Notes under the pieces: generated by a model
Databases searched by the model: none
What the model was told of the DNA's origin: nothing
The model's input: only the letters and a program-made list of their open reading frames with translations
Position numbers and translations under genes: made by a program
Shown here: positions 1-64,000 of the stretch, in pieces
How positions within the stretch are numbered: position 1 is the stretch's first letter
Layout of the letters: every line of letters begins with the position of its first letter
Source of the DNA: Antedon mediterranea
Taxonomy: Eukaryota; Animalia; Echinodermata
Assembly: GCF_964355755.1 (NCBI RefSeq)
Contig: NC_092671.1
Location: 7,254,001-7,318,000, forward strand
Length of the DNA stretch: 64,000 bases
Direction: 5' to 3'

Positions 1-1366
1 TATAAACCTAAAAAATGGTAGGGATAAATATCATTATTTATAGTATTATTAAATATCAAATATGGAATAATATTTACATGTATTTAGTTATCATAAAAAC
101 CTTGTATTTAGAATATGATAAATAATGATGGTACTACAGTATTACTAAACTTAAAATATAATCATTAAACAAAAATTACGACAAGATTTCTTACCTTTAA
201 ATAAAAATAATAAATTTAACAACAATTTAAATAACCGCAGATCAATTATGATACAACAGCCACAAACTATAAACAAATTATCCTGTGTGTTGAAAGTAGC
301 AATTCTGGGCATCAGTTTGAAGACTTACCGCAGCAGATAAGCAAGTACTGAAAGCACTATAAAATATCTACCAAACTCTGTCAAGGTGATTCATAAAGGG
401 CGAACAACTTCCCTTTTGTTTCCTGCCTCAATTTAATTTGCAGGAAAACAAAATTGCATTGTTTTACAGACTCATTTACAACAATTATCTTTATTGTATT
501 AATGACCTCTCCCCAATAAAAGAATGAAATCAACTTTAAACTTTGGTAGAGTTTCGATATGATTTACAGATTCTATTATCTGACCTTTGTAGATGGTTGG
601 TGACCTTTGGAGATAGCAGACAGTATTAAAAGTAGAACAAATTATTGGATAATGTAATGTGTCAGTTCTCAATCTTCAGTGCAGTTAAAATTTATAGTTG
701 GGCTGCATATACAAAAAAAGCGTCTCATCTTTAAAAAATAATCAGGCAGAGGGGGGCGAAAATTCAGTAGGGGGAGTGACGCTAAACAAGTTTCTTTTAT
801 ATATTCAGTACAGTTTCAAATCACACATTACACATACAGTAAATTAAAAAGGCCACCTTCATATTTAGTGAAGTATTTTCCCATAAAAAGTGCTTAAGAC
901 TCATAATCAAAGAATAATAAAAACTCTTCAAACTTTTTCATTTCATTTCACAGACATCTACTGTAGGAAGATCCAGGAAGTATATAATACAGTACAATCT
1001 ATCTACAGTCTATCATGTGGTTTCCTGAACTCATCAATAAAAAAAAATGAAATTTAAGAACTTTCCTCATCAAAATTTATTTAACACCAAAAAATGATAT
1101 AAGAATAAGACATCCTTAATAAAGTACTAACAACACAATGCAGACTTTACACTTCGTACAGATAAATATCAGTTTAGTCTACAGACAAGATAATATTACC
1201 AGGATACACACTATTCAACATTATCAGGCAGACAGACACTTCTTATGTTTGTCTTCACTAATTACCTATCAAGAGTAAGGTCAATGGCATGCCATGAAAG
1301 ACACAAATTACAAATTTATTACTTTTTAAAAGTTCAATAAGGACATGTGAATGTGATATGGTATAA

Positions 1367-1667
1367 TAAATTACATGGTATTACATGTAAATTACATGGT
1401 ATTACATGTAAATTACATGGTATTACATGTAAATTACATGGTATTACATGTAAATTACATGGTATTACATGTAAATTACATGGTATTACATGTAAATTAC
1501 ATGGTATTACATGTAAATTACATGGTATTACATGTAAATTACATGGTATTACATGTAAATTACATGGTATTACATGTAAATTACATGGTATTACATGTAA
1601 ATTACATGGTATTACATGTAAATTACATGGTATTACATGTAAATTACATGGTATTACATGTAAATTA
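1367..1667. repeat. 21-bp minisatellite (TAAATTACATGGTATTACATG) x14 plus a partial unit
   Basis: Perfect tandem copies read directly; explains the repetitive ORFs at 1334-1723. Confidence 0.97.
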
Positions 1668-1826
1668 AGATTAGATGTGGTTAGCCAATAATGTTCTTTG
1701 CTAGGCCTACCATCTGATGTCAAATGAGCACATGATAACTGTATTGTTGTATGTTGGTTAATTGATCATCTGCTCTGTACAGGGTAAGAAGAAAGTAAAT
1801 AAAACTATTTAAAATACACTAGTACC

Positions 1827-3584
1827 TAGGCTCGCGCTAACCGCTCGCCAATTCGCCAATGGCGACTGGAGTCTCCATTTGGCGAAAATAATTATTGCCT
1901 CGTTCGCCAAATTGGCGAAAATACATTTCCAAGCCTAGGCCTAGCCTGGTCGGCGTGACTTCTTAATGGGAGCGAGAATTCGCCACACTTCGGTACTTTC
2001 TGACTCGGGTACACTTTTTACCACAACAGCATTTTATGTGACGACGTCACGATCGCCGTGTTCATTTTTTTAGTTCTGTTTAAACATGCGCAGAGCGTGC
2101 CTCGATGACGTTTTAATGACACGCAGTTAATGTGATTGGTTCGTGGCCGGTCGTCGTCGACGTGATGATGAGCGAATAAAAGGGGAAGTCCCTATTCTTC
2201 GACGTAGAAAATGAACTTCGAGAAGAAAATGTAAACAGAAACATGTGGACGAATACTTCCGTAAACGAGGCTGTTCTGTTATTTAAAAAGGGGAATTTTA
2301 AATTTAACAAAGTAATTACCTCAATAGTATAATGTTAACATGTTTAATTTTATTTCCCTTTCGATTATTCTAACCGAAAGTTGCGCTTTAAATTGAATAG
2401 CTAAGAAACAACGTATACTACAACGGCAACCCTGGCCAAAGCGCGTTTCGGCCGCCTACATAGAATGGGTTACGGCCGCTGCATAGCAAATTCAAAGCTT
2501 CTTAAATTTCTGTGGTACATTTCTTCCTAACGTACTTGTTTTATATAATAGATTGATAAATATTCCACTTATTAAATAATTTAATAAATCGGTAAAATTG
2601 ACGTTTCCAAGCAAGTATTCCATGATGAGAGGCGACATTTTTCGACATGCCTCGTGTGCGGCGAATACTAGTTCAGAAAATGGAACAGTCCATTGTGCGG
2701 GGGTTATCCAATCATTAATTAACGCGCTAATACCTAGGCGACGGTAATTTAGTAATAAGCGGAGAACTGAATCCCCCGTAAGGAAAATGGTAAACACTGA
2801 TATTTATGGTAGGGATTATTTTTTTCAGTGGTTGGTCTTGTTGGCTTCTTCGCACCAGGTCCACGCAAAGTCAAATAAAACGATGTGGTTTATCAAACAG
2901 AAATATAAATTACCGTAGCTTTAATTCATTACTAAATTAGCCAGATTTTGATAATGAGAAAGGCTAAAAAATTGTTATCGTTAAAATTGACATATGAGGC
3001 GGATGTACATAATAATAATAACCGATTTACATATCAAAATAAAGAGTATTTAAAGCCTGATAACATGCAACAAAAATTACTCCACCACCTATTATGGACC
3101 TCGTGCGATCGGGTGCGAAAATGGGTAGGTGTTTTCCAAAGTTATTTTTAGCGCGCAGATTTCGGCTCGCCGGCTTTTGTACCTCATTTTTAACTCGTGT
3201 TTTCTATTAAAATATTTAATAAACATAGATTAAAAATATATAAAAATAATCCCTTAAACAAGATCTTTCCAGGCATATAATTTTTATTCTCATGGGTACA
3301 TAAGAAATAGTATATTTTTAACTTCAAAGACACGTCACTTTTTGAAATTTCACGAACGTGTTAAAATCGCGGTAACGAAAATCAGCTTCATTGGGATAAA
3401 TAATAATAATATAAATGTAAAAGAAGTAAAATAACAAACAAATACATGCATTATTTATTTAATAAACATTTTTGCGAATTTTTATGGTTTTTTAAATTTG
3501 GCTAAAGGATTTTCAATTTGGCTAATGTTTTTCAAAACCTTTCGCCATTTTGGCGAACGAAAATTTGACCTTAGCGCGAGCGTA
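1827..3584. mobile_element. Non-autonomous DNA transposon, hAT-like
   Basis: 14-bp TIRs TAGGCTCGCGCTAA / TTAGCGCGAGCGTA (1 mismatch). Subterminal TTCGCCA/TGGCGAA repeats at both ends. Imperfect flanking duplication TAGTACC/GAGTACC. No transposase ORF. Confidence 0.7.
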
Positions 3585-4329
3585 GAGTACCAATATTAAC
3601 GATCAATTATTCATTGCACAATTACCTTTAATCCATATTTTAATTATGTAACTTATAAATTTTGTGTTAATTTCTATGAAAAATTCACTAAAAATATACA
3701 AGGTGTACGAGAATCAATTTATACCAGTTAAGATATTATATTTGCATCAACAACATTGGAATCCTTCAAAGATAAATTTGTGAGTGCCCTTCCTCAACTT
3801 CAAGGACTGTACTAGACTACTACAAGTCATCCATTCCATACAACTCTATCTATTAATATTATATTAATTATTATAAATATAAAGTATAATAGAATAAATA
3901 TTAAGTAAAAAAATAGAATGGTCACATAAGTGTGCAAAAGTATATGTCGTATCATAAAAATGTACACAACAAATACAATCTACTAAAGGAAAGTTACTGA
4001 TTGAATTGTTTTACTTTTAAGTATTGTTCGTTCAATGCATGGCTGGTTACCTTTGTAAATGGTACACCCATGACTGACTGGCCATTCATGCATTGACCGA
4101 AGATAGAGCACAGTACAGAGGAACTTCACTAGGCAACAATAGACGGCCTAGCTAGCTAGGGTGGTAGGAGGCTAGCTCAAGTCATCCATTCAAAATGGAC
4201 GTGACTAAAAATGAATAACCGAACACAACAAAAAATATCATAGGTTACAACCGTGCATGACTAGTAAAATAAAGCCTCAATATCCTAAGAAATTAATTGC
4301 TAGTACTGCAGGAAACTGTCATTACCTAC

Positions 4330-4470
4330 CGAACATTTAAAATCATGAAGGACATTACTTGCCAATCCGAATGTGTCAATGGATAATTCGTGTTTCATCA
4401 TCAAAACTTTAATTGAATTTGCCGTGTCACTCGTGTACCACCATGGTGTTGTGAGAGAGTTGCACTTCCG
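4330..4470 (-). other. Possible non-coding first exon and promoter of a minus-strand gene extending left of the window
   Basis: Minus-strand donor G|GTAGGT at ~4329 and ETS-like CGGAAGTG at ~4463-4470 in a locally GC-richer patch; no coding evidence. Confidence 0.25.
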
Positions 4471-5909
4471 CATTGGGGGGAAAAAGAAGAAGCTCCTCCT
4501 CTCCGATATGCATCATTGCACACCACAACTTAAACCATGGGCGTGGCAAAATGTTATTTAAATTTAATATTTATTTATTTTATTCAGTTTTCAGGTACAA
4601 ACAACAGCATAAAATACAAGACAACGGTGCAGCACCCTGAGGATTGCCGTGAGTGATAAAGCACTTGAATCGGCAAAAGTAAAACAATAAAAATACATAA
4701 GATATAAATTAAAAAATTGTGTTGTGTCAAAATATTAATATTGCTTTATTTAATAATAATTTAAATTGTATACAATATATCTATTCGCATAGCAACCCCA
4801 AACAATGGTGATTGTGGTTTTTTTTTTTTTTGTGAGATACGTTCAAAATAATATAAATAATAGTTTTTAAATGCAAATGGAGAGTCAACTTAGAAATTGT
4901 CATTGCTATTGCTAATTATTTAATACCGTTAATATTTACATTAAAAAATTGTAGTGGTTTATTAATATTCATTTACTTATTTAAATATATAGTATACTAG
5001 TGTATATAACGTAACTACTTCATTGAATCATTGAGAATAAAATTAAGTTTTATTCAATTAAATCTTTCAAGAGAGTAAATACAATAATTATTATGTTAAC
5101 ATTTCGTAATTGTATGCCCCTTTATCCCTACACGATTTTGAATACCACAGTCACCTAAAAAAATTCTCCGTAAAGTTAAATTTGAAAGTGTTTTAAGTTG
5201 TTGAATTTTTGTTAGTATAAAGTATAGAGGGCGATGTGCATTATTTTTGTAAACGCAACTAAATTAAAGAAACTTACTGTTGTTGTTGTTTTGTGCTGGT
5301 CCCAAGATACTTTAATAATGTTATATCATAACATTTTACTTTTTATATGTACATTGCATCAATTCTTTTTCAATTTGCATCGATTTCCATTCCCAGTTAC
5401 ACGGGGAGTAAAAAACATCACTTATAACAACACTCAAAGGAGAATATTGTTTTATTTATCCATGTCATGATGATGGGAATTAAATAAATACAGTACTTTA
5501 AAATTACAGAGTATAGGGCGATTAGAATTTTCCAATACTGAATAACAATAAAACTCAACTTTTATCTCTTCTTTGTTCTCAGCACAAAGAACAAATAATA
5601 ACAGATCTGTATCCAATAGATTCAAATTAAAAGGTATAAAATTTCTAACAAAAATACCAATTTTATAGTATAAATCTACATTCCGATGTGGTTCGTTGAA
5701 CATTTATTTCTCATGATGTCATTATTTTCTTTTTGGGACAAGGTCATCGATCAAATTTGCGTCTCGACGACACGAGTAAAATCCGAAACCATTGGAAGGT
5801 TTTAATTGACTCAAATAACACTGTATTGTACGAAATTTGAAGCCTGAATGCCCATGGGTTTTTTAGTTGATTCGTATAGGAACACCACCAAAAGCCAGTT
5901 TGGCAGGCG

Positions 5910-6069
5910 ATGGATTATGTTGATGCAGCTTCTTCTCTAGCTGTTGCTTCTAGAGGATACGAATATCTGTTTAAACTCTTATTTATTGGTGATTCTGGAG
6001 TCGGTAAGACGTCGATGATATATCGTTTCTCAGACGATAAGTTTAGTTCGGCATTTATTCATACGATAG
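5910..6069 (+). CDS. Divergent alternative first coding exon (1a) of Rab8
   Basis: [54 protein letters not shown], then a phase-1 GTAAGT donor at the same position as canonical exon 1. No exon-2 homologue seen before 10110. Confidence 0.8.
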
Positions 6070-7836
6070 GTAAGTTTGTGGTTACAAGTTTTTATAAGGT
6101 CATCCAAACTCATACAGATCGATGTTTTCCAGATGCGTTGGATGAAGAAAGGAGAAAGGTTAATCGTACGTTAGGCCTACTACTGTTGCTCAAGAAATGG
6201 AAACAAAATCATTTATGACAATTGTTGTTATTAAAGTACACAACAAATTAAATGATTGATGTCAGCTTTCTTTGTGATTGCTCACTCACTTCACTCACAT
6301 TGTCAAACTTTGCATTGTTCGCTCCCTACATAAAATATATTGATAAATATATAATATTTCTGTCCTGTTTTAATCAGTACTGAACATAAATTAAATTTAA
6401 TTAGTCTTCGCCAACACTATTTCTTTTGATTTTCCCTGGTCCATGTTGTTTTTTTTTTTACATAACGTCTTAGATATTAATTTAATTTATTTTTTTTGTC
6501 ATTAATTATATTATATTTATATTATATTTAATTTCTGTTAAAGGAAAGTCTTTAAACAGTGTTTGGTTTCGCTTTTGACAATCCTGGGGAATGTATTTGT
6601 ATGTATTCTATGAGCCGATATTGAATAAATCAAATCAAAATAATGGTTTTGTCAAACAGTTATGGTCGGAAAATGGCAAAATCAACACTGTGATCATGTT
6701 ACAAAGTAATTGTCTAAACAATATAGACTCGACTCCTAACTTAAAAGTAGGAAACCTTTCGCCATTCTTCCCCTAACTTGCAAAGTGAACATTAGGCCTA
6801 TATGACATTAAAATGGCTTATGCAACAAGAAATTATTTCCAGGGGAAAATAAGCCTATTTAAGAATAATATAACTTGTAAACGCAAAATTGAGATCAGAA
6901 AAGAAAAAGAAAGGGTCAGTCATGTTGACGGTTTAGAAGAAATAAAGGCTGAAAACAGACAGAGAAGTTTCGCAGAAGAGGACTTTCCCGGGAACTTTCC
7001 CTCTCAAACTTCATTCACCGATAATGAAATAATGCGTAGGAAGAATAAGCCAACATATATTGTGAAACCAGCAAAGTAGATATTGACCCAATAAAAATAA
7101 ATAAAGATAACCTGAACTTTATTTCGTTTAAAATAACGAAAAAAATACAGTTATACTATCCCGTCACAATTGTGCGAACTTTTATAGGCCTAAACTAAAA
7201 TTACTTCAGTCCTGGTTGGAACAAGTAAATTAGTTATAGGTAAATAATTAATTTTTTTCCCTTTATGAAATTGTTTTTTGTTATCCTTAAAAAAAATATA
7301 GAATTTGTCAACATTCTGTTATGCGCCGGACATTTTTCAAGTTGATAAGTGGTCTTTATATCTGATTTTTTTAAACGGTCGGTTGGTCGATAATTTTGTG
7401 ATATACACAAAACGTAGTTTTTAAAAACATTGAAAATGAACTATCCCTGACACTTTTAAGCGAGCGTGAGAACAAATCGAAATGAAAAAGAGGAGAAATT
7501 ATAATTAATATGTACAGGCCTTAATCAGTGACAGTACGATAGAAATTTGAATTTTTATATTCGGTTCCTGATTTTGATTACCTTTCTTTTGAGTGGCTGG
7601 CTACTCACTGAAACTTCGGAAACAATCCTAATTTTAGCCATACAAATATTATCACTGCTGTTGTGAAAAATTGAATTATTTTATTATATTGAATTTGAAA
7701 AGTTTTTTTTTTATCGAATTCCCAAAATCAATGCGGAAATGCATCAGACCTCACACACATGCTCAGAGTATACGTCATAGCCAACTAACACTATGCAAAT
7801 GAGTTCGTGGCCGACAATGGTTGCAGTGGAATCGTC

Positions 7837-10800
7837 ATGGCCAAAACCTACGATTTTCTGTTTAAATTGCTACTTATAGGTGATTCTGGTGTCGGGAAGA
7901 CTTGTGTATTATTCAGATTTTCAGAAGATGCATTTAATTCAACTTTTATATCAACAATAGGTGAGAAATCGACCCCAATAACTTGCAAATTACTGTTCAT
8001 TAATGGTTATTTCTAGGCCTCGCTTGGAGGCTCTGTTCCAATGTGTTATCCACTACTTCCGCCCTTTTTGCGACTGACTTCGAACATTCCCTTTGAACTG
8101 GTGGTATACCTTGCTTACAATTACATGTACTTAATTTTAAATGGGCGCTAGAAAGATAATTGAATAATGAATATAATAATGATATATTGCCGATTCATTG
8201 TTATTTGGCTCTCTATTCTTATCATGTAAAAACTACACACACGGCATACAAAACAGATAGATAAATAATAATATTAATAATATTATTAATAAATTATAAA
8301 CATCAAGAAAAATTAAGTAGGCCTATGCTGCAGCAGCTAGGTAGACCTACTAATACTAGCTGGGCTTGGTAATAATTATTATGAACTTTTTGATTGACTA
8401 GAATAAGCTTAGTTAAGTGGGGGTGGGGGGGGGGGTGAGAGTGCCTAACAGGTAATACAGTCTGATTTAGTAGTACAATCTTTCTGTTGAAGCATCTATC
8501 CATGCCATGGATGGAATTATTCGTTGGTTTTTAATTTTACTAAAATGATATGTACGCTGTAAGAGAATTATATAATAATAGTAATACAGAGATGAAAAAT
8601 TGAACATTTGTTGACAGTACTACAGTAATTAAAACTCATGTCATTTTGTCTAGTCTGAACTACAGTACTGTACTAACATAACAAAGCTGCACACATAAAA
8701 TACTATTTGTACAGTACTTGCTGCTGTCGGAATTTAGGAAAGACAAAATTCATGAATTTCAATCAGCAATAATACACAAACTTTAAAAGCCCATTAAGAA
8801 TATTAATTGTCACTTTATATTCTGTGAAATGACTTACACATAGCAACAGTTTAATTTCAGCTGCCTATTAATAGCTCAGGTAAGTTGAGTAGTTGATATT
8901 CTTGTGCGACTTTTTATCAACTAGTACAAAACAAAACAGTACCTGTTTTATAACACCCCCATCCCCCCCCCCCCCCAACTCCTACTGCTGAAAAATAATA
9001 CCACCCACTACTAATATAACCCTTTTGAATATTGCCTCCAAGATTTACCCACCATCCACCATATAAATCTTAAGTTGCAAAACCTTACTCAACTTAAGGT
9101 AAATCTGTATAATAAAACCAAAATTTTCTCATAATTTATTCAGTAATTTAGTTTCCATTAGTTTGTATAGCAATTAGTAGATTGAAATGACACTTGCTGG
9201 CCTGCCCTGTTTCTCTTTTAACATCAATCGTTTTTGTGATAATAATATGATGTACTGTACTCCTATACACTTTGTCTGTGTTTCACTTTATTATTATTCA
9301 TTATGATAACATATTAGTTAATTTGAATCTCCAGTGGGATTGCCTTTGGGCATTAATACGTTCCCATGAGCATTTAAAATTACAGTAACTTTAGACCTAA
9401 TTCTGTACTATATCTGTAATATAGTGGAAATTTGAATTACATTTTAAATGTTAGTAATTCTTGTACAAACCTTGAGTGTACCAGCCTACAAACCAACAAA
9501 TGAATTAGCAATGACTAGCTGGACAAAATTACAGGCAGCCTTGACACTTATAATAAAATAAAAAAATACTGAGACTTTGTATAAAATAAATGAACCTGTA
9601 TTTAAAATATGTTTTATTGTCCGTTTTGTCGTAAAGAAAGTGTTTGAGTGATGGAATTACAATTTACTACAGTATTATGTATTTAATGATTGTAAGATAT
9701 AATAATATATTATATTGTACAACAATTATTTTTAACTTAAATATGTAAATAAATAATATATTATTTAAACAATTGTAGTGACAATGGCAATTTAACTTAA
9801 TATGCTGATTCTCTTTTACAGTAATAATCTGTAGTATTCAATATTTATACAGTTTGGTGTATATAACCTACACTTACTGATATTATCAAGGTCACCTGAT
9901 AGAATAAATAACTTTATTATCCAATTTTTGTTGGCTCTTTGTAACTACAGACACTAGTTGTGTGGGTAGGTAAACTATATAGTTGCTATTGCAGTGAGTC
10001 AGTTGAAGTACTTCCCACTCAAATTAGTACAATTCACAATCATATTCAGAAGTTTAAACAAAACTTTATAAATGTAATATTCTTATCTGATTTGTATGTT
10101 TATTTGCAGGAATTGATTTCAAGATTAGAACAATAGAATTAGATGGAAAGAAAATCAAATTACAAATATGGTAGGTTATTTTTTTTAAACCAAAAATGTT
10201 TTTTTATGAAAAACAATGCCGTATTTTATCTTGACGATATGACCCTGGTAAAAATATTAGTTTGATACAGTAAATATGTGAGCAAGATGAAATTTTAAAG
10301 TACTGTATAAAGTTCTTTCTACACTATCAACCTTTATGTGACCAAAAAAATGTGATATGGACATGATGTCAGATCACTACCATATTTGGGCATATCTCTT
10401 ATCATATTTGGGCACTAGTTTGATAGTGTGGACAGAGTTTAAGATTAATTTAATTTATTTAAATTAATATATAGAGCTATCCTTGAATTCCTTAAAACAT
10501 AGAGGAAAAAATAAATGTTTTGAATTGTTTTTCCTCCATGCTTGTAACTGGAAGCTACTATATCGATAATATTTTTTAATTCAATTATAAAATTCAGAAA
10601 TCATAAATAATATTGTACATGTTAGTAGATTAATATAAATGTGGTTATTAAACTGCATGCATTACACTATATTTTAGAGAATTAATAATATTGTTATTGA
10701 ACTGTACCTGTATGAATTACACTGTATGTTGTTGTTTATTAGGGATACAGCAGGCCAGGAACGATTCAGGACTATCACCACAGCTTACTACAGAGGTGCA

Positions 10801-13800
10801 ATGGTACGTAATAATTGCATACTAACTTATGATTGACAGAGGCAGATTCCAGGAGAAATAGAAAGCATTGCCATAACTTATCCATGACAAAATAAACCAC
10901 TTTTACGAAAACCATAAACTAGATAAATATAGGACAGGGGTGCCGCAAACCAAAGTCATAATATTGGCACAGGCTAAGGCCCTTCTCGACCATAATTCTG
11001 GTGGTAGAAGAATTCTTCTCGGATAACAACTCAAAATGGTGGTCCTGGTTACACATATGTCTTGTATGTGATGGATTACCCCTTTTGGTTCAAAATTAAG
11101 CCCCTGTTGATGTTACAGCAGTTGTTTATTCAGCTGCTAATTTAGGTTCACCTTCACCCAATCCCCATATAACTTTCTTTGAGCTGCAATAGAGATTTTC
11201 ACACCACAAACCAAGAATGATTAAATTTCTTTTGTTTCACAGGGTATCATGCTTGTTTACGACATCACAAACATCAAATCCTTTGACAACATCAGAAATT
11301 GGATTAGGAACATTGAGGATGTAAGATCAGTTTTTTTTTTATTACAACATAGACCTGAACATTGTTATGAGCTCTGTTGAAGTGAGATCACTTCCAAAAA
11401 TAATAAATTATAATATGATTGTTATTTATATTAATTGTTAAAAATGTGTATACCGTGCTACATCATCTTTAATTCATCATTAATATTTGGAGGTGTAAAG
11501 TCCAGCTTAAATGTTAGCAGTCATTGTATTGAAAATTTCGTGTTTGTCTACGGATTGAGAATTTCTTTCTTTGTCGGCAGATATTTTAATTATGTAGTAT
11601 TTCATACACCAATTTTATTTTAACCAGTGGGTTGTGGAAAAGTAAATAGAGTGCATTTTATTAATTATACACACAGTAGATGCAGTGAATGATAACTCAA
11701 TTGTATTTTGTTGTTTCTTACAGCATGCATCAGCAGATGTGGAAAAGATGATCTTAGGTAACAAATGTGACATGGATGATAGGAGACAAGTATCAAAAGA
11801 TAGAGGCGAACAGGTAAATGGCTTTTCTATAGGAATCATTTACAGACAAATTCCCAATAAAGCTCTGTCTACACTATCAAACTTTATGAGACAAAAAAAT
11901 GTGATGTGCCCATTTATGGACATAATGATGTCATATCACTACCATATTTGGGCACATCACACTTTTTTTGTCAAACTAGTTTGATAGTGTAGACAGCTTT
12001 AGTAAAAGCTCTCCTTTGAGAAAAGGTGGATTCCAGCTAAATGTTGATGAAAAAGATAGGACATTAAGTTCAGCATTTCCCACCCACCCCAAATGATATT
12101 CGTATTGCTAGCCACATCATATATGTAACAATTAATACAATTTGTTTTTCAAAAGTAAATTCATTTCGTTCGGTTTGATTTATTATTGTAGATAATGATG
12201 ATATAAAACAATCTCCGAACAAAAGGTGAAGAAGGCTATTTGTGATTCCACATTTTTGATTAAAGATTTCTTGAATATAGACAAATAAAGTTTGAAAATA
12301 TTGAATCACAATTGCTTCCCTCAATTTTTTTCCGGAGTTTGTTTTATACTATCATAGTTATATCAAACCTTTTAGTGAACTCTCTTACCTTAGTGATAGT
12401 AATATAAGGAGGCTTTAGCATATTTTTTTTTTTACTTTTGGAGACTCTAGTTTATTGTAGATAAGAATGTGTTACTCTTTTATTTCAGTTGGCCATAGAG
12501 TATGGAATTAAATTCATGGAAACAAGTGCAAAAGCCAGTATCAATGTAGAAGATGTAAGTACTGAAAGATTCACACACTACATTAGCCATGAAAAGCATG
12601 ATTGGTGTAGATTTCAAGATCATATTGTATTATTATAACAAAGTTGGTAGCAAAATCCAATCAGATGCCTCCCATTTAGTCTCTTGTTTGGAGCTCCATA
12701 CTGTCTTTTGGATTAAGGCCGATATTTATTGTTACTTAATTATCATATTCATTTTGTGTGGAAAATCAATAAAAACAAACTGACAGGCGGTAACGGTAAC
12801 GAAAAACTGCATAGCTTGTCCCATGTAGAATCTGTATCTATCCGCCCGACCGCCCCGCACTTCGTGACTAACGGTCATAAGGACTAACATAGATTTCATA
12901 TTTTTATTACCGTTACCGCTCTTCTGTGTAAATCGTCGTCCTTCGTGTGTCAATTCATTTTTAGACAAAATAATGAATTTAGTTTATTTTCTTAACAGGC
13001 TTTCTTCACACTAGCAAGGGATATTAAGGCTAAGATGGACAGGAAGTTGGTAAGTTGCCACCTTACATCCTCTCTTAACACACGGTGTCATATTTACACT
13101 TGTTTCAGTTTCTGTTTTCGAAGAACATACTTATTTCTTGTGTTGGATTACTAGATTGAAATAAAATATTATAAGAATAATGAATGATTATAAGTTGAAT
13201 GGTGAGAGTATGTTGTTGATAGATTGACTGCTCTATTTATTCACCAGAAAAAAAAATAAAGTCAAACAGAAGCCCATTGTCTCTCTGACAAATCAGGGTT
13301 TTAAATTGAACTGTTTTTGTCTTTTTATAAGTGAAATATTATTAATATTTTATTGGTTTTTATTTTTTTTTTCTGTGGAAGTGAATAATTTTATTGAAAC
13401 TACAAAATGGTCCATTAAAAGTTTGATTTGATTCAAGTTTTTCATGTTTCCTGGAACAGTATGTCTTTAAAGATTGTAAGCTTTCTTGATGTGGCGTCCC
13501 TTTTCCACTTATTATATATTTTCTTGCATTATATTAATTATGTTCATTATCGGTTGTATATTTATTATGTTACTCTGTATTTTGCTATATTATTTGTGCA
13601 TTAGGTGTACATCCCCATTAGAACTTTTTGGTCAAAATCCTTATCAGATAAATCAACTAAGCAGGTGATTAATTACCTGAATCCTATTATACCCCTGTGA
13701 TTTTATTAGCTCTCGTGTAATTGATTGATTAGGAAAAGGTACATTCTTCAGTATGCAAGGACAATGGTCAGGCAAAAACTAGCAGAAGTCGGCAATGATC

Positions 13801-14060
13801 AAATAGTTTAACGACCTGCCTATCAAAGTTGGACTTAAATAAACACATGTCACAGTAGGAGGTTAAGTGACATTTACCTGAAGTTTTTCAAAACTTCGGG
13901 TAAAAATGAACACATTCTCTAATGGGGCTGTACACGTAATGTGGAAATAAATGTTATTATTTTTAATTTGTTATAGGATGCAACACAGCCACAAAAGAGC
14001 TTTCCCGATCGACCTAGCGAATCAGGACACAAAACTGGTTGGAGGTGTAGTATTCTGTGA
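7837..14060 (+). CDS. RAB8: Ras-related protein Rab8 (204 aa, 8 coding exons)
   Basis: Exons 7837-7960, 10110-10170, 10743-10803, 11243-11320, 11724-11813, 12489-12554, 12999-13049, 13977-14060, all GT-AG and in frame. Motifs [49 protein letters not shown]-terminal CaaX CSIL. Closely matches recalled Rab8A. Confidence 0.97.
10311..10439. mobile_element. Family-1 MITE (TIR AGCTCTGTCTACACTATCAA; PIF/Harbinger-like)
   Basis: TIRs plus internal ATCACTACCATATTTGGGC units; TAA/TTA flanks. Confidence 0.75.
11861..11998. mobile_element. Family-1 MITE
   Basis: Same TIRs and internal sequence; TAA left, TTA right. Confidence 0.8.
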
Positions 14061-14446
14061 TCACCTACAGCCACAGACACGCCTTTCCGCCCAACTCAGC
14101 TTGCAAAGAATCCTCTGTCTTCTATCATCCATGCGGCCAATAGTATTCACGGCAAGGTGTCCGAGGGCTTCAGCCTAGGAGTATGTTCAGCAGTATTATT
14201 TTGTGCTTTGTGGCTTGAGATACTATTATCTTGATGCGTACAAAACATGTATAACTGAATGTTCATACATTTTATTGGTTGGTTATATAACTATTATATA
14301 TATTGTATTTTGAATTATTATTTTAACAAGAGTTAATCACACAAGCTCTAACCATAGAAGTATACCTCCATGTTCCACAATCATTAGTTACACATAAATG
14401 TATGACCCAAGTGCTTTGGAGAAAAATAGTGTCTGAAATGAGTATA

Positions 14447-14830
14447 GTTCAAAGATAATAAGATATCAAATTATTTTATGTAATTCAAAGTATTTTAAGG
14501 ACACTATTTTGTTCCAAAATCACAGTTATAATTATGTCACCAGAATTATGGAAGGGATCGGGTCAAATCGGGTTGGCTACTATGGTACAATATCAACAAA
14601 TTAGCCAGATATTTGAAATGATGGGTAAAAATAAGTTCAATGCAATTATTGTTCAAAGATAATATAAGATATAAAATTATTTTATATAATTCAAAAATCA
14701 GTTATAATTTTTTCACAAGAATTAGGGAAGGGGTCGGGTCAAACCGGGTTGGTTACTATGGTACCATATCAACAACTTAACCAGATATTTAAAATGATAG
14801 GTAAAAATAATTTCAATGCAATTATTGTTT
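14447..14830. repeat. ~190-bp tandem duplication in the presumed Rab8 3' UTR
   Basis: GTTCAAAGATAATA...GGGTCAAA(T/C)CGGGTTGG...TCAATGCAATTATTGTT occurs twice in succession. Confidence 0.85.
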
Positions 14831-15457
14831 GTGTACTATATGTACTTTAGTATGTTAGAATAACATCAGTAACTGTCAATGAGGAGAACCAATTTCTTTA
14901 ATTGCCAAAATATGTTTACAAATTGAATATATTTGGTAGGTATTCATATCAGTTATATTTAATCATGTTGGTTTAATTTTGATGTTCTTCCAATTGTAAA
15001 TGTAAAATCAAATCATGGATAATACAAATACAAATACAAAGTATTGTACAACAAAAAAGATGTTCAGTTGTTATAATTATCCCTACAACCTCATGACATT
15101 TATTCCCTCCATTTAATTTTATTTTATCACTACATATTTCTCAAAAATCTGAAACAATATACTTGGATGACTCATTTCAAAGAATAAGCATAATTTATCA
15201 ATGTTATTAATGAACAACAGAATGGAAACTTCAGTTTTGGTTGATGTATTTTGGTTTTTCCTACTAACTGTTTCAGGTACGTCACATTTTAATGTATGAT
15301 ATTGCATCTTTTGACCATACAATCCTTCATGTTGGTTTTATCAATATACAGTAACCAAACTTTCTTACCAAATCATTTCCATTTGATAAAATAAGTTTAT
15401 TATATAGATTATTTAGAAAGAAACTTTGTATATTCAGATTTGAGCTGGGTTGTGAAT

Positions 15458-15613
15458 CAGTGGCATAACGGCTATGAGCGCTCACTGGCTAAAGCCATGG
15501 ACCCCAGAGCTCAAGGGGCCCCAGAGCATGACGAGTCCAATGCAACTACCCAGCTTAGGAGGACCCCTTAGAAGTGCTAAACCAGGACCTTTGCCCTGTG
15601 CGTTACTCCACTG
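15458..15613. mobile_element. hAT-type MITE
   Basis: CAGTGGCATAACG...CGTTACTCCACTG termini; exact 8-bp TSD TTGTGAAT (15450-15457, 15614-15621). Confidence 0.88.
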
Positions 15614-16639
15614 TTGTGAATGCTATTAGAGATAATTTAAAAGATTTGCATGTTTACAGAATAATTACATTATTGTAACGAATTAATTTTTTTAAATGGT
15701 GTATAATTTTTGTGCAGACTTTATAGTTATTAGCATATGATAAAATTATCAACCGACAATGTGATATATTTGGGGTTTAAATGATGAAATGAACATTTTT
15801 TTATGTAAAATATTTATTTTATTTCCCCCATTAAAAGTTTTGAATCGTGCAAACTTACCGTACCACCAACCACAAAATATTTTTTTAGTATAAAAATTAC
15901 ATTTTATGTCATACTGCGTAATTACGATACCATCTTTATTTTCAAATCATAAATAAATATTAGTATTGTATCTAATATTGTCTATCTGCAAGAAAAAAAA
16001 GGTGCAAAATATTTTTAATTGTTATCAAACAAAATACTATATTATTTATGTATTATAAACATAAATTTGAATAAATTAAAGTTGGTGTACTAAGATTGTT
16101 TGTTTGGACTAAAATGGTTGGATCCTTTTGCACAAAATCATGCCAAAATGTGCAGTACATGTTTTAAGATTCTATGCATATAAACTATGAACTCAAATTG
16201 TCTTGTACATCCGGCTTAAACATATTTGTTTGTTTGCCATCAAAAATAATTTTTTCACCTAAAAAAAATTGTAATAGTTCCTACTAAAGGAAATGACTAC
16301 ATTAGCTTTTATTGAGCGTTTTTCCCATGTGCCGCATTCAAAACCATATTTTATTTTGTTAAAACCTTTTCTGCTAAATTGATGGCAAACAAATGTTGCA
16401 TTTTAGGCCTATACAAAATATATATATAATTGTTCTATCAACCTAGCTAACAAATATTCTGTGATGATGCTAATTATGTATTCAAATTGATGCATCTAAT
16501 CTAAATATTGTTTTTTCAAAATGTGTATTTCATGTTCTTAGTCATACAAGGTGATAGGAAATTGCCTACATTCTTTGGTTGCTATGACAACCAATGTGGT
16601 TGGGTGACTGATTGCCTGGTGATAAAGAAATTGTGAATA

Positions 16640-16948
16640 CCGTACATCCTATGGTATAATCACACCTTTGGTCTAATCCCACCCCCTACTTTATGTATGA
16701 TTTCTCAAACAGGCATATCCCCGGGCATGGAGGTATAAAAACAGATACCTCCATGTCCCCGGGTATAGTCTCAGTATTGACTTTTGGTCTGGATGTAGCT
16801 CTTAGCCAGTTCAGTTCAGTTCAGCCAGTTTTTACAAGATATGCATACATTTTTTTGGGTTTCCCCGGGTATAGTCCCATCCTCTAGTCGGTCGGCCGGC
16901 CCAATTTCGTGTTCTAGGGGGGGTGGGATTATACCATAGGATATACGG
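16640..16948. mobile_element. Tc1/mariner (pogo-type) MITE with internal hairpin
   Basis: ~27-bp TIRs CCGTA(C/T)ATCCTATGGTATAATC.., TA flanks; internal inverted repeat at ~16718-16765. Confidence 0.8.
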
Positions 16949-17932
16949 TAGTTTGTAATGTTTATACTAAAAGGGCTTGTATAGCATGTACTGTACATGA
17001 TTGAGTGTGACTTTTTAAAACCATGAGGAAAGAAAGACATTACAGATTGAATTCTTGGGAAATCAGTCCATCGCATATTCCCTCATATTAGTTTACTCTT
17101 TGGAGAGACGCATTTTAACACGCACGTTCAAAAGCTGATGATAATTGTTACGGCGTTTGTATGTGCGCGTTTAAATGCGATTAATAATTCGTCCACTTTT
17201 CATCTCATAATGTCACTGATGCTCTAGTTGTAAGTGCGATTAATTTTATTCAATTTATTATGTATAAGTGAGAGTCTATAATAGGTTCACCTCTGCCTTT
17301 CTGACTACACCAATAAAATTTAGAGTAACCAAGTATAAAATACTGCCAATGTGTCTCATTTGTTTTTATAGTACATTTTATGTATTCTGCGATTATCAAT
17401 ATTATGAATATCTATAGTAGTTCAGTGGAATGCCCAGGTAAATAATTTCGCTAAATGGATAATGGAGACTGGAGAGAAAAAGAAACAAATTAAAAAATCT
17501 TGATGGTGGACGTGTGGCTCAAATTCAACTGTGGATTTATTTAAAAATTGAGGGTGACTTACAGATGTGGTAAGGGGAAATTGGTTTCATAATCGGAGTT
17601 TAAGGACGGAAAACTGCCACCAGTCCACTGCCTGGTTTTCATAAGTAACCTAATATTAAGACGAGTTTTTCAATTACCTGTATAAATAGTGTACAGTATA
17701 AAGTATCCATGAATTTTTATTTTATTCTAATGTAACCTAGTGAATTTCATTCATTTGTATATTTGTAATTATGTTGTAATTATGGTTATAAGCTCTTGCT
17801 CATAAAATAAATATTTCTACAATGGTGATCAAAATAAAAAAATATTAAGTAATTTGATTGGTTGTGTGGTTATGCATATAATTAATAAATACTGCGTAGA
17901 CATGACTCGCATTCTTTCTCGGCGGGATCATC

Positions 17933-19618
17933 CGTATCCGGATATTCACCCCCTGGACATTTACCCCCCGGACAACTACCCCCCGGACAACCACCACCTG
18001 GACCACTACCCCCTTAGGACAACTACCCCTTTAGGACAACTACCCCCCGGACAAATACCCCCCGGACAACTACCCCCTTAGGACAACAACCCCCTTAGGA
18101 CAACTACCCCCTGGACAACTACCCCCCGGACAATTACCCCCTAGGAACAATTACCCCCCGGACAATTACCACCCGGACAATTACCCCCCGGACAATTACC
18201 ACCCAGAAAACTATCCCTTTAGAACACCCTAACCACCCAGACCATTCAACAACCTGACTCTGCAACAGTGTATAATAGGAATTAATAACTATATTTTAAT
18301 TCGTTACTTTGACGAATTACTATTCATTATTGTAAACAAAAGTAAAAGATTGAACATAAATATAGCCTGGTATAAACTGAAGATTGTCACACATGATCAT
18401 AGGATAGTCGAACGTATTATAGTACTCCCTGTATTTACTGTAAATACTGGGTTCGCTAATAATAATAATAATAATTTTTGCGTCAGGACAATGCTTCGAT
18501 AACCACTGGTCTTAAAAGAATTAATTTTTGTCTCAAATTTGTCATATATGTATTTTTGTACACTTGAAGAATAATATCACTTTTGATATTTGACCTCAAT
18601 TTTCACTCACCGAATAAACGTCGATCTTTAAATAAATTCCCCTCAAATAAACGGTGACCATGTCACTCCCATGAAACATCATATGAAATAATCGGCGTCT
18701 ATTTCCATTAGATTCTCCCATTGAATAAACAACTTTCTTCCAATAAATGTCCACCTAAAAACCACCTAAACAATAAACAGCCCAGGCCGTTTTTTCAATA
18801 AATACGGTACTTTAAATCTAGCACATCTAGGGTCTAGCGTGCTGTTAAACAGAATAATCGGTTAAAAACGGGTGTTTCGAAACTAGAGACCCGAGACCAG
18901 AGACCAGAGACCCGAGACCCAATACGAAAAGGGAGACCTAAATATACGAAAAGGGAGACCCACGTACGAAAAGGGAGACCCCACTATACGAAAAGGGAGA
19001 CCCCACTATACGAAAAGGGAGACCCTAATATACGAAAAGGGAGACCTAAATATACGAAAAGGGAGACCCAAATATACAAAATGGGAGACCCAAATATACG
19101 AAAAGGGAGACCCACTATAAGAAAAGGGAGACCCACTATAAGAAAAGGGAGACCCCACTATACGAAAAGAGAGACCACACTATACGAAAAGGGAGACCCT
19201 AATATACGAAAAGGGAGACCCAATAGGTCTCCCTTTTCGTATTGGGTCTCGTTTCAGGTCTCTGGTCTCGGGTCTCTAGTTTCGAAACACCCGTTAAAAA
19301 CAGATGATTTCATTTTTACAGAAACCGGTCCTATATATTTGTCTACTTTTGGATGGGGGGGGGGGGTAGTTGACCGGGGGGGTAGTTGACCGGGGGGTAG
19401 TTACCCGGGGGGTAGTTATCCTAAGGGGGTAGTTGTCCTAAGGGGGTGGTTGTCCGGGGGGTAGTTGTCCGGGGGGTTGTTATCCTAAGGGGGTAGTTGT
19501 CCTAAGGGGGTAGTTGTCCGGGGGGTAGTTGTCCGGGGGGTAGTTGTCCTAAGGGGGTAGTTGTCCGGGTGGTAAACATCCGGGGGGTAACTGTCTAGGG
19601 GGTAGGTGTCCTAGAACC
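17933..19618. mobile_element. Foldback-like non-autonomous DNA transposon with inverted subterminal minisatellites
   Basis: 17-19-bp GGACAACTACCCCC units at ~17940-18240 and their reverse complement at ~19355-19615; exact 8-bp flanking duplication GGATCATC (17925-17932, 19619-19626). Confidence 0.8.
18870..19292. mobile_element. Mutator-like MITE nested in the foldback element, with internal 21-22-bp repeats
   Basis: TIR GGGTGTTTCGAAACTAGAGACCCGAGACCAGAGACC at both ends; 9-bp TSD GTTAAAAAC; TATACGAAAAGGGAGACCC tandem units. Confidence 0.88.
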
Positions 19619-19731
19619 GGATCATCACCTAAAAATAGTCATGACTTTATCTGCGCATGTGCATTAAAAAGCCAACAATAACAACAGCACATGGTGTGTG
19701 TGGCGTTTAGTTTCTTTCCACAAACATTAAA

Positions 19732-22041
19732 ATGGCCAAGAATCCCGTCCCAAAATCTTATGATTTTCTTTTTAAATGTGTGGTTATTGGAGACTATGGT
19801 GTTGGGAAGACTTCAATAGTAATGAGGTTTACAGATGATACTTTTGATACGTTTCCAGCTACTATAGGTAAGAGAGTAGACTAGCCTCTAGTAGGGCCTA
19901 GCTAGTTTTAGGCCTAGAACTAGGTTTAAAAAGTAGTTTAGGCCTAATAAATGAAGAAAACACACCCACCACCCTTTTCCACAGAAGTCTACTCTGGATA
20001 GAGTGGGCCTATCCTCTCGTTTAGAGGTGTAGGGCCAGGTTGAGAAGACCAGAAGGAACCTCAAACTTTCAAATATGACTATACTACTAGCATGAGGCCT
20101 CTCAACACCCCACATAATAATTAATACTTACTGTTCTGTGTTAGTGTTAAATAACGTTGCGCATTAACATTTTTACTTTATGCAGGAGTTGATTTCAAGC
20201 TTAGGACAATAGAACTAGATGGAAAGAAAATCAAATTACAAATTTGGTAAGTTAGTAGGCTTTTTGGTATGGGACTACAATCAGTGATTTGATATAAAAG
20301 GGTTTATTTTTTATCAAAAGACGTCTTCCTCCTCCCATAATAAAATTGTAGTCTAATTTGGATTCAAGATCGATTCAATTTTTCTGCTTTTTAGGGATTT
20401 ACGAATGTCTGGAACCCGCTGCAAGAGTGTTTCAAATGTTTATTACAGAGGTACAGGGGTAATTTAAATTCATTTATTTGCTAAATGCTCTGTTTATTTT
20501 AGGGATACACCTGCAGGAGAAAGAAGAAGAGTTTATGTTCTTCCCTCACATTACAGAGGAACAACGGTAATTGAATAAAATGCTATTTTAAAATATCCAT
20601 ATTCGTGACTGAGCTGTTTTGAGCAAATAATCACCAGCTAGCTCCTCAAACTCCTAATAATAAATTCAATTCAGTTTTCAATGTAGTATGTTTTATGTTT
20701 GAAAAAAATTTTATCTGGTTACGATTTAGTAATAGGAGTGTTTTTGCACTAAACATGCTATTATTTCAGGGTATTATGGTTGTATATGATATCACAAATA
20801 AAGAATCTTTTGAGAACTGTCAAGTATGGCTGAATGACATCAAAGAGGTAATTTTATCTAGGTATTACTATAATTTATTTAAATAAAATGTTGATATGAT
20901 ATTGACATGCCACTAGGGTGGAACACGTTCTAATATTAAGATATATTATGCTTACTTACTTAGAAAGCATCACCAGATGTGGAAATAATTCTTTTAGGAT
21001 CTAAATGTGATGAAGATGATGAAAAAAGACAAGTTTCCCAAGAACAGGGACAACAGGTAGGCTGTGTATTAAAAACTGTTGTAAACAAATAAATATACTA
21101 TGCATTCAAGATAAATGTTTTGCACAGCGTGTCATGATTCTAGCCCCCAAAAACACTTAAATTATAAAGCTCCGTCTACACTATCAAACTAGTTTGACAA
21201 AAAAGTGTGATGTGCCCAAATATGGTAGTGATATTACATCATCATGTCCATATATGGGCACATCACATTTTTTTGTTACATAAAGTTTTATAGTGTAGAC
21301 AGAGCTTTTGATTGGGCGGTGGTTTTAAAGGCCATTGCAATATACAATCTAAAACCTTTCTAAAATTTCATATTCCTAGCTCTTTCTTTTGAAGTGATGA
21401 TGAGAAGAAGTTTTTAATATGATACAGTAACACGTTTATATTTTCTTTTTCAGTTGGCCACAGAGTATGGAATTAAATTCATGGAAACAAGTGCAAAAGA
21501 GGCTATCAATATAGAAATGGTAAGGATTGATATCAATAAATGTTGAATGATGATGTTACATTAAAAACATTTACAGCATTGTGAGCAACATATCTAGAAT
21601 TATTTTAGTAAAACAATTTTTTGTCTGCATTTTATTTAGTTTGAATGTGGAATTCTATACAAACTTTTATGATTTTTATGTTGATGGAAGTCTGTGTTCT
21701 CATAAAGCAGAAAATAAGCCTAGTTCTGTATCAATAATAATAAAATAATGTTATAATCCAGGAAAACATTAACAGTTTCTTTATATAATCATCTCTGTTT
21801 TTGTTTATTCAAAAGGCTTTTTTTACACTGACAGAAGATGTACTAGCAAAGAAAAGTATTGAATTGGTAAAGTTGCTTTACAGTTCATTAAGTAAAACAA
21901 TATATCAATTATCATAATTATTCAAACCTTTGTATGATGACTCGTTTTAATTGATAGATATTTTTACTTATATTGTAGACAGAAGAACCATTGGAGAAAA
22001 AGAAAGAAAAATCAAGAAAATCAGGCTGTTGTGTCCTTTGA
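19732..22041 (+). CDS. Divergent Rab8-like paralog 2 with duplicated exon 3
   Basis: Exons 19732-19867, 20186-20246, [20395-20458 or 20503-20566], 20770-20847, 20964-21056, 21454-21519, 21816-21866, 21979-22041. Same intron phases as Rab8. Motifs [19 protein letters not shown]-terminus GCCVL. Intact ORF. Confidence 0.92.
20395..20458 (+). CDS. Paralog-2 exon 3a (switch II variant: [22 protein letters not shown])
   Basis: TTTTTAG acceptor, GTAATT donor, 64 nt, phase 2 to 0, retains WD...YYRG. Confidence 0.7.
20503..20566 (+). CDS. Paralog-2 exon 3b (switch II variant: [22 protein letters not shown])
   Basis: TTTTAG acceptor, GTAATT donor, 64 nt, phase 2 to 0. Confidence 0.8.
21168..21306. 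mobile_element. Family-1 MITE (reverse orientation)
   Basis: Same TIRs and internal units. Confidence 0.8.
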
Positions 22042-23315
22042 AGATCAGTATCACATATTAAACAGAAGGGAGCATTTTCTTGTCAAACCAATGAGGAGCA
22101 ATATTTGTTAACACTACAGCTAACCCCTATTCATGATATGGGGTATTAGGGGGACAATTCCTGTGAAACAAACAAGCATTAGTATATGTTGTCACACTAC
22201 TGCCTACACTACCCCCTATTAAAGTGATAATTTGTTGAGTTCTGGAGGTGATCTCTTAATATACTGTATGTTCTACTGTATATTCCATTCAGGATTGTGT
22301 GATTTCCTAAACTCTTAATTTTGTTTTTGACAGCAGGAGTTTTTTTTTTCGTCCTTTCTTTGTAAATTTATATTGTTTTAAGAAAATATCTGTTTTCATT
22401 TAATAGTAACATTTTATATTGTAAAGTATACAGTGTGTAAAACTATAGTATATAATATCTATTTTTAATACATAGCCAATATTGTGCACAAATAAATATT
22501 AGTGTAGTTTTTTAGAGGGTAAAATCTTTGTATGGTACAGTATATTGTAACCAGTTGAAGGTGCTTTGCAAGTCTTACTTAAGTAATGGTGAGTCTTAAT
22601 ACTGTGACTGAAGAAGGATACGAACCAAGAACAAATGGCTCTGAGATTGGTAACCAATTAGTACAGGGAAAAAAATACAATTCTGTTACTGATATTTTTA
22701 TTTGAATTTGAAAATCTGAAAAGATATGCATCATCAAGAACAATAAATTCAAGTATGTTATGAAAAAATAAATGTAAATATTAAAAGAATAATTTTAAAC
22801 CTATTTATCTTTTACCAATAACACCAAGAAAGAGTGAATTCATTCTTCCCTGATTGAAACTATACCAAATAAATTATTTGTATATAATAATGTAAATAAT
22901 GAGAAAATGGAGATAGTGCGCATAGTGTCCGTCTAGATTGTTGAACAAATACAAGAGTATGATCACGTTTTAAGTCGCCCCATAAATCTAGATTTGTTTG
23001 TCATTTTGTTTTTTTAATTTTGCGCTTGGGACTATTCCATTTTGTACTGTAGGGATTGTCTTCCTTAAATGTAGTAAATGATTCACGACACTTTATTACT
23101 ATTTTTTATTCTGATCCTACAATAATTTATGAAAGATGATAATGTTTTAAAATTGCATAATGGGAAGTATCACTGCGTTCTTGAAGAAAAAAATAAAAAC
23201 AATATTTCCGTAATAATTTCCTAAAATATCGATGACTTTTATTTGCGCATGGGCGATGAGATGTTTTTTGTTCGCGTGTGTAATTGTTTTTAGTTTCTCT
23301 GTCTCGCTGTATCAA

Positions 23316-25899
23316 ATGGCCACCAAAAAGTACAATTTTCTTTTAAAGTTCGTTATAATAGGAGATAGTCGTGTTGGGAAGAGTTCATTACTGTTGAGAT
23401 TTGTAGATGATACTTTCGACCCGTCGTTTATATGCACAATAGGTAAGAAAAACATGGTTAAAGTAGCTAGGCCTAGCTGAGTGAATCCTCTTCCTTGGGC
23501 AGACGATGCACGTTTCGTATACTGTACAGTAATATAATTAGGTTGACTCAAATCCATGGCGCGCCACCAAGGACAAATCTTAATCGAGTTATTTTATAGT
23601 TTATTTTATAAATGTTGAAATATGTTCTAAACAATGTACTGGTATTCCAGTTTACAATTGGAAGGAAAAGGATGTCTTTTGTTTAAAGAAACGATTTACA
23701 AATTAATGATAAAAGTAAGTACGAGTATTACGATTCTTAATCTTATACAGGTGTAGGTGTTTTTTTACAATAATATATATTGTAATTTTAAGAGGAAATG
23801 GTAATTACAAATACATACCTTGTTTAAAGATGAAATACACACGAAAAATGAATAATATATATATATTTAAATTAAATAAATTATTGTTTTTCTAGGAATT
23901 GATTTCAAGGTTAGGACAATTGAAATAGATGGAAAAAAAGTTAAATTACAAATTTGGTAAGTATGTCAAGTTTTATTGTAAGAATGTAATTTTGCAACAA
24001 TTTTATTTTAAGTAGTTTTTTTACAACAAATTTTTACTATTTTTTTTATATTATTATCTCATGTAAGTTGCAGGTTTCCTGTTAAGTGGGATTTTGTAAA
24101 AGTGAACAAAAATGTTTTAAAAGTTACTATTACAATATGTATAAATGAGAATGAAATAAAACGTTTGATCACAACACTAAAGGAGAAAATGTTACCTCCG
24201 AAGATGCTAAATTAAGTTCTTATGTTTATATTTAGGGATATACCTGGTTCTGAAAGAATAATGTGTCTTATGCCGTCATATTACAGAGGATCAAAGGTAA
24301 TTTCACAGAGTATCAATTTATTGTTTGTCTTTATTATTATTTACGTGTTGACATAATAATTCTTACTATAAACTGTTATTCTTTCAGGGTATTATAGTTG
24401 TATATGACATTACCAACATCAAATCTTTTGAAAACAGTCGAGTATGGCTAGATAATGTTAAAGAGGTGTGTAGATGTAAACGTGTAATATTTAAACTTTA
24501 ATTTGTAAAGATATAATGTATCCAACGATGTAGGTCCTGGTTGAGGTGAGGGAATTAATTAGGTGTCAATTGTTCTTCTTCGCTTTTAGACGGCAAACAG
24601 CTAACATTTGATAATTATTTTTTTTACATTTTCGATTCTCGATTGCAACGTCACCTCTATTTTCTTACGATTCGTTTTTTAATTTGTATTTTGTAGAAAG
24701 CATCAGAAGATGTTGAGTTAATGCTCTTAGGAAACAAATGTGATGAGGAAGATAAACAAGTTTCAGAAGAAGATGGGCAACAAGTAATTAATAACTTACT
24801 AAAACCATTCAGAAAAACAATTGTCGTATTCTAATGGAAACTTTTGTTGAATACTTTTTATATTCGAATTGTAAATTTGTGCTCAACAGAACGTCATTCG
24901 AATAGAAAACGTTGACAACGCAAGCTTTTTCGTTAAGAAGAATCTCAAAGCTCAAAATACTCTCTGAGTACTGTACTCAACGGAAAAAACTGTACTCAAT
25001 GGTAAAAGTCCCACTCGAATACAAAAAATACAATGATGATGGTCCTTAGTTTGGTTCCTTGATTATGGACCACTGTCTAATCAAAGTGAATAACAAAAAA
25101 TGATTTGGATTTAACTTCTTTTTTTAAAGAAAAACATCAATATCTTATAATCACAATAATATACAGTTGAGTAATGATTTTTAAAAAAAATGAATTGTAA
25201 AGCTCCTTCTACACTATCAAAATAGTGACAAAAAAAATGTAATTTGTGACATCACCGTGTCTATTATATTATATTGCTGCATCTCATTTTTTGTCACATA
25301 AAGCCTTTGAAAATATTTGTTTCTTCATTTTCAGTTGGCTGCAGAATATGGAATGAAGTTCATGGAAACAAGTGCAAAGGAAGCTATTAATGTAGAAAAG
25401 GTAAGCCAAGATAAAAGTGATATCTAAGAGAAAATAATGAATAGTCTCTTTCTTTATACAGTAATACTGTATATTCTGTTATTTTCTTTAAGGCATTTAT
25501 CACACTTGCAGAAGATGTATTTGCCAAAATGAGCATGGAATTGGTAAGGATTTTTACAAATAAAAATTATCTTCAAATCAAAATAAGATTTAATTAAGTC
25601 ATAATATTAAGAAAAAAACCTGTTTTTTTAATATACATTCTAAATTGAAATTGTTTATGATCTTGGGTTTTTAAATATTTATATATATATTTATATTTGT
25701 ATTTTATTGTTAACTGTATTTGATGTTGTATTGTTTTATGTTTCAAACCTGTTAGTAGCGGTAATTATCACTGTTGGTTTTGATTGAATAAAATAAAAAT
25801 AAAATAAGATTTTCAATTAGACGTTTTTATTTACAGCAGGAGGCATCACCAGAAAAGAGCACAGAAAAAACAAGAAAATCAGGCTGTTTTGTTCTTTGA
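23316..25899 (+). CDS. Divergent Rab8-like paralog 3
   Basis: Exons 23316-23442, 23896-23956, 24236-24296, 24388-24465, 24697-24783, 25335-25400, 25493-25543, 25837-25899 (CAGCAG tandem acceptor on the last). Motifs [27 protein letters not shown]-terminal CFVL. Intact ORF. Confidence 0.93.
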
Positions 25900-27308
25900 T
25901 TTCATATCAGTGGTTCATGGATTTGTGCGTTGCAGATCTATAAAATAATCTTCCATGATGTCAGATTGATTTAAGTATGCATTAGAATAATATATAAATT
26001 CACTGCTTTTTTAAAACTAAATATCTCTTTGCTTTTAAATTATACATTCGGCGCCATTTATCTCCAGTCGCGGTTCATCTTTTACATCTATATCGATTAT
26101 TGATGACTACACCCAAAAGGTTATACATGCCTACTACAGAATCATCCAGTTTCATAGCATGTTTCGCCAGTCTCAGCCAGTCTCAGCCGTCAAAATGTCA
26201 TACTAGGCCCACTACTAACTGCCCCACTATTAATAACGTACCATTAAATAAAAAATAAATATTCACGAAAAGTTGTCAAGCTGGGTTTAAGTTATTTGTT
26301 TAATATGTTGTTTTGCACGTTAGTCTGAATGCTTGGTGGTTATGATGCTTGGCTACCAATGGGTTCAAGTCCTCTAATATGTCAGGATTTATTCTAATGA
26401 CAAATTTCACTCTCAAAGACTTTGTTTATGTAGAGCATCTTGTGTATGTTTGTGTTGTTTGATAGTGAATGATATTATGGTTATCCTTGGTAATTTGCCT
26501 AAATATATAATAAAACAAAATCAACTTAAATCCTGGGGCAGAAAAATAGGTGCTGGCGACAGTACAGTATATGAATTCCTGATAATACACAAACTCAAAG
26601 TAAAGTTTTCATCCATCCAGTCTATACCAAAGTATCGGGTCGGATCGAAAAAGTACAGTGTTTAAATGAATGTTTGAAATAGAGACATTTCTTACTTTGT
26701 TTATTTAGCCTTGTTTTAGTGTTAAACGATAAATGAAACTACAGTTTATTTGTTATTTTGATAACATTCTAGATTAACTTCTGTGTCATGTTTTGACAAA
26801 GCCTCACACACGAACGTGATTCATTTCACCCGTTGACGACATAAAAAGCAAAACATTTTTTTTGTGCATTTTTTATGTATTATTTATATAATATTCAGGG
26901 TCAAATATTATTTATATTTATTTATTTTGAACATAAACATATGTTTCATTATTATGTATTTCCATTTTATGAAACAAAAAACATTGTGAAAGTTGCAGCG
27001 GTACTTGTATAACAATTCTAGCGATTAGTATCAAATACATCTTTTGAAAGCAGGTAGGGCCTACAGTATGTATCTTTGTTTTTTTATATCAATGAAGAGT
27101 GTCACTTTAAGCGTATTTTCCATTTTATAAAGATTGTAGTCGTATTATTCTCCTTAATATGGTGACGGCAAGTATAGGTCTACTTCTGCGCTATTTTGCA
27201 TGAACACATTAGTTTTGTATTATATTTGGTATAGATAATGGAATGTTTTCAGGATAGGTTTTGCTTCAAGAATCAATGTTAATTAATTTCTTAGTACAGA
27301 TTTGCAAG

Positions 27309-28838
27309 ATGAATCGACTTTTCATTGCATTTGCATATTTCCTGTTTGGAGCAGCAGTCGTAATGTCGGAAGGTTAGAACACTTAAAAATAATAACTGTC
27401 CAAAGAGATTGTACTGTACTATATCAAAGTAGATTGACACCGAAAATTAAAAGTCCCAATACCGTACAAATAGCCTACTATTAGATTTATATCCTATAGT
27501 CTTTTCAATACCTTTCCGAAACTCAGATGTTTCGTTTGGGTGCTTTGTTTAGCTTCAATGCACCATACGTTAAAAAATTTTTAAATGGTGTTTAATCATT
27601 TTAGACCCCTGTAATAGTTGTGGAGATGACCAAATTTGTGACGTATCCGACGACGGTAGCTTCACTTGTATAACACCAGGTAATTACAGTAGAACCTTCG
27701 TTTTGTATTATAATAAATACAGTACATCATAGTTTTCTAGAATTCAACAACCACCGCTATAGGGCTAAACATAGAGATCTTATAGTTCACTACAATATCT
27801 CTATGGTCCAACCGATACTTAGTATTTCGACTAAACAAAATGCACCGTCCATAAATTGAATTCGCACTATAGCTTCTTTGTGAATATTTCTATTGAGAAG
27901 AAAAATATGTTTTTAATTAACTGCTCTTTTTTCTTATTAGAACCTAACCTCGAAGTGTATCAAGGTAAGAATTCATCATGATTTAATTATTGAATTAATA
28001 AATCAGTTGGCGTATTTTGAGGTAACCTTCGTGTATATCGAGCACTCTACCCAGTTGATCTGAATTTATTATATATACATTGCATTGTTGACACACTGAA
28101 AGTTTTATTTTCTTGCATTGAAACCATTGATGCATAAATTATGATTACATAAACAATGTCAAATAATAGTAAGTATACCGTCTGATGATAACAGTGAAGT
28201 ACTGTATATTATTGTCTAAATATATTTTATAATACTGGAGATACAGTACCGAGAAAAATCAAATAATCTTCAGCAGCAAATCATCCTGGAAGTCACTTCG
28301 GTACGTTTAAAAAATAACCTGTAAGGAAAATATTGTGTATTATTTTTCTGTTATCAAAATTCAGGCCTATCAGTAATAGTACAGTTATGTTTTCCTTTCA
28401 GAACATGTTATGCGTAAGTATTACACCTCACTTCAAATAACATACATTCACCGATAACGTCAATAAACTATGATAATTACTGGGAACAGTGTGACGTAAC
28501 CTCAAACATATATGTTTTTTATGTCATACAGGATTTTACTAAATAATGATACGGTAACTTGTGACAAAATATTACTGACAATATAAATAGTGAAAATGAA
28601 AATGGCGTAAACTTGTTTCTAATACCTGCAAATCGCCAAGATAAAACAAATATTGACAGGCCCTATATTAATAGTCTAATTCTAAATTACTTGATGATAT
28701 TTCGTTCGATATTAATTTTTATAAAGGATATCATTTTCCAGAATTAACTTGTTTATTTATTTTTGTATTTCTTTGATAGCTCCTAATGACGCGTTCTTTC
28801 TTACCAACTTGGATATGCCTATGTGGCAGTATGAATGA
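27309..28838 (+). CDS. Secreted micro-exon peptide gene A1 (77 aa, unknown family)
   Basis: Exons 27309-27372, 27605-27679, 27941-27964, 28402-28413, 28780-28838; UTR-exon donor at 27054. Protein MNRLFIAFAYFLFGAAVVMSE-DPCNSCGDDQICDVSDDGSFTCITP-EPNLEVYQ-EHVM-PPNDAFFLTNLDMPMWQYE. Signal-peptide-like N-terminus; all introns phase 1. Confidence 0.8.
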
Positions 28839-30144
28839 GAACATACATTTGATACACAGAGACTTAAGAATAAGCATACAACATCATTTTCTGGCATATA
28901 AACATTTTATTGGAAAAATGAACATTCTAAACGTGTAAACTGCATGTGATTCAATTCCTGCTTTTCTTTTCAAAGTCTTGAATACGTGGCCTCCTTAAAT
29001 TGCCTATCTATTTAGGACATTTAAGTAGATAGAAACACATTTAAATAAATAATACTGCAAATTAGTTTGTGTTGGTGTTTGTTAAGTTTGTCACTGAGTT
29101 TAAAAGCAAGGTGTGTCAAAATAAAGACTTATCGACCACAGGACATCCATGATTTCGATTCAGAATGTTCTGGAAGTCGTACATTTCGGAAATCTTAGTT
29201 TTTTGCAAAGACGCTCAATTACCACCGGTGCAATCACAATAAAATAGAGAAAAGAAGATTATTTTCACTGAATGAATACCAGAGATTTACATTTAATCTG
29301 TAGCATTTATCCATATTTTTTATAGAAAAATTAACTTATTTCTCTATGTCTTTAATTATGGAGGTTTCATTATTATAGCTTATTGAATTTCAGTTGCAAT
29401 TTTACAAAAATAACAAACTAGTAAATCCTAAGATTGTAAATATATCCATTAAAAACTTGATGAATTGACTTTAATTTTGACCATTGTCGTCACACCAAAG
29501 GTGTCATCACAGTAAACCCAACATTTTGATGACTGATTAATTTTATTAAATATAACCATAATGTTATGTAATAATTATTTAGGCCTAGTAACTACTACAA
29601 CGAAAACTTTCATAATAAACGTGGCGTTATAGTTAAAATTAGCAAATAATTAAATTTTATAAAAATTATCTATTCATTTTGAACATAAACATATGTTTCA
29701 TTGTTTATGTATAATTAAATTTATGCAACGAAAAATTGTATGAACGTGCGAGTTTTACATCTACGGTTCGAGTACCAGTATCGTTATTTGAACTGCAGGT
29801 AACTTGAATTTTACTTTATATTAGTCCAATGAAAGGTGGTCTATTTTCCCTGATATCAGCAATATATCGTTAAGTAGTTCACATTTGATAACAAATATTG
29901 TACTATTTATACATTTTAGTGCAAGTTTATACTTGTTATTTTATATTATAAACATACGGTACTTTGATTTCCCAAATTTTAATTGCATTAAAAAAATCTC
30001 TGCTGCATGCTTTCTTAGACATATTTTGGCTATGTGATGTATATATATTTGGTGTATATATATTTGGTGTAGAGAAAGGGTTTGTGAAAACAAATTAGAA
30101 ATGTTTATTCATTTCTGTTTTACTTCAACAGAAACTTTTCCAAG

Positions 30145-31257
30145 ATGAATCGATTTTTTATTGTATTAACATCCCTTTTCATATATGGAGCAGTCAAAGT
30201 CGTAATGTCAAGAGGTATGAAAACGTATTGGCCTAACCAAACGGTCTACAAGCACTCAGCTAAATCTATTGCATAAATTTCAATATTAAAGTACCATTTT
30301 AGACTTTGCAATATATATTTTCTGAAGTTTTTCTGTTCTTTGGGGTGGTTTCCAAAAATGACATATAAGGCTTACACTGGCACCATATTTCACTTATTGC
30401 CATATTACTTTAAATAAGATGATGTTGTTGTTTCTGTTTCAGATGACACTTGTCTCGCGTCCAGTGACAGCCACACTTGTGCGGCAGGTAATGATTTTAT
30501 TTCTAGAATAAAATTTGATTAAGATTGTAGTTTTGATTGAAATTGAAATTATAAGTCTAAGTTATCGTAAATAAACTTTTTTAAATATATAAAATACAGG
30601 TTTCTTAGTTTTTATTTGTTGTTTATTAACATCATTGTCATATAGACATTTTTGTTACAACTCATTGACAAGAAAAATGAAAAATACGTTCTTTCTTTCT
30701 CAATAGAAACTGGCCTTAACGGGTTTGCGTATATCTGTACAGATGGTAATTCGTGTCCACACTACGAAGGTAAGAATTTCTTATTGGGAAAATTTGAGGT
30801 GGGAAACACAAAAATAGCGGTTATGGTCAATGTAAGTTTGTCTGCTTTCTCGAGCCACATGTCTAATAATGAAAAAAAAAAGAAAAGGTTCAGTTAAAAC
30901 GTAATTAGGGGCCTAAGCGAACTTAAATAAAACAGGAAGCACCACTTTTAGTTAATTCAGTATTTTCCTTGATCAGCACAGCGCGTGTAAGACACTCTAT
31001 AAGCAAAAGAAATGTGCACATTCTTAATAGGCATACATTCTATTCTTCTTTCAGAACGATACTTCATTCGTAAGTATCAAAGCTCAATTAAAACTGTCAC
31101 AACAAACAGAAATTATGCATGCAGTCACATTATTAACAATTTATAAGTGAACATTTTTAGGAACTATAAGGCCTAATTTAAAATTATCGAAATTTCTTTC
31201 ACAGCTCCCGGTGACCGTTACTTCCCTCAATTTATTCTTGGAAAGGAAAATAAATAA
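30145..31257 (+). CDS. Secreted micro-exon peptide gene B1 (81 aa)
   Basis: Exons 30145-30214, 30443-30487, 30707-30769, 31055-31069, 31205-31257. Protein MNRFFIVLTSLFIYGAVKVVMSR-DDTCLASSDSHTCAA-ETGLNGFAYICTDGNSCPHYE-ERYFI-PPGDRYFPQFILGKENK. Splice sites conserved in copy B2. Confidence 0.85.
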
Positions 31258-31494
31258 GAACACTCTTTTATCTGAGAACATTATATTTAAATATAAAGCT
31301 AGAAAAGTATACTGTATGGAGACATTAGGCCTACAACAAGCTTAAAGAGAAATTAAACTGTAGAATATTACTTATTTGTATTATGATCTTTAGATAACAA
31401 TTCATTCATTTATAAAGGAATACTGAAAACTCTATTATCATAGAAAACTATGAGGTTTCAAACTTCGTGTGAAATTGGCTCTAATAACCACTAA

Positions 31495-31652
31495 AGCTCT
31501 GTTTACACTATCAAGCTTGATGTGACAAAAGAAATGTGATGTACCCATATATGGACATGATGATGTCTTATCACTACCATATTTGGGTATCACTACCATA
31601 TTTGGGCATATCACACTTTTTTGTCAACTAGTTTGATAATGTAGACAGAGCT
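31495..31652. mobile_element. Family-1 MITE (also carried in the duplicated copies at 33124-33274 and 38799-38951)
   Basis: Same TIRs; same position downstream of each B-type last exon. Confidence 0.85.
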
Positions 31653-32267
31653 ATCAGTCTTTATTCTAAAGTTCCAGTAGTTGTCACTGTGACATTTTCT
31701 AATGCATTTTTTATTCCATTCGTGTTGTGTTGAACGTGATTAAAATTGAATAATTTACAATATGTAACCTTTAGATAGACAATACTTATTTAAATGTATA
31801 ATTATAATCCTATAATTGTTGACATTAAACTGTTGGTTCAAACAATTAATTAACCTTTAAATGTCTTTGTTGCTTAATTAGCACTTCGTAAAATAATTGC
31901 AAAACATGCCACATCATTGTGCCGTTAACCTTTTAAATGCTAATGTGTCATGATAAACCACACCATAACATTTTATTTAAGGTGTTCAAAAACTATCGGT
32001 CCGTATTCCTACGCTTGGAGAATTTATTTTCAAACTGTTTGTATAAATTATGCACGTTACACTATCGAAATTCTTTTAGGTGCTATTAGAAACAGAAACA
32101 AACTAGTAAAGCCGTATAGTTTATTCACCAAAGAAGAACCATATTTTTTAATAGCACCAGTGCGGTGATTATATATAAAGGCCTACCATAACATTGGAAA
32201 GAATAGATTTACCTAAATTGAAGTTCCATATACAGTATGCCGTGACTCATTCATTCATAAACATTAT

Positions 32268-32868
32268 CGGGTTTGCATATATATGTACAGATGGTAATTC
32301 GTGTCAACATAACGAAGGTAAGAATTTCTTATTGGTCTCTAGGTTAGCAGTTTCTTGAGAAATTTGGAAAATTGGAGGTTGGAAACACAAAAATAGCGGT
32401 TATGATCAATGTAAGTTTGTCCGCTTTTTCGAGGCACTACTAATTAAGCGTTTCGTCGAAGAAATGTTCTTTCAAAAAAGAGAAAATTCAGTTAAACGTA
32501 ATTAGGGGCCTAAGCGAACTTAAATAACAGGAACCACCACTTTTAGTTAATTCGGGATTTTCTCTGATCAGCACAGCGCGTGCACAAGACACTCTTGCAT
32601 TTGTATTCTTGTGTTATTCTTAATAGGCCTACATTTTATTCTTCTTTCAGAACGATACTTCATTCGTAAGTATCAAACCTCAATTAAAACTGTCACAACA
32701 AACATAAATTATACATGCAGTCACATTATTAATAATTTATAAGTGAATATTGTTAGGAACTATAGGGCCTAAAATAAAATTATCGAAATTTCTTTCACAG
32801 CTCCCGGTGACCGTTTCTTTCCTATTTTTCTAGATGCTCAATTTATTCTTGGAAAGGAAAATAAATGA
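32268..32868 (+). other. Duplicated 3' module of gene B1 (5'-truncated 63-nt exon, 15-nt micro-exon 32651-32665, last exon 32801-32868); alternative 3' end or gene fragment
   Basis: ~30720-32266 is repeated at ~32268-33880; micro-exon and terminal exon (PPGDRFFPIFLDAQFILGKENK*) keep intact splice sites. Confidence 0.75.
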
Positions 32869-34377
32869 GACCACTGCACTCTTTTATCTGAGATAACATA
32901 ATATTTAAATACAAATATAGAAAAGTATACTGTATGGAGACATTAGGCCTACAACAAGCTTAAAGAGATATTAAACTGTTGAATATCACGTGGCCTTATA
33001 TAGTTTGAATTATGATCTTTAGATAACAATTCATTCATTCATAAAGAAATACTGGAAACTATATTGTCATTGGAAACTTTGAGGTTTCAAACTCCATATG
33101 AAATTGGCTCAAATAGCCATTGAAGCGCTGTTTACTATCAAACTTGATGTGACAAAAAGAATGTACCCATATATGGACATGATGATGTCATATCACTACC
33201 ATATTTGGGTATCACTGCCATATTTGGGCATATCACACTTTTTTTGTCAACTAGTTTGATAGTGTAGACAGCGTTTTAGCCTTTATTCTAATGTTCCATT
33301 AGTGGTCACTGTAACATTTTCTAATGCATTTTTGTTTCCATTCGTGTTGTGTTGAACGTGATCAAAATTGAATAATTTACAATTTTTAACCTTTAGCAGA
33401 CAATACTTATTTAAATGTATTGTAATTATAATCATAAATAATATAATAATAAAAGTATTGGCATCAAACTGTTGGTTCAAAGTAATTAATTAACCTTTAA
33501 ATGTCTTTGTTTCCTAATTAGCACTTCGTAAAATAATTGTAAAACATGACACATCATTGTCTCGTTAACCTTTTAGATGCTAATGTGACTTAATAAACCA
33601 CACCTACGCTGGAAGAATTTATTTTCAAACTGTTTGTATAAATTAATTATGCACGTTACACTATCGAAATTCTTTCAGGTGCTTTTTGAAACAGAAACAA
33701 ACTAGTAAAGCCGCGTAGTTTATTCTTCACCAACTGAGAACCATATCGAACATATTTTGTAATAGCACCAGTGCAGTATTATATAAAAATGAATAGGCCT
33801 ACCATAACATTGGAAAGAATGGATTTTAAATTGAAATTTCATATACAGTATGCCGTGACTCATTCATTCATAAACATTTATTTTTATTAATGGTGCATAG
33901 AAAATAACAATAACAAATTATTAAATAAAGAAGAAATACCATCAATAGAGGATTTTACAAGAAGTAAAACTTGTCACGTAAAACCCTTGGACAAAAAAAA
34001 AATGTGACATCATATAATAAACGGCAAAGCATTGAATTTAAATTTGTTTAAATGATTCATTCGCTTTGAATATATTAACATTGGTTATCATAATGTAATA
34101 ATAATATGCATTTTATAGTGCAACAAAAATGCATATAAAACGTAGCAGCGGTGCTTGCAACTTATTCAAGTGGCGTCTCAGTTGGTATCGACATACTGTT
34201 CTTTTTTGGAAGCAGGTATGTATTTTCCTTTCTTTTACTCGGGAATTACAGTATAGGCCTACTAACTTTCTCTGTTCTTAACTTAAACCATGTTCTCCAC
34301 TGGACGCAAAGCAGGATGTAACGCCATTGACCAATCGTAAGTGACATTTCGATGATCATCGTGTCTGTCTTGGTAAG

Positions 34378-34531
34378 CTTGGTTCCCATTAGGATGCAAC
34401 GCAAGGACGTAGACGCAACGTAAGTGAGTTGACCAATCACAAGCGATGAATTATAAACTGTCGCTTGTCTTTGGTCAACACGCTTGCTTTGCGTTTACGT
34501 CCTTACGTTGCGTCCTAGTGGGAACCAAGCT
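34378..34531. mobile_element. Family-2 MITE (TIR AGCTTGGTTCCCA(C/T)TAG); related pieces at ~34535-34640, ~40085-40280 and 57888-58085
   Basis: Inverted termini and GCAACGCAAGGACGTA internal repeats recur in the window. Confidence 0.7.
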
Positions 34532-34841
34532 TTAGGCAGATGGATTATTCGAACTTACGTCCTTACGATGTCTCCAAATGTGAACCAAGCATTACAGTGT
34601 GCGTACGTCCTTGCGTTGCGTCCGAGTGGAAACCCGAGCTTATTAAGTCACGTAAAACGCAAGTAATTTTCCCAATTAGAAATTAGAGTAGGCCTAACAA
34701 AAACTGATGCGTCCAGTATTCGATTACCTCCCAACAAGGACACACGATTTTGCCATGCTCTTCCACAAACAACATTTTGACTATATCATCTGCATTAAGA
34801 TAATTGGTATTTATTATTTCAATCATCAGAAATTTTCAAAG

Positions 34842-36090
34842 ATGAATCGACTTTTCATTATATTGACAATTCTTGTCCTGTGTGAGGGAGTTGTATGGTG
34901 TCAAGGTAAGCATGAACGTCATAAAACGTGCAACATTGCGACTCACAGTCACAGCTCTTTACTTTATTAAAAATGTATGCTTCCATAATTGTGCTCGCAA
35001 GCAAAACAAATTAAAATCCATATTACGTTACAGTACATAATTATGAAATTTTGATTTCACCATACCATTTTCTTACCAAAGATATTGAACTTTCACTAAT
35101 TGTCTGCCTCTTAGATCCTCCTTGTGAGCCTGGTGATGCCGCCTGCGATAATACAGGTAAAAATTCCTTTTGTTTATAATATTGAGCGAAATCTGTCGAT
35201 AATTATGAAATTTAAATTCTCAAAGCCAACATTATGATTTCACCAAAGAATTTGAACTTTCACTAATCGTTTCCTTTGTAGATCCTCGTTGTGAGCCTGG
35301 TGATGCCGACTGCGATAATACAAGTACAAATTTCTTTTGTTTATAATATAAATAATAATAATAATAAATCTGTCAAAGCCTACAATCTGAAAATGACATT
35401 TACATTTAACAATTTTATGTTCTGTATTTATTAAATGTAGGCCTATTTACATACTGCTTCAATAAAAACAAAATATAGTAAATATTAGAGTTCTCACGTC
35501 AAAATCAGTATTCAGTCCAAATCAGAGATGCTTATTGTCATTTAATGCCAACAAATTTAACAGTATAGGCCTATTATAGATTATCGTCCAACTAACGTCG
35601 ATCATAAGATATTATAATAATATTATAGTACTATCAGTAATAGTACAGTTATGTTTTCCTTTCAGGACATGGTATCTGTAAGTATTACACCTCACTTCAA
35701 ATTAACATACACACTTTTTCATCGATAATGTCAATAACTATGATAATTACTGGCAACAGTGTGAGTTAACTTCAACATATGTATGTACATTTTTATGTCA
35801 TACAAGATTTTACTAAATGATGATACGGTAATTTGTGACAAAATAAGTAGCCTAGTACTGACAATATAATTAGTGAAAATGAAAATGGTGTAAACTTTTT
35901 CTAATACATGCAAATCGCCAAGATAAAACAAATATTGACAGGCCCTATATTAATTAGTCTAATTCTAAATTACTTAGTGATATTTCGTTCGATATTTATT
36001 TTTATAAAGGACTTTTTCATTTATTTTTTTATTTCTTTGATAGATCCTGAATTGCTTGGGCTTGGGCCTATGCCTCATCCTCTGTGGTAG
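34842..36090 (+). CDS. Secreted micro-exon peptide gene C1, chimeric C-5'/A-3' (68 aa)
   Basis: Exons 34842-34905, 35115-35156, 35282-35323, 35666-35677, 36044-36090. Protein MNRLFIILTILVLCEGVVWCQ-DPPCEPGDAACDNT-DPRCEPGDADCDNT-RHGI-YPELLGLGPMPHPLW. TATAAAA at ~34134; UTR-exon donor at 34216. Confidence 0.8.
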
Positions 36091-37168
36091 TATAAATGAG
36101 CACATTCTTTTCAAAGTCTTGAATACGTGGCCTCCTTAAATTGCCTTATTATCTATGACATTTAAATAGATAGAAACACATTTAAAATAAAGAATACTGC
36201 AAATTAATTTGTGTTGGTGTTTGTTAAGTTTGTCACTGGGTTTAAAAAGCAAGGTATGTCAAATTAAAGACTTCTCGAGCACAGGACATCCATGATTTCT
36301 ATTCAGAATGTTCTAAAGTTGTACATTTCGGAAATCTTTCTTAGTTTTTTTGCAAACAGAAGAAGCTCGAATACCACCGGTGCAATCACAATAAATTAGA
36401 GAATAGAAGATTATTTTCACTGAATGAATACCTAGGATTTACATTTAATCTGTAGCATTCATCCATATTTTGTATAGAAAAATTAACTTATTTCTCTATG
36501 TCTTTAATTATGGAGGTTTCACTAGTAAATCCTAAGATTGTAAATATATCCATTAAAAACTTGATGAATTGACTTTAATTTTGACCATTGTCGTCACACT
36601 ATAAAGTGTCATCACAGTAAACACAACATTTTTATGACTGATTAATTTTATTTAACATAACCATAATGGTTGCTACGTAATAATGATTACATAATACACT
36701 AATACAACAAAAACAAACTTGGCAACGCGGGGGTTGTACAACTTAAATGTCGCGTTATAATTGGCAAATAATTTAATTTGTTTACAAATTATTTATTCAT
36801 TTTGAACATAAACATATGTTTCATAAATTGTTTATGTATAATTAAATCTATGCAACGAAAATTGTGTGAACGTGCAAGTTTTACGTCTACGGTTCGAGTA
36901 CCAGTATCGTTGTTTGAAAGCAGGTAATTTGAATTTTACTTTATTTTAGACCACTGAAAGGTGGTCCATTTATCCTGATCTCAGAAATATCGTTAAGTAG
37001 TTCACATTTGATAAAATATATTGTACTATTTATACATTTTAGTGAAAGTTTATACTTGTTATTTTATATTATACAACTACGGTACTTTAATTTCCCAAAT
37101 TGTAATCGCATTAAAAAAAATCTCTACTGCATTTATTTCTGTCTTACTTCAACAGAAACTTTTCCAAG

Positions 37169-38548
37169 ATGAATCGATTGTTGATTGTATTGACATTCCT
37201 TTTCCTATATTATGGAGGAGTTAAAGTCGTAATGTCAAGAGGTATGAAAACGTATTGGCCTAACCAAACGGTCTATAAACACTCAGCTAAATCTAATGCA
37301 TAAATTCCAATATTAAAGTATCATTTTAGACTTTCTAGTATATTTTCTGAAGCTTTTCTGTTCTTTAGGATGGTTTCAGAAAATGGCATAGGCCTACATA
37401 GTCTGGGTTTCAGACGGAGTTTTGTCTTAATATTAGTTAAAAGATAAATATTTTGGCACACATGGCGTTTCATACGTATACTACTTGATTTTGGATACTA
37501 CTGTATTTTCAGACAAAAATCGCGGTCGAAATAAAAACAAATAAATTTAAAAAAAAGATAATACAGACTTGGGGCAAGTCTAAGGCCTACAGTGGCACCA
37601 TATTTCACTTATTGCCATATTACCTTAAATAAGATGTTGTTTCTGTTTCAGATGACACTTGTCTCGCGTCCAGTGACAGCCACACTTGTGCAGCAGGTAA
37701 TGATTTTATTTATAGAATAGCAATTGATTAAGATTGAAATGATAAGCCTTAGTTATCGTAAATAAACTTTTTTAATAGTTGATTTCTTTTTTAAGAAGTC
37801 CCGTTATCAATCAATAACACATGTCTTTTTTTATTTGTTGTTTATTAACGTCATTGCCAGGCCTATAGACATTTTTGTTACAACCCATTGACAAGAAAAC
37901 TGAAAAATATGTTCTTTCTTTCTCAATAGAAACTGGCCTTAACGGGTTTGCATATATCTGTACAGATGATAATTCGTGTCCGCACTACGAAGGTAAGAAT
38001 TTCTTATTGGTCTCTAGGTTAGCAGTTTCTTGAAAAATTGGGAAAATTTGAGGTGGGAAACACAAAAATAGCGTTTATGATCAATGTAAGTTTGTCCGCT
38101 TTTTCGAGCCACTAATAATGAAGCATTTCGTCGAAGAAATGTTCTTTGAAAAAAAGAGAAAATTCAGTTAAACGTAATTAGGGGCCTAAGCAAACTTAAA
38201 TAAAACAGGAACCACCACTTTTACAGTAGTTAATTCGGAATTTTCGTTGATTAGCACAGCGCGTGGAAGACACCCTGTCTGTGTCTTGAGTTATTCTTAA
38301 TATGCCCTACATTCTATTCTTCTTTCAGAACGAGACTTCTTGCGTAAGTATCAAACCTCGATTAAAACTGTCACAACAAACAGAAATTATACATGCAGTC
38401 ACATTATTAATAATTTATAAGGACAGACATTTTTAGGAACTATAGGGCCTAATTTAAAATTATCGAAATTTCTTTCACAGCTCCCGGTGACCGTTTCTTT
38501 CCTAGTCTTCTAGATGCTCAATTTATTCTTGGAAAGGAAAATAAATGA
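37169..38548 (+). CDS. Secreted micro-exon peptide gene B2 (87 aa)
   Basis: Exons 37169-37241, 37652-37696, 37930-37992, 38329-38343, 38481-38548. Protein MNRLLIVLTFLFLYYGGVKVVMSR-DDTCLASSDSHTCAA-ETGLNGFAYICTDDNSCPHYE-ERDFL-PPGDRFFPSLLDAQFILGKENK. Confidence 0.85.
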
Positions 38549-40486
38549 GAACATTGCACTCTTTGTGTCTGAGATAACATTATATTTAAATATAAATGTA
38601 GAAAAGTATACTGTATGGAGACATTAGGCCTACAACAAGCTTAAAGAGAAATTAAACTGTCGAATATTACGTGGTCTTATATAGTTTGTATTATGATAGA
38701 TAACAATTTATTCATTTATAAAAGAATACTGGAAACTATATTGTCATAGAAAACTGAGGTTTCAAACTTCGTGTGAAATTGGCTCAAATAGCCAGTAAAG
38801 CTCTGTCTACACTATCAAACTTGATGTGACAAAAAGAATGTACCCATATATGGACATGATGATGTCATATCACTACCATATTTGGGTATCACTACCATAT
38901 TTGGGCATATCACACTTTTTTTGTCAACTAGTTTGATAGTGTAGACAGCGTTTTAGCCTTTATTCCAATGTTCCATTAGTGGTCACTGTAACATTTTCTA
39001 ATGCATTTTTGTTTCCATTCGTGTTGTGTTGAACGTGATCAAAATTGAATAATTTACAATTTTTAACCTTTAGCAGACAATACTTATTTAAATGTATTGT
39101 AATTATAATCATAAATAATATAATGATAAAAGTATTGGCATCAAACTGTTGGTTCAAAGTAATTAATTAACCTTTAAATGTCTTTGTTTCCTAATTAGCA
39201 CTTCGTAAAATAATTGCAAAACATGACAAATCATTGTCTCGTTAACCTTTTAGATGCTAATGTGTCATGATAAACCACACCATAACATTTGTTTAAGGTG
39301 TTCAAAAACTATAGATCCGTATTCCTACGCTGGAAGAATTTATTTTCAAACTGTTTGTATAAATTATGCACATTATTACACTATCGAAATTCTTTCAGGT
39401 GCTATTTGAAACTAGTAAAGCCGCGTAGTTTATTCTTCACCAACTGAGAACCATATCGAAGCATTTGTTAATAGCACCAGTGCAATGATTATATATAAAG
39501 GCCTACCATAAATTGGAAAGAATAGATTTACCTAATTTGAAGTTTCATATACAGTATGCCGTGACTCATTCATTCATAAACATTTGTTTTTATTAATGGT
39601 GTATAGAAAATAACAATAACAAATTAAATAAAGAAGAAATATACCATTAATAGAGGATTTTACAAGAAGTAAAACTTGTCACATAAAACCGACGACAAAA
39701 AAACCGTGACATATAATAAACGGCAAAGCATTGAATTTAAATTTGTTTAAATGATTCATTCGCTTTGAATATATTAACATTGGTTATGATAATGTAAAAA
39801 AAATGCATATAAAACGTAGCAGCGGTGCTTGCAACTTATTCAAGTGGCGTCTCGGTTGCATCGATATTACTATTCTTTTTTGGAAGCAGGTATGTATTTT
39901 TCTTTCTTGGCATTTTCCGGTCATTTTTGACTAAAATGTCCCATTAGACTGAATATAAATGTATACCTTCTAATCAATTTGAGACTAAAATTACCTTGCT
40001 GTGACCAGTAGCCAAGCCAAAAATGATTGTTTGACCACTCTACTCTAAATCAATTTCGTACTCGGTAATTATACTGACTTTCCATTTCATTGTAATTAAC
40101 TTAAACCATGGTCTCCATTGGACGCAAAGCAAGGTGAAACTCCATTGACCAATCAAAAATGACATTTCTATGATCATCAGCAGATGGATTATTCGAACTT
40201 ACATCCTTACGTTGTCTACAAGTGTAACCAAGCATTACAGTGCGCGTACGTCCTTGCGTTGCGAGTGGAAACCAAGCTTATTTATTCACGTAAAGACAAC
40301 GCGTAAAACGCAAATAATTTTCCCAATTAGAAATTAGAGTAGGCCTAGGCCTAACTACAACCGATGCGTCCAGTACTCAACATGGACAAACGATTTAGCC
40401 ATGCTCTTCTACAAACAACATTTTGACTATCATCTGCATTTAAGATAATTGGTATTTAATATTTCAATCAGCAGCAATTTTCAAAG

Positions 40487-41200
40487 ATGAATCGACTTTT
40501 CATTATATTGACAATTCTTGTCCTGTGTGGGGGAGTCGTATGGTGTAAAGGTAAGCATTAACGTCACAAAATGTGCAACATTATGATTTCACCATACCAC
40601 TTTCTTACCAAAGATGTTGAACTTTCACTAACTGTCTGTTTTGTAGATCCTCCTTGTCAGCCTGGTGATGCCGTTTGCGATAAAACAAGTAAAAATTCCT
40701 TATGTTTATAATATTTAGCGAAATCTGTAGAAGCCTACAATCTGAATTGTATTGGGAAGGGTTTTAACAAACTTGCTATAGGTCATAAAAACAAATTGTC
40801 TGAATGCTTGTAGGCCTACTCTAGCCTTGCTAAACCCAATTGTATTGTAATCAACATTTCTGATTTTTTTTTTCAGAAGAAAAAGAAAGTGGTAAGTCAA
40901 TTATGTTCTGTATTTATTAAATGTAGGCCTATTTACATACTGCTTCAATAAAAACAAAATATAGTAAACATTAGAGTTCTCACGTCAGAATCAGTATTCA
41001 GTTCAAATGAGAGATGCTTAATGTCATTTAATGCCATATATAGGCCTATAGCTTATCGTCCAACTAACGTCGATCATAAGATTTTCCTAAGAATGCACCT
41101 AGGAATGGGACTTCGGAAACTGACCATATTTATTATATTTACAGGCCTCGACAAATCTGCTCTTTTTTTAAGCAGAGGAGATGCTCAAAGAAGAAAATAG
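40487..41200 (+). CDS. Secreted micro-exon peptide gene C2 (58 aa)
   Basis: Exons 40487-40550, 40647-40688, 40877-40891, 41145-41200. Protein MNRLFIILTILVLCGGVVWCK-DPPCQPGDAVCDKT-KEKES-GLDKSALFLSRGDAQRRK. AATAAA at ~41224. Confidence 0.78.
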
Positions 41201-41543
41201 TGACTTTCTTTCTTTCATTAACAAATAAAAGTGCGAGTTAGAAATTGTTTTTTTATTTATTCAGAAGACTGAAGAAAAATGAAGATTAATTAAATCAGAC
41301 CTTGAATATGTTATTTTGTAGTTTTAATAAAGTTAATCACTTCCGTAAAAGAAACACACACAAAAAAATGTTTTCACTTATAAAATGACAAAATAAATGG
41401 TTAAAATCAAGACTGAAGAACTTATGTTGTTTTAATTTTAAAGAATGTTTTTAAGGGAGGGCGCTGTATTATTTTTTATTACGATTCAACGACGACGAGA
41501 TCGTCACGAGAGGAACCACCGCCGCCCAGCGCGACACACAAAC

Positions 41544-43050
<1,507 letters not shown>

Positions 43051-44531
43051 AAGTCAGTTTTCCTGTAGTATCAATTTTTTTTGTGGGTAATAAAATTCAA
43101 TAATTACTAGCTTCTTTTTGTCCATCACCTCACCCTCTTTCTTGTACATTTTCTTTGACAAATTGAACAGAAAATCCTTATGGTACAATCTAACGGACAT
43201 GAAGAACTTTATAAAGGGTAGTGCCCAGTTTAAAATGTATATTGTTTGGTTATGAAATACAGTATAAATTATTGCAAAAAATATTGATCCTAACCACCAC
43301 TTATTTTATGTAAGCAGTAAATCAAAACAAGCTTTTAGAAATTTAGTAAGCCTTTTTAAAAAAAAAAGTTCTGCTAACAGGACTTTTTTTTTATGTTAGA
43401 AGATAGGAAATTGCCTGTCATTTATGTTAATTTATTATGAAGGCATTTTTCATATAACAAATGAAAAAGTCTTATAGCACCTATTTTTCATAAAAAGGGG
43501 GCTTTTTCACGATGCTCAATCATCTTTACCACCTATAAAAAGATTTTTTGTGTTTATTATCAATGTTTGCCAAGGTTTAATTATATTTTATAATAAACAA
43601 TAAAATTACTGTATACCCGGAGCCCATAAAATTGGTTTAATTTGAACGTGAAAATCATGCATAACATTTTATTGCGTACACTGGCTGACAGATGTTTGCC
43701 TTTTATGCTTCATTTAGAGAAGGACTACATTATATAATATTCACATTTTGTAGGATTTTATACTTCAATCAAAGTACTTGTAACGTTTATTTCTCCTGTA
43801 AATTCATATGTTATAAAGTACATACAACCATTGTACACTATTAAATAAAACGGACAACATTAAAAAAGAGCAAAGCTTGTGAAAGGCAGCCCATAAGCTG
43901 AAACATAAAACTAAACTTGTAGCATAAAACTTGAATTGATCATGATCAATAATCAAAGTAAAGGTGTTATTGTATAAACTTGATAAACATATAAATACAT
44001 TTTTAACTATAATCTAAATATTACCCTATGAGATTCAATGATTTTTCCAAAATGTTGTAATAGTTGACATTCGTTATAAACGAAATATATTCGAAATAAA
44101 TCTGAAGTAATAAGAATTATAATTGTTTTCAGAGTGTTTGTAAACTTAAACATGGTCCCCACATGCACGCAACGCAACTACGTAAGCACAGCGCTAGTGA
44201 TCAACTTAATCACATTGCTCCTGCGTCGTGGTTGTATTGCGTACAAGAGTGCAGGGAAACAACCCACTTTAGAGCACTAACAGTTGTATGAAATAACTTA
44301 AGAGCACTATTGAAATTATTAGAATTTTTATATCGATACTCCAAACTTACGAATTTATTTGAGTAAATCGAAAGTAAAAACGCATGCATATTTTTATTCA
44401 TATTTTCATTAATGTTCTCTCCCCTAAAAGGCGTTTATATTAATTTGTATTATTTTAATAGAGTTGTTAAATATTCCTGTAACAAAGCAATCAAATGGAA
44501 CTTAATTTATTTAATAATCATCTATACTTGA

Positions 44532-46272
44532 TTATGACTTATAATAGTCATACATATTTACGTCACCAAATATTGATTTCATTATTGATCCATTTTTCTT
44601 AGCCCGCCCTCTATTTCTCATGGTCTTTTCCGTACATTTTTTGCATTTGCAATATGGCACATGGTCAAAATATGAAAACGCAAAAGACCGAGAAATTTGG
44701 CTTCCCATAAATGAAGTGTCTGTTTGACGCCTACTGCGGGCAACTGCTAATGCGTTCACATAAGCGTCACGCCACGTATCTTCTGACGCATCCTTTAAAG
44801 TGGATCCTTTTACGTCGTTTATTTCCGAGTCCATTTCGCTTTCGTCTGAATCTTCCGTTTCATCTGTGTGGTCACTTTCTGAATTTGATTGCATATCGGT
44901 ATCATCAAAATGTTCGGTACGCGTTTGTTCCTCCTGATGCGTTCCCTTATCTTCATATTCATTGATTTTCAACGCTTCTTTATCTGTAAACAATTCAGTC
45001 GATGATGTTTCATCGTTTGCGGTGCTTTTTTCGACTGGCGTACTAACCAGCAGTTTGGGCCTTGAATTCTGACTAGAATTGTTTCTTGCGTGATTACCTT
45101 TGCTACATGATGCCAGGTCTACATTATGTGGAATTTCTGTATCTGTTTTACTTCCAATAATATCTTTTAAATCATCAGTCACCGGTAAATTGTACTCCGA
45201 TTGTCTATGCGTATACCGAAATGTGGTTGAATTACCTTTTTTGTTTGTTTCTGTTGAGATTTTAGGTAGTTTTACACTATGTTGCGAGCCATTTCCTTCT
45301 CCATGAGTAGACTTGTACATGTTCTTATCGGAGTATCTTAAGTTGGTTTTCAATTTTTTTCTTTTTTCGTCAAACTTATTTAACTCATCGTGTATTGCAC
45401 TTACTTTTAGAGGACCGCTTACATTAGTTTTCCATGAATTGTTTCGATTTTTTAAAGTAGGCCTACTGTGATCATAAACAGTATCTGTTGATGGCTTTCT
45501 TTGTAATCCGGTTGACGTTGATTGAGACGACGGTGACATCAAAGTGAAACCTTTAAGTGACCGAATTTTAACGTTCGTTAAGCCTCTTGAGTTATACAGT
45601 TGCCACGTTTCTTCGTCTACATTGTGTATTTTTGGCAAGAAATTTCCTAAATTATTTGACAAAAGCCGTCGGGAAACCTTCTGAGAAAGTGATTTTTTAT
45701 CTACGTCAGCACCTCCTATACAATGTATGACTGGAAATGCGTTTGCATTGTTGCCGTCTCCATTGCGTTGTGTCAATGGTACATACTGTTTACCTGTGTA
45801 TTTGGCGTATAAGTGTTTTATACCGTTAATATCTGGTAAGGATATATTTTGAGATTCTGTTGCAACATCTTCTGTGTTGTTGCTAGCCAACGAACGCCAT
45901 GGTCGATTCGTCAAATAATTGTACTTGATGTGATTGTAATATGCACTTTTTGGTTGGATCGAATGATACCTCTGTGTTAAAAGAAACAAAATGATAGAAT
46001 AAACATCCTATCATATTCAAAGAAACAAACTGATGGATAACAAACAATGCCTCTGCACAAAGACGACAAAGGGCTTTTGTCTTGCAATGAATTTATCAAA
46101 ATGTAATATAAAACTAATGAACAAAACAAACTACCTGAAAGCGTGCCGAATAATTTAATAAAAATCGTAATGAATAAATGGATCTAATATTCCTCTGCAT
46201 AATAACTTAATATAAAGGTAATCGATATATATATTTTTATGAATAACTCAATTGTTTTTTTTAACCGTTTTA

Positions 46273-46309
<37 letters not shown>

Positions 46310-46941
46310 CCAAAGGCAAATTACTGAAAAAAATGACAATGCTGTGGGTATCAGTGGCTGGATCTCAATGGAGATACAAAAATAAAAAGCGAAAAGCTAA
46401 ATCAAAACGATAAAGTAAACAGCCAGAAAAGTTAGCAGAGCTTTCGGGCAACACTAGCCCTTCATCAGTGCAAGTGAAGGAATTTGGATAATATATAATA
46501 TATCATCATTCGCGGTACTATACGTACCATTGTATCAACAATATATATATATACAGTATTTCTTTCACAAGAATATTTCTATAAACGTATTTGATACAAA
46601 ACGGGTATGCAATGAGCCGAAGCTCTTAAACGCATTACCCTATCTATAATACAGTATAATACCTATAGGATGAGGTGTATAGGCTAGATGCTTGATTGGC
46701 GCGAACAGATTGGGGAACAAAGTTAGAGACAAATTCTAATAAATAATATCACATCATTTTAGGTAAAACATTGTAATTTAAGGTGTAAACCACAATTCTT
46801 TAGAAACGAAATAATTGTATTAGAAAACATAATAATTATTTTATTTAAGTGCATACATACCAGTGCTGTGGCGTTTTGCATCAATGCTGCCACTCTGCGC
46901 TGCTCGTGGCGCACCTCCTCCAGTTTCAACGGACTCTGCAT
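44532..46941 (-). CDS. Uncharacterised ~506-aa, largely low-complexity protein (2 coding exons)
   Basis: Exon 46941-46861 (MQSPLKLEEVRHEQRRVAALMQNATAL, GTATGT donor, phase 0) splices in frame to the 1440-nt exon 45971-44532 (ACACAG acceptor). Acidic stretch and C-terminal HxxxCxCxxC. Confidence 0.8.
46432..46473 (-). ncRNA. Minimal type-I hammerhead ribozyme (Penelope-like element type)
   Basis: Minus strand: GCA-CUGAUGA-A-GGGC-uaguguu-GCCC-GAAA-GCUC-UGC. Intact core, 4-bp stem II, palindromic AGCU stem III, CUC cleavage triplet, short stem I GCA/UGC. Confidence 0.75.
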
Positions 46942-49900
46942 TGCTTTTTCAAACACACGACGTGACTATCCAATACTACATCATGTCATTTTGCTAACAT
47001 CCGTCATTTAATAACTCCTGCAAATTAATGACTATTGATGAACATAATTTATTACAATAAATACGGATCTTATCATTTGTAAAACACTACGCCGAACTGC
47101 TATATAGTACTAATGTCAAAGTTCCGTTTTGAACTATGAGCTGAAAATTCAATACCGCAATTGTCTAAAATATCGATGTCTGTTGTAATGGGGGGATTAA
47201 GTTCGGTAAGGGGAATGTATAATGTATAGTTGTTGTATCAAATCATATCATATCATATCATTTATTTCGCCAATATACAGAACAGTACAAAAAAAAAAAC
47301 AATACAAAAGTAAGTCAATGAGGCCGGATAACCTAAAAGTTATAAATAAAAATAACCGTCGAGAGGCTCTCCACATCGAAATACTTACATAAAATGAATA
47401 ATACATGGATTCTATTAAAATTGAGATAAAACTATAAAATTCAGCAATGGGTTTTTATAAAAAATTGTTAATTTAAAAAGATAGAATTATGTTTAATAAT
47501 TCTAACATTTAATGATTCTAACATAAATCAAGGATTACAGGAAGAACCAAATGTCTATCTGAACGAAGTTTCTCTCGCCTACAAGTGTCCACAGCGTCCC
47601 CTTCTTCCTAGTGGTCCATCCGCATAATACTCGAAGAGAAGGGTGACTTGGATTAGATTCTATTCTTCTTAGAGTCATTCACACACTTCTTGGATTCCTT
47701 GTCTGAAGATATTCTACTTGCAACATTCAGTGGCGGATGTACAGGGTCTGAAAATGGTGAAATGAAGGGCTTAATTATCCTATCTTTGCATTACAATTTG
47801 CGAAATTTAGGTGGGGGACGGGAATGGCATGGCATGGCACAAAATAGTATAACGCGCTATGTCTACGACGGCGAAGCGTATTGAATATAAAGACAGATCC
47901 GTCACTCTTTAACAAGTACTACAATTAGGACTGAATAAAGACCTGATATCGTTAATGTGAAGTTCTATTTTTGAAACCTAGAATATTTAGAGCAGCTGAA
48001 TTTAGAAAGCATATCGCCTCAAACATTTTCACTCATATAATTGCACCTGAAATGTTATAATCACGGATATGTTACTTTACTTCCTCTATACAACACTAAT
48101 GAACCTAGAACTTCTATAAACATGAACTATTTGTCAGTTGAAAGTTGACACGTATAAACAAAGTACCATAACATTTTCATCTTTCCAATGTTCAGTAGGC
48201 TAATATTACACAAAGAGATGCCTATACATAGGATAAATAGATCTGTTTACTATTACATAGTCTTCGAATTCTTCTCAATTTGTCGAAACACAACGTCGTC
48301 TGCTGCTATAAGAATCTTAAGCGTCAACGAAATAGGCCTAATACACATGATCATGTATTCTACGTATGATCGGCGATTTACCTTCAATTGAATTAAATTA
48401 ATGATTTAATGTTATTGGTGACTATACTTACATGATGTTTATCGCGTCTAGGCCTAATCACGGATGATAGACAACAAAACCCATGACCAGCAGACGGACG
48501 CACGCATTTACCAGGAAACACCCAATGACCGAGTTAACATTATCCAGCTACGTTTGATCTTTGGACGCTATTGATTACTCTTGACTTACACAATAACTCA
48601 TTAACTTTCATAGATAACTTACTAGTCCGTTGCACCAATGCTAAACAAACAATTAAATTTCTTTTTATTGCTCATTCGTGAGATATCGAAGGCGTTGAGA
48701 ACGAGTCCAATTTTATTGTTGTGTTATGGAACTGGAAAAGTCACGGTTACAGATAATATATATATATATATATATATATCTTTTAGTGATATTGAAATAA
48801 AAGTTTGTTGGCCCCACGGATGAAAGAGGAAAAGAAAAGAAAAATATTTTAGTGACATTGTTCAAAATGAAACCATAACTGTAAGGCCCATTTACACTAG
48901 GACGATAACGATCAAAAGAAATCTAACAAGTTTTTATTCTAGAACTATTTAGGAATCATCTATGCTTCCTTTGATGAAAATGATATTTTCACGCGTCCAA
49001 TCAAATGACGTCATGATTTGTAAGAGAAATAATATCGTGACAATACAACGATTTTTGTTTTGTTTTATTGATCATGACGTCATTTGATTAGATTTTTTTA
49101 AATATTATTATCAAAGACAGCATAAATGAGTATTCTATCATTCTATAACGAAAACCTTACTAAATTCCTTAGTTTTACAGTATGTAAGAAAAATGCGTGA
49201 TCTATTATCGTCGTCGTCATTGGTTTACTTGTTTCCGGAGCTCAGCATTTGTTGGGTCCAGAGTCGATGCTAGGCTATGCTTATAAGCCCTCTTAAAAAT
49301 AACATCAAATCTCGAATACGGCGCAAATTTTAGAGGGGGGTTGGACCATGCCTGTTTGAGACCTGACTTAAATTGATGTTGATCTACTTGAATTCCACAG
49401 TATAATAGCTTTTCGACCAAACGAGTCTCTCATCTAATTTGTGCGTGAAGTTTCTTACCTTCCGATATCGAAACGACGCTCCTCTCTCCTCCTACCATTT
49501 TGAAAATAGTTAACCAACGCAAATTACCAATATTTGTGCCTATTATTTAAACATTATAATTTATACGCGGTTTCCTACCTTTTTTATTTGTGAAAATCTC
49601 TCGCTGCTTCGTAAAACTAAATAAAACAGTTACATAACAACGGAGAATTGCTACAAACACTGTTGTCGCAATTTCTTTTACACCAATAAATGACCCAACC
49701 AGCTATTTATTTATTATATGGACTTGTAATCGAATGACATAATAACCGTCTCAGCTAACATCGATTTAAACACAAAAGAAGTAGGAGTCTAAATGAGATT
49801 TCAACAAGATCCTAGTATTAAATTTCCCAATTGCTTCTTTCATTATTTTCTTTCGATTATTGTTATGGCGATAACTGTATACTTGTAATAACACAGTCAT

Positions 49901-50692
49901 CATCTTAGTGCTAATGATATTTTATTATGAAGATGGTAGGCCTAATTAAACCTAGCAATATAGATGAAGAAAGTTATGTATGAACATCGTACCTTGTACA
50001 GTGAAGAATAATTACATTTTGAAGATGGTGATGATAATGACGATAGTTATAATTCCTTATTTAAATTTTAACCGAAGATGATCAATTGATTTTTATTTTC
50101 AAAAATAATGATAAGAAATATGCCAGGCCTACATGAAGGCTTGAAAAAGGAAAAATTATATAGCATATCATATTCCTTGTGTGTTATAGCATATTCACCG
50201 TGTGTTAATTTCAACATGCGTACGCCGATATTGGAACACTTAGGTTTTCCAGAATTAAGCTAATAGACAAGCCTTAGTGTTTCAGTATTTTCTTAATCTT
50301 ATTTCTGGTATTATTTTCAATTGTACAGTATTAGGCATTAAACCAAATCTTAACCTGGCGTACGAGACAATTACAGGCGACTAACTATATTTCTAACAAT
50401 ACTTTGTTTGTTTTTTCATTCAAATCTCTTTAAATGAGAATAAATAAACAGGCAAATTGATATTATAAATTGACTCACTATAATTAAATGGGAATTAATT
50501 TAATGGAAAAAGTTTGATGTTGTTGTATATAAGATCTTTGATGTTGTTGAAATTTAGCTTGAGGGCGCCATTATCACGGCGGTTAAAGGTTATTTTTATA
50601 TTTTTACAATAACAACATCACGCGTGGGGTGGTGGTGGTGAAATCGTCGTCCTGAAATCCCGTTTTTATTAACATTTTTTAGCAAAATCGAA

Positions 50693-53600
50693 ATGCTAAA
50701 ACGTTTTATCAATGCACAATCTGAATCCTCTAACGTACCTCGTAATAGAAAATCTGAGGAAATTCGTAAACAAATGACTAGACATCGGCGGAACTTGCTG
50801 TCTATTTGCAGGTTCGTGGTAGTTTTGGCTAGCTAGGTAGGCTAGTCTCCGTCTAACTAGGCCTAGCCTAGTCTATAGTAAAGATAAGAGTGGGCCGAGC
50901 ATCATCATAACTGGTCTGATCTCATCGTGACATCATAATATTGGGCCTAGCCATGTAGGACAGCAGGCAATATCTTAGTAGGGTGCTATCTAGGCCTCTA
51001 GTAGTAACAGTACGTAAACGGTACAGTACAATGTGAAATTCGTTCCTTCGACTTCAATTCAACATAAAGCTAAAAAATGTTAGTAGCTTTTATTTAGAGT
51101 AGTAGGCTAGGCCTAGGCTATGATGAATATGAATGCATATTTATTGATTATATAATATTATTATATATTTTGCAAAGAAAGTTGCGCTAATAAATTAATT
51201 GAAATGATTTCATTTCGTACGTATTCCTTTCCAGGTTGACAATACAAAGTCTAAAAGAAAAATCTTTGTACAATTGTATTGATGATTCCAGTGAAGAGTT
51301 CCAAAATTTTGCCACAATTCTAGAACATTTACTTAGCCATAGACTTAAAGGTAATCTATCCCAGTATAGTAATTAACTATATAACAATTAAGCACTTTAC
51401 TGTTGTCTAAATAAAGTACAGTATTACTAAATTCGTAATTCCGCTGTTTTCTTGTCTAATTCTTTTAATGCAAATTCTGTGTTTGATATGAGTAATAGCT
51501 AGCTGCAATAATAAAATATTTTTAATATTTTCAAATCTTTATAACAAAACTAAGCTGTATTGATTTTCTATACCATCTACTACAATTTACAAATATTTCT
51601 ATACATAATTATTACAACATTGAGAAGCAGCTGGTCAAATCAAATGCATGAAAAGCAATGTTGACATTCAATTAAATTAGAGGCTATATGGATGATGAAA
51701 CGTGTGGGTTTTTAATGGGTTACATTAAACATTAATATAGTGACTCTTTAGTTGTTCTGTTTGACACAGGTGAACCAACGTGGTTTCGCTTTGAAGAGTC
51801 GCGTGAATTTTGGGATTTTGTTTACGTAGCATGTCGCAATGTTCCAAATAATTGCATAACAAGTATACACGTGATGGAAGATGCCAATAATTCAAGGTCA
51901 AAGGTAATCAATAGCACACCTTTCAAATGTTAACAAAAAATTAGAAACTTTTAAATGTACATGAAAAAAAAAAATCTTCCATTCAACAAAAAATTCCATA
52001 TTTATTTTCCAAAGGGTCGTGCATGGATAAGAACTGTACTTATGGAGAAAAGACTTGGCGAGTATTTCAACGAATGTTTACGAGATGAAAAATTGCTCAA
52101 GTAAGTTTAATTTAGGTGTACTTTTATTCTTTGCACAATTAGCAGTAAAATAATGAATCGAAACAGCTAATCTGTGGCAAGAGAACCCAAGTAAAAATAC
52201 TTTTTAGATACACTAGAACCCTTCCTTTGGGACACCCCTATTCTCATGGATTAAAAGAGAGGAAATATATGTTTTAACACAATTGCCAACCCCTATTCAG
52301 ATGACACTCCTATTACAAAAGGACAAAACACTATCTACACTATCAACAAGTTTTAAAAAAAAATGTGTGATGTGCCTAAATATTGTAGTGATATGCCTAA
52401 ATATGTGTGATGTGCCTAAATATGGTAGTGATATGCCTAAATATGGTAGTGATATGACATCATCATGTCCATATATGAACACATCACATTTGATAGTGTA
52501 GACAGAGCTTTAAACACTGTAAAGTATATGTTATGTTTACAGGATATTCTATGGAGAGGGATCATTTATGAGAAGTGAGGAAGCAAATTTATTACGGGAG
52601 TATTTACAAGATCTGAACCTTGTTGACTTCAGGTATGCTTCTACTAGTTTTTATTCAAAACTGATTATAAGATCAGTATGTATATACACTATGTTCTTGT
52701 CATAAAAGGCTATAACACTGCACAAATTAACATTTAAGTACTGTAATAAATTACCATTCCCTAACATATAGAGTTACATTTTTATTTACATGAACATTCT
52801 AGAATAAGATGTTTTGATTTAAGAAACCATGTATAATTAATAAGAACAATCAGGAACATTCCAGAAGTGCTATTAATAGAAACTGTAATCCAATAGAATA
52901 AGAAGTATAAAGAACGATCTAGAAGGATAGGAAAATCTTGTATATAAAGGGATGTAAAACTATTGTAAGTGGTTGGATATTCGATTGTAAAAGTTATTGT
53001 GAAGCTGTTGTTTAAAGTGCTTACTGGATTGTTGAAGTTGATTGAAATTAAAGCTTTGTTTTTGAGTTATTTTACAACTTTGTGAATTTTTCGTGTATAA
53101 TTTTATGTCACAAGGGAGTTCCTAAAGTATTTTCAACCGCTCGGAAACATACGTAAGAGGAGTTTGTGACAGTACACATCTATAATTAAACAATCAACAA
53201 ACAAACATTCGTACATACATTACCTCTCACTCATAATGTACAACCAACACATACTGTATGCAGTTATTTTTTCAAGTAGTACATTTCTAATGACAACCAG
53301 TTTATGGAGTGAGTGCAGAATCTGTTTGGGCTTTAGTCTATTCTCATTCCTGGTTAATTTTACATTGATGACCGAATAAATATTATTATTATTAATTATT
53401 ATTACATTTATTATAGTTTTTGCTTGAAGGAAAACGGTAACTTACAGACTGGGGTCGCCAGGGTCATTGACTATACCCCATACCTCAGTTGCAGCGAGAG
53501 ACTATCCGGTACCATGCAACAAAGAGCAATGGATGTTGACACAAATCTGTTAGCTGTACAAGAGGAAGAGGAACATGGCGGTGAGCAGACAATAGAACAA

Positions 53601-56600
53601 CAGTTGCAACAACTGAAATTTAAATACAATTCCGTATGTGAACAAAAGGTTTGTATTTTGTCAATAAAATAATTTTTATTTAAAGCTCTGCTGTCTATAT
53701 ACACCATCAATCTTAATGTGAAAAAAAAATGTGATGTATCCATATGGATACAATGATCACTACCATATTTGGGCACATAAACATTTTTTGTCAAACTAGT
53801 TTGATAGTGTAGACAATCTTTCGATTACCTGTATAAAAAAAAATTATCGACAAGCACACTTGTGTATTAATGAGATTTTAACAGGAATAGAGAAAATAAT
53901 AAATGAGTTTATTAAACTTTTAATGAAAATAACATTCAATTTAATGATAAATCATAACAATATTTTGTATCAAGAACAGCTTGCCCATTGGATGTGACTT
54001 TAAGCTGTTGGATCTCATGAACATCATGCCACCATAACATTAGTCTTCATATGTCTACTGAAAAACATACATTTATCAAGAAACAAATATAATATATATA
54101 TATAAATATATAAAATAAGTAGAGGGCACATATCCACTGAAGTGCTCAAGGCGCTGTGGACTAGATGTTACACTTTCAATAACATGCTTCTCCCCTAAGG
54201 GTCTAGTCATGTCCTGCAGACACTTGCGGCGCTCTCTTTTCTGTCCACGACAGTGGCTGTATGAACTAGTACTAGTATCTTTTTATTAATATAATAATAA
54301 TATATCAAACATTTATTAAATAATATTTATCGCATAATATGCAATCTACGATAATTGAATTAATTGATATAACAAATTTATTAAATACATAACATCATTT
54401 GAATAAAAAGAACAAATCACATATCTACACATAATCATAACATCGTATACTCTATCTCTAACAATTTATTCAATCTTCTATCGACTAAAGCCGAAGTATA
54501 GTCGTTATCTCGGAACCGTTCTATGGTTACCACCAGGTAGGCTTGCTTCATCAAAGCTTCTATGAATGGATGTACTGGTTGGGAGCAGAAAAACTAGTAG
54601 ACCATACCCAGTACCGTTTTGATTACGATCAATTGGGAAATTACCTCACAACGTAATGATGAATCAAACTATAACATTCTTTATAGAGATATCTTGAAGA
54701 ACAGTTACAACTGTGTAATGATCAAGTCAACCACGCCTTCACACAAGTTAAAGTGAGTCAAGAAGCCCAGACAAAAATGGAAGAAAAGTTTCATGTGGAG
54801 AGGTTGCAATTAGAGAATGTTATTTTGGAACTACAAGATCAAATGTAAGGCTCTGAATACACTATCAAACTAGTTTGACAAAAAAAAAGTGTGATGTGCC
54901 CAAATATGGTAGTGATATGCCCAAATATGTTAGTGATATTGGATATCATGTCCATATATGGGCACATCACATTTTGTTGTCACATAAAGTTTGATAGTGT
55001 AGGCTTAAGGGAATCAGTGTAGGATTTTGCATGTGAATTTTTCTACCATGTTAACTAGTACTTAATATGTACCATGTGATAATCCACGCTTGTTGATTAA
55101 TATCAAGTTTGCTACAGTTTTATAGAGTTCAGTGAATAGAACATCTAAAGTTATTACTAAACTTTTAAAGTGACTAGAACCCAACAGAATATTGCAATAT
55201 ATTTTTGATTTTTTAAATATAATTGCAGCCCTCGTACACTGTCATTTCAACAGCTTATGGAGCAATTTGCTGTCAGGGGTTCATTTTCTTTGTTTGAATG
55301 TCACAAACTTGAAAAACATATTTTGGTTTTATTCAGAGGTTATTGGAAGGACGCCCACCTGGCTTCAAGAAAAGAACTTGAAGAGCACTTGACCACTGGA
55401 CATTGGCGTTTACGTAGGGATAATTCTGGCGGTCCATCCATTGCTATGGATTTTGTTACAATGAATGCTGCTGGGTCTACGATAGACATTGAAACTTATG
55501 GGTAGGGGAAGCATTTTGGTTGTTGGTTTCATTTTGTTCTAGTGCTTAATAATTTACTTCATTTTAATGTATAATGTTATTTTGGAACTACAAGATCAAA
55601 TGTAAGTAGTTTGACAAAAAAAAGTGTGATGTAGTTCACAATAGAGAAATAGCAGAAAATCTCTACAGTGTGGTTATTTCAAACATGCTTGCATAGCGCC
55701 CTCTATAAGATATTTATTTGTGCCATAATTGATGCATTCATTATTCCTTTCCTTTACCACCTTGGAAGAAAACAGTGTCTCCAGAACGTAAATTCACCTT
55801 ATGAAAAAAATTAAATGCCTTCATAATTGTCCATCTAAATCATCAATTAAATCCATAAACTGTTTTATTTTTAATCATAATGATTATTGAATTCATTACT
55901 TGTTATTATCAACAGAGAGAGTGTACACAGTCTAGAACCACCAACGAGCCCTAGTGAAACGAGTCCAATGTCATCAAATTCACTTACATTACTGATTGAC
56001 AAGAGTATAGATAGTACTTGTGGCATTAAAACAAAGAAAGAGGAAACGCCTTCTTTAGTACCTCTTGCAGGATCCTTCACATCTCAGGTAAAACTGTTGC
56101 ATTTTTTCTGTGTTATTATATATTTATATATCTTATTATCTCATTAGCCCTTGCTGTTATACCATTGGTCAATAAAGAATAACAAATTGAGCAATATTAT
56201 TTTGTTTTTTAGTTCAGTGTAAAAAGTGATAATGTATTTACAAGTAGTACTTCATCTGCCAACCTCATAGATGGGCATGTATCTCAGGTAAACTAATCTC
56301 ATTTCATAAGTATGACATCTTCTTAGGGACCATGTCAAAATTATTCAACTGCAGTTATTGCATTAACTGCGTTTTGCTGACTCTTTAACCTGATTATTAT
56401 TAAGTATTTAGTAAGCTTTTTCTGTATAATTGCAGTGTTTGCCTCATAAAGTCATACTTTATTGCAGTAAAGAGTATGCATGATTTTGACATGGTCCGAG
56501 CGTAAGGGTCGAGTGCTGCCACCAAACGGCTCCCGTTCGTCTGTCCACAACGACTAGGGGCTGAATGGATCAGTACATTGGGGTAACCCCCTACTCTTCC

Positions 56601-56975
56601 GAAAGATGTACTGGGTTCTTTAAAGTGCACAAAATATGTGTACACTGGACCTCCAGTTTAAGTCCTTAACCAAGAAGACTTGTTGAAGGAGTGCCTTGAA
56701 CTTGAACTATGGTTTGTGCAGCCCCTGCCTTATCCACTCGACTCGACAAAGGAAGAACAAAGTATAGTTTATTTTTAAAAACTGTTGAAAGTACTGTAGA
56801 GGTTTCGTAATAAGGCAAACTACACCCAACCCAACCCCGCCCTGCTTACAAGCATGTATAGCCAACTAATGATTTATCTTTTCAGACTTTACCAAAGTTA
56901 TCAGAGACTGGAAGTATAAGCTCAGCCGTGTCACTTGCTGATAGTCTATTGAGCACAGTGTCGGCACCGCCTTGA
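50693..56975 (+). CDS. RUNDC3: RUN domain-containing protein 3 (RUNDC3A/B, RPIP8-like)
   Basis: Exons 50693-50811, 51235-51350, 51770-51903, 52015-52100, 52543-52632, 53417-53648, 54687-54844, 55337-55501, 55916-56087, 56213-56287, 56886-56975. IDDSSEEF..FATILE, KGRAWIR..LMEKR, DFSFCLK, VIDYTPYL and VILELQ match recalled RUNDC3A/B. Confidence 0.93.
52330..52509. mobile_element. Family-1 MITE (further copies 53684-53814, 54849-55003; degenerate copy 25201-25305)
   Basis: Same TIR and internal sequence with a variable number of internal units. Confidence 0.8.
52698..53171 (+). mobile_element. Possible solo LTR
   Basis: TGTCATAAA...TTTGTGACA termini, TATATAAA at ~52941 and ATTAAA at ~53047; no clean TSD found. 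Confidence 0.45.
56400..56745 (-). mobile_element. tRNA-derived SINE with Deu/Nin-type central domain
   Basis: Minus strand A-box-like GTCGAGTGGATAAG, then AAACTGGAGGTCC...TTAAAGAACCC...GAAGAGTAGGGGGTTACCCC, resembling the recalled DeuSINE/AmnSINE conserved domain. Confidence 0.7.
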
Positions 56976-57367
56976 ACAATTCAAAATTGCATAAAAACAA
57001 AAATATTAAATTTATATATTTAATTTGTAAAGATAATATTATAATTTATGAACTAGTTGATTGTGGGTGGGTGGGTTTTATGATTCTGAAATATTTGTAG
57101 CTTAGTTCGCTAAAATCGATAAATTGGTGACATAAAATATTGCGTTATCTGTATCTCTAATACGAAATATTAAATAGTACGCCCTCTGAATTTTTGAAAA
57201 AGAATTATTTAATGTATTTCACTTTATTGCTTCTTACAACATTGTGCAATAAAATGTGACAAAAACACCAACAAAATAAATGAGCACATAAGTTCCGCTC
57301 CACTGAAACATGCACTTCTATTAAACATATTATTTTCATCATTTCTGTACCTCGATATATTTTATAC

Positions 57368-57409
57368 GGTAACGGGACGATTCGTCCCGGGCCGAATCGT
57401 CCTAGAACC
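57368..57409. mobile_element. 42-bp Mutator-like mini-element
   Basis: GGT...CCTAGAACC with internal inverted repeats and exact 9-bp TSD ATTTTATAC (57359-57367, 57410-57418). Confidence 0.75.
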
Positions 57410-58874
57410 ATTTTATACTTATCATGTTATTGTTTATTAAGAAATTGCAGTATTAATGAAGTTAGATTCACTAGATGATAATAAATATAAACAAATATGT
57501 ATTGAAGTTGTCCTTATTTGATTAATTTAGTAGAAAAGTGAGGTGTAATACTCTTTTTGAAATTAATTATGTTAAAATTGTTACCTATCTCAAAATAATG
57601 AAATACATTTAAATATTTTCAATGGTATATTTGATATTTTAAAATGTGCCATATTTATACAAAGAGTTTATTGTTAGTGGGCGTTTATTTGAGGGCGCTT
57701 TTATACTTTTTTATTGGGTGTAAAATTATAACATACTCAAATAACCCCGGCCCCCACCCCCTTGAAAATCGACAACAATTGGTTAAGTAGAGCAGTCACA
57801 CCGTACCCTGATGTTAAACACGTAAACAATGAGAACATGAACCATGGAACTATAATTTATAGGTCCACGCACTTTTCGCTTTGTTAAAGCTTGGTTCCCA
57901 CTAGAACGTAACGCAAGGACGTAAACGCAACGCAAGCGTTTTAACCAATGACAAGCGAAGTTATAGACAGTTAGCAATCACAAGCGAATAAGCCATCGCT
58001 TGTGATTGGTTAATTCACTTGCGTTGCGTTACGTTCTTGTGTTGCGTTGCGTTACGTTCTTGTGTTGCGTCGCTAGTGGGAACATTGTTTGTTCTCACCC
58101 AAAATGAACCATTATTGTTTCTTTATTTTTTGTCAACAATCTTTCTTTGCGGAATGACGATTATATTCACATTATTGGCAGAGTTTTAAATATATAATTG
58201 AATTAGAAACCATCCATATCTACTGTAGAACCTATTGAATAGAGATTTGCCATTGTTGTTTTTATAAAGTTCATAGCTCGATCAGTTATATCATGGACCT
58301 ATACATTTATAGGTTCATGGTTATATACATTGTTCTCCCTCGCTGTAGCTGTAAGCACAGGATCTCATGCATTCATAACGATACAAAAGATACGCATGAA
58401 GTTTATATTTTCACAAAAATCAAGGACAAGTTATTTGAAAAGTAAAGAGTATTATTTTGTGTAATCATGTACAGTTAGATACGAAGACGTATATAAACGT
58501 GAAATAAATAATTCCAATATACTACCACCAGATCTCCCTTCACTCTCGTGTATGAAATTAAATTTAGGCTAGAGAACTTTTAAAATCCTTCACTCGTTTG
58601 GTATGTACGTTTTTTAGTTAATTGTATTATACTAAAATGTAAATAAGAGAATGTCATTTCACAATACTCGCGCGTGTGTACATTTGTTTAACAATATTTG
58701 TGTGTGATGCATATTGTCAATACATAGAATATAGATATAGTTATTCTTGACTTCTGCTCGTCTTTTGAATAATCTTCCAAATAGCCATTTTATTCTTATG
58801 ATGATTTACCCCTGATTTTTAAATTGCAAATTACAGATTTAGAATTCTATAAACGCGGCTATCCAATGTCTGCA

Positions 58875-60569
58875 TTATGAACTCAATTGTTTCACAATGT
58901 TGTGAAACCAAGATGCGAATTGTATCTGCTCTATTTTAATGATATTGTCATCGAGATGTTTGCATACAACCAAGTTGTAATGTTTATCAATCGATAACCC
59001 AGTACCTGGGCAGTCGACCGGTGCAAGCATCCCAGGCTGTGATAGGATCGAGTGTACATCACTCACTAGGCGATAGACCATGGCAGAAAAGATGCTTAAA
59101 AAATCGGAATTTTGTGGTAAAAAAATCATAGAAATCCTCTCCCGCACGGGCGAGTCATAATCAAGTTTAGTCTTTGACCATTTGTCAAAGATGAAGAAGT
59201 TTAGGTCCTTTTCATTTAATTTAGAAGCTACAGATGCTAGAAATTCTTTTCGAGAATGATCACTGATTTGTCCTAACTGTATTTTATGACCCAAACGGCC
59301 GAGGCGTTGAGAAGCAGCAATAATTAAATGTATTTCTGAACGACTATCGTTTGAGGTAACATTATGTGGCAGTATACTAAACACCAATTCCGTAATGTAA
59401 ATACAATGACCGTTTATTCCATGTTGTAGAAACCACTCGCAGTAATGGAGTTGCTGTTTCTTAATGTCTGTGGTGGTTGAACCACCGCAGCTCTCGTGTG
59501 AATTCTTTGCACTCAACACCATTTTACCATGTTTTGTTAAGCATGTCATTTCAATATAACCACCGTGTTCGTTTGTTAATGTCAAGAAACGCTGCAGATT
59601 TTTATATAATCGTTTATCTTGCTTTACGTCATTAGATGTATTGTGATTTTCAATTTTCAGTCTGTGTCTTCGAACAATGCTGCCGGCTGTTGATCTTTTT
59701 ATTCCATATTTATCAGCAACGGTCGTATAATTTCTGGGGTTATCCTCAAATGCTGCAATTAGTTTCTTTCGAATGTGAAGTGGTATTCGAAATCCATTAA
59801 CATTCCAGGTTCTGTTATTATCAAGCATAACGGGAATCATTGATATAGTACCGTCACCACAGGATTTATTTTCGTTGACATCAGAAAGTGATCTAGTACC
59901 AGTAGCGTCAGAAAATGAGTTCGCACCAATGGCATTAGAAACTGATCCAGCACCGTTGATATCAGAAACCGATTCAGCATCGTTGACATCAGAAACTGAT
60001 CTAGCACTTTTGGTTTCAGAAACTGATCCAGCACCGTTGGTATCAGAAATTGATCCAGCACCGTTGGTATCAGAAACCGATCCAGCACCGTTTGTATCAG
60101 AAACCGATCCAGCACCGTTGGTTTCAGGTTGAGTCACAGATACAGTTGCATTAATTGAATCATCGTCAGATGTTATTTCAATGGAAGATACCAGAACTTT
60201 GCACTTTTCAGTATACGATTTCTCACTCTGTCTGTTGCTTAAATCAATTGGTGACATGGTTTTATCTTGTTCCAAATCTTGTTGATTATCAGAATACTCT
60301 TGCGAAGTTAAATCAATCATTGACTGGTTAAGTTCCGTACTTAGGTTCTTCGCACTAAGGTCTATAGGAGACGTGTGTTGCCTTTCAACGATTGTTGGGT
60401 CTTGTAACTTTGCCGTATCTGTGACAACTTGACTGTTTCCAACTTCATCGTAATAGTTTACGTAATTTGTATATTCTTCGTTACGTAACTCATGACATGT
60501 ACATCGCGGAAGATCTCTTTTGCTGACATTGATTATTCGTCTGTATCTACTGAAATCAAGAGGTTCCAT
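58875..60569 (-). CDS. Intronless 564-aa protein derived from a Tc1/IS630-family transposase (HTH plus degenerate DDE) with an N-terminal PxDLS-bearing extension
   Basis: Long intact ORF. HTH-like IRKKLIAAFED..YTTVADKYGIKRSTAGSIVRR. C-terminal blocks CIYITELVF, FFIFDKWS and IFLPQNSDFLSIF align by eye to the IDE, DN and LPPYSPxLNPIE transposase blocks. No TIRs seen. Confidence 0.75.
   Translation of the reverse strand: MEPLDFSRYRRIINVSKRDLPRCTCHELRNEEYTNYVNYYDEVGNSQVVTDTAKLQDPTIVERQHTSPIDLSAKNLSTELNQSMIDLTSQEYSDNQQDLEQDKTMSPIDLSNRQSEKSYTEKCKVLVSSIEITSDDDSINATVSVTQPETNGAGSVSDTNGAGSVSDTNGAGSISDTNGAGSVSETKSARSVSDVNDAESVSDINGAGSVSNAIGANSFSDATGTRSLSDVNENKSCGDGTISMIPVMLDNNRTWNVNGFRIPLHIRKKLIAAFEDNPRNYTTVADKYGIKRSTAGSIVRRHRLKIENHNTSNDVKQDKRLYKNLQRFLTLTNEHGGYIEMTCLTKHGKMVLSAKNSHESCGGSTTTDIKKQQLHYCEWFLQHGINGHCIYITELVFSILPHNVTSNDSRSEIHLIIAASQRLGRLGHKIQLGQISDHSRKEFLASVASKLNEKDLNFFIFDKWSKTKLDYDSPVRERISMIFLPQNSDFLSIFSAMVYRLVSDVHSILSQPGMLAPVDCPGTGLSIDKHYNLVVCKHLDDNIIKIEQIQFASWFHNIVKQLSS
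59880..60125 (-). repeat. 30-bp coding tandem repeat (10-aa TNGAGSVSD-type units)
   Basis: About 8 increasingly degenerate units within the ORF. Confidence 0.9.
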
Positions 60570-61599
60570 ATTCAACCAAAACTCTTCACTCTTTCCTGCT
60601 CAGACTAACATGAACGAATAATACTCTAGTGAAAGGGAACCGGGTACTGCATATTTTGGCTTTGTGAATAGAGGGGAAACTTGATTGAATACTATTTCTG
60701 CAATTGAAAATCATCGAACCATATCATCTATTGTTATCCGGCTTTTGATGCACATTTTTGGTATAATAAAAAAAATGTGTTATTGTGCTAATTGAATTGC
60801 TTAAACCGTAGAGCTAGTACTAAAATTAACGTAACTATTTAAAAGAAACACTATAAAGTATAAACTACTCTTTTTCACGATATATTAAAAAAAGCATGTA
60901 CAAGCCAGTGACGTCAAGTCAAAAGGGTGGATTCGATGTATCACAATTTACAGACTGCATGTAAACGTAAACTCCTACGACTATCCCTTAAACTTAAAAT
61001 GACTTGATTCTATCGGTTGTTCTCAAGATTCACTCAGTTGGAACAATAAAACTGATTTGTCCTAACTGTATATGACCGAGGCGTTGAAAAGTAGCAATTA
61101 TTATTAAAATAATGTATATCTGAACGGTAGTTTACTTGATTCTATCGGTTGTTCTCAAGATTCACTCAGTCACACTAACTTATATACCTCCATGATTGGA
61201 ACAAAGAAGTTTATAAAAATATATTGTCTAAGCTAAAAATGAATACGATTTTTATCAAATAGTATCGACATTTTTTTAAACCATGAAGCCATTTTTTAAA
61301 TAGATTGAATGCATACAGATAGAAAGTGATTACAACAAAGCGTTCGATTTGATTTGAACCTTTCCTTCGTGAAAAAACAACCATTCATCAATCTCGGCGA
61401 ACCGCGAAGTATACACTCAGCCAACCGTGAAGTGAACTTTAAAAAATAAATTCGAACCTTGACCTTGAGCATTGTTGTATTGTAACTGCGTTAATCTAAA
61501 ATAATTGCCATTGTTTTCTTTAGCTTTTGTAAAGGCAGGTATAGCTAGTTATTTAAAAAAAAGTTCTTCACGTGCTATGAGAGCAAGGCCCATCTGTAT

Positions 61600-62880
61600 T
61601 ATACTGTAGTACAGGGACATTTTCGGAAATTGCCTAATTAGAGATATATTGTCCCCTAAATTTTTTGTTGAATATGCCATTTTAATGTCACGTAAATAAT
61701 AGTTAATAACTTTGACCAGGTCAAATTTCGACCCTTTTATGTGTTTTTGTTATCATTACTACCATACTGTAATTAGACAGTCGCAGATGCATTTAGTGTG
61801 TTCTGCGCATGTTACTTTATTTATATTTTAAAAAGTCAATATTTTGGCAATTTTCGAAAAATCCCTGTACTATAGTACAGGACTTTTACGGAAAACTTTT
61901 TTATTTTTTACATAACTGGTTACCGTAAATCTAATACTAACCCCCTTCTAATAGTAACACCCACCTTATAAGTCAATCTATAATAATAGGTTGACCCACT
62001 TAACTAAATAGTAATTCCCATAATATTAGAGTCACAAAAGCTATTGACAAAATGACATTATGAAGACTGGTCGTTTATGATGTAGCCGTATTTTGAAAAT
62101 AAGGAGATAATGCATGTTGATCTCGGGGGAGGATTAAGTGTTTTTGAGTTTATAAAATAAGTTCAATCTATTTATTCATACTGTTTTATTATTTTGCTAT
62201 GAGTCGCTCACCTGAAAAGTTGGGGTGCCTAATTTAAGATTAGCAATAGTAACCCACTACTCTAATAGTAACCCACCCTAAAAAACAATCAAGAATATTA
62301 ACCCAGGGTTACAATTAGAAGATTTACGGTACTTAATACTATCATAATTTGACATGCGCAAACACACATTGTTCTGTGCATGTTACCTCAATAAACATTT
62401 TGAAAAATTGATATTTTGGCTATTTTTCGTAAAAATCCTTATACCATAGCACAGCCTGGGATTTTTACGGAAAATGGCCAAAATCGACCCTTTTATTTAT
62501 TGACATAACTGGTTACTAGATAATAATTAATATGCGCAGACTCACATAATGTGTTCTGTGCTTGTTATCTCAATACAGTATATATTTTGATGAGTTGATA
62601 TTTTGGCAATTTTTGGAGATTTTTAGGGCCTAAATTGCCAAATTTTGACTAATTAATATATCATAATTTGTGTTCTGCGCATGTTACCTCAATACATATT
62701 TTTGGCCATTTTTTTTATAATCCCTGTACTATAGTACAGGGATTTTTACGGAAAATAGCTGGAAAATTCTACCCTATTATTTGTTTACTACATAACTGGT
62801 TACTATATATCATTGCACAGACGCACATCATTATTTTCTGTGCGTGTTACCTCAATGTATATATTGAAAAGTTGATAACG
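61600..62880. repeat. Degenerate ~170-bp tandem repeat array
   Basis: Recurring TTTTACGGAAAA, CATAACTGGTTAC and TCTGCGCATGTTACCTCAAT blocks. Confidence 0.7.
61923..62329. mobile_element. pogo/Tc1-type MITE inserted in the repeat array
   Basis: CCGTAAATCT...AGATTTACGG termini with TA flanks; interrupts a CATAACTGGTTAC unit. Confidence 0.7.
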
Positions 62881-63125
62881 CAATATATGGGTATGCCTAT
62901 ATATGGCAATATTATTGAATAAATTTGAAAATCCTGTTTTGGGTTGTCCAAAATATCTTTGCAAACTAACAAATGCAATGCTTAGCTACTAAAATCACCA
63001 AACATTTTCTTTACTCCAAGAACGCATTAATTTTCAGAATGTTTTTTTTTAATACAGTACATCAGTGATACTAAACTTTTTAAATTAGGAGGCAAATTCT
63101 ACATAGGAACCTGTGTACAAACACT

Positions 63126-63324
63126 TTAAGTAGCAACAGGTTCTTCATCATCAGCTATTGCCTTTGTAGTTGAAATTTCCTCCCCTTTAGAACCTTTCGC
63201 TTGTTCCTCCTCGTCTTCTGAATCACAGTCGGTGCAGAACCATTCATATCCTCGTTGTTTAGGACTCTTTTTCAGAGCTGGATTCAGACAGCCAAAGTGG
63301 TAACAATTTTTACACTTGTCACAA
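63126..63324 (-). CDS. PHF14: Last coding exon of PHD finger protein 14
   Basis: CDKCKNCYHFGCLNPALKKSPKQRGYEWFCTDCDSEDEE...* matches the recalled C-terminal PHD of PHF14 (YHFGCLDPPLKKSPKQ). CAG acceptor at 63325-63327; the rest of the gene lies beyond the window. Confidence 0.88.
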
Positions 63325-63485
63325 CTGCATTAAACACAAATAAAATAATCTGGCAAGCTCAGATATTTACAAAATCTACTCGTACTGTGTTATGCTCTTT
63401 TTTTTTATAATACATGTTTAGACCATGGGAAATAAATGTAATGGTTCTTGTCAGCACTACTTAAAACTGCTTTTAATCACATGCA

Positions 63486-63611
63486 CAGTGACGTTACGCA
63501 GAGGCCTGAGGCCTCTGGTTTAGGAACCCTAAGTGACCCTGGCCTGGAGGCCTTGGGCGTTTTTAGCCTTTTTCAATATATTTTAATGCATTCATAGCCG
63601 TTACGCCACTG
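63486..63611. mobile_element. hAT-type MITE
   Basis: CAGTGACGTTACG...CGTTACGCCACTG termini; 8-bp TSD CACATGCA/CACATGTA. Confidence 0.8.
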
Positions 63612-64000
63612 CACATGTATGTTGTATCAACTGTAAACGTTGACATTACGGAAAGTCATATCCCCAGAATTTTATTTTTCACTGTCAATCTCAATATTTA
63701 AAGAAACATAGGTCATAGTAATTTACCCGGATAATTACATATAATTGGTCTATGAAGTCAAATTATTGATTAGGTTAACTAAATATGAACACACCAATAT
63801 ATGATGTTTTGCTTATAAGAACCATACCATCAATTTCCCATGGCTCTAACCAAACAGACATGCATTTAGGATTCAATATTTTAGCTTTTTCTAATGTTTT
63901 ACCATATATTCTATTTTCACCTTTTAAACTTTTTTCAAATTGTTATCCAATTCAAGTATTTTCTTCATTATGTGTATCTAGAAAATCCTATATGATAATT

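What the first reader, a model, noticed from the sequence alone, without database searches (positions are those of the whole stretch)
20395..20566. Tandem, mutually exclusive switch-II exons in a Rab GTPase
Seen: two 64-nt exon-3 homologues, each with an AG acceptor and GTAATT donor, 44 nt apart. Both are phase 2 to 0, so including both frameshifts, and the spacer is far shorter than the other introns here. They encode very different G3/switch-II segments ([19 protein letters not shown] and [19 protein letters not shown] versus canonical [18 protein letters not shown]). Known: switch II sets GTP hydrolysis and effector/GAP/GDI binding; mutually exclusive switch-II exons are known for RAB6A/A' but differ there by only a few residues. 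Inference: splicing swaps the whole effector-recognition surface.
Basis: partly seen in the sequence, partly recalled or inferred. Interest (0 to 1): 0.8.

Follow-up and report, generated by a model that had tools for sequence, protein, structure and literature searches.

The report
Feather-star Rab8 offshoot swaps switch II
A feather star carries an extra, altered copy of the membrane-traffic gene Rab8 with two very different versions of one exon, each found spliced alone in RNA, which likely gives two proteins with different partner-binding faces and a predicted weak on/off cycle.

Summary
Both 64-nt exons, their splice sites, the 44-nt spacer and the frameshifts check out. Contigs of one RNA-type run show all four joints (e2-3a, 3a-e4, e2-3b, 3b-e4) at similar depth, with no 3a-3b or skip joint. 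Public gene models of Antedon mediterranea list both proteins. Both isoforms lose DxxGQ and carry S17Y, N121S and a shortened switch I. The scaffold is under purifying selection (dN/dS about 0.2); exon 3 runs at 1 or above, not significantly above 1. The isoforms differ at 14 of 21 residues; RAB6A/A' differ at 3. Only switch II is swapped, not the whole effector surface. Best reading: steric exclusion plus NMD yields two atypical Rab8-like proteins with different partner faces; the main rival is relaxed drift. No orthologue was found (weak searches), so conservation is untested. The scan noted similar GTPase switch-exon pairs in other genomes. New variant of a known kind.

The parts
19732..19867 (+). 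Gene 2 (divergent Rab8 copy) exon 1: P-loop GDYGVGKT (S17Y) and switch I, one residue shorter than Rab8
   Evidence: e1-e2 join seen as a 15-nt loose end in X1
20186..20246 (+). Exon 2 (interswitch, to W66); 92% DNA identity to Rab8 exon 2, likely gene conversion
20395..20458 (+). Exon 3a, 64 nt, [21 protein letters not shown]; no DxxG, keeps R69 and Y77 with conservative changes at 71-74
20459..20502 (+). 44-nt spacer; branch-point-like CTAAA with its A about 26 nt from the 3a donor; TGCTAAAT also stands before gene 3 exon 3
   Evidence: branch point predicted, not mapped
20503..20566 (+). Exon 3b, 64 nt, [22 protein letters not shown]77 to His; closest to gene 3 exon 3 (45 of 61 nt)
20770..20847 (+). 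Exon 4
20964..21056 (+). Exon 5: G4 motif reads SKCD (N121S)
21454..21519 (+). Exon 6: G5 ETSAK intact; near-identical to Rab8 exon 6 at silent sites (pS 0.05), likely conversion
21816..21866 (+). Exon 7
21979..22041 (+). Exon 8: basic tail and CCVL prenylation-type end, stop
7837..14060 (+). Gene 1: canonical Rab8 (204 aa, single 61-nt exon 3 at 10743-10803), the likely parent
   Evidence: 97% identical to Anneissia Rab8
23316..25899 (+). Gene 3: sister divergent Rab8 copy with one 61-nt exon 3 (24236-24296, [20 protein letters not shown])
24089..24143 (+). Possible decayed remnant of exon 3a in gene 3 intron 2 (no AG acceptor, indels)
   Evidence: p 0.007-0.015 against shuffles; not recovered by the MAFFT alignment; tentative

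Best explanation
A tandem duplicate of Rab8 in a feather star splices in either exon 3a or exon 3b, likely because the 44-nt spacer is too short to be removed and any double or skipped product would be destroyed by NMD, and the two 203-aa products are likely membrane-anchored, poorly cycling Rab8-like proteins that differ in which partners their switch II face binds. Shown: exon structure, each exon spliced alone, tandem array, motif changes, purifying selection on the scaffold and fast change in exon 3. Inferred: (1) steric block (predicted branch A about 26 nt from the 3a donor, under the 50-nt limit used by Hatje et al.); (2) prenylation at CCVL; (3) weak or uncoupled GTP binding and hydrolysis from loss of DxxGQ, N121S and S17Y; (4) 3a keeps a Rab8-like alpha2 face (R69, K71, S72, V73, S74, Y77) and may still bind or compete for some Rab8 partners, while 3b has the gene-3-type face (Pro in alpha2, Y77H) and would bind others or none; (5) the pair is about as old as the gene 2 / gene 3 split, and gene 3 probably let its 3a copy decay while gene 2 kept both.
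For: All four bridging joints and no joining or skip joint in X1. Both proteins are in public gene models, letter for letter. Outside exon 3 (exons 1, 2, 4-7), gene 2 against gene 3: pN 0.149, pS 0.495, dN/dS about 0.21 (p = 6e-12), so the gene is not a pseudogene. Exon 3 has a much higher pN (0.59 for 3a/3b, 0.33 for 3b/gene 3) at background or lower pS (Fisher against the rest p = 3e-10 and 0.005). A neutrally evolving 64-nt exon keeps frame and both splice sites in 0.9-12% of simulations at 0.375 changes per site, and 0.03-3% at 0.75. A candidate decayed 3a in gene 3. Both exons are intact in the DNA contigs of X3 and X5, with one silent change in 3b. S17, T64, A65, G66, Q67, E68 and N121 are invariant in 58 of 58 Rab8 rows, yet most are changed here. 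MXE-variable residues tend to be surface-exposed and near functional sites (PMC7954323 passages).
Against: pN is not significantly above pS in exon 3 (p = 0.20 and 0.37), so drift fits as well as diversifying selection. An exon included in half the transcripts would be kept in frame even if its residues did not matter. No orthologue in any other species was found, though these searches are weak: one search missed even gene 3. Only one RNA run, as contigs, with no tissue or allele information. No protein-level evidence. Loss of the switch II Gln does not predict the nucleotide state of a Rab (PMC3919270 passages). The 3a remnant in gene 3 was spotted by eye, and 7 other tiles of 458 score as high (one of them holds Rab8 exon 3). 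Coding differences in the runs are not all silent: three silent, one T147I seen in a loose end, one unlisted difference in exon 4, and a 9-nt deletion in the tail.
Confidence: 0.55

Rival explanations
1. Relaxed constraint. Switch II no longer matters in this paralogue; the exon is needed only as an in-frame linker ending in YYRG. The duplicate persists because steric exclusion makes it harmless, and the two isoforms do the same job.
For: Core identity of 3a and 3b is at chance level, 11 of 42 nt; dN/dS of exon 3 is not different from 1. Gene 3 manages with one exon. G3 and G4 are already degraded in both isoforms.
Against: Both splice-site pairs survive over dS about 0.75 between the exons, although loss of one acceptor would be neutral under this view and may have happened in gene 3. 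3a keeps conservative residues along the alpha2 face.
Confidence: 0.3
2. Arms-race decoy. The paralogue is bait or a competitor for microbial proteins that target Rab8, and the two exons are kept by diversifying selection to cover two attackers.
For: Change is concentrated in switch II with dN/dS 1.5-1.7 as point estimates. Rab8 is bound by bacterial effectors through the F45/W62/Y77 triad (bioRxiv 2024.06.28.601186 passages; structure titles).
Against: dN/dS is not significantly above 1. No excess of amino-acid polymorphism seen in 3a or 3b in the runs laid. No crinoid pathogen or expression data.
Confidence: 0.08
3. 3a is a throttle: it yields an unstable or inert protein (no DxxG) and so halves the output of the 3b form.
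For: 3a is furthest from the G3 consensus. A public model (X4) uses a second donor inside 3a at 20451 that shifts the frame.
Against: 3a keeps frame, length, YYRG and Y77; a throttle needs none of these.
Confidence: 0.04
4. The near 1:1 ratio is allelic: each haplotype uses one exon.
For: 175.5 against 168.6 is what a heterozygote would give; contig assembly can collapse heterozygous sites.
Against: Both exons have intact splice sites in the DNA haplotypes seen. The shared downstream contig carries one allele (21002C) at the summed depth.
Confidence: 0.03

Closest known systems
RAB6A / RAB6A' (human)
   Same: A Rab gene giving two equally abundant splice isoforms (PMC3578815 passage); listed among conserved spliced repeats (bioRxiv 2023.04.29.538821 passage). 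That the duplicated exon lies at G3/switch II is recalled; the original paper was not held.
   Different: Three residues differ in RAB6A/A', against 14 of 21 here. Both RAB6 forms are canonical GTPases (recalled); here neither exon has DxxGQ and the host is a lineage-restricted paralogue.
RAB37 tandem-exon substitution and homologous MXEs in general
   Same: Duplicated exons change a surface patch thought to alter partners (PMC8373072 section 17; PMC7954323 passages); exclusion by a donor-to-branch distance under 50 nt and by frameshift/NMD (PMC5740500 passages).
   Different: Those events are mostly ancient and conserved; this one is young enough for unsaturated silent sites and evolves at dN/dS of 1 or above.
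Rab8 and its metazoan offshoots (Rab10, Rab3, Rab26, Rab27, RabX4 and others)
   Same: Rab8 has duplicated repeatedly in animals (PMC3425129 passages). Best structure matches are Rab8A. Exon layout matches the neighbouring Rab8.
   Different: Genes 2 and 3 form their own long-branch clade (100/99) with 25 shared changes; no other fetched protein has more than 9 of them. G1, G3 and G4 are altered.
RefSeq models XP_071942107.1 (X2) and XP_071942108.1 (X3), Antedon mediterranea
   Same: Identical to the 3a and 3b products.
   Different: Automatic names only ('Rab-8A-like'); the gene 3 product is named isoform X1 alongside them. I found no paper on the locus.

Membership tests
Homologous mutually exclusive exons (Hatje et al. 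2017 criteria) | Each exon joined to both flanks, bridging the other | tested here: met
   Four joints in X1 contigs; criteria from PMC5740500 passages
Homologous mutually exclusive exons (Hatje et al. 2017 criteria) | No exon-to-exon joining read (or only frameshifting ones) | tested here: met
   None listed (contigs drop rare forms); double inclusion frameshifts anyway
Homologous mutually exclusive exons (Hatje et al. 2017 criteria) | Same length, phase and homology | tested here: met
   64 nt each, phase 2 to 0; 29 of 64 nt, p = 0.00045
Homologous mutually exclusive exons (Hatje et al. 2017 criteria) | Steric mechanism: donor to branch point under 50 nt | tested here: met
   The whole spacer is 44 nt; branch point predicted only
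Homologous mutually exclusive exons (Hatje et al. 2017 criteria) | Regulated or conserved use of both exons | not testable with these tools
   One RNA run; no other crinoid genome could be searched; orthologue searches inconclusive
Canonical Rab8 GTPase | G1 GxxxxGK(S/T), G2 Thr, G5 ETSAK | tested here: met
   Present, but S17 (58 of 58 Rab8 rows) is Tyr and switch I is one residue short. Motif names recalled.
Canonical Rab8 GTPase | G3 DxxGQ | tested here: not met
   3a DLRMSG, 3b DTPAGE; one extra residue in both; no Gln
Canonical Rab8 GTPase | G4 NKxD | tested here: not met
   SKCD; N121 is invariant in 58 of 58 rows; Rab8 N121I is counted among nucleotide-binding-impaired mutants (PMC4905258 passage)
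Canonical Rab8 GTPase | Hydrophobic triad F45, W62, Y77 | tested here: inconclusive
   Complete in 3a; Y77 is His in 3b (triad)
Canonical Rab8 GTPase | C-terminal prenylation cysteines | tested here: met
   Ends CCVL after a basic stretch; prenylation itself not tested
Canonical Rab8 GTPase | Binds and hydrolyses GTP, cycles through GEF, GAP and GDI | not testable with these tools
   Needs biochemistry; predicted models were too poor to judge
RAB6A/A'-type pair | Two near-identical isoforms (three residues) | tested here: not met
   14 of 21 residues differ against three

The most novel reading that the evidence does not exclude
A Rab8-derived pseudo-GTPase whose switch II is under diversifying selection uses mutually exclusive splicing as a two-setting recognition cassette: one face still mimics Rab8 and titrates its regulators or attackers, the other is new. 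It would be a decoy Rab with a splice-swapped bait surface.
Probability: 0.15. Interest if true: 0.8.

Novelty: new variant of a known kind. Interest (0 to 1): 0.5.

Why it matters
Rab switch II is close to invariant across animals (most positions 57-58 of 58 Rab8 rows). Here one gene expresses two versions that share 7 of 21 residues on an otherwise identical, selected scaffold. That is a ready-made pair for asking how much of Rab partner choice and nucleotide cycling is set by switch II alone, and how new Rab identities arise after duplication. With the scan's unverified notes on octopus Ras, annelid RagC/D and arthropod dynamin, it suggests that duplication of switch exons in GTPases recurs in invertebrates. 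If the drift rival is right, it is a local curiosity of one feather star.

Tried and rejected
No whole genome is held for the window, so genome-wide intron sizes and further paralogues could not be checked. The run search listed no holder on record as RNA; X1 is RNA by guess, supported by its joints. The first read-laying was swamped by a repeat at 21157-21316 and hid most rows; the second, narrower one gave the joints. X1 has no cover over exon 1; a hole proves nothing. Structure prediction: mean pLDDT 63.9 (3a) and 68.2 (3b), residues 1-47 mostly under 50, block 71-80 at 57 and 59; fold matches to Rab8A have rmsd near 9 (only the 3b model was searched). These say nothing about isoform differences. 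Docking/selector RNA pairing: 9 of 10 region pairs were unremarkable; spacer with intron 3 reached 1 of 60 shuffles, not convincing over ten tests; no strong inverted repeat flanks the exons. Orthologue searches found only this locus; sensitivity is low. The protein tree groups genes 2 and 3 but cannot place them among Rab8s (long branches); a crinoid origin rests on tandem position, unsaturated dS (0.8-1.1) and I93 shared by gene 3 and crinoid Rab8 (1 of 58 rows). The idea that 3b was imported from gene 3 (pS 0.22 against 0.50) is not significant (p = 0.10). A polymorphism count giving zero amino-acid changes against about 8 expected used a truncated list and missed T147I and one unlisted exon 4 change, so I do not rely on its p value. 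A processed-copy or assembly artefact is rejected: the DNA runs hold both exons in one contig. No complex prediction was run. Supplements were not read.

Full report
1. The observation. The gene runs 19732-22041 on the + strand in eight coding exons. Exon 3a (20395-20458) and exon 3b (20503-20566) are both 64 nt, with an AG acceptor and a GTAATT donor, 44 nt apart. Either alone gives an open 203-aa protein. Both, neither, or spacer retention give early stops. The other 21 intervals listed for the three Rab8-like genes are 91-2149 nt. The exons share 29 of 64 nt (p = 0.00045), 14 of 18 in the tail and 11 of 42 in the core, and 7 of 21 residues.

2. Both exons are used. Five runs hold the stretch; I laid four, then two on a narrower stretch. 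In X1, which is RNA by the tool's guess and has no intron cover over 19660-21140, two 119-nt contigs form a clean bubble: e2-3a-e4 at depth 175.5 and e2-3b-e4 at 168.6, all joints GT..AG. The shared flanks are 328.9 and 363.8. No 3a-3b or skip joint is listed. DNA run X3 spans everything in one contig. This meets the validation rules of Hatje et al. (PMC5740500, passages) in one run, with the caveat that contigs drop rare forms and measure levels poorly. Separately, public models of Antedon mediterranea hold both proteins letter for letter as isoforms X2 and X3; X4 uses a second donor inside 3a and shifts frame. I could not see what data support those models.

3. The window holds three Rab8-like genes in tandem: a canonical Rab8 (7837-14060, 97% identical to Anneissia japonica Rab8), this gene (gene 2), and gene 3 (23316-25899). 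Genes 2 and 3 are sisters (100/99) and share 25 changes from Rab8; of 271 stored proteins, none outside this locus has more than 9. Rab8 and gene 3 have a single 61-nt exon 3. 3b is closest to gene 3's exon (45 of 61 nt); 3a is about equally far from all (34-35 of 61). Gene 3's intron 2 holds a possible decayed 3a at 24089-24143 (p 0.007-0.015 over four scoring schemes; 3b, Rab8 exon 3 and gene 3 exon 3 do not match; 7 other tiles of 458 score as high). MAFFT did not recover it, so it is tentative.

4. The protein. Against 58 Rab8 rows (chosen by me from 120 listed hits), gene 2 changes S17 to Tyr, I38 to Pro, S39 to Ala and N121 to Ser, all invariant there, and lacks one switch I residue. Neither exon has DxxGQ; both add one residue. 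G2 Thr, G5 and a CCVL end remain. 3a keeps R69 and Y77, with K71, S72, V73 and S74 as conservative changes; 3b puts Pro in alpha2 and His at 77. F45, W62 and Y77 form the effector-binding triad (bioRxiv 2024.06.28.601186, passages). N121I impairs nucleotide binding (PMC4905258, passage), but N121S is milder and untested. Loss of the switch II Gln has Rab-specific effects (PMC3919270, passages), so I predict 'poorly cycling' and not a fixed state. G-motif names are from my own knowledge. Predicted structures were low in confidence and uninformative.

5. Selection. Outside exon 3 (exons 1, 2, 4-7), gene 2 against gene 3 gives dN 0.166 and dS 0.808. Exon 3 gives dN/dS about 1.5 (3a/3b) and 1.7 (3b/gene 3); pN is far above the rest of the gene (p = 3e-10 and 0.005) but not significantly above pS (p = 0.20 and 0.37). 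Simulated neutral exons rarely stay intact (0.9-12% at 0.375 changes per site), but half-included exons are kept in frame for other reasons too. Among the runs, introns vary freely (23 listed differences), while coding differences seen were three silent, T147I (the Rab8 residue, in a loose end), one unlisted in exon 4 and a 9-nt tail deletion; the list was cut. None altered a residue of 3a or 3b.

6. Mechanism. Exclusion is likely steric: the entire spacer is under the 50-nt donor-to-branch limit, with a CTAAA candidate about 26 nt from the donor whose context TGCTAAAT recurs before gene 3's exon; frameshift and NMD would back it up. No convincing docking-selector pairing was found. The products are likely two prenylated atypical Rab8-like proteins that differ only in switch II and so in partner choice (0.55). 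Rivals: relaxed drift (0.3), arms-race decoy (0.08), throttle (0.04), allelic use (0.03).

7. Comparison and novelty. RAB6A/A' differ in three residues (PMC3578815, passage; the original paper was not held, and the exon's position is recalled). RAB37 has an old tandem-exon substitution forming a surface patch (PMC8373072, section 17). MXE residues tend to lie on functional surfaces (PMC7954323, passages). Rab8 has duplicated often in animals (PMC3425129, passages). Searches for a paper on switch II exon swaps in Rabs, on crinoid Rabs, or on this locus returned nothing on it (open-licence library only; listings seen). The scan's own notes report similar switch-exon pairs in octopus Ras, Owenia RagC/D and arthropod dynamin (unchecked; note e1-8591127 gave me the lead to PMC8373072); none concerns this locus. 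No orthologue was found, with weak sensitivity.

8. Verdict. A real, RNA-supported mutually exclusive exon pair with an unusually large difference, in a selected but non-canonical Rab8 paralogue. It is a new variant of a known kind. Interest 0.5; it would rise if the exons prove conserved or regulated and fall if they drift.

Noticed in passing
window 5910-6070 (+): An alternative first coding exon of the canonical Rab8, carrying its own P-loop and switch I. It differs by one residue from Anneissia japonica isoform X1 and has a clear homologue in the sea star Patiria miniata isoform X1, so it looks conserved across echinoderm classes. Not checked in RNA here. Possibly more interesting than the finding itself.
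   Followed up: partly
window 20186-20246 and 21454-21519 against 10110-10170 and 12489-12554: Exons 2 and 6 of gene 2 are much closer to Rab8 at silent sites (pS 0.25 and 0.05) than exons 1, 4, 5 and 7 (0.55-0.85), and X1 carries the Rab8 residue at 147: likely gene conversion from the parent.
   Followed up: partly
window 22042-23316: X1 cover continues from gene 2's 3' UTR to at least 22700; a 1783-nt contig starting at 22417 has the depth (312) of the contig carrying gene 3's exon 2, and its length fits a spliced gene 3. Public models name gene 2 and gene 3 products as isoforms X1-X4. Possible read-through or overlapping UTRs; a contig does not prove a single transcript.
   Followed up: partly
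window 21157-21316: A palindromic, MITE-like repeat in intron 5 with many copies in the window (for example 11853-12001, 38796-38955, 54846-55002) and very high depth in all runs.
   Followed up: no
window 18850-19620: Upstream of gene 2: an element with inverted ends (18853-18940 and 19224-19309) around a short tandem array, followed by a G-rich tandem array.
   Followed up: no
window 28367-41085: A several-kilobase segmental duplication in two to three copies at 81-89% identity; content not examined.
   Followed up: no
window 23316-25899: Gene 3 is itself an atypical Rab8 copy: P-loop GDSRVGKS, G3 DIPGS with no Gln, intact NKCD, single-Cys end CFVL.
   Followed up: partly

What the first reader, a model, noticed from the sequence alone, without database searches (positions are those of the whole stretch)
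26900..41250. Unrecognised tandem family of secreted peptides built from symmetric micro-exons
Seen: five genes (A1, B1, C1, B2, C2) share a non-coding exon ending in GCAG|GT and a signal-peptide exon starting CAAGATGAATCGA or AAAGATGAATCGA (MNR..). Internal exons are 75, 24, 12, 45, 63, 15 or 42 nt, all phase 1-1 and multiples of 3. Each Cys-containing exon carries an even number of Cys, so it could be a self-contained disulfide loop. The genes are essentially invisible in the ORF track. Known: this architecture parallels schistosome micro-exon genes and allows frame-preserving skipping or shuffling. Inference: a modular, combinatorial secreted-peptide system (defence, toxin, adhesion or signalling) that I cannot assign to any family.
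Basis: partly seen in the sequence, partly recalled or inferred. Interest (0 to 1): 0.88.

Follow-up and report, generated by a model that had tools for sequence, protein, structure and literature searches.

The report
Feather-star mix-and-match secreted peptide genes
A feather star carries five related genes in a row that build small, acidic, predicted-secreted peptides from short frame-preserving exons, with database gene models that skip one tiny exon and one gene likely fused from two others, so they likely supply a varied set of defence or recognition peptides of a family with no relative found outside this species.

Summary
Five tandem genes share a 5' exon and a signal-peptide exon, and all 14 predicted internal exons (12-75 nt) are phase 1-1. 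The organism is the crinoid Antedon mediterranea.

B1 and B2 are already in RefSeq as uncharacterized proteins. All 5 isoforms match my exon models exactly; both genes have an isoform that skips the 15-nt exon in frame. Contig edges in one run fit splicing of A1 (inferred). C1 looks like a chimera, a C-type 5' half on an A-type 3' half, made by one tandem duplication with intronic breakpoints.

No relative outside Antedon and no family match was found. The genes are not schistosome MEGs: only 6 of 14 internal exons are under 36 nt, and phase-1 symmetry is common in secreted animal proteins. Full combinatorial splicing is not shown. The mature peptides are acidic (pI 4.05-4.55) and lack dibasic sites.

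Best guess: a lineage-restricted, diversifying secreted defence or recognition peptide family; function untested. The scan noted MEG-like genes on other DNA, not this family.

The parts
26990..27053 (+). A1 upstream (5' UTR) exon; start approximate, donor GCAG|GT
   Evidence: no in-frame upstream ATG
27300..27372 (+). A1 signal-peptide exon (ATG at 27309; 21 codons; phase-1 end)
27605..27679 (+). A1 75-nt exon, 4 Cys (spacing 2, 5, 9), acidic
   Evidence: X1 record 1 edge fits its splice to the 24-nt exon (inferred)
27941..27964 (+). A1 24-nt micro-exon
   Evidence: (acceptor and donor above the 98th percentile)
28402..28413 (+). A1 12-nt micro-exon
   Evidence: 42 = 6+24+12 unlaid letters of X1 record 3 (inferred)
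28780..28838 (+). A1 last coding exon (Pro/aromatic tail, stop), followed by 3' UTR
   Evidence: the match of X1 record 3 stops exactly at 28780
29740..29798 (+). B1 upstream exon (true start not determined; RefSeq opens its ORF at 29740)
30132..30214 (+). B1 signal-peptide exon (ATG at 30145)
   Evidence: RefSeq XP_071942111.1
30443..30487 (+). B1 45-nt exon, 2 Cys (C-x8-C)
30707..30769 (+). B1 63-nt exon, 2 Cys (C-x5-C); RefSeq X1 reads through its donor to a stop at 30897
31055..31069 (+). B1 15-nt cassette micro-exon, skipped in RefSeq isoform X3
31205..31257 (+). B1 last coding exon (G-K near the end)
32264..33030 (+). B1dup: partial duplicate of the B 3' half (63-nt exon without its acceptor, 15-nt exon 32651-32665, last exon 32801-32868); no signal-peptide exon; possible alternative 3' end for B1
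34160..34215 (+). C1 upstream exon (start approximate; TATA-like box at 34134)
34830..34905 (+). C1 signal-peptide exon (ATG at 34842)
35115..35156 (+). C1 42-nt exon a, 2 Cys (C-x6-C)
35282..35323 (+). C1 42-nt exon b, tandem copy of exon a with a weak donor; unverified
35613..35631 (.). Inferred duplication junction: sequence is C2-like to the left and A1-like to the right
35666..35677 (+). C1 12-nt micro-exon (copy of the A1 12-nt exon; 4 of 12 bases differ)
36044..36090 (+). C1 last coding exon (diverged copy of the A1 last exon, stop 3 codons earlier)
36850..36923 (+). B2 upstream exon (true start not determined; RefSeq opens its ORF at 36850)
37156..37241 (+). B2 signal-peptide exon (ATG at 37169)
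37652..37696 (+). B2 45-nt exon
37930..37992 (+). B2 63-nt exon; a second donor lies 93 nt downstream (38085)
38329..38343 (+). B2 15-nt cassette micro-exon, skipped in RefSeq isoform X2
38481..38548 (+). B2 last coding exon
39834..39889 (+). C2 upstream exon (start approximate; TATA-like box at 39808)
40475..40550 (+). C2 signal-peptide exon (ATG at 40487)
40647..40688 (+). C2 42-nt exon, 2 Cys
40877..40891 (+). C2 15-nt candidate exon (strong sites; absent from C1)
41176..41330 (+). C2 last exon candidates (acceptors at 41176 or 41265); unresolved

Best explanation
This is a tandem family of five feather-star genes that encode small, acidic, Cys-containing, predicted-secreted peptides from short phase-1 exons, and the peptides likely act outside the cell as a diversifying set of defence or recognition effectors. 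Shown: the exon layout, and RefSeq isoforms of B1 and B2 with and without the 15-nt exon. Inferred: each peptide reads signal peptide, acidic disulfide loop(s), short optional spacer, Pro/aromatic tail. Because every coding intron is phase 1, three routes give new variants without breaking the frame. (1) Skipping of the spacer micro-exon. (2) Duplication of a loop exon (C1). (3) Swapping of gene halves: one tandem duplication with breakpoints in an A intron (about 28367) and a C intron (about 41085) would turn A-B-C into A-B-[C5'/A3']-B-C and so create C1, whose A-derived exons then diverged. Speculative: the function (release in epidermal mucus or coelomic fluid, binding foreign surfaces or deterring grazers and symbionts). 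Confidence is about 0.9 in the gene architecture, 0.75 in the chimera and 0.4 in the defence or recognition role.
For: Architecture; 5 of 5 RefSeq isoforms reproduced letter for letter from the exon models; frame-preserving skip in both B genes. A1: in run X1, record 3 matches 28780-28993 and stops exactly at the predicted acceptor with 42 further letters (6+24+12). Record 1 starts with 4 unlaid letters, AG and the 24-nt exon, 30 letters in all, as a 31-mer graph fork at a splice joint would give (inferred, the letters were not shown). A B2-like X1 piece begins exactly at the last-exon acceptor 32801 (table 3). One family: the five signal exons align (70-95% identity in the pairs listed), and the A1 and B2 mature regions align better than 2000 of 2000 shuffles. 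Chimera: blocks 28367-30008 match 35631-37132, and 35415-35613 match 40901-41085 (alignment). Divergence of A1 against C1: 22 of 58 exon sites differ against 21 of 380 intron sites (Fisher p = 1e-10). Lineage restriction: the only credible hits are Antedon's own (1 of 4 hits, the other 3 unrelated repeat proteins; 2 of 2). By analogy, a taxon-restricted, duplicated, secreted Cys-rich family with a fast mature region is the pattern of MgCRP-I (PMC4558851 passages).
Against: No tissue, induction or activity data. The peptides are acidic (pI 4.05-4.55), unlike most cationic antimicrobial peptides. Fast exon change appears in only 1 of 7 paralogue comparisons: B1/B2 mature exons differ at 10 of 176 sites against 56 of 678 in introns. 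The A1/C1 excess depends on the alignment: with cheap gaps it is 10 events in 59 nt against an intron mean of 4.8 and maximum of 9 per 57 nt. Across 8 short exon pairs N:S is 15:7, no excess over neutral. Only one exon is skipped in the annotated isoforms, and X1 record 3 runs unbroken through the A1 last-exon start, so no A1 skip is visible (contigs drop rare forms). The C loop module is not shown to be homologous to A or B (684 and 1701 of 2000 shuffles score as high). RefSeq models are computed; I did not see their read support. No signal-peptide predictor was run (hydrophobicity only).
Confidence: 0.42

Rival explanations
1. Signalling peptides (pheromone, gamete attractant or hormone-like). 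The Cys loops or the C-terminal tail would be the ligand. In B, cleavage at single Arg residues and at the G-K near the end would release a short amidated peptide, and skipping the 15-nt exon removes one of those Arg sites.
For: Signal peptide and small size; G-K in both B tails; the skipped exon carries an Arg; species-restricted tandem copies would suit recognition signals. That echinoderm sperm-activating peptides include short Cys-loop forms is recalled, not from a call.
Against: No dibasic site in any of the 7 models. A1 and C1 lack the Gly-basic end. 0 of 6 protein motifs and no full-match Antedon DNA motif in the crinoid neuropeptide tables of PMC9793003 (one 9-base match lay in an unrelated Florometra precursor). 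No paper held with sperm-activating peptides, echinoderm and crinoid together.
Confidence: 0.25
2. Acidic extracellular-matrix or skeleton-associated peptides that bind Ca2+ or collagen and tune stereom growth, ligament stiffness or adhesion.
For: 9-12 Asp/Glu against 0-4 Lys/Arg in the four complete mature peptides; Asp next to Cys in every loop; crinoids are calcified and have mutable connective tissue (general knowledge).
Against: No lectin, EGF, LDLa or TSP3 match. Very small size. Recent duplication and chimerism suit a changing target more than a mineral.
Confidence: 0.2
3. One or two real genes plus neutral duplication debris. Symmetric exons simply reflect the phase-1 bias of secreted proteins, the skips are splicing noise, and C1, C2 and B1dup are decaying copies.
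For: Class 1-1 is the normal class for secreted modules (PMC8001218). B1dup is truncated. The second 42-nt exon of C1 has a weak donor, and C2 has a weak signal-exon acceptor and no clear last exon. N:S of 15:7 is near neutral.
Against: All five starts keep ATG, the hydrophobic stretch and Cys pairs. The same exon is skipped in both B paralogues. The A1/C1 exons differ more than their introns under both alignments.
Confidence: 0.13

Closest known systems
Schistosome micro-exon genes (MEGs); PMC4671649, PMC4350168, PMC10526429 (passages read)
   Same: Signal peptide in a longer 5' exon, a longer last exon, symmetric short internal exons, small secreted products, tandem copies, in-frame exon skipping.
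   Different: Only 2-3 internal exons per gene; 6 of 14 under 36 nt; Cys pairs confined within exons; no sequence similarity; free-living deuterostome. MEGs are described as apparently restricted to flatworms.
Lepidopteran X-tox proteins (known to me only from one passage in PMC4558851)
   Same: Secreted proteins whose Cys motifs are encoded by separate exons.
   Different: X-tox motifs are defensin-like; the loops here have 2 or 4 Cys, match no family and come 1-2 per gene.
Mussel MgCRP-I cysteine-rich peptides (PMC4558851 passages)
   Same: Taxon-restricted secreted Cys-rich peptide family; non-coding first exon; phase-1 intron after the signal exon; gene duplication; function unknown.
   Different: MgCRP-I are pre-pro-peptides with a dibasic site, usually cationic, with six Cys in one last exon, at 67 or more loci. 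These are acidic, lack dibasic sites and spread the mature part over 3-4 exons.
Class 1-1 exon-shuffled extracellular modules (PMC8001218 passages)
   Same: Phase-1 intron at the signal-peptide boundary and phase 1-1 modules that can be duplicated or shuffled.
   Different: The modules here are 4-25 residues, far below a folded domain. The A1 75-nt exon resembles half an EGF module by eye but has no Pfam or PDB support.
Crinoid neuropeptide precursors, including PCNP1-20 (PMC9793003: abstract, passages, section 7, supplements searched)
   Same: Same species; small secreted precursors, some with 2 or 4 Cys.
   Different: Those precursors were chosen for basic cleavage sites; none contains the motifs searched.

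Membership tests
Schistosome MEG class | Signal peptide mostly in the long 5' exon | tested here: met
   21-24 codon exon, best 11-residue hydropathy 2.3-3.4, ends at a phase-1 intron; no SignalP run
Schistosome MEG class | Central coding part mostly micro-exons under 36 bp (PMC4671649) | tested here: not met
   6 of 14 internal exons; 6-16% of the coding sequence in the 4 complete genes. All fall within the wider 6-81 bp range given in PMC10526429
Schistosome MEG class | Mostly symmetric exons | tested here: met
   14 of 14 predicted internal exons
Schistosome MEG class | Pool of isoforms from alternative splicing | tested here: inconclusive
   One skipped exon in B1 and in B2, plus one read-through form, in RefSeq; no multi-exon combinatorics seen; raw reads not available
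Schistosome MEG class | Sequence kinship with MEG families; flatworm origin | tested here: not met
   No MEG hit; the organism is a crinoid
Neuropeptide precursors | Peptides bounded by dibasic cleavage sites | tested here: not met
   0 dibasic sites in 7 of 7 mature models
Neuropeptide precursors | C-terminal Gly plus basic residue for amidation | tested here: inconclusive
   G-K in B1 and B2 only
Neuropeptide precursors | Neural expression and a processed peptide | not testable with these tools
   No tissue data
Cationic Cys-rich antimicrobial or toxin-like peptides (MgCRP-I type) | Net positive mature peptide, pro-region with dibasic site, six Cys in one exon | tested here: not met
   pI 4.05-4.55, 2-4 Cys, split over exons
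Cationic Cys-rich antimicrobial or toxin-like peptides (MgCRP-I type) | Conserved signal region with accelerated change in the mature region | tested here: inconclusive
   Clear only for A1/C1 and alignment-dependent; absent in B1/B2
EGF-like module | Six Cys and a Pfam EGF match | tested here: not met
   4 Cys; no EGF hit at E up to 10

The most novel reading that the evidence does not exclude
A free-living deuterostome has independently evolved a MEG-like peptide-diversifying cassette in which each disulfide loop, spacer and tail is a swappable exon. Skipping, loop duplication and in-frame gene fusion would then yield a tissue-regulated peptide library, and the 15-nt exon would act as a switch on proteolytic release of an amidated tail. 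C1 would be an exon-shuffling event caught shortly after it happened, followed by adaptive change of the acquired tail.
Probability: 0.2. Interest if true: 0.75.

Novelty: new variant of a known kind. Interest (0 to 1): 0.5.

Why it matters
The locus gives a compact, testable case of how new secreted peptides arise: five genes in 14 kb show annotated micro-exon skipping, exon duplication and a likely in-frame chimera side by side. It also exposes a likely annotation blind spot. The five RefSeq isoforms found are all 100 residues or longer because of upstream extensions that differ between the paralogues, and A1 (77 aa) was not found among proteins of 25-81 residues. Crinoid secreted peptides other than neuropeptides returned little in my literature searches. 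If regulated combinatorial splicing is confirmed, the MEG-type design would extend beyond parasitic flatworms to a free-living echinoderm.

Tried and rejected
No whole genome is held, so further paralogues elsewhere in the genome were not searched. Within the window no extra copy was found.

Run search: no RNA holder listed on record; X1 is only guessed to be RNA. Its joint table was filled by repeat elements (15 rows shown, 469 not shown), so no splice joint was listed outright. X1 record 4, which ends at 29792, was dropped as splice evidence because a piece of run X4 ends at the same place. Contig depth was not used to rank genes.

Family searches gave nothing credible: Pfam on single exons and stored isoforms (best for a family member IL12p40_C at E = 0.054), PDB sequences, Rfam. 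Atlas: no usable hit for the mature part of B1; for B2 one spider-toxin cluster at 0.76, a level shuffled proteins often reach, and structure rows all under the bar. AlphaFold2 on the 5 RefSeq isoforms gave pLDDT 42 and pTM 0.24, so no fold search was run and disulfide pairing is untested.

Resemblances noticed by eye and rejected for lack of support (all recalled motifs): half-EGF for the A1 75-nt exon, an NG-peptide-like word in the 63-nt exon (no Gly-basic site follows it), a thrombospondin type-3-like word in the 42-nt exon.

DeMarco et al. 2010 is not held. The supplement 'store' gave no answer; the 7 mirror files were searched, and figures are not held.
Full report
Setting. The window is AT-rich animal DNA. 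A neighbouring ORF (44532-46007, minus strand) is 100% identical to an NCBI protein of Antedon mediterranea and 37% identical to one of Anneissia japonica, so the source is a feather star (Crinoidea). The array lies between Ras-family (Rab-like) GTPase exons and HINT1, whose first exon starts at 41544.

Observation. The start motif AAGATGAATCG occurs 5 times in 64 kb, all on the + strand. Each start is preceded by an exon ending GCAG|GT. It is followed by a hydrophobic 21-24 codon stretch that ends at a phase-1 intron. The internal exons are 75/24/12 (A1), 45/63/15 (B1, B2), 42/42/12 (C1) and 42/15 (C2). All 14 are multiples of three. Introns are 96-614 nt (from the coordinates). From the MNR start the products are 77, 81, 68 and 87 residues for A1, B1, C1 and B2; the end of C2 is unresolved (42 or 57 residues). 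A splice-site scan with a recalled generic matrix finds 9 strong exon candidates on the + strand (7 of 9 multiples of three), none on the - strand, and a mean of 1.4 (maximum 4) in 30 shuffles. Weak points are the donor of the second 42-nt exon of C1 (73rd percentile) and the signal-exon acceptor of C2 (75th).

Independent support, B genes. A search of 1.84 billion representatives with the 63-nt exon of B1 returned 4 hits. One is B1 itself, a RefSeq 'uncharacterized protein' with three isoforms; the other three are unrelated repeat proteins. B2 has two isoforms. All 5 isoforms are reproduced letter for letter from my exon models: B1 full, B1 without the 15-nt exon, B1 reading through the 63-nt donor, B2 full, and B2 without the 15-nt exon. 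RefSeq opens both ORFs in the upstream exon. The two extensions are unrelated in sequence although the upstream exons are 91% identical, and A1 has no such ATG. I therefore take MNR as the true start (inference). These are computed models; I did not see their read support.

Independent support, A1. Run X1 (guessed RNA, assembled contigs) was laid on 26800-37300. Record 3 matches 28780-28993. It stops exactly at the predicted last-exon acceptor and has 42 further letters. Record 1 begins with 4 unlaid letters, then AG and the 24-nt exon, and runs on into the intron. In a 31-mer graph the shared node would be 6 bases of the 75-nt exon plus the 24-nt exon (30 letters), and adding the 12-nt exon gives 42. 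The other end of record 3 coincides with the first 30-mer shared between the A1 and C1 3' UTRs (28964-28993), which fits the same graph logic. This is inference from edges: the unlaid letters were not printed and the joint table was swamped by repeats. A B2-like X1 piece starts exactly at the last-exon acceptor 32801. Another (contig depth 411) runs from 30 nt before the 63-nt donor to a second donor 93 nt downstream. That fits a fork at the normal donor plus an extended exon, echoing the RefSeq read-through form, but its neighbours do not show similar depth and I cannot place it.

One family and how it grew. The signal exons align with one another. The A1 and B2 mature regions align better than all 2000 shuffles, with three Cys, a Tyr-x-Glu word and the Pro-Pro start of the last exon in register. 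The C loop exon is not demonstrably related to A or B. Self-alignment shows A1's 3' half plus B1 repeated as C1's 3' half plus B2, and B1dup plus C1's 5' half repeated as B2's 3' part plus C2. The intron of C1 is C2-like up to about 35613 and A1-like from 35631. The simplest reading is one tandem duplication with breakpoints in an A intron and a C intron, which made C1 an in-frame chimera because all introns are phase 1. C1 also has a doubled loop exon and lacks the 15-nt exon of C2. A1's last exon still matches B's (E = 0.004) while C1's does not, so C1 is the derived copy. The A1/C1 exons differ at 22 of 58 sites against 21 of 380 in introns. With cheaper gaps the excess shrinks to 10 events against an intron mean of 4.8 and maximum of 9 per window, and the 12-nt exon has 4 differences, reached by 2% of intron windows. 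The other 6 of 7 comparisons show no clear excess, and N:S over 8 short exon pairs is 15:7. Accelerated change is thus suggested for one pair only.

What the peptides are like. Mature parts are 21-63 residues, with 2-4 Cys, pI 4.05-4.55, no dibasic site, and G-K near the end in B only. Nothing credible was found in Pfam, PDB sequences, the Atlas or the 5.8-billion collection beyond Antedon (near lengths only). The structure model is uninformative. They are not among the catalogued crinoid neuropeptide precursors by the motifs searched.

Mechanism. Shown or annotated: layout, B isoforms, paralogy. Inferred: secretion, A1 splicing, the C1 chimera, loop-per-exon disulfides. Speculative: function. 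I put 0.42 on an extracellular defence or recognition role, 0.25 on signalling, 0.2 on a matrix or mineral role and 0.13 on mostly neutral debris. The defence reading rests on analogy (orphan status, recent duplication, chimerism, some fast change) and is weakened by the acidic charge.

Comparison. The family works like a small MEG: signal exon, symmetric short exons, in-frame skipping. It is not one. MEGs have a central part mostly of exons under 36 bp (PMC4671649, passages) and are described as apparently flatworm-restricted (PMC4350168, passages). Here 6 of 14 internal exons qualify and there is no homology. Phase-1 introns at the signal-peptide boundary and class 1-1 modules are the usual pattern in secreted animal proteins (PMC8001218, passages), which lowers the surprise. 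MgCRP-I and X-tox are precedents for orphan Cys-rich secreted families and for one-motif-per-exon design (PMC4558851, passages). None of my 10 literature searches listed a paper on this family; most were seen as listings only, and subscription journals are not covered. Earlier scan notes include a MEG-like gene in a fungus and cassette-exon receptor genes in this genome, unchecked by me; none concerns this locus.

Verdict. The feature is real and the family is undescribed as far as searched. Exon skipping and probable shuffling are present on a small scale; a combinatorial library is not shown and function is open. New variant of a known kind; interest 0.5.

Noticed in passing
window 5880-6218, 7789-8016, 23217-23480: Three separate Ras-family (Rab8-like by recall) first coding exons in tandem on the + strand; two look diverged from the canonical one at 7840 (Pfam Ras hits). 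Possible local Rab expansion.
   Followed up: partly
window 41544 onward: HINT1 starts only about 650 nt after the last clear exon of C2, which leaves little room for the 3' end of C2.
   Followed up: partly
window 32288-32410 (B2 equivalent 37963-38085): An X1 contig piece of depth 411 spans the end of the 63-nt exon to a second donor 93 nt downstream. In B2 this extension contains a stop. Neighbouring pieces do not show similar depth; unexplained.
   Followed up: partly
window 31490-31650, 33110-33280, 38790-38955 (also near 10310, 11850, 21160, 52400, 53700, 54850): A palindromic element of about 160 nt, MITE-like, with very high contig depth in all three runs. It sits downstream of every B copy.
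   Followed up: no
window 34375-34532: A second high-copy inverted-repeat element in the first intron of C1, largely absent from C2, with a further copy near 57885-58045.
   Followed up: no
window 30770-30799: The intron just after the 63-nt exon of B1 encodes a short word resembling the end of the B tail (F-x-L-G-K), so the RefSeq read-through isoform carries a similar motif. Possibly chance.
   Followed up: no
window 44532-46007 (-): Large single-exon ORF of an uncharacterized protein, with one Anneissia homologue (37%) and no credible Pfam family.
   Followed up: partly
window 58875-60599 (-): 574-codon ORF with an internal 27-nt tandem repeat and no Pfam hit at E up to 1; by eye it may derive from a transposase.
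   Followed up: no
window 17948-19611: Two oppositely oriented GC-rich 15-nt minisatellites flank a 22-nt minisatellite, like the ends of a foldback element.
   Followed up: no
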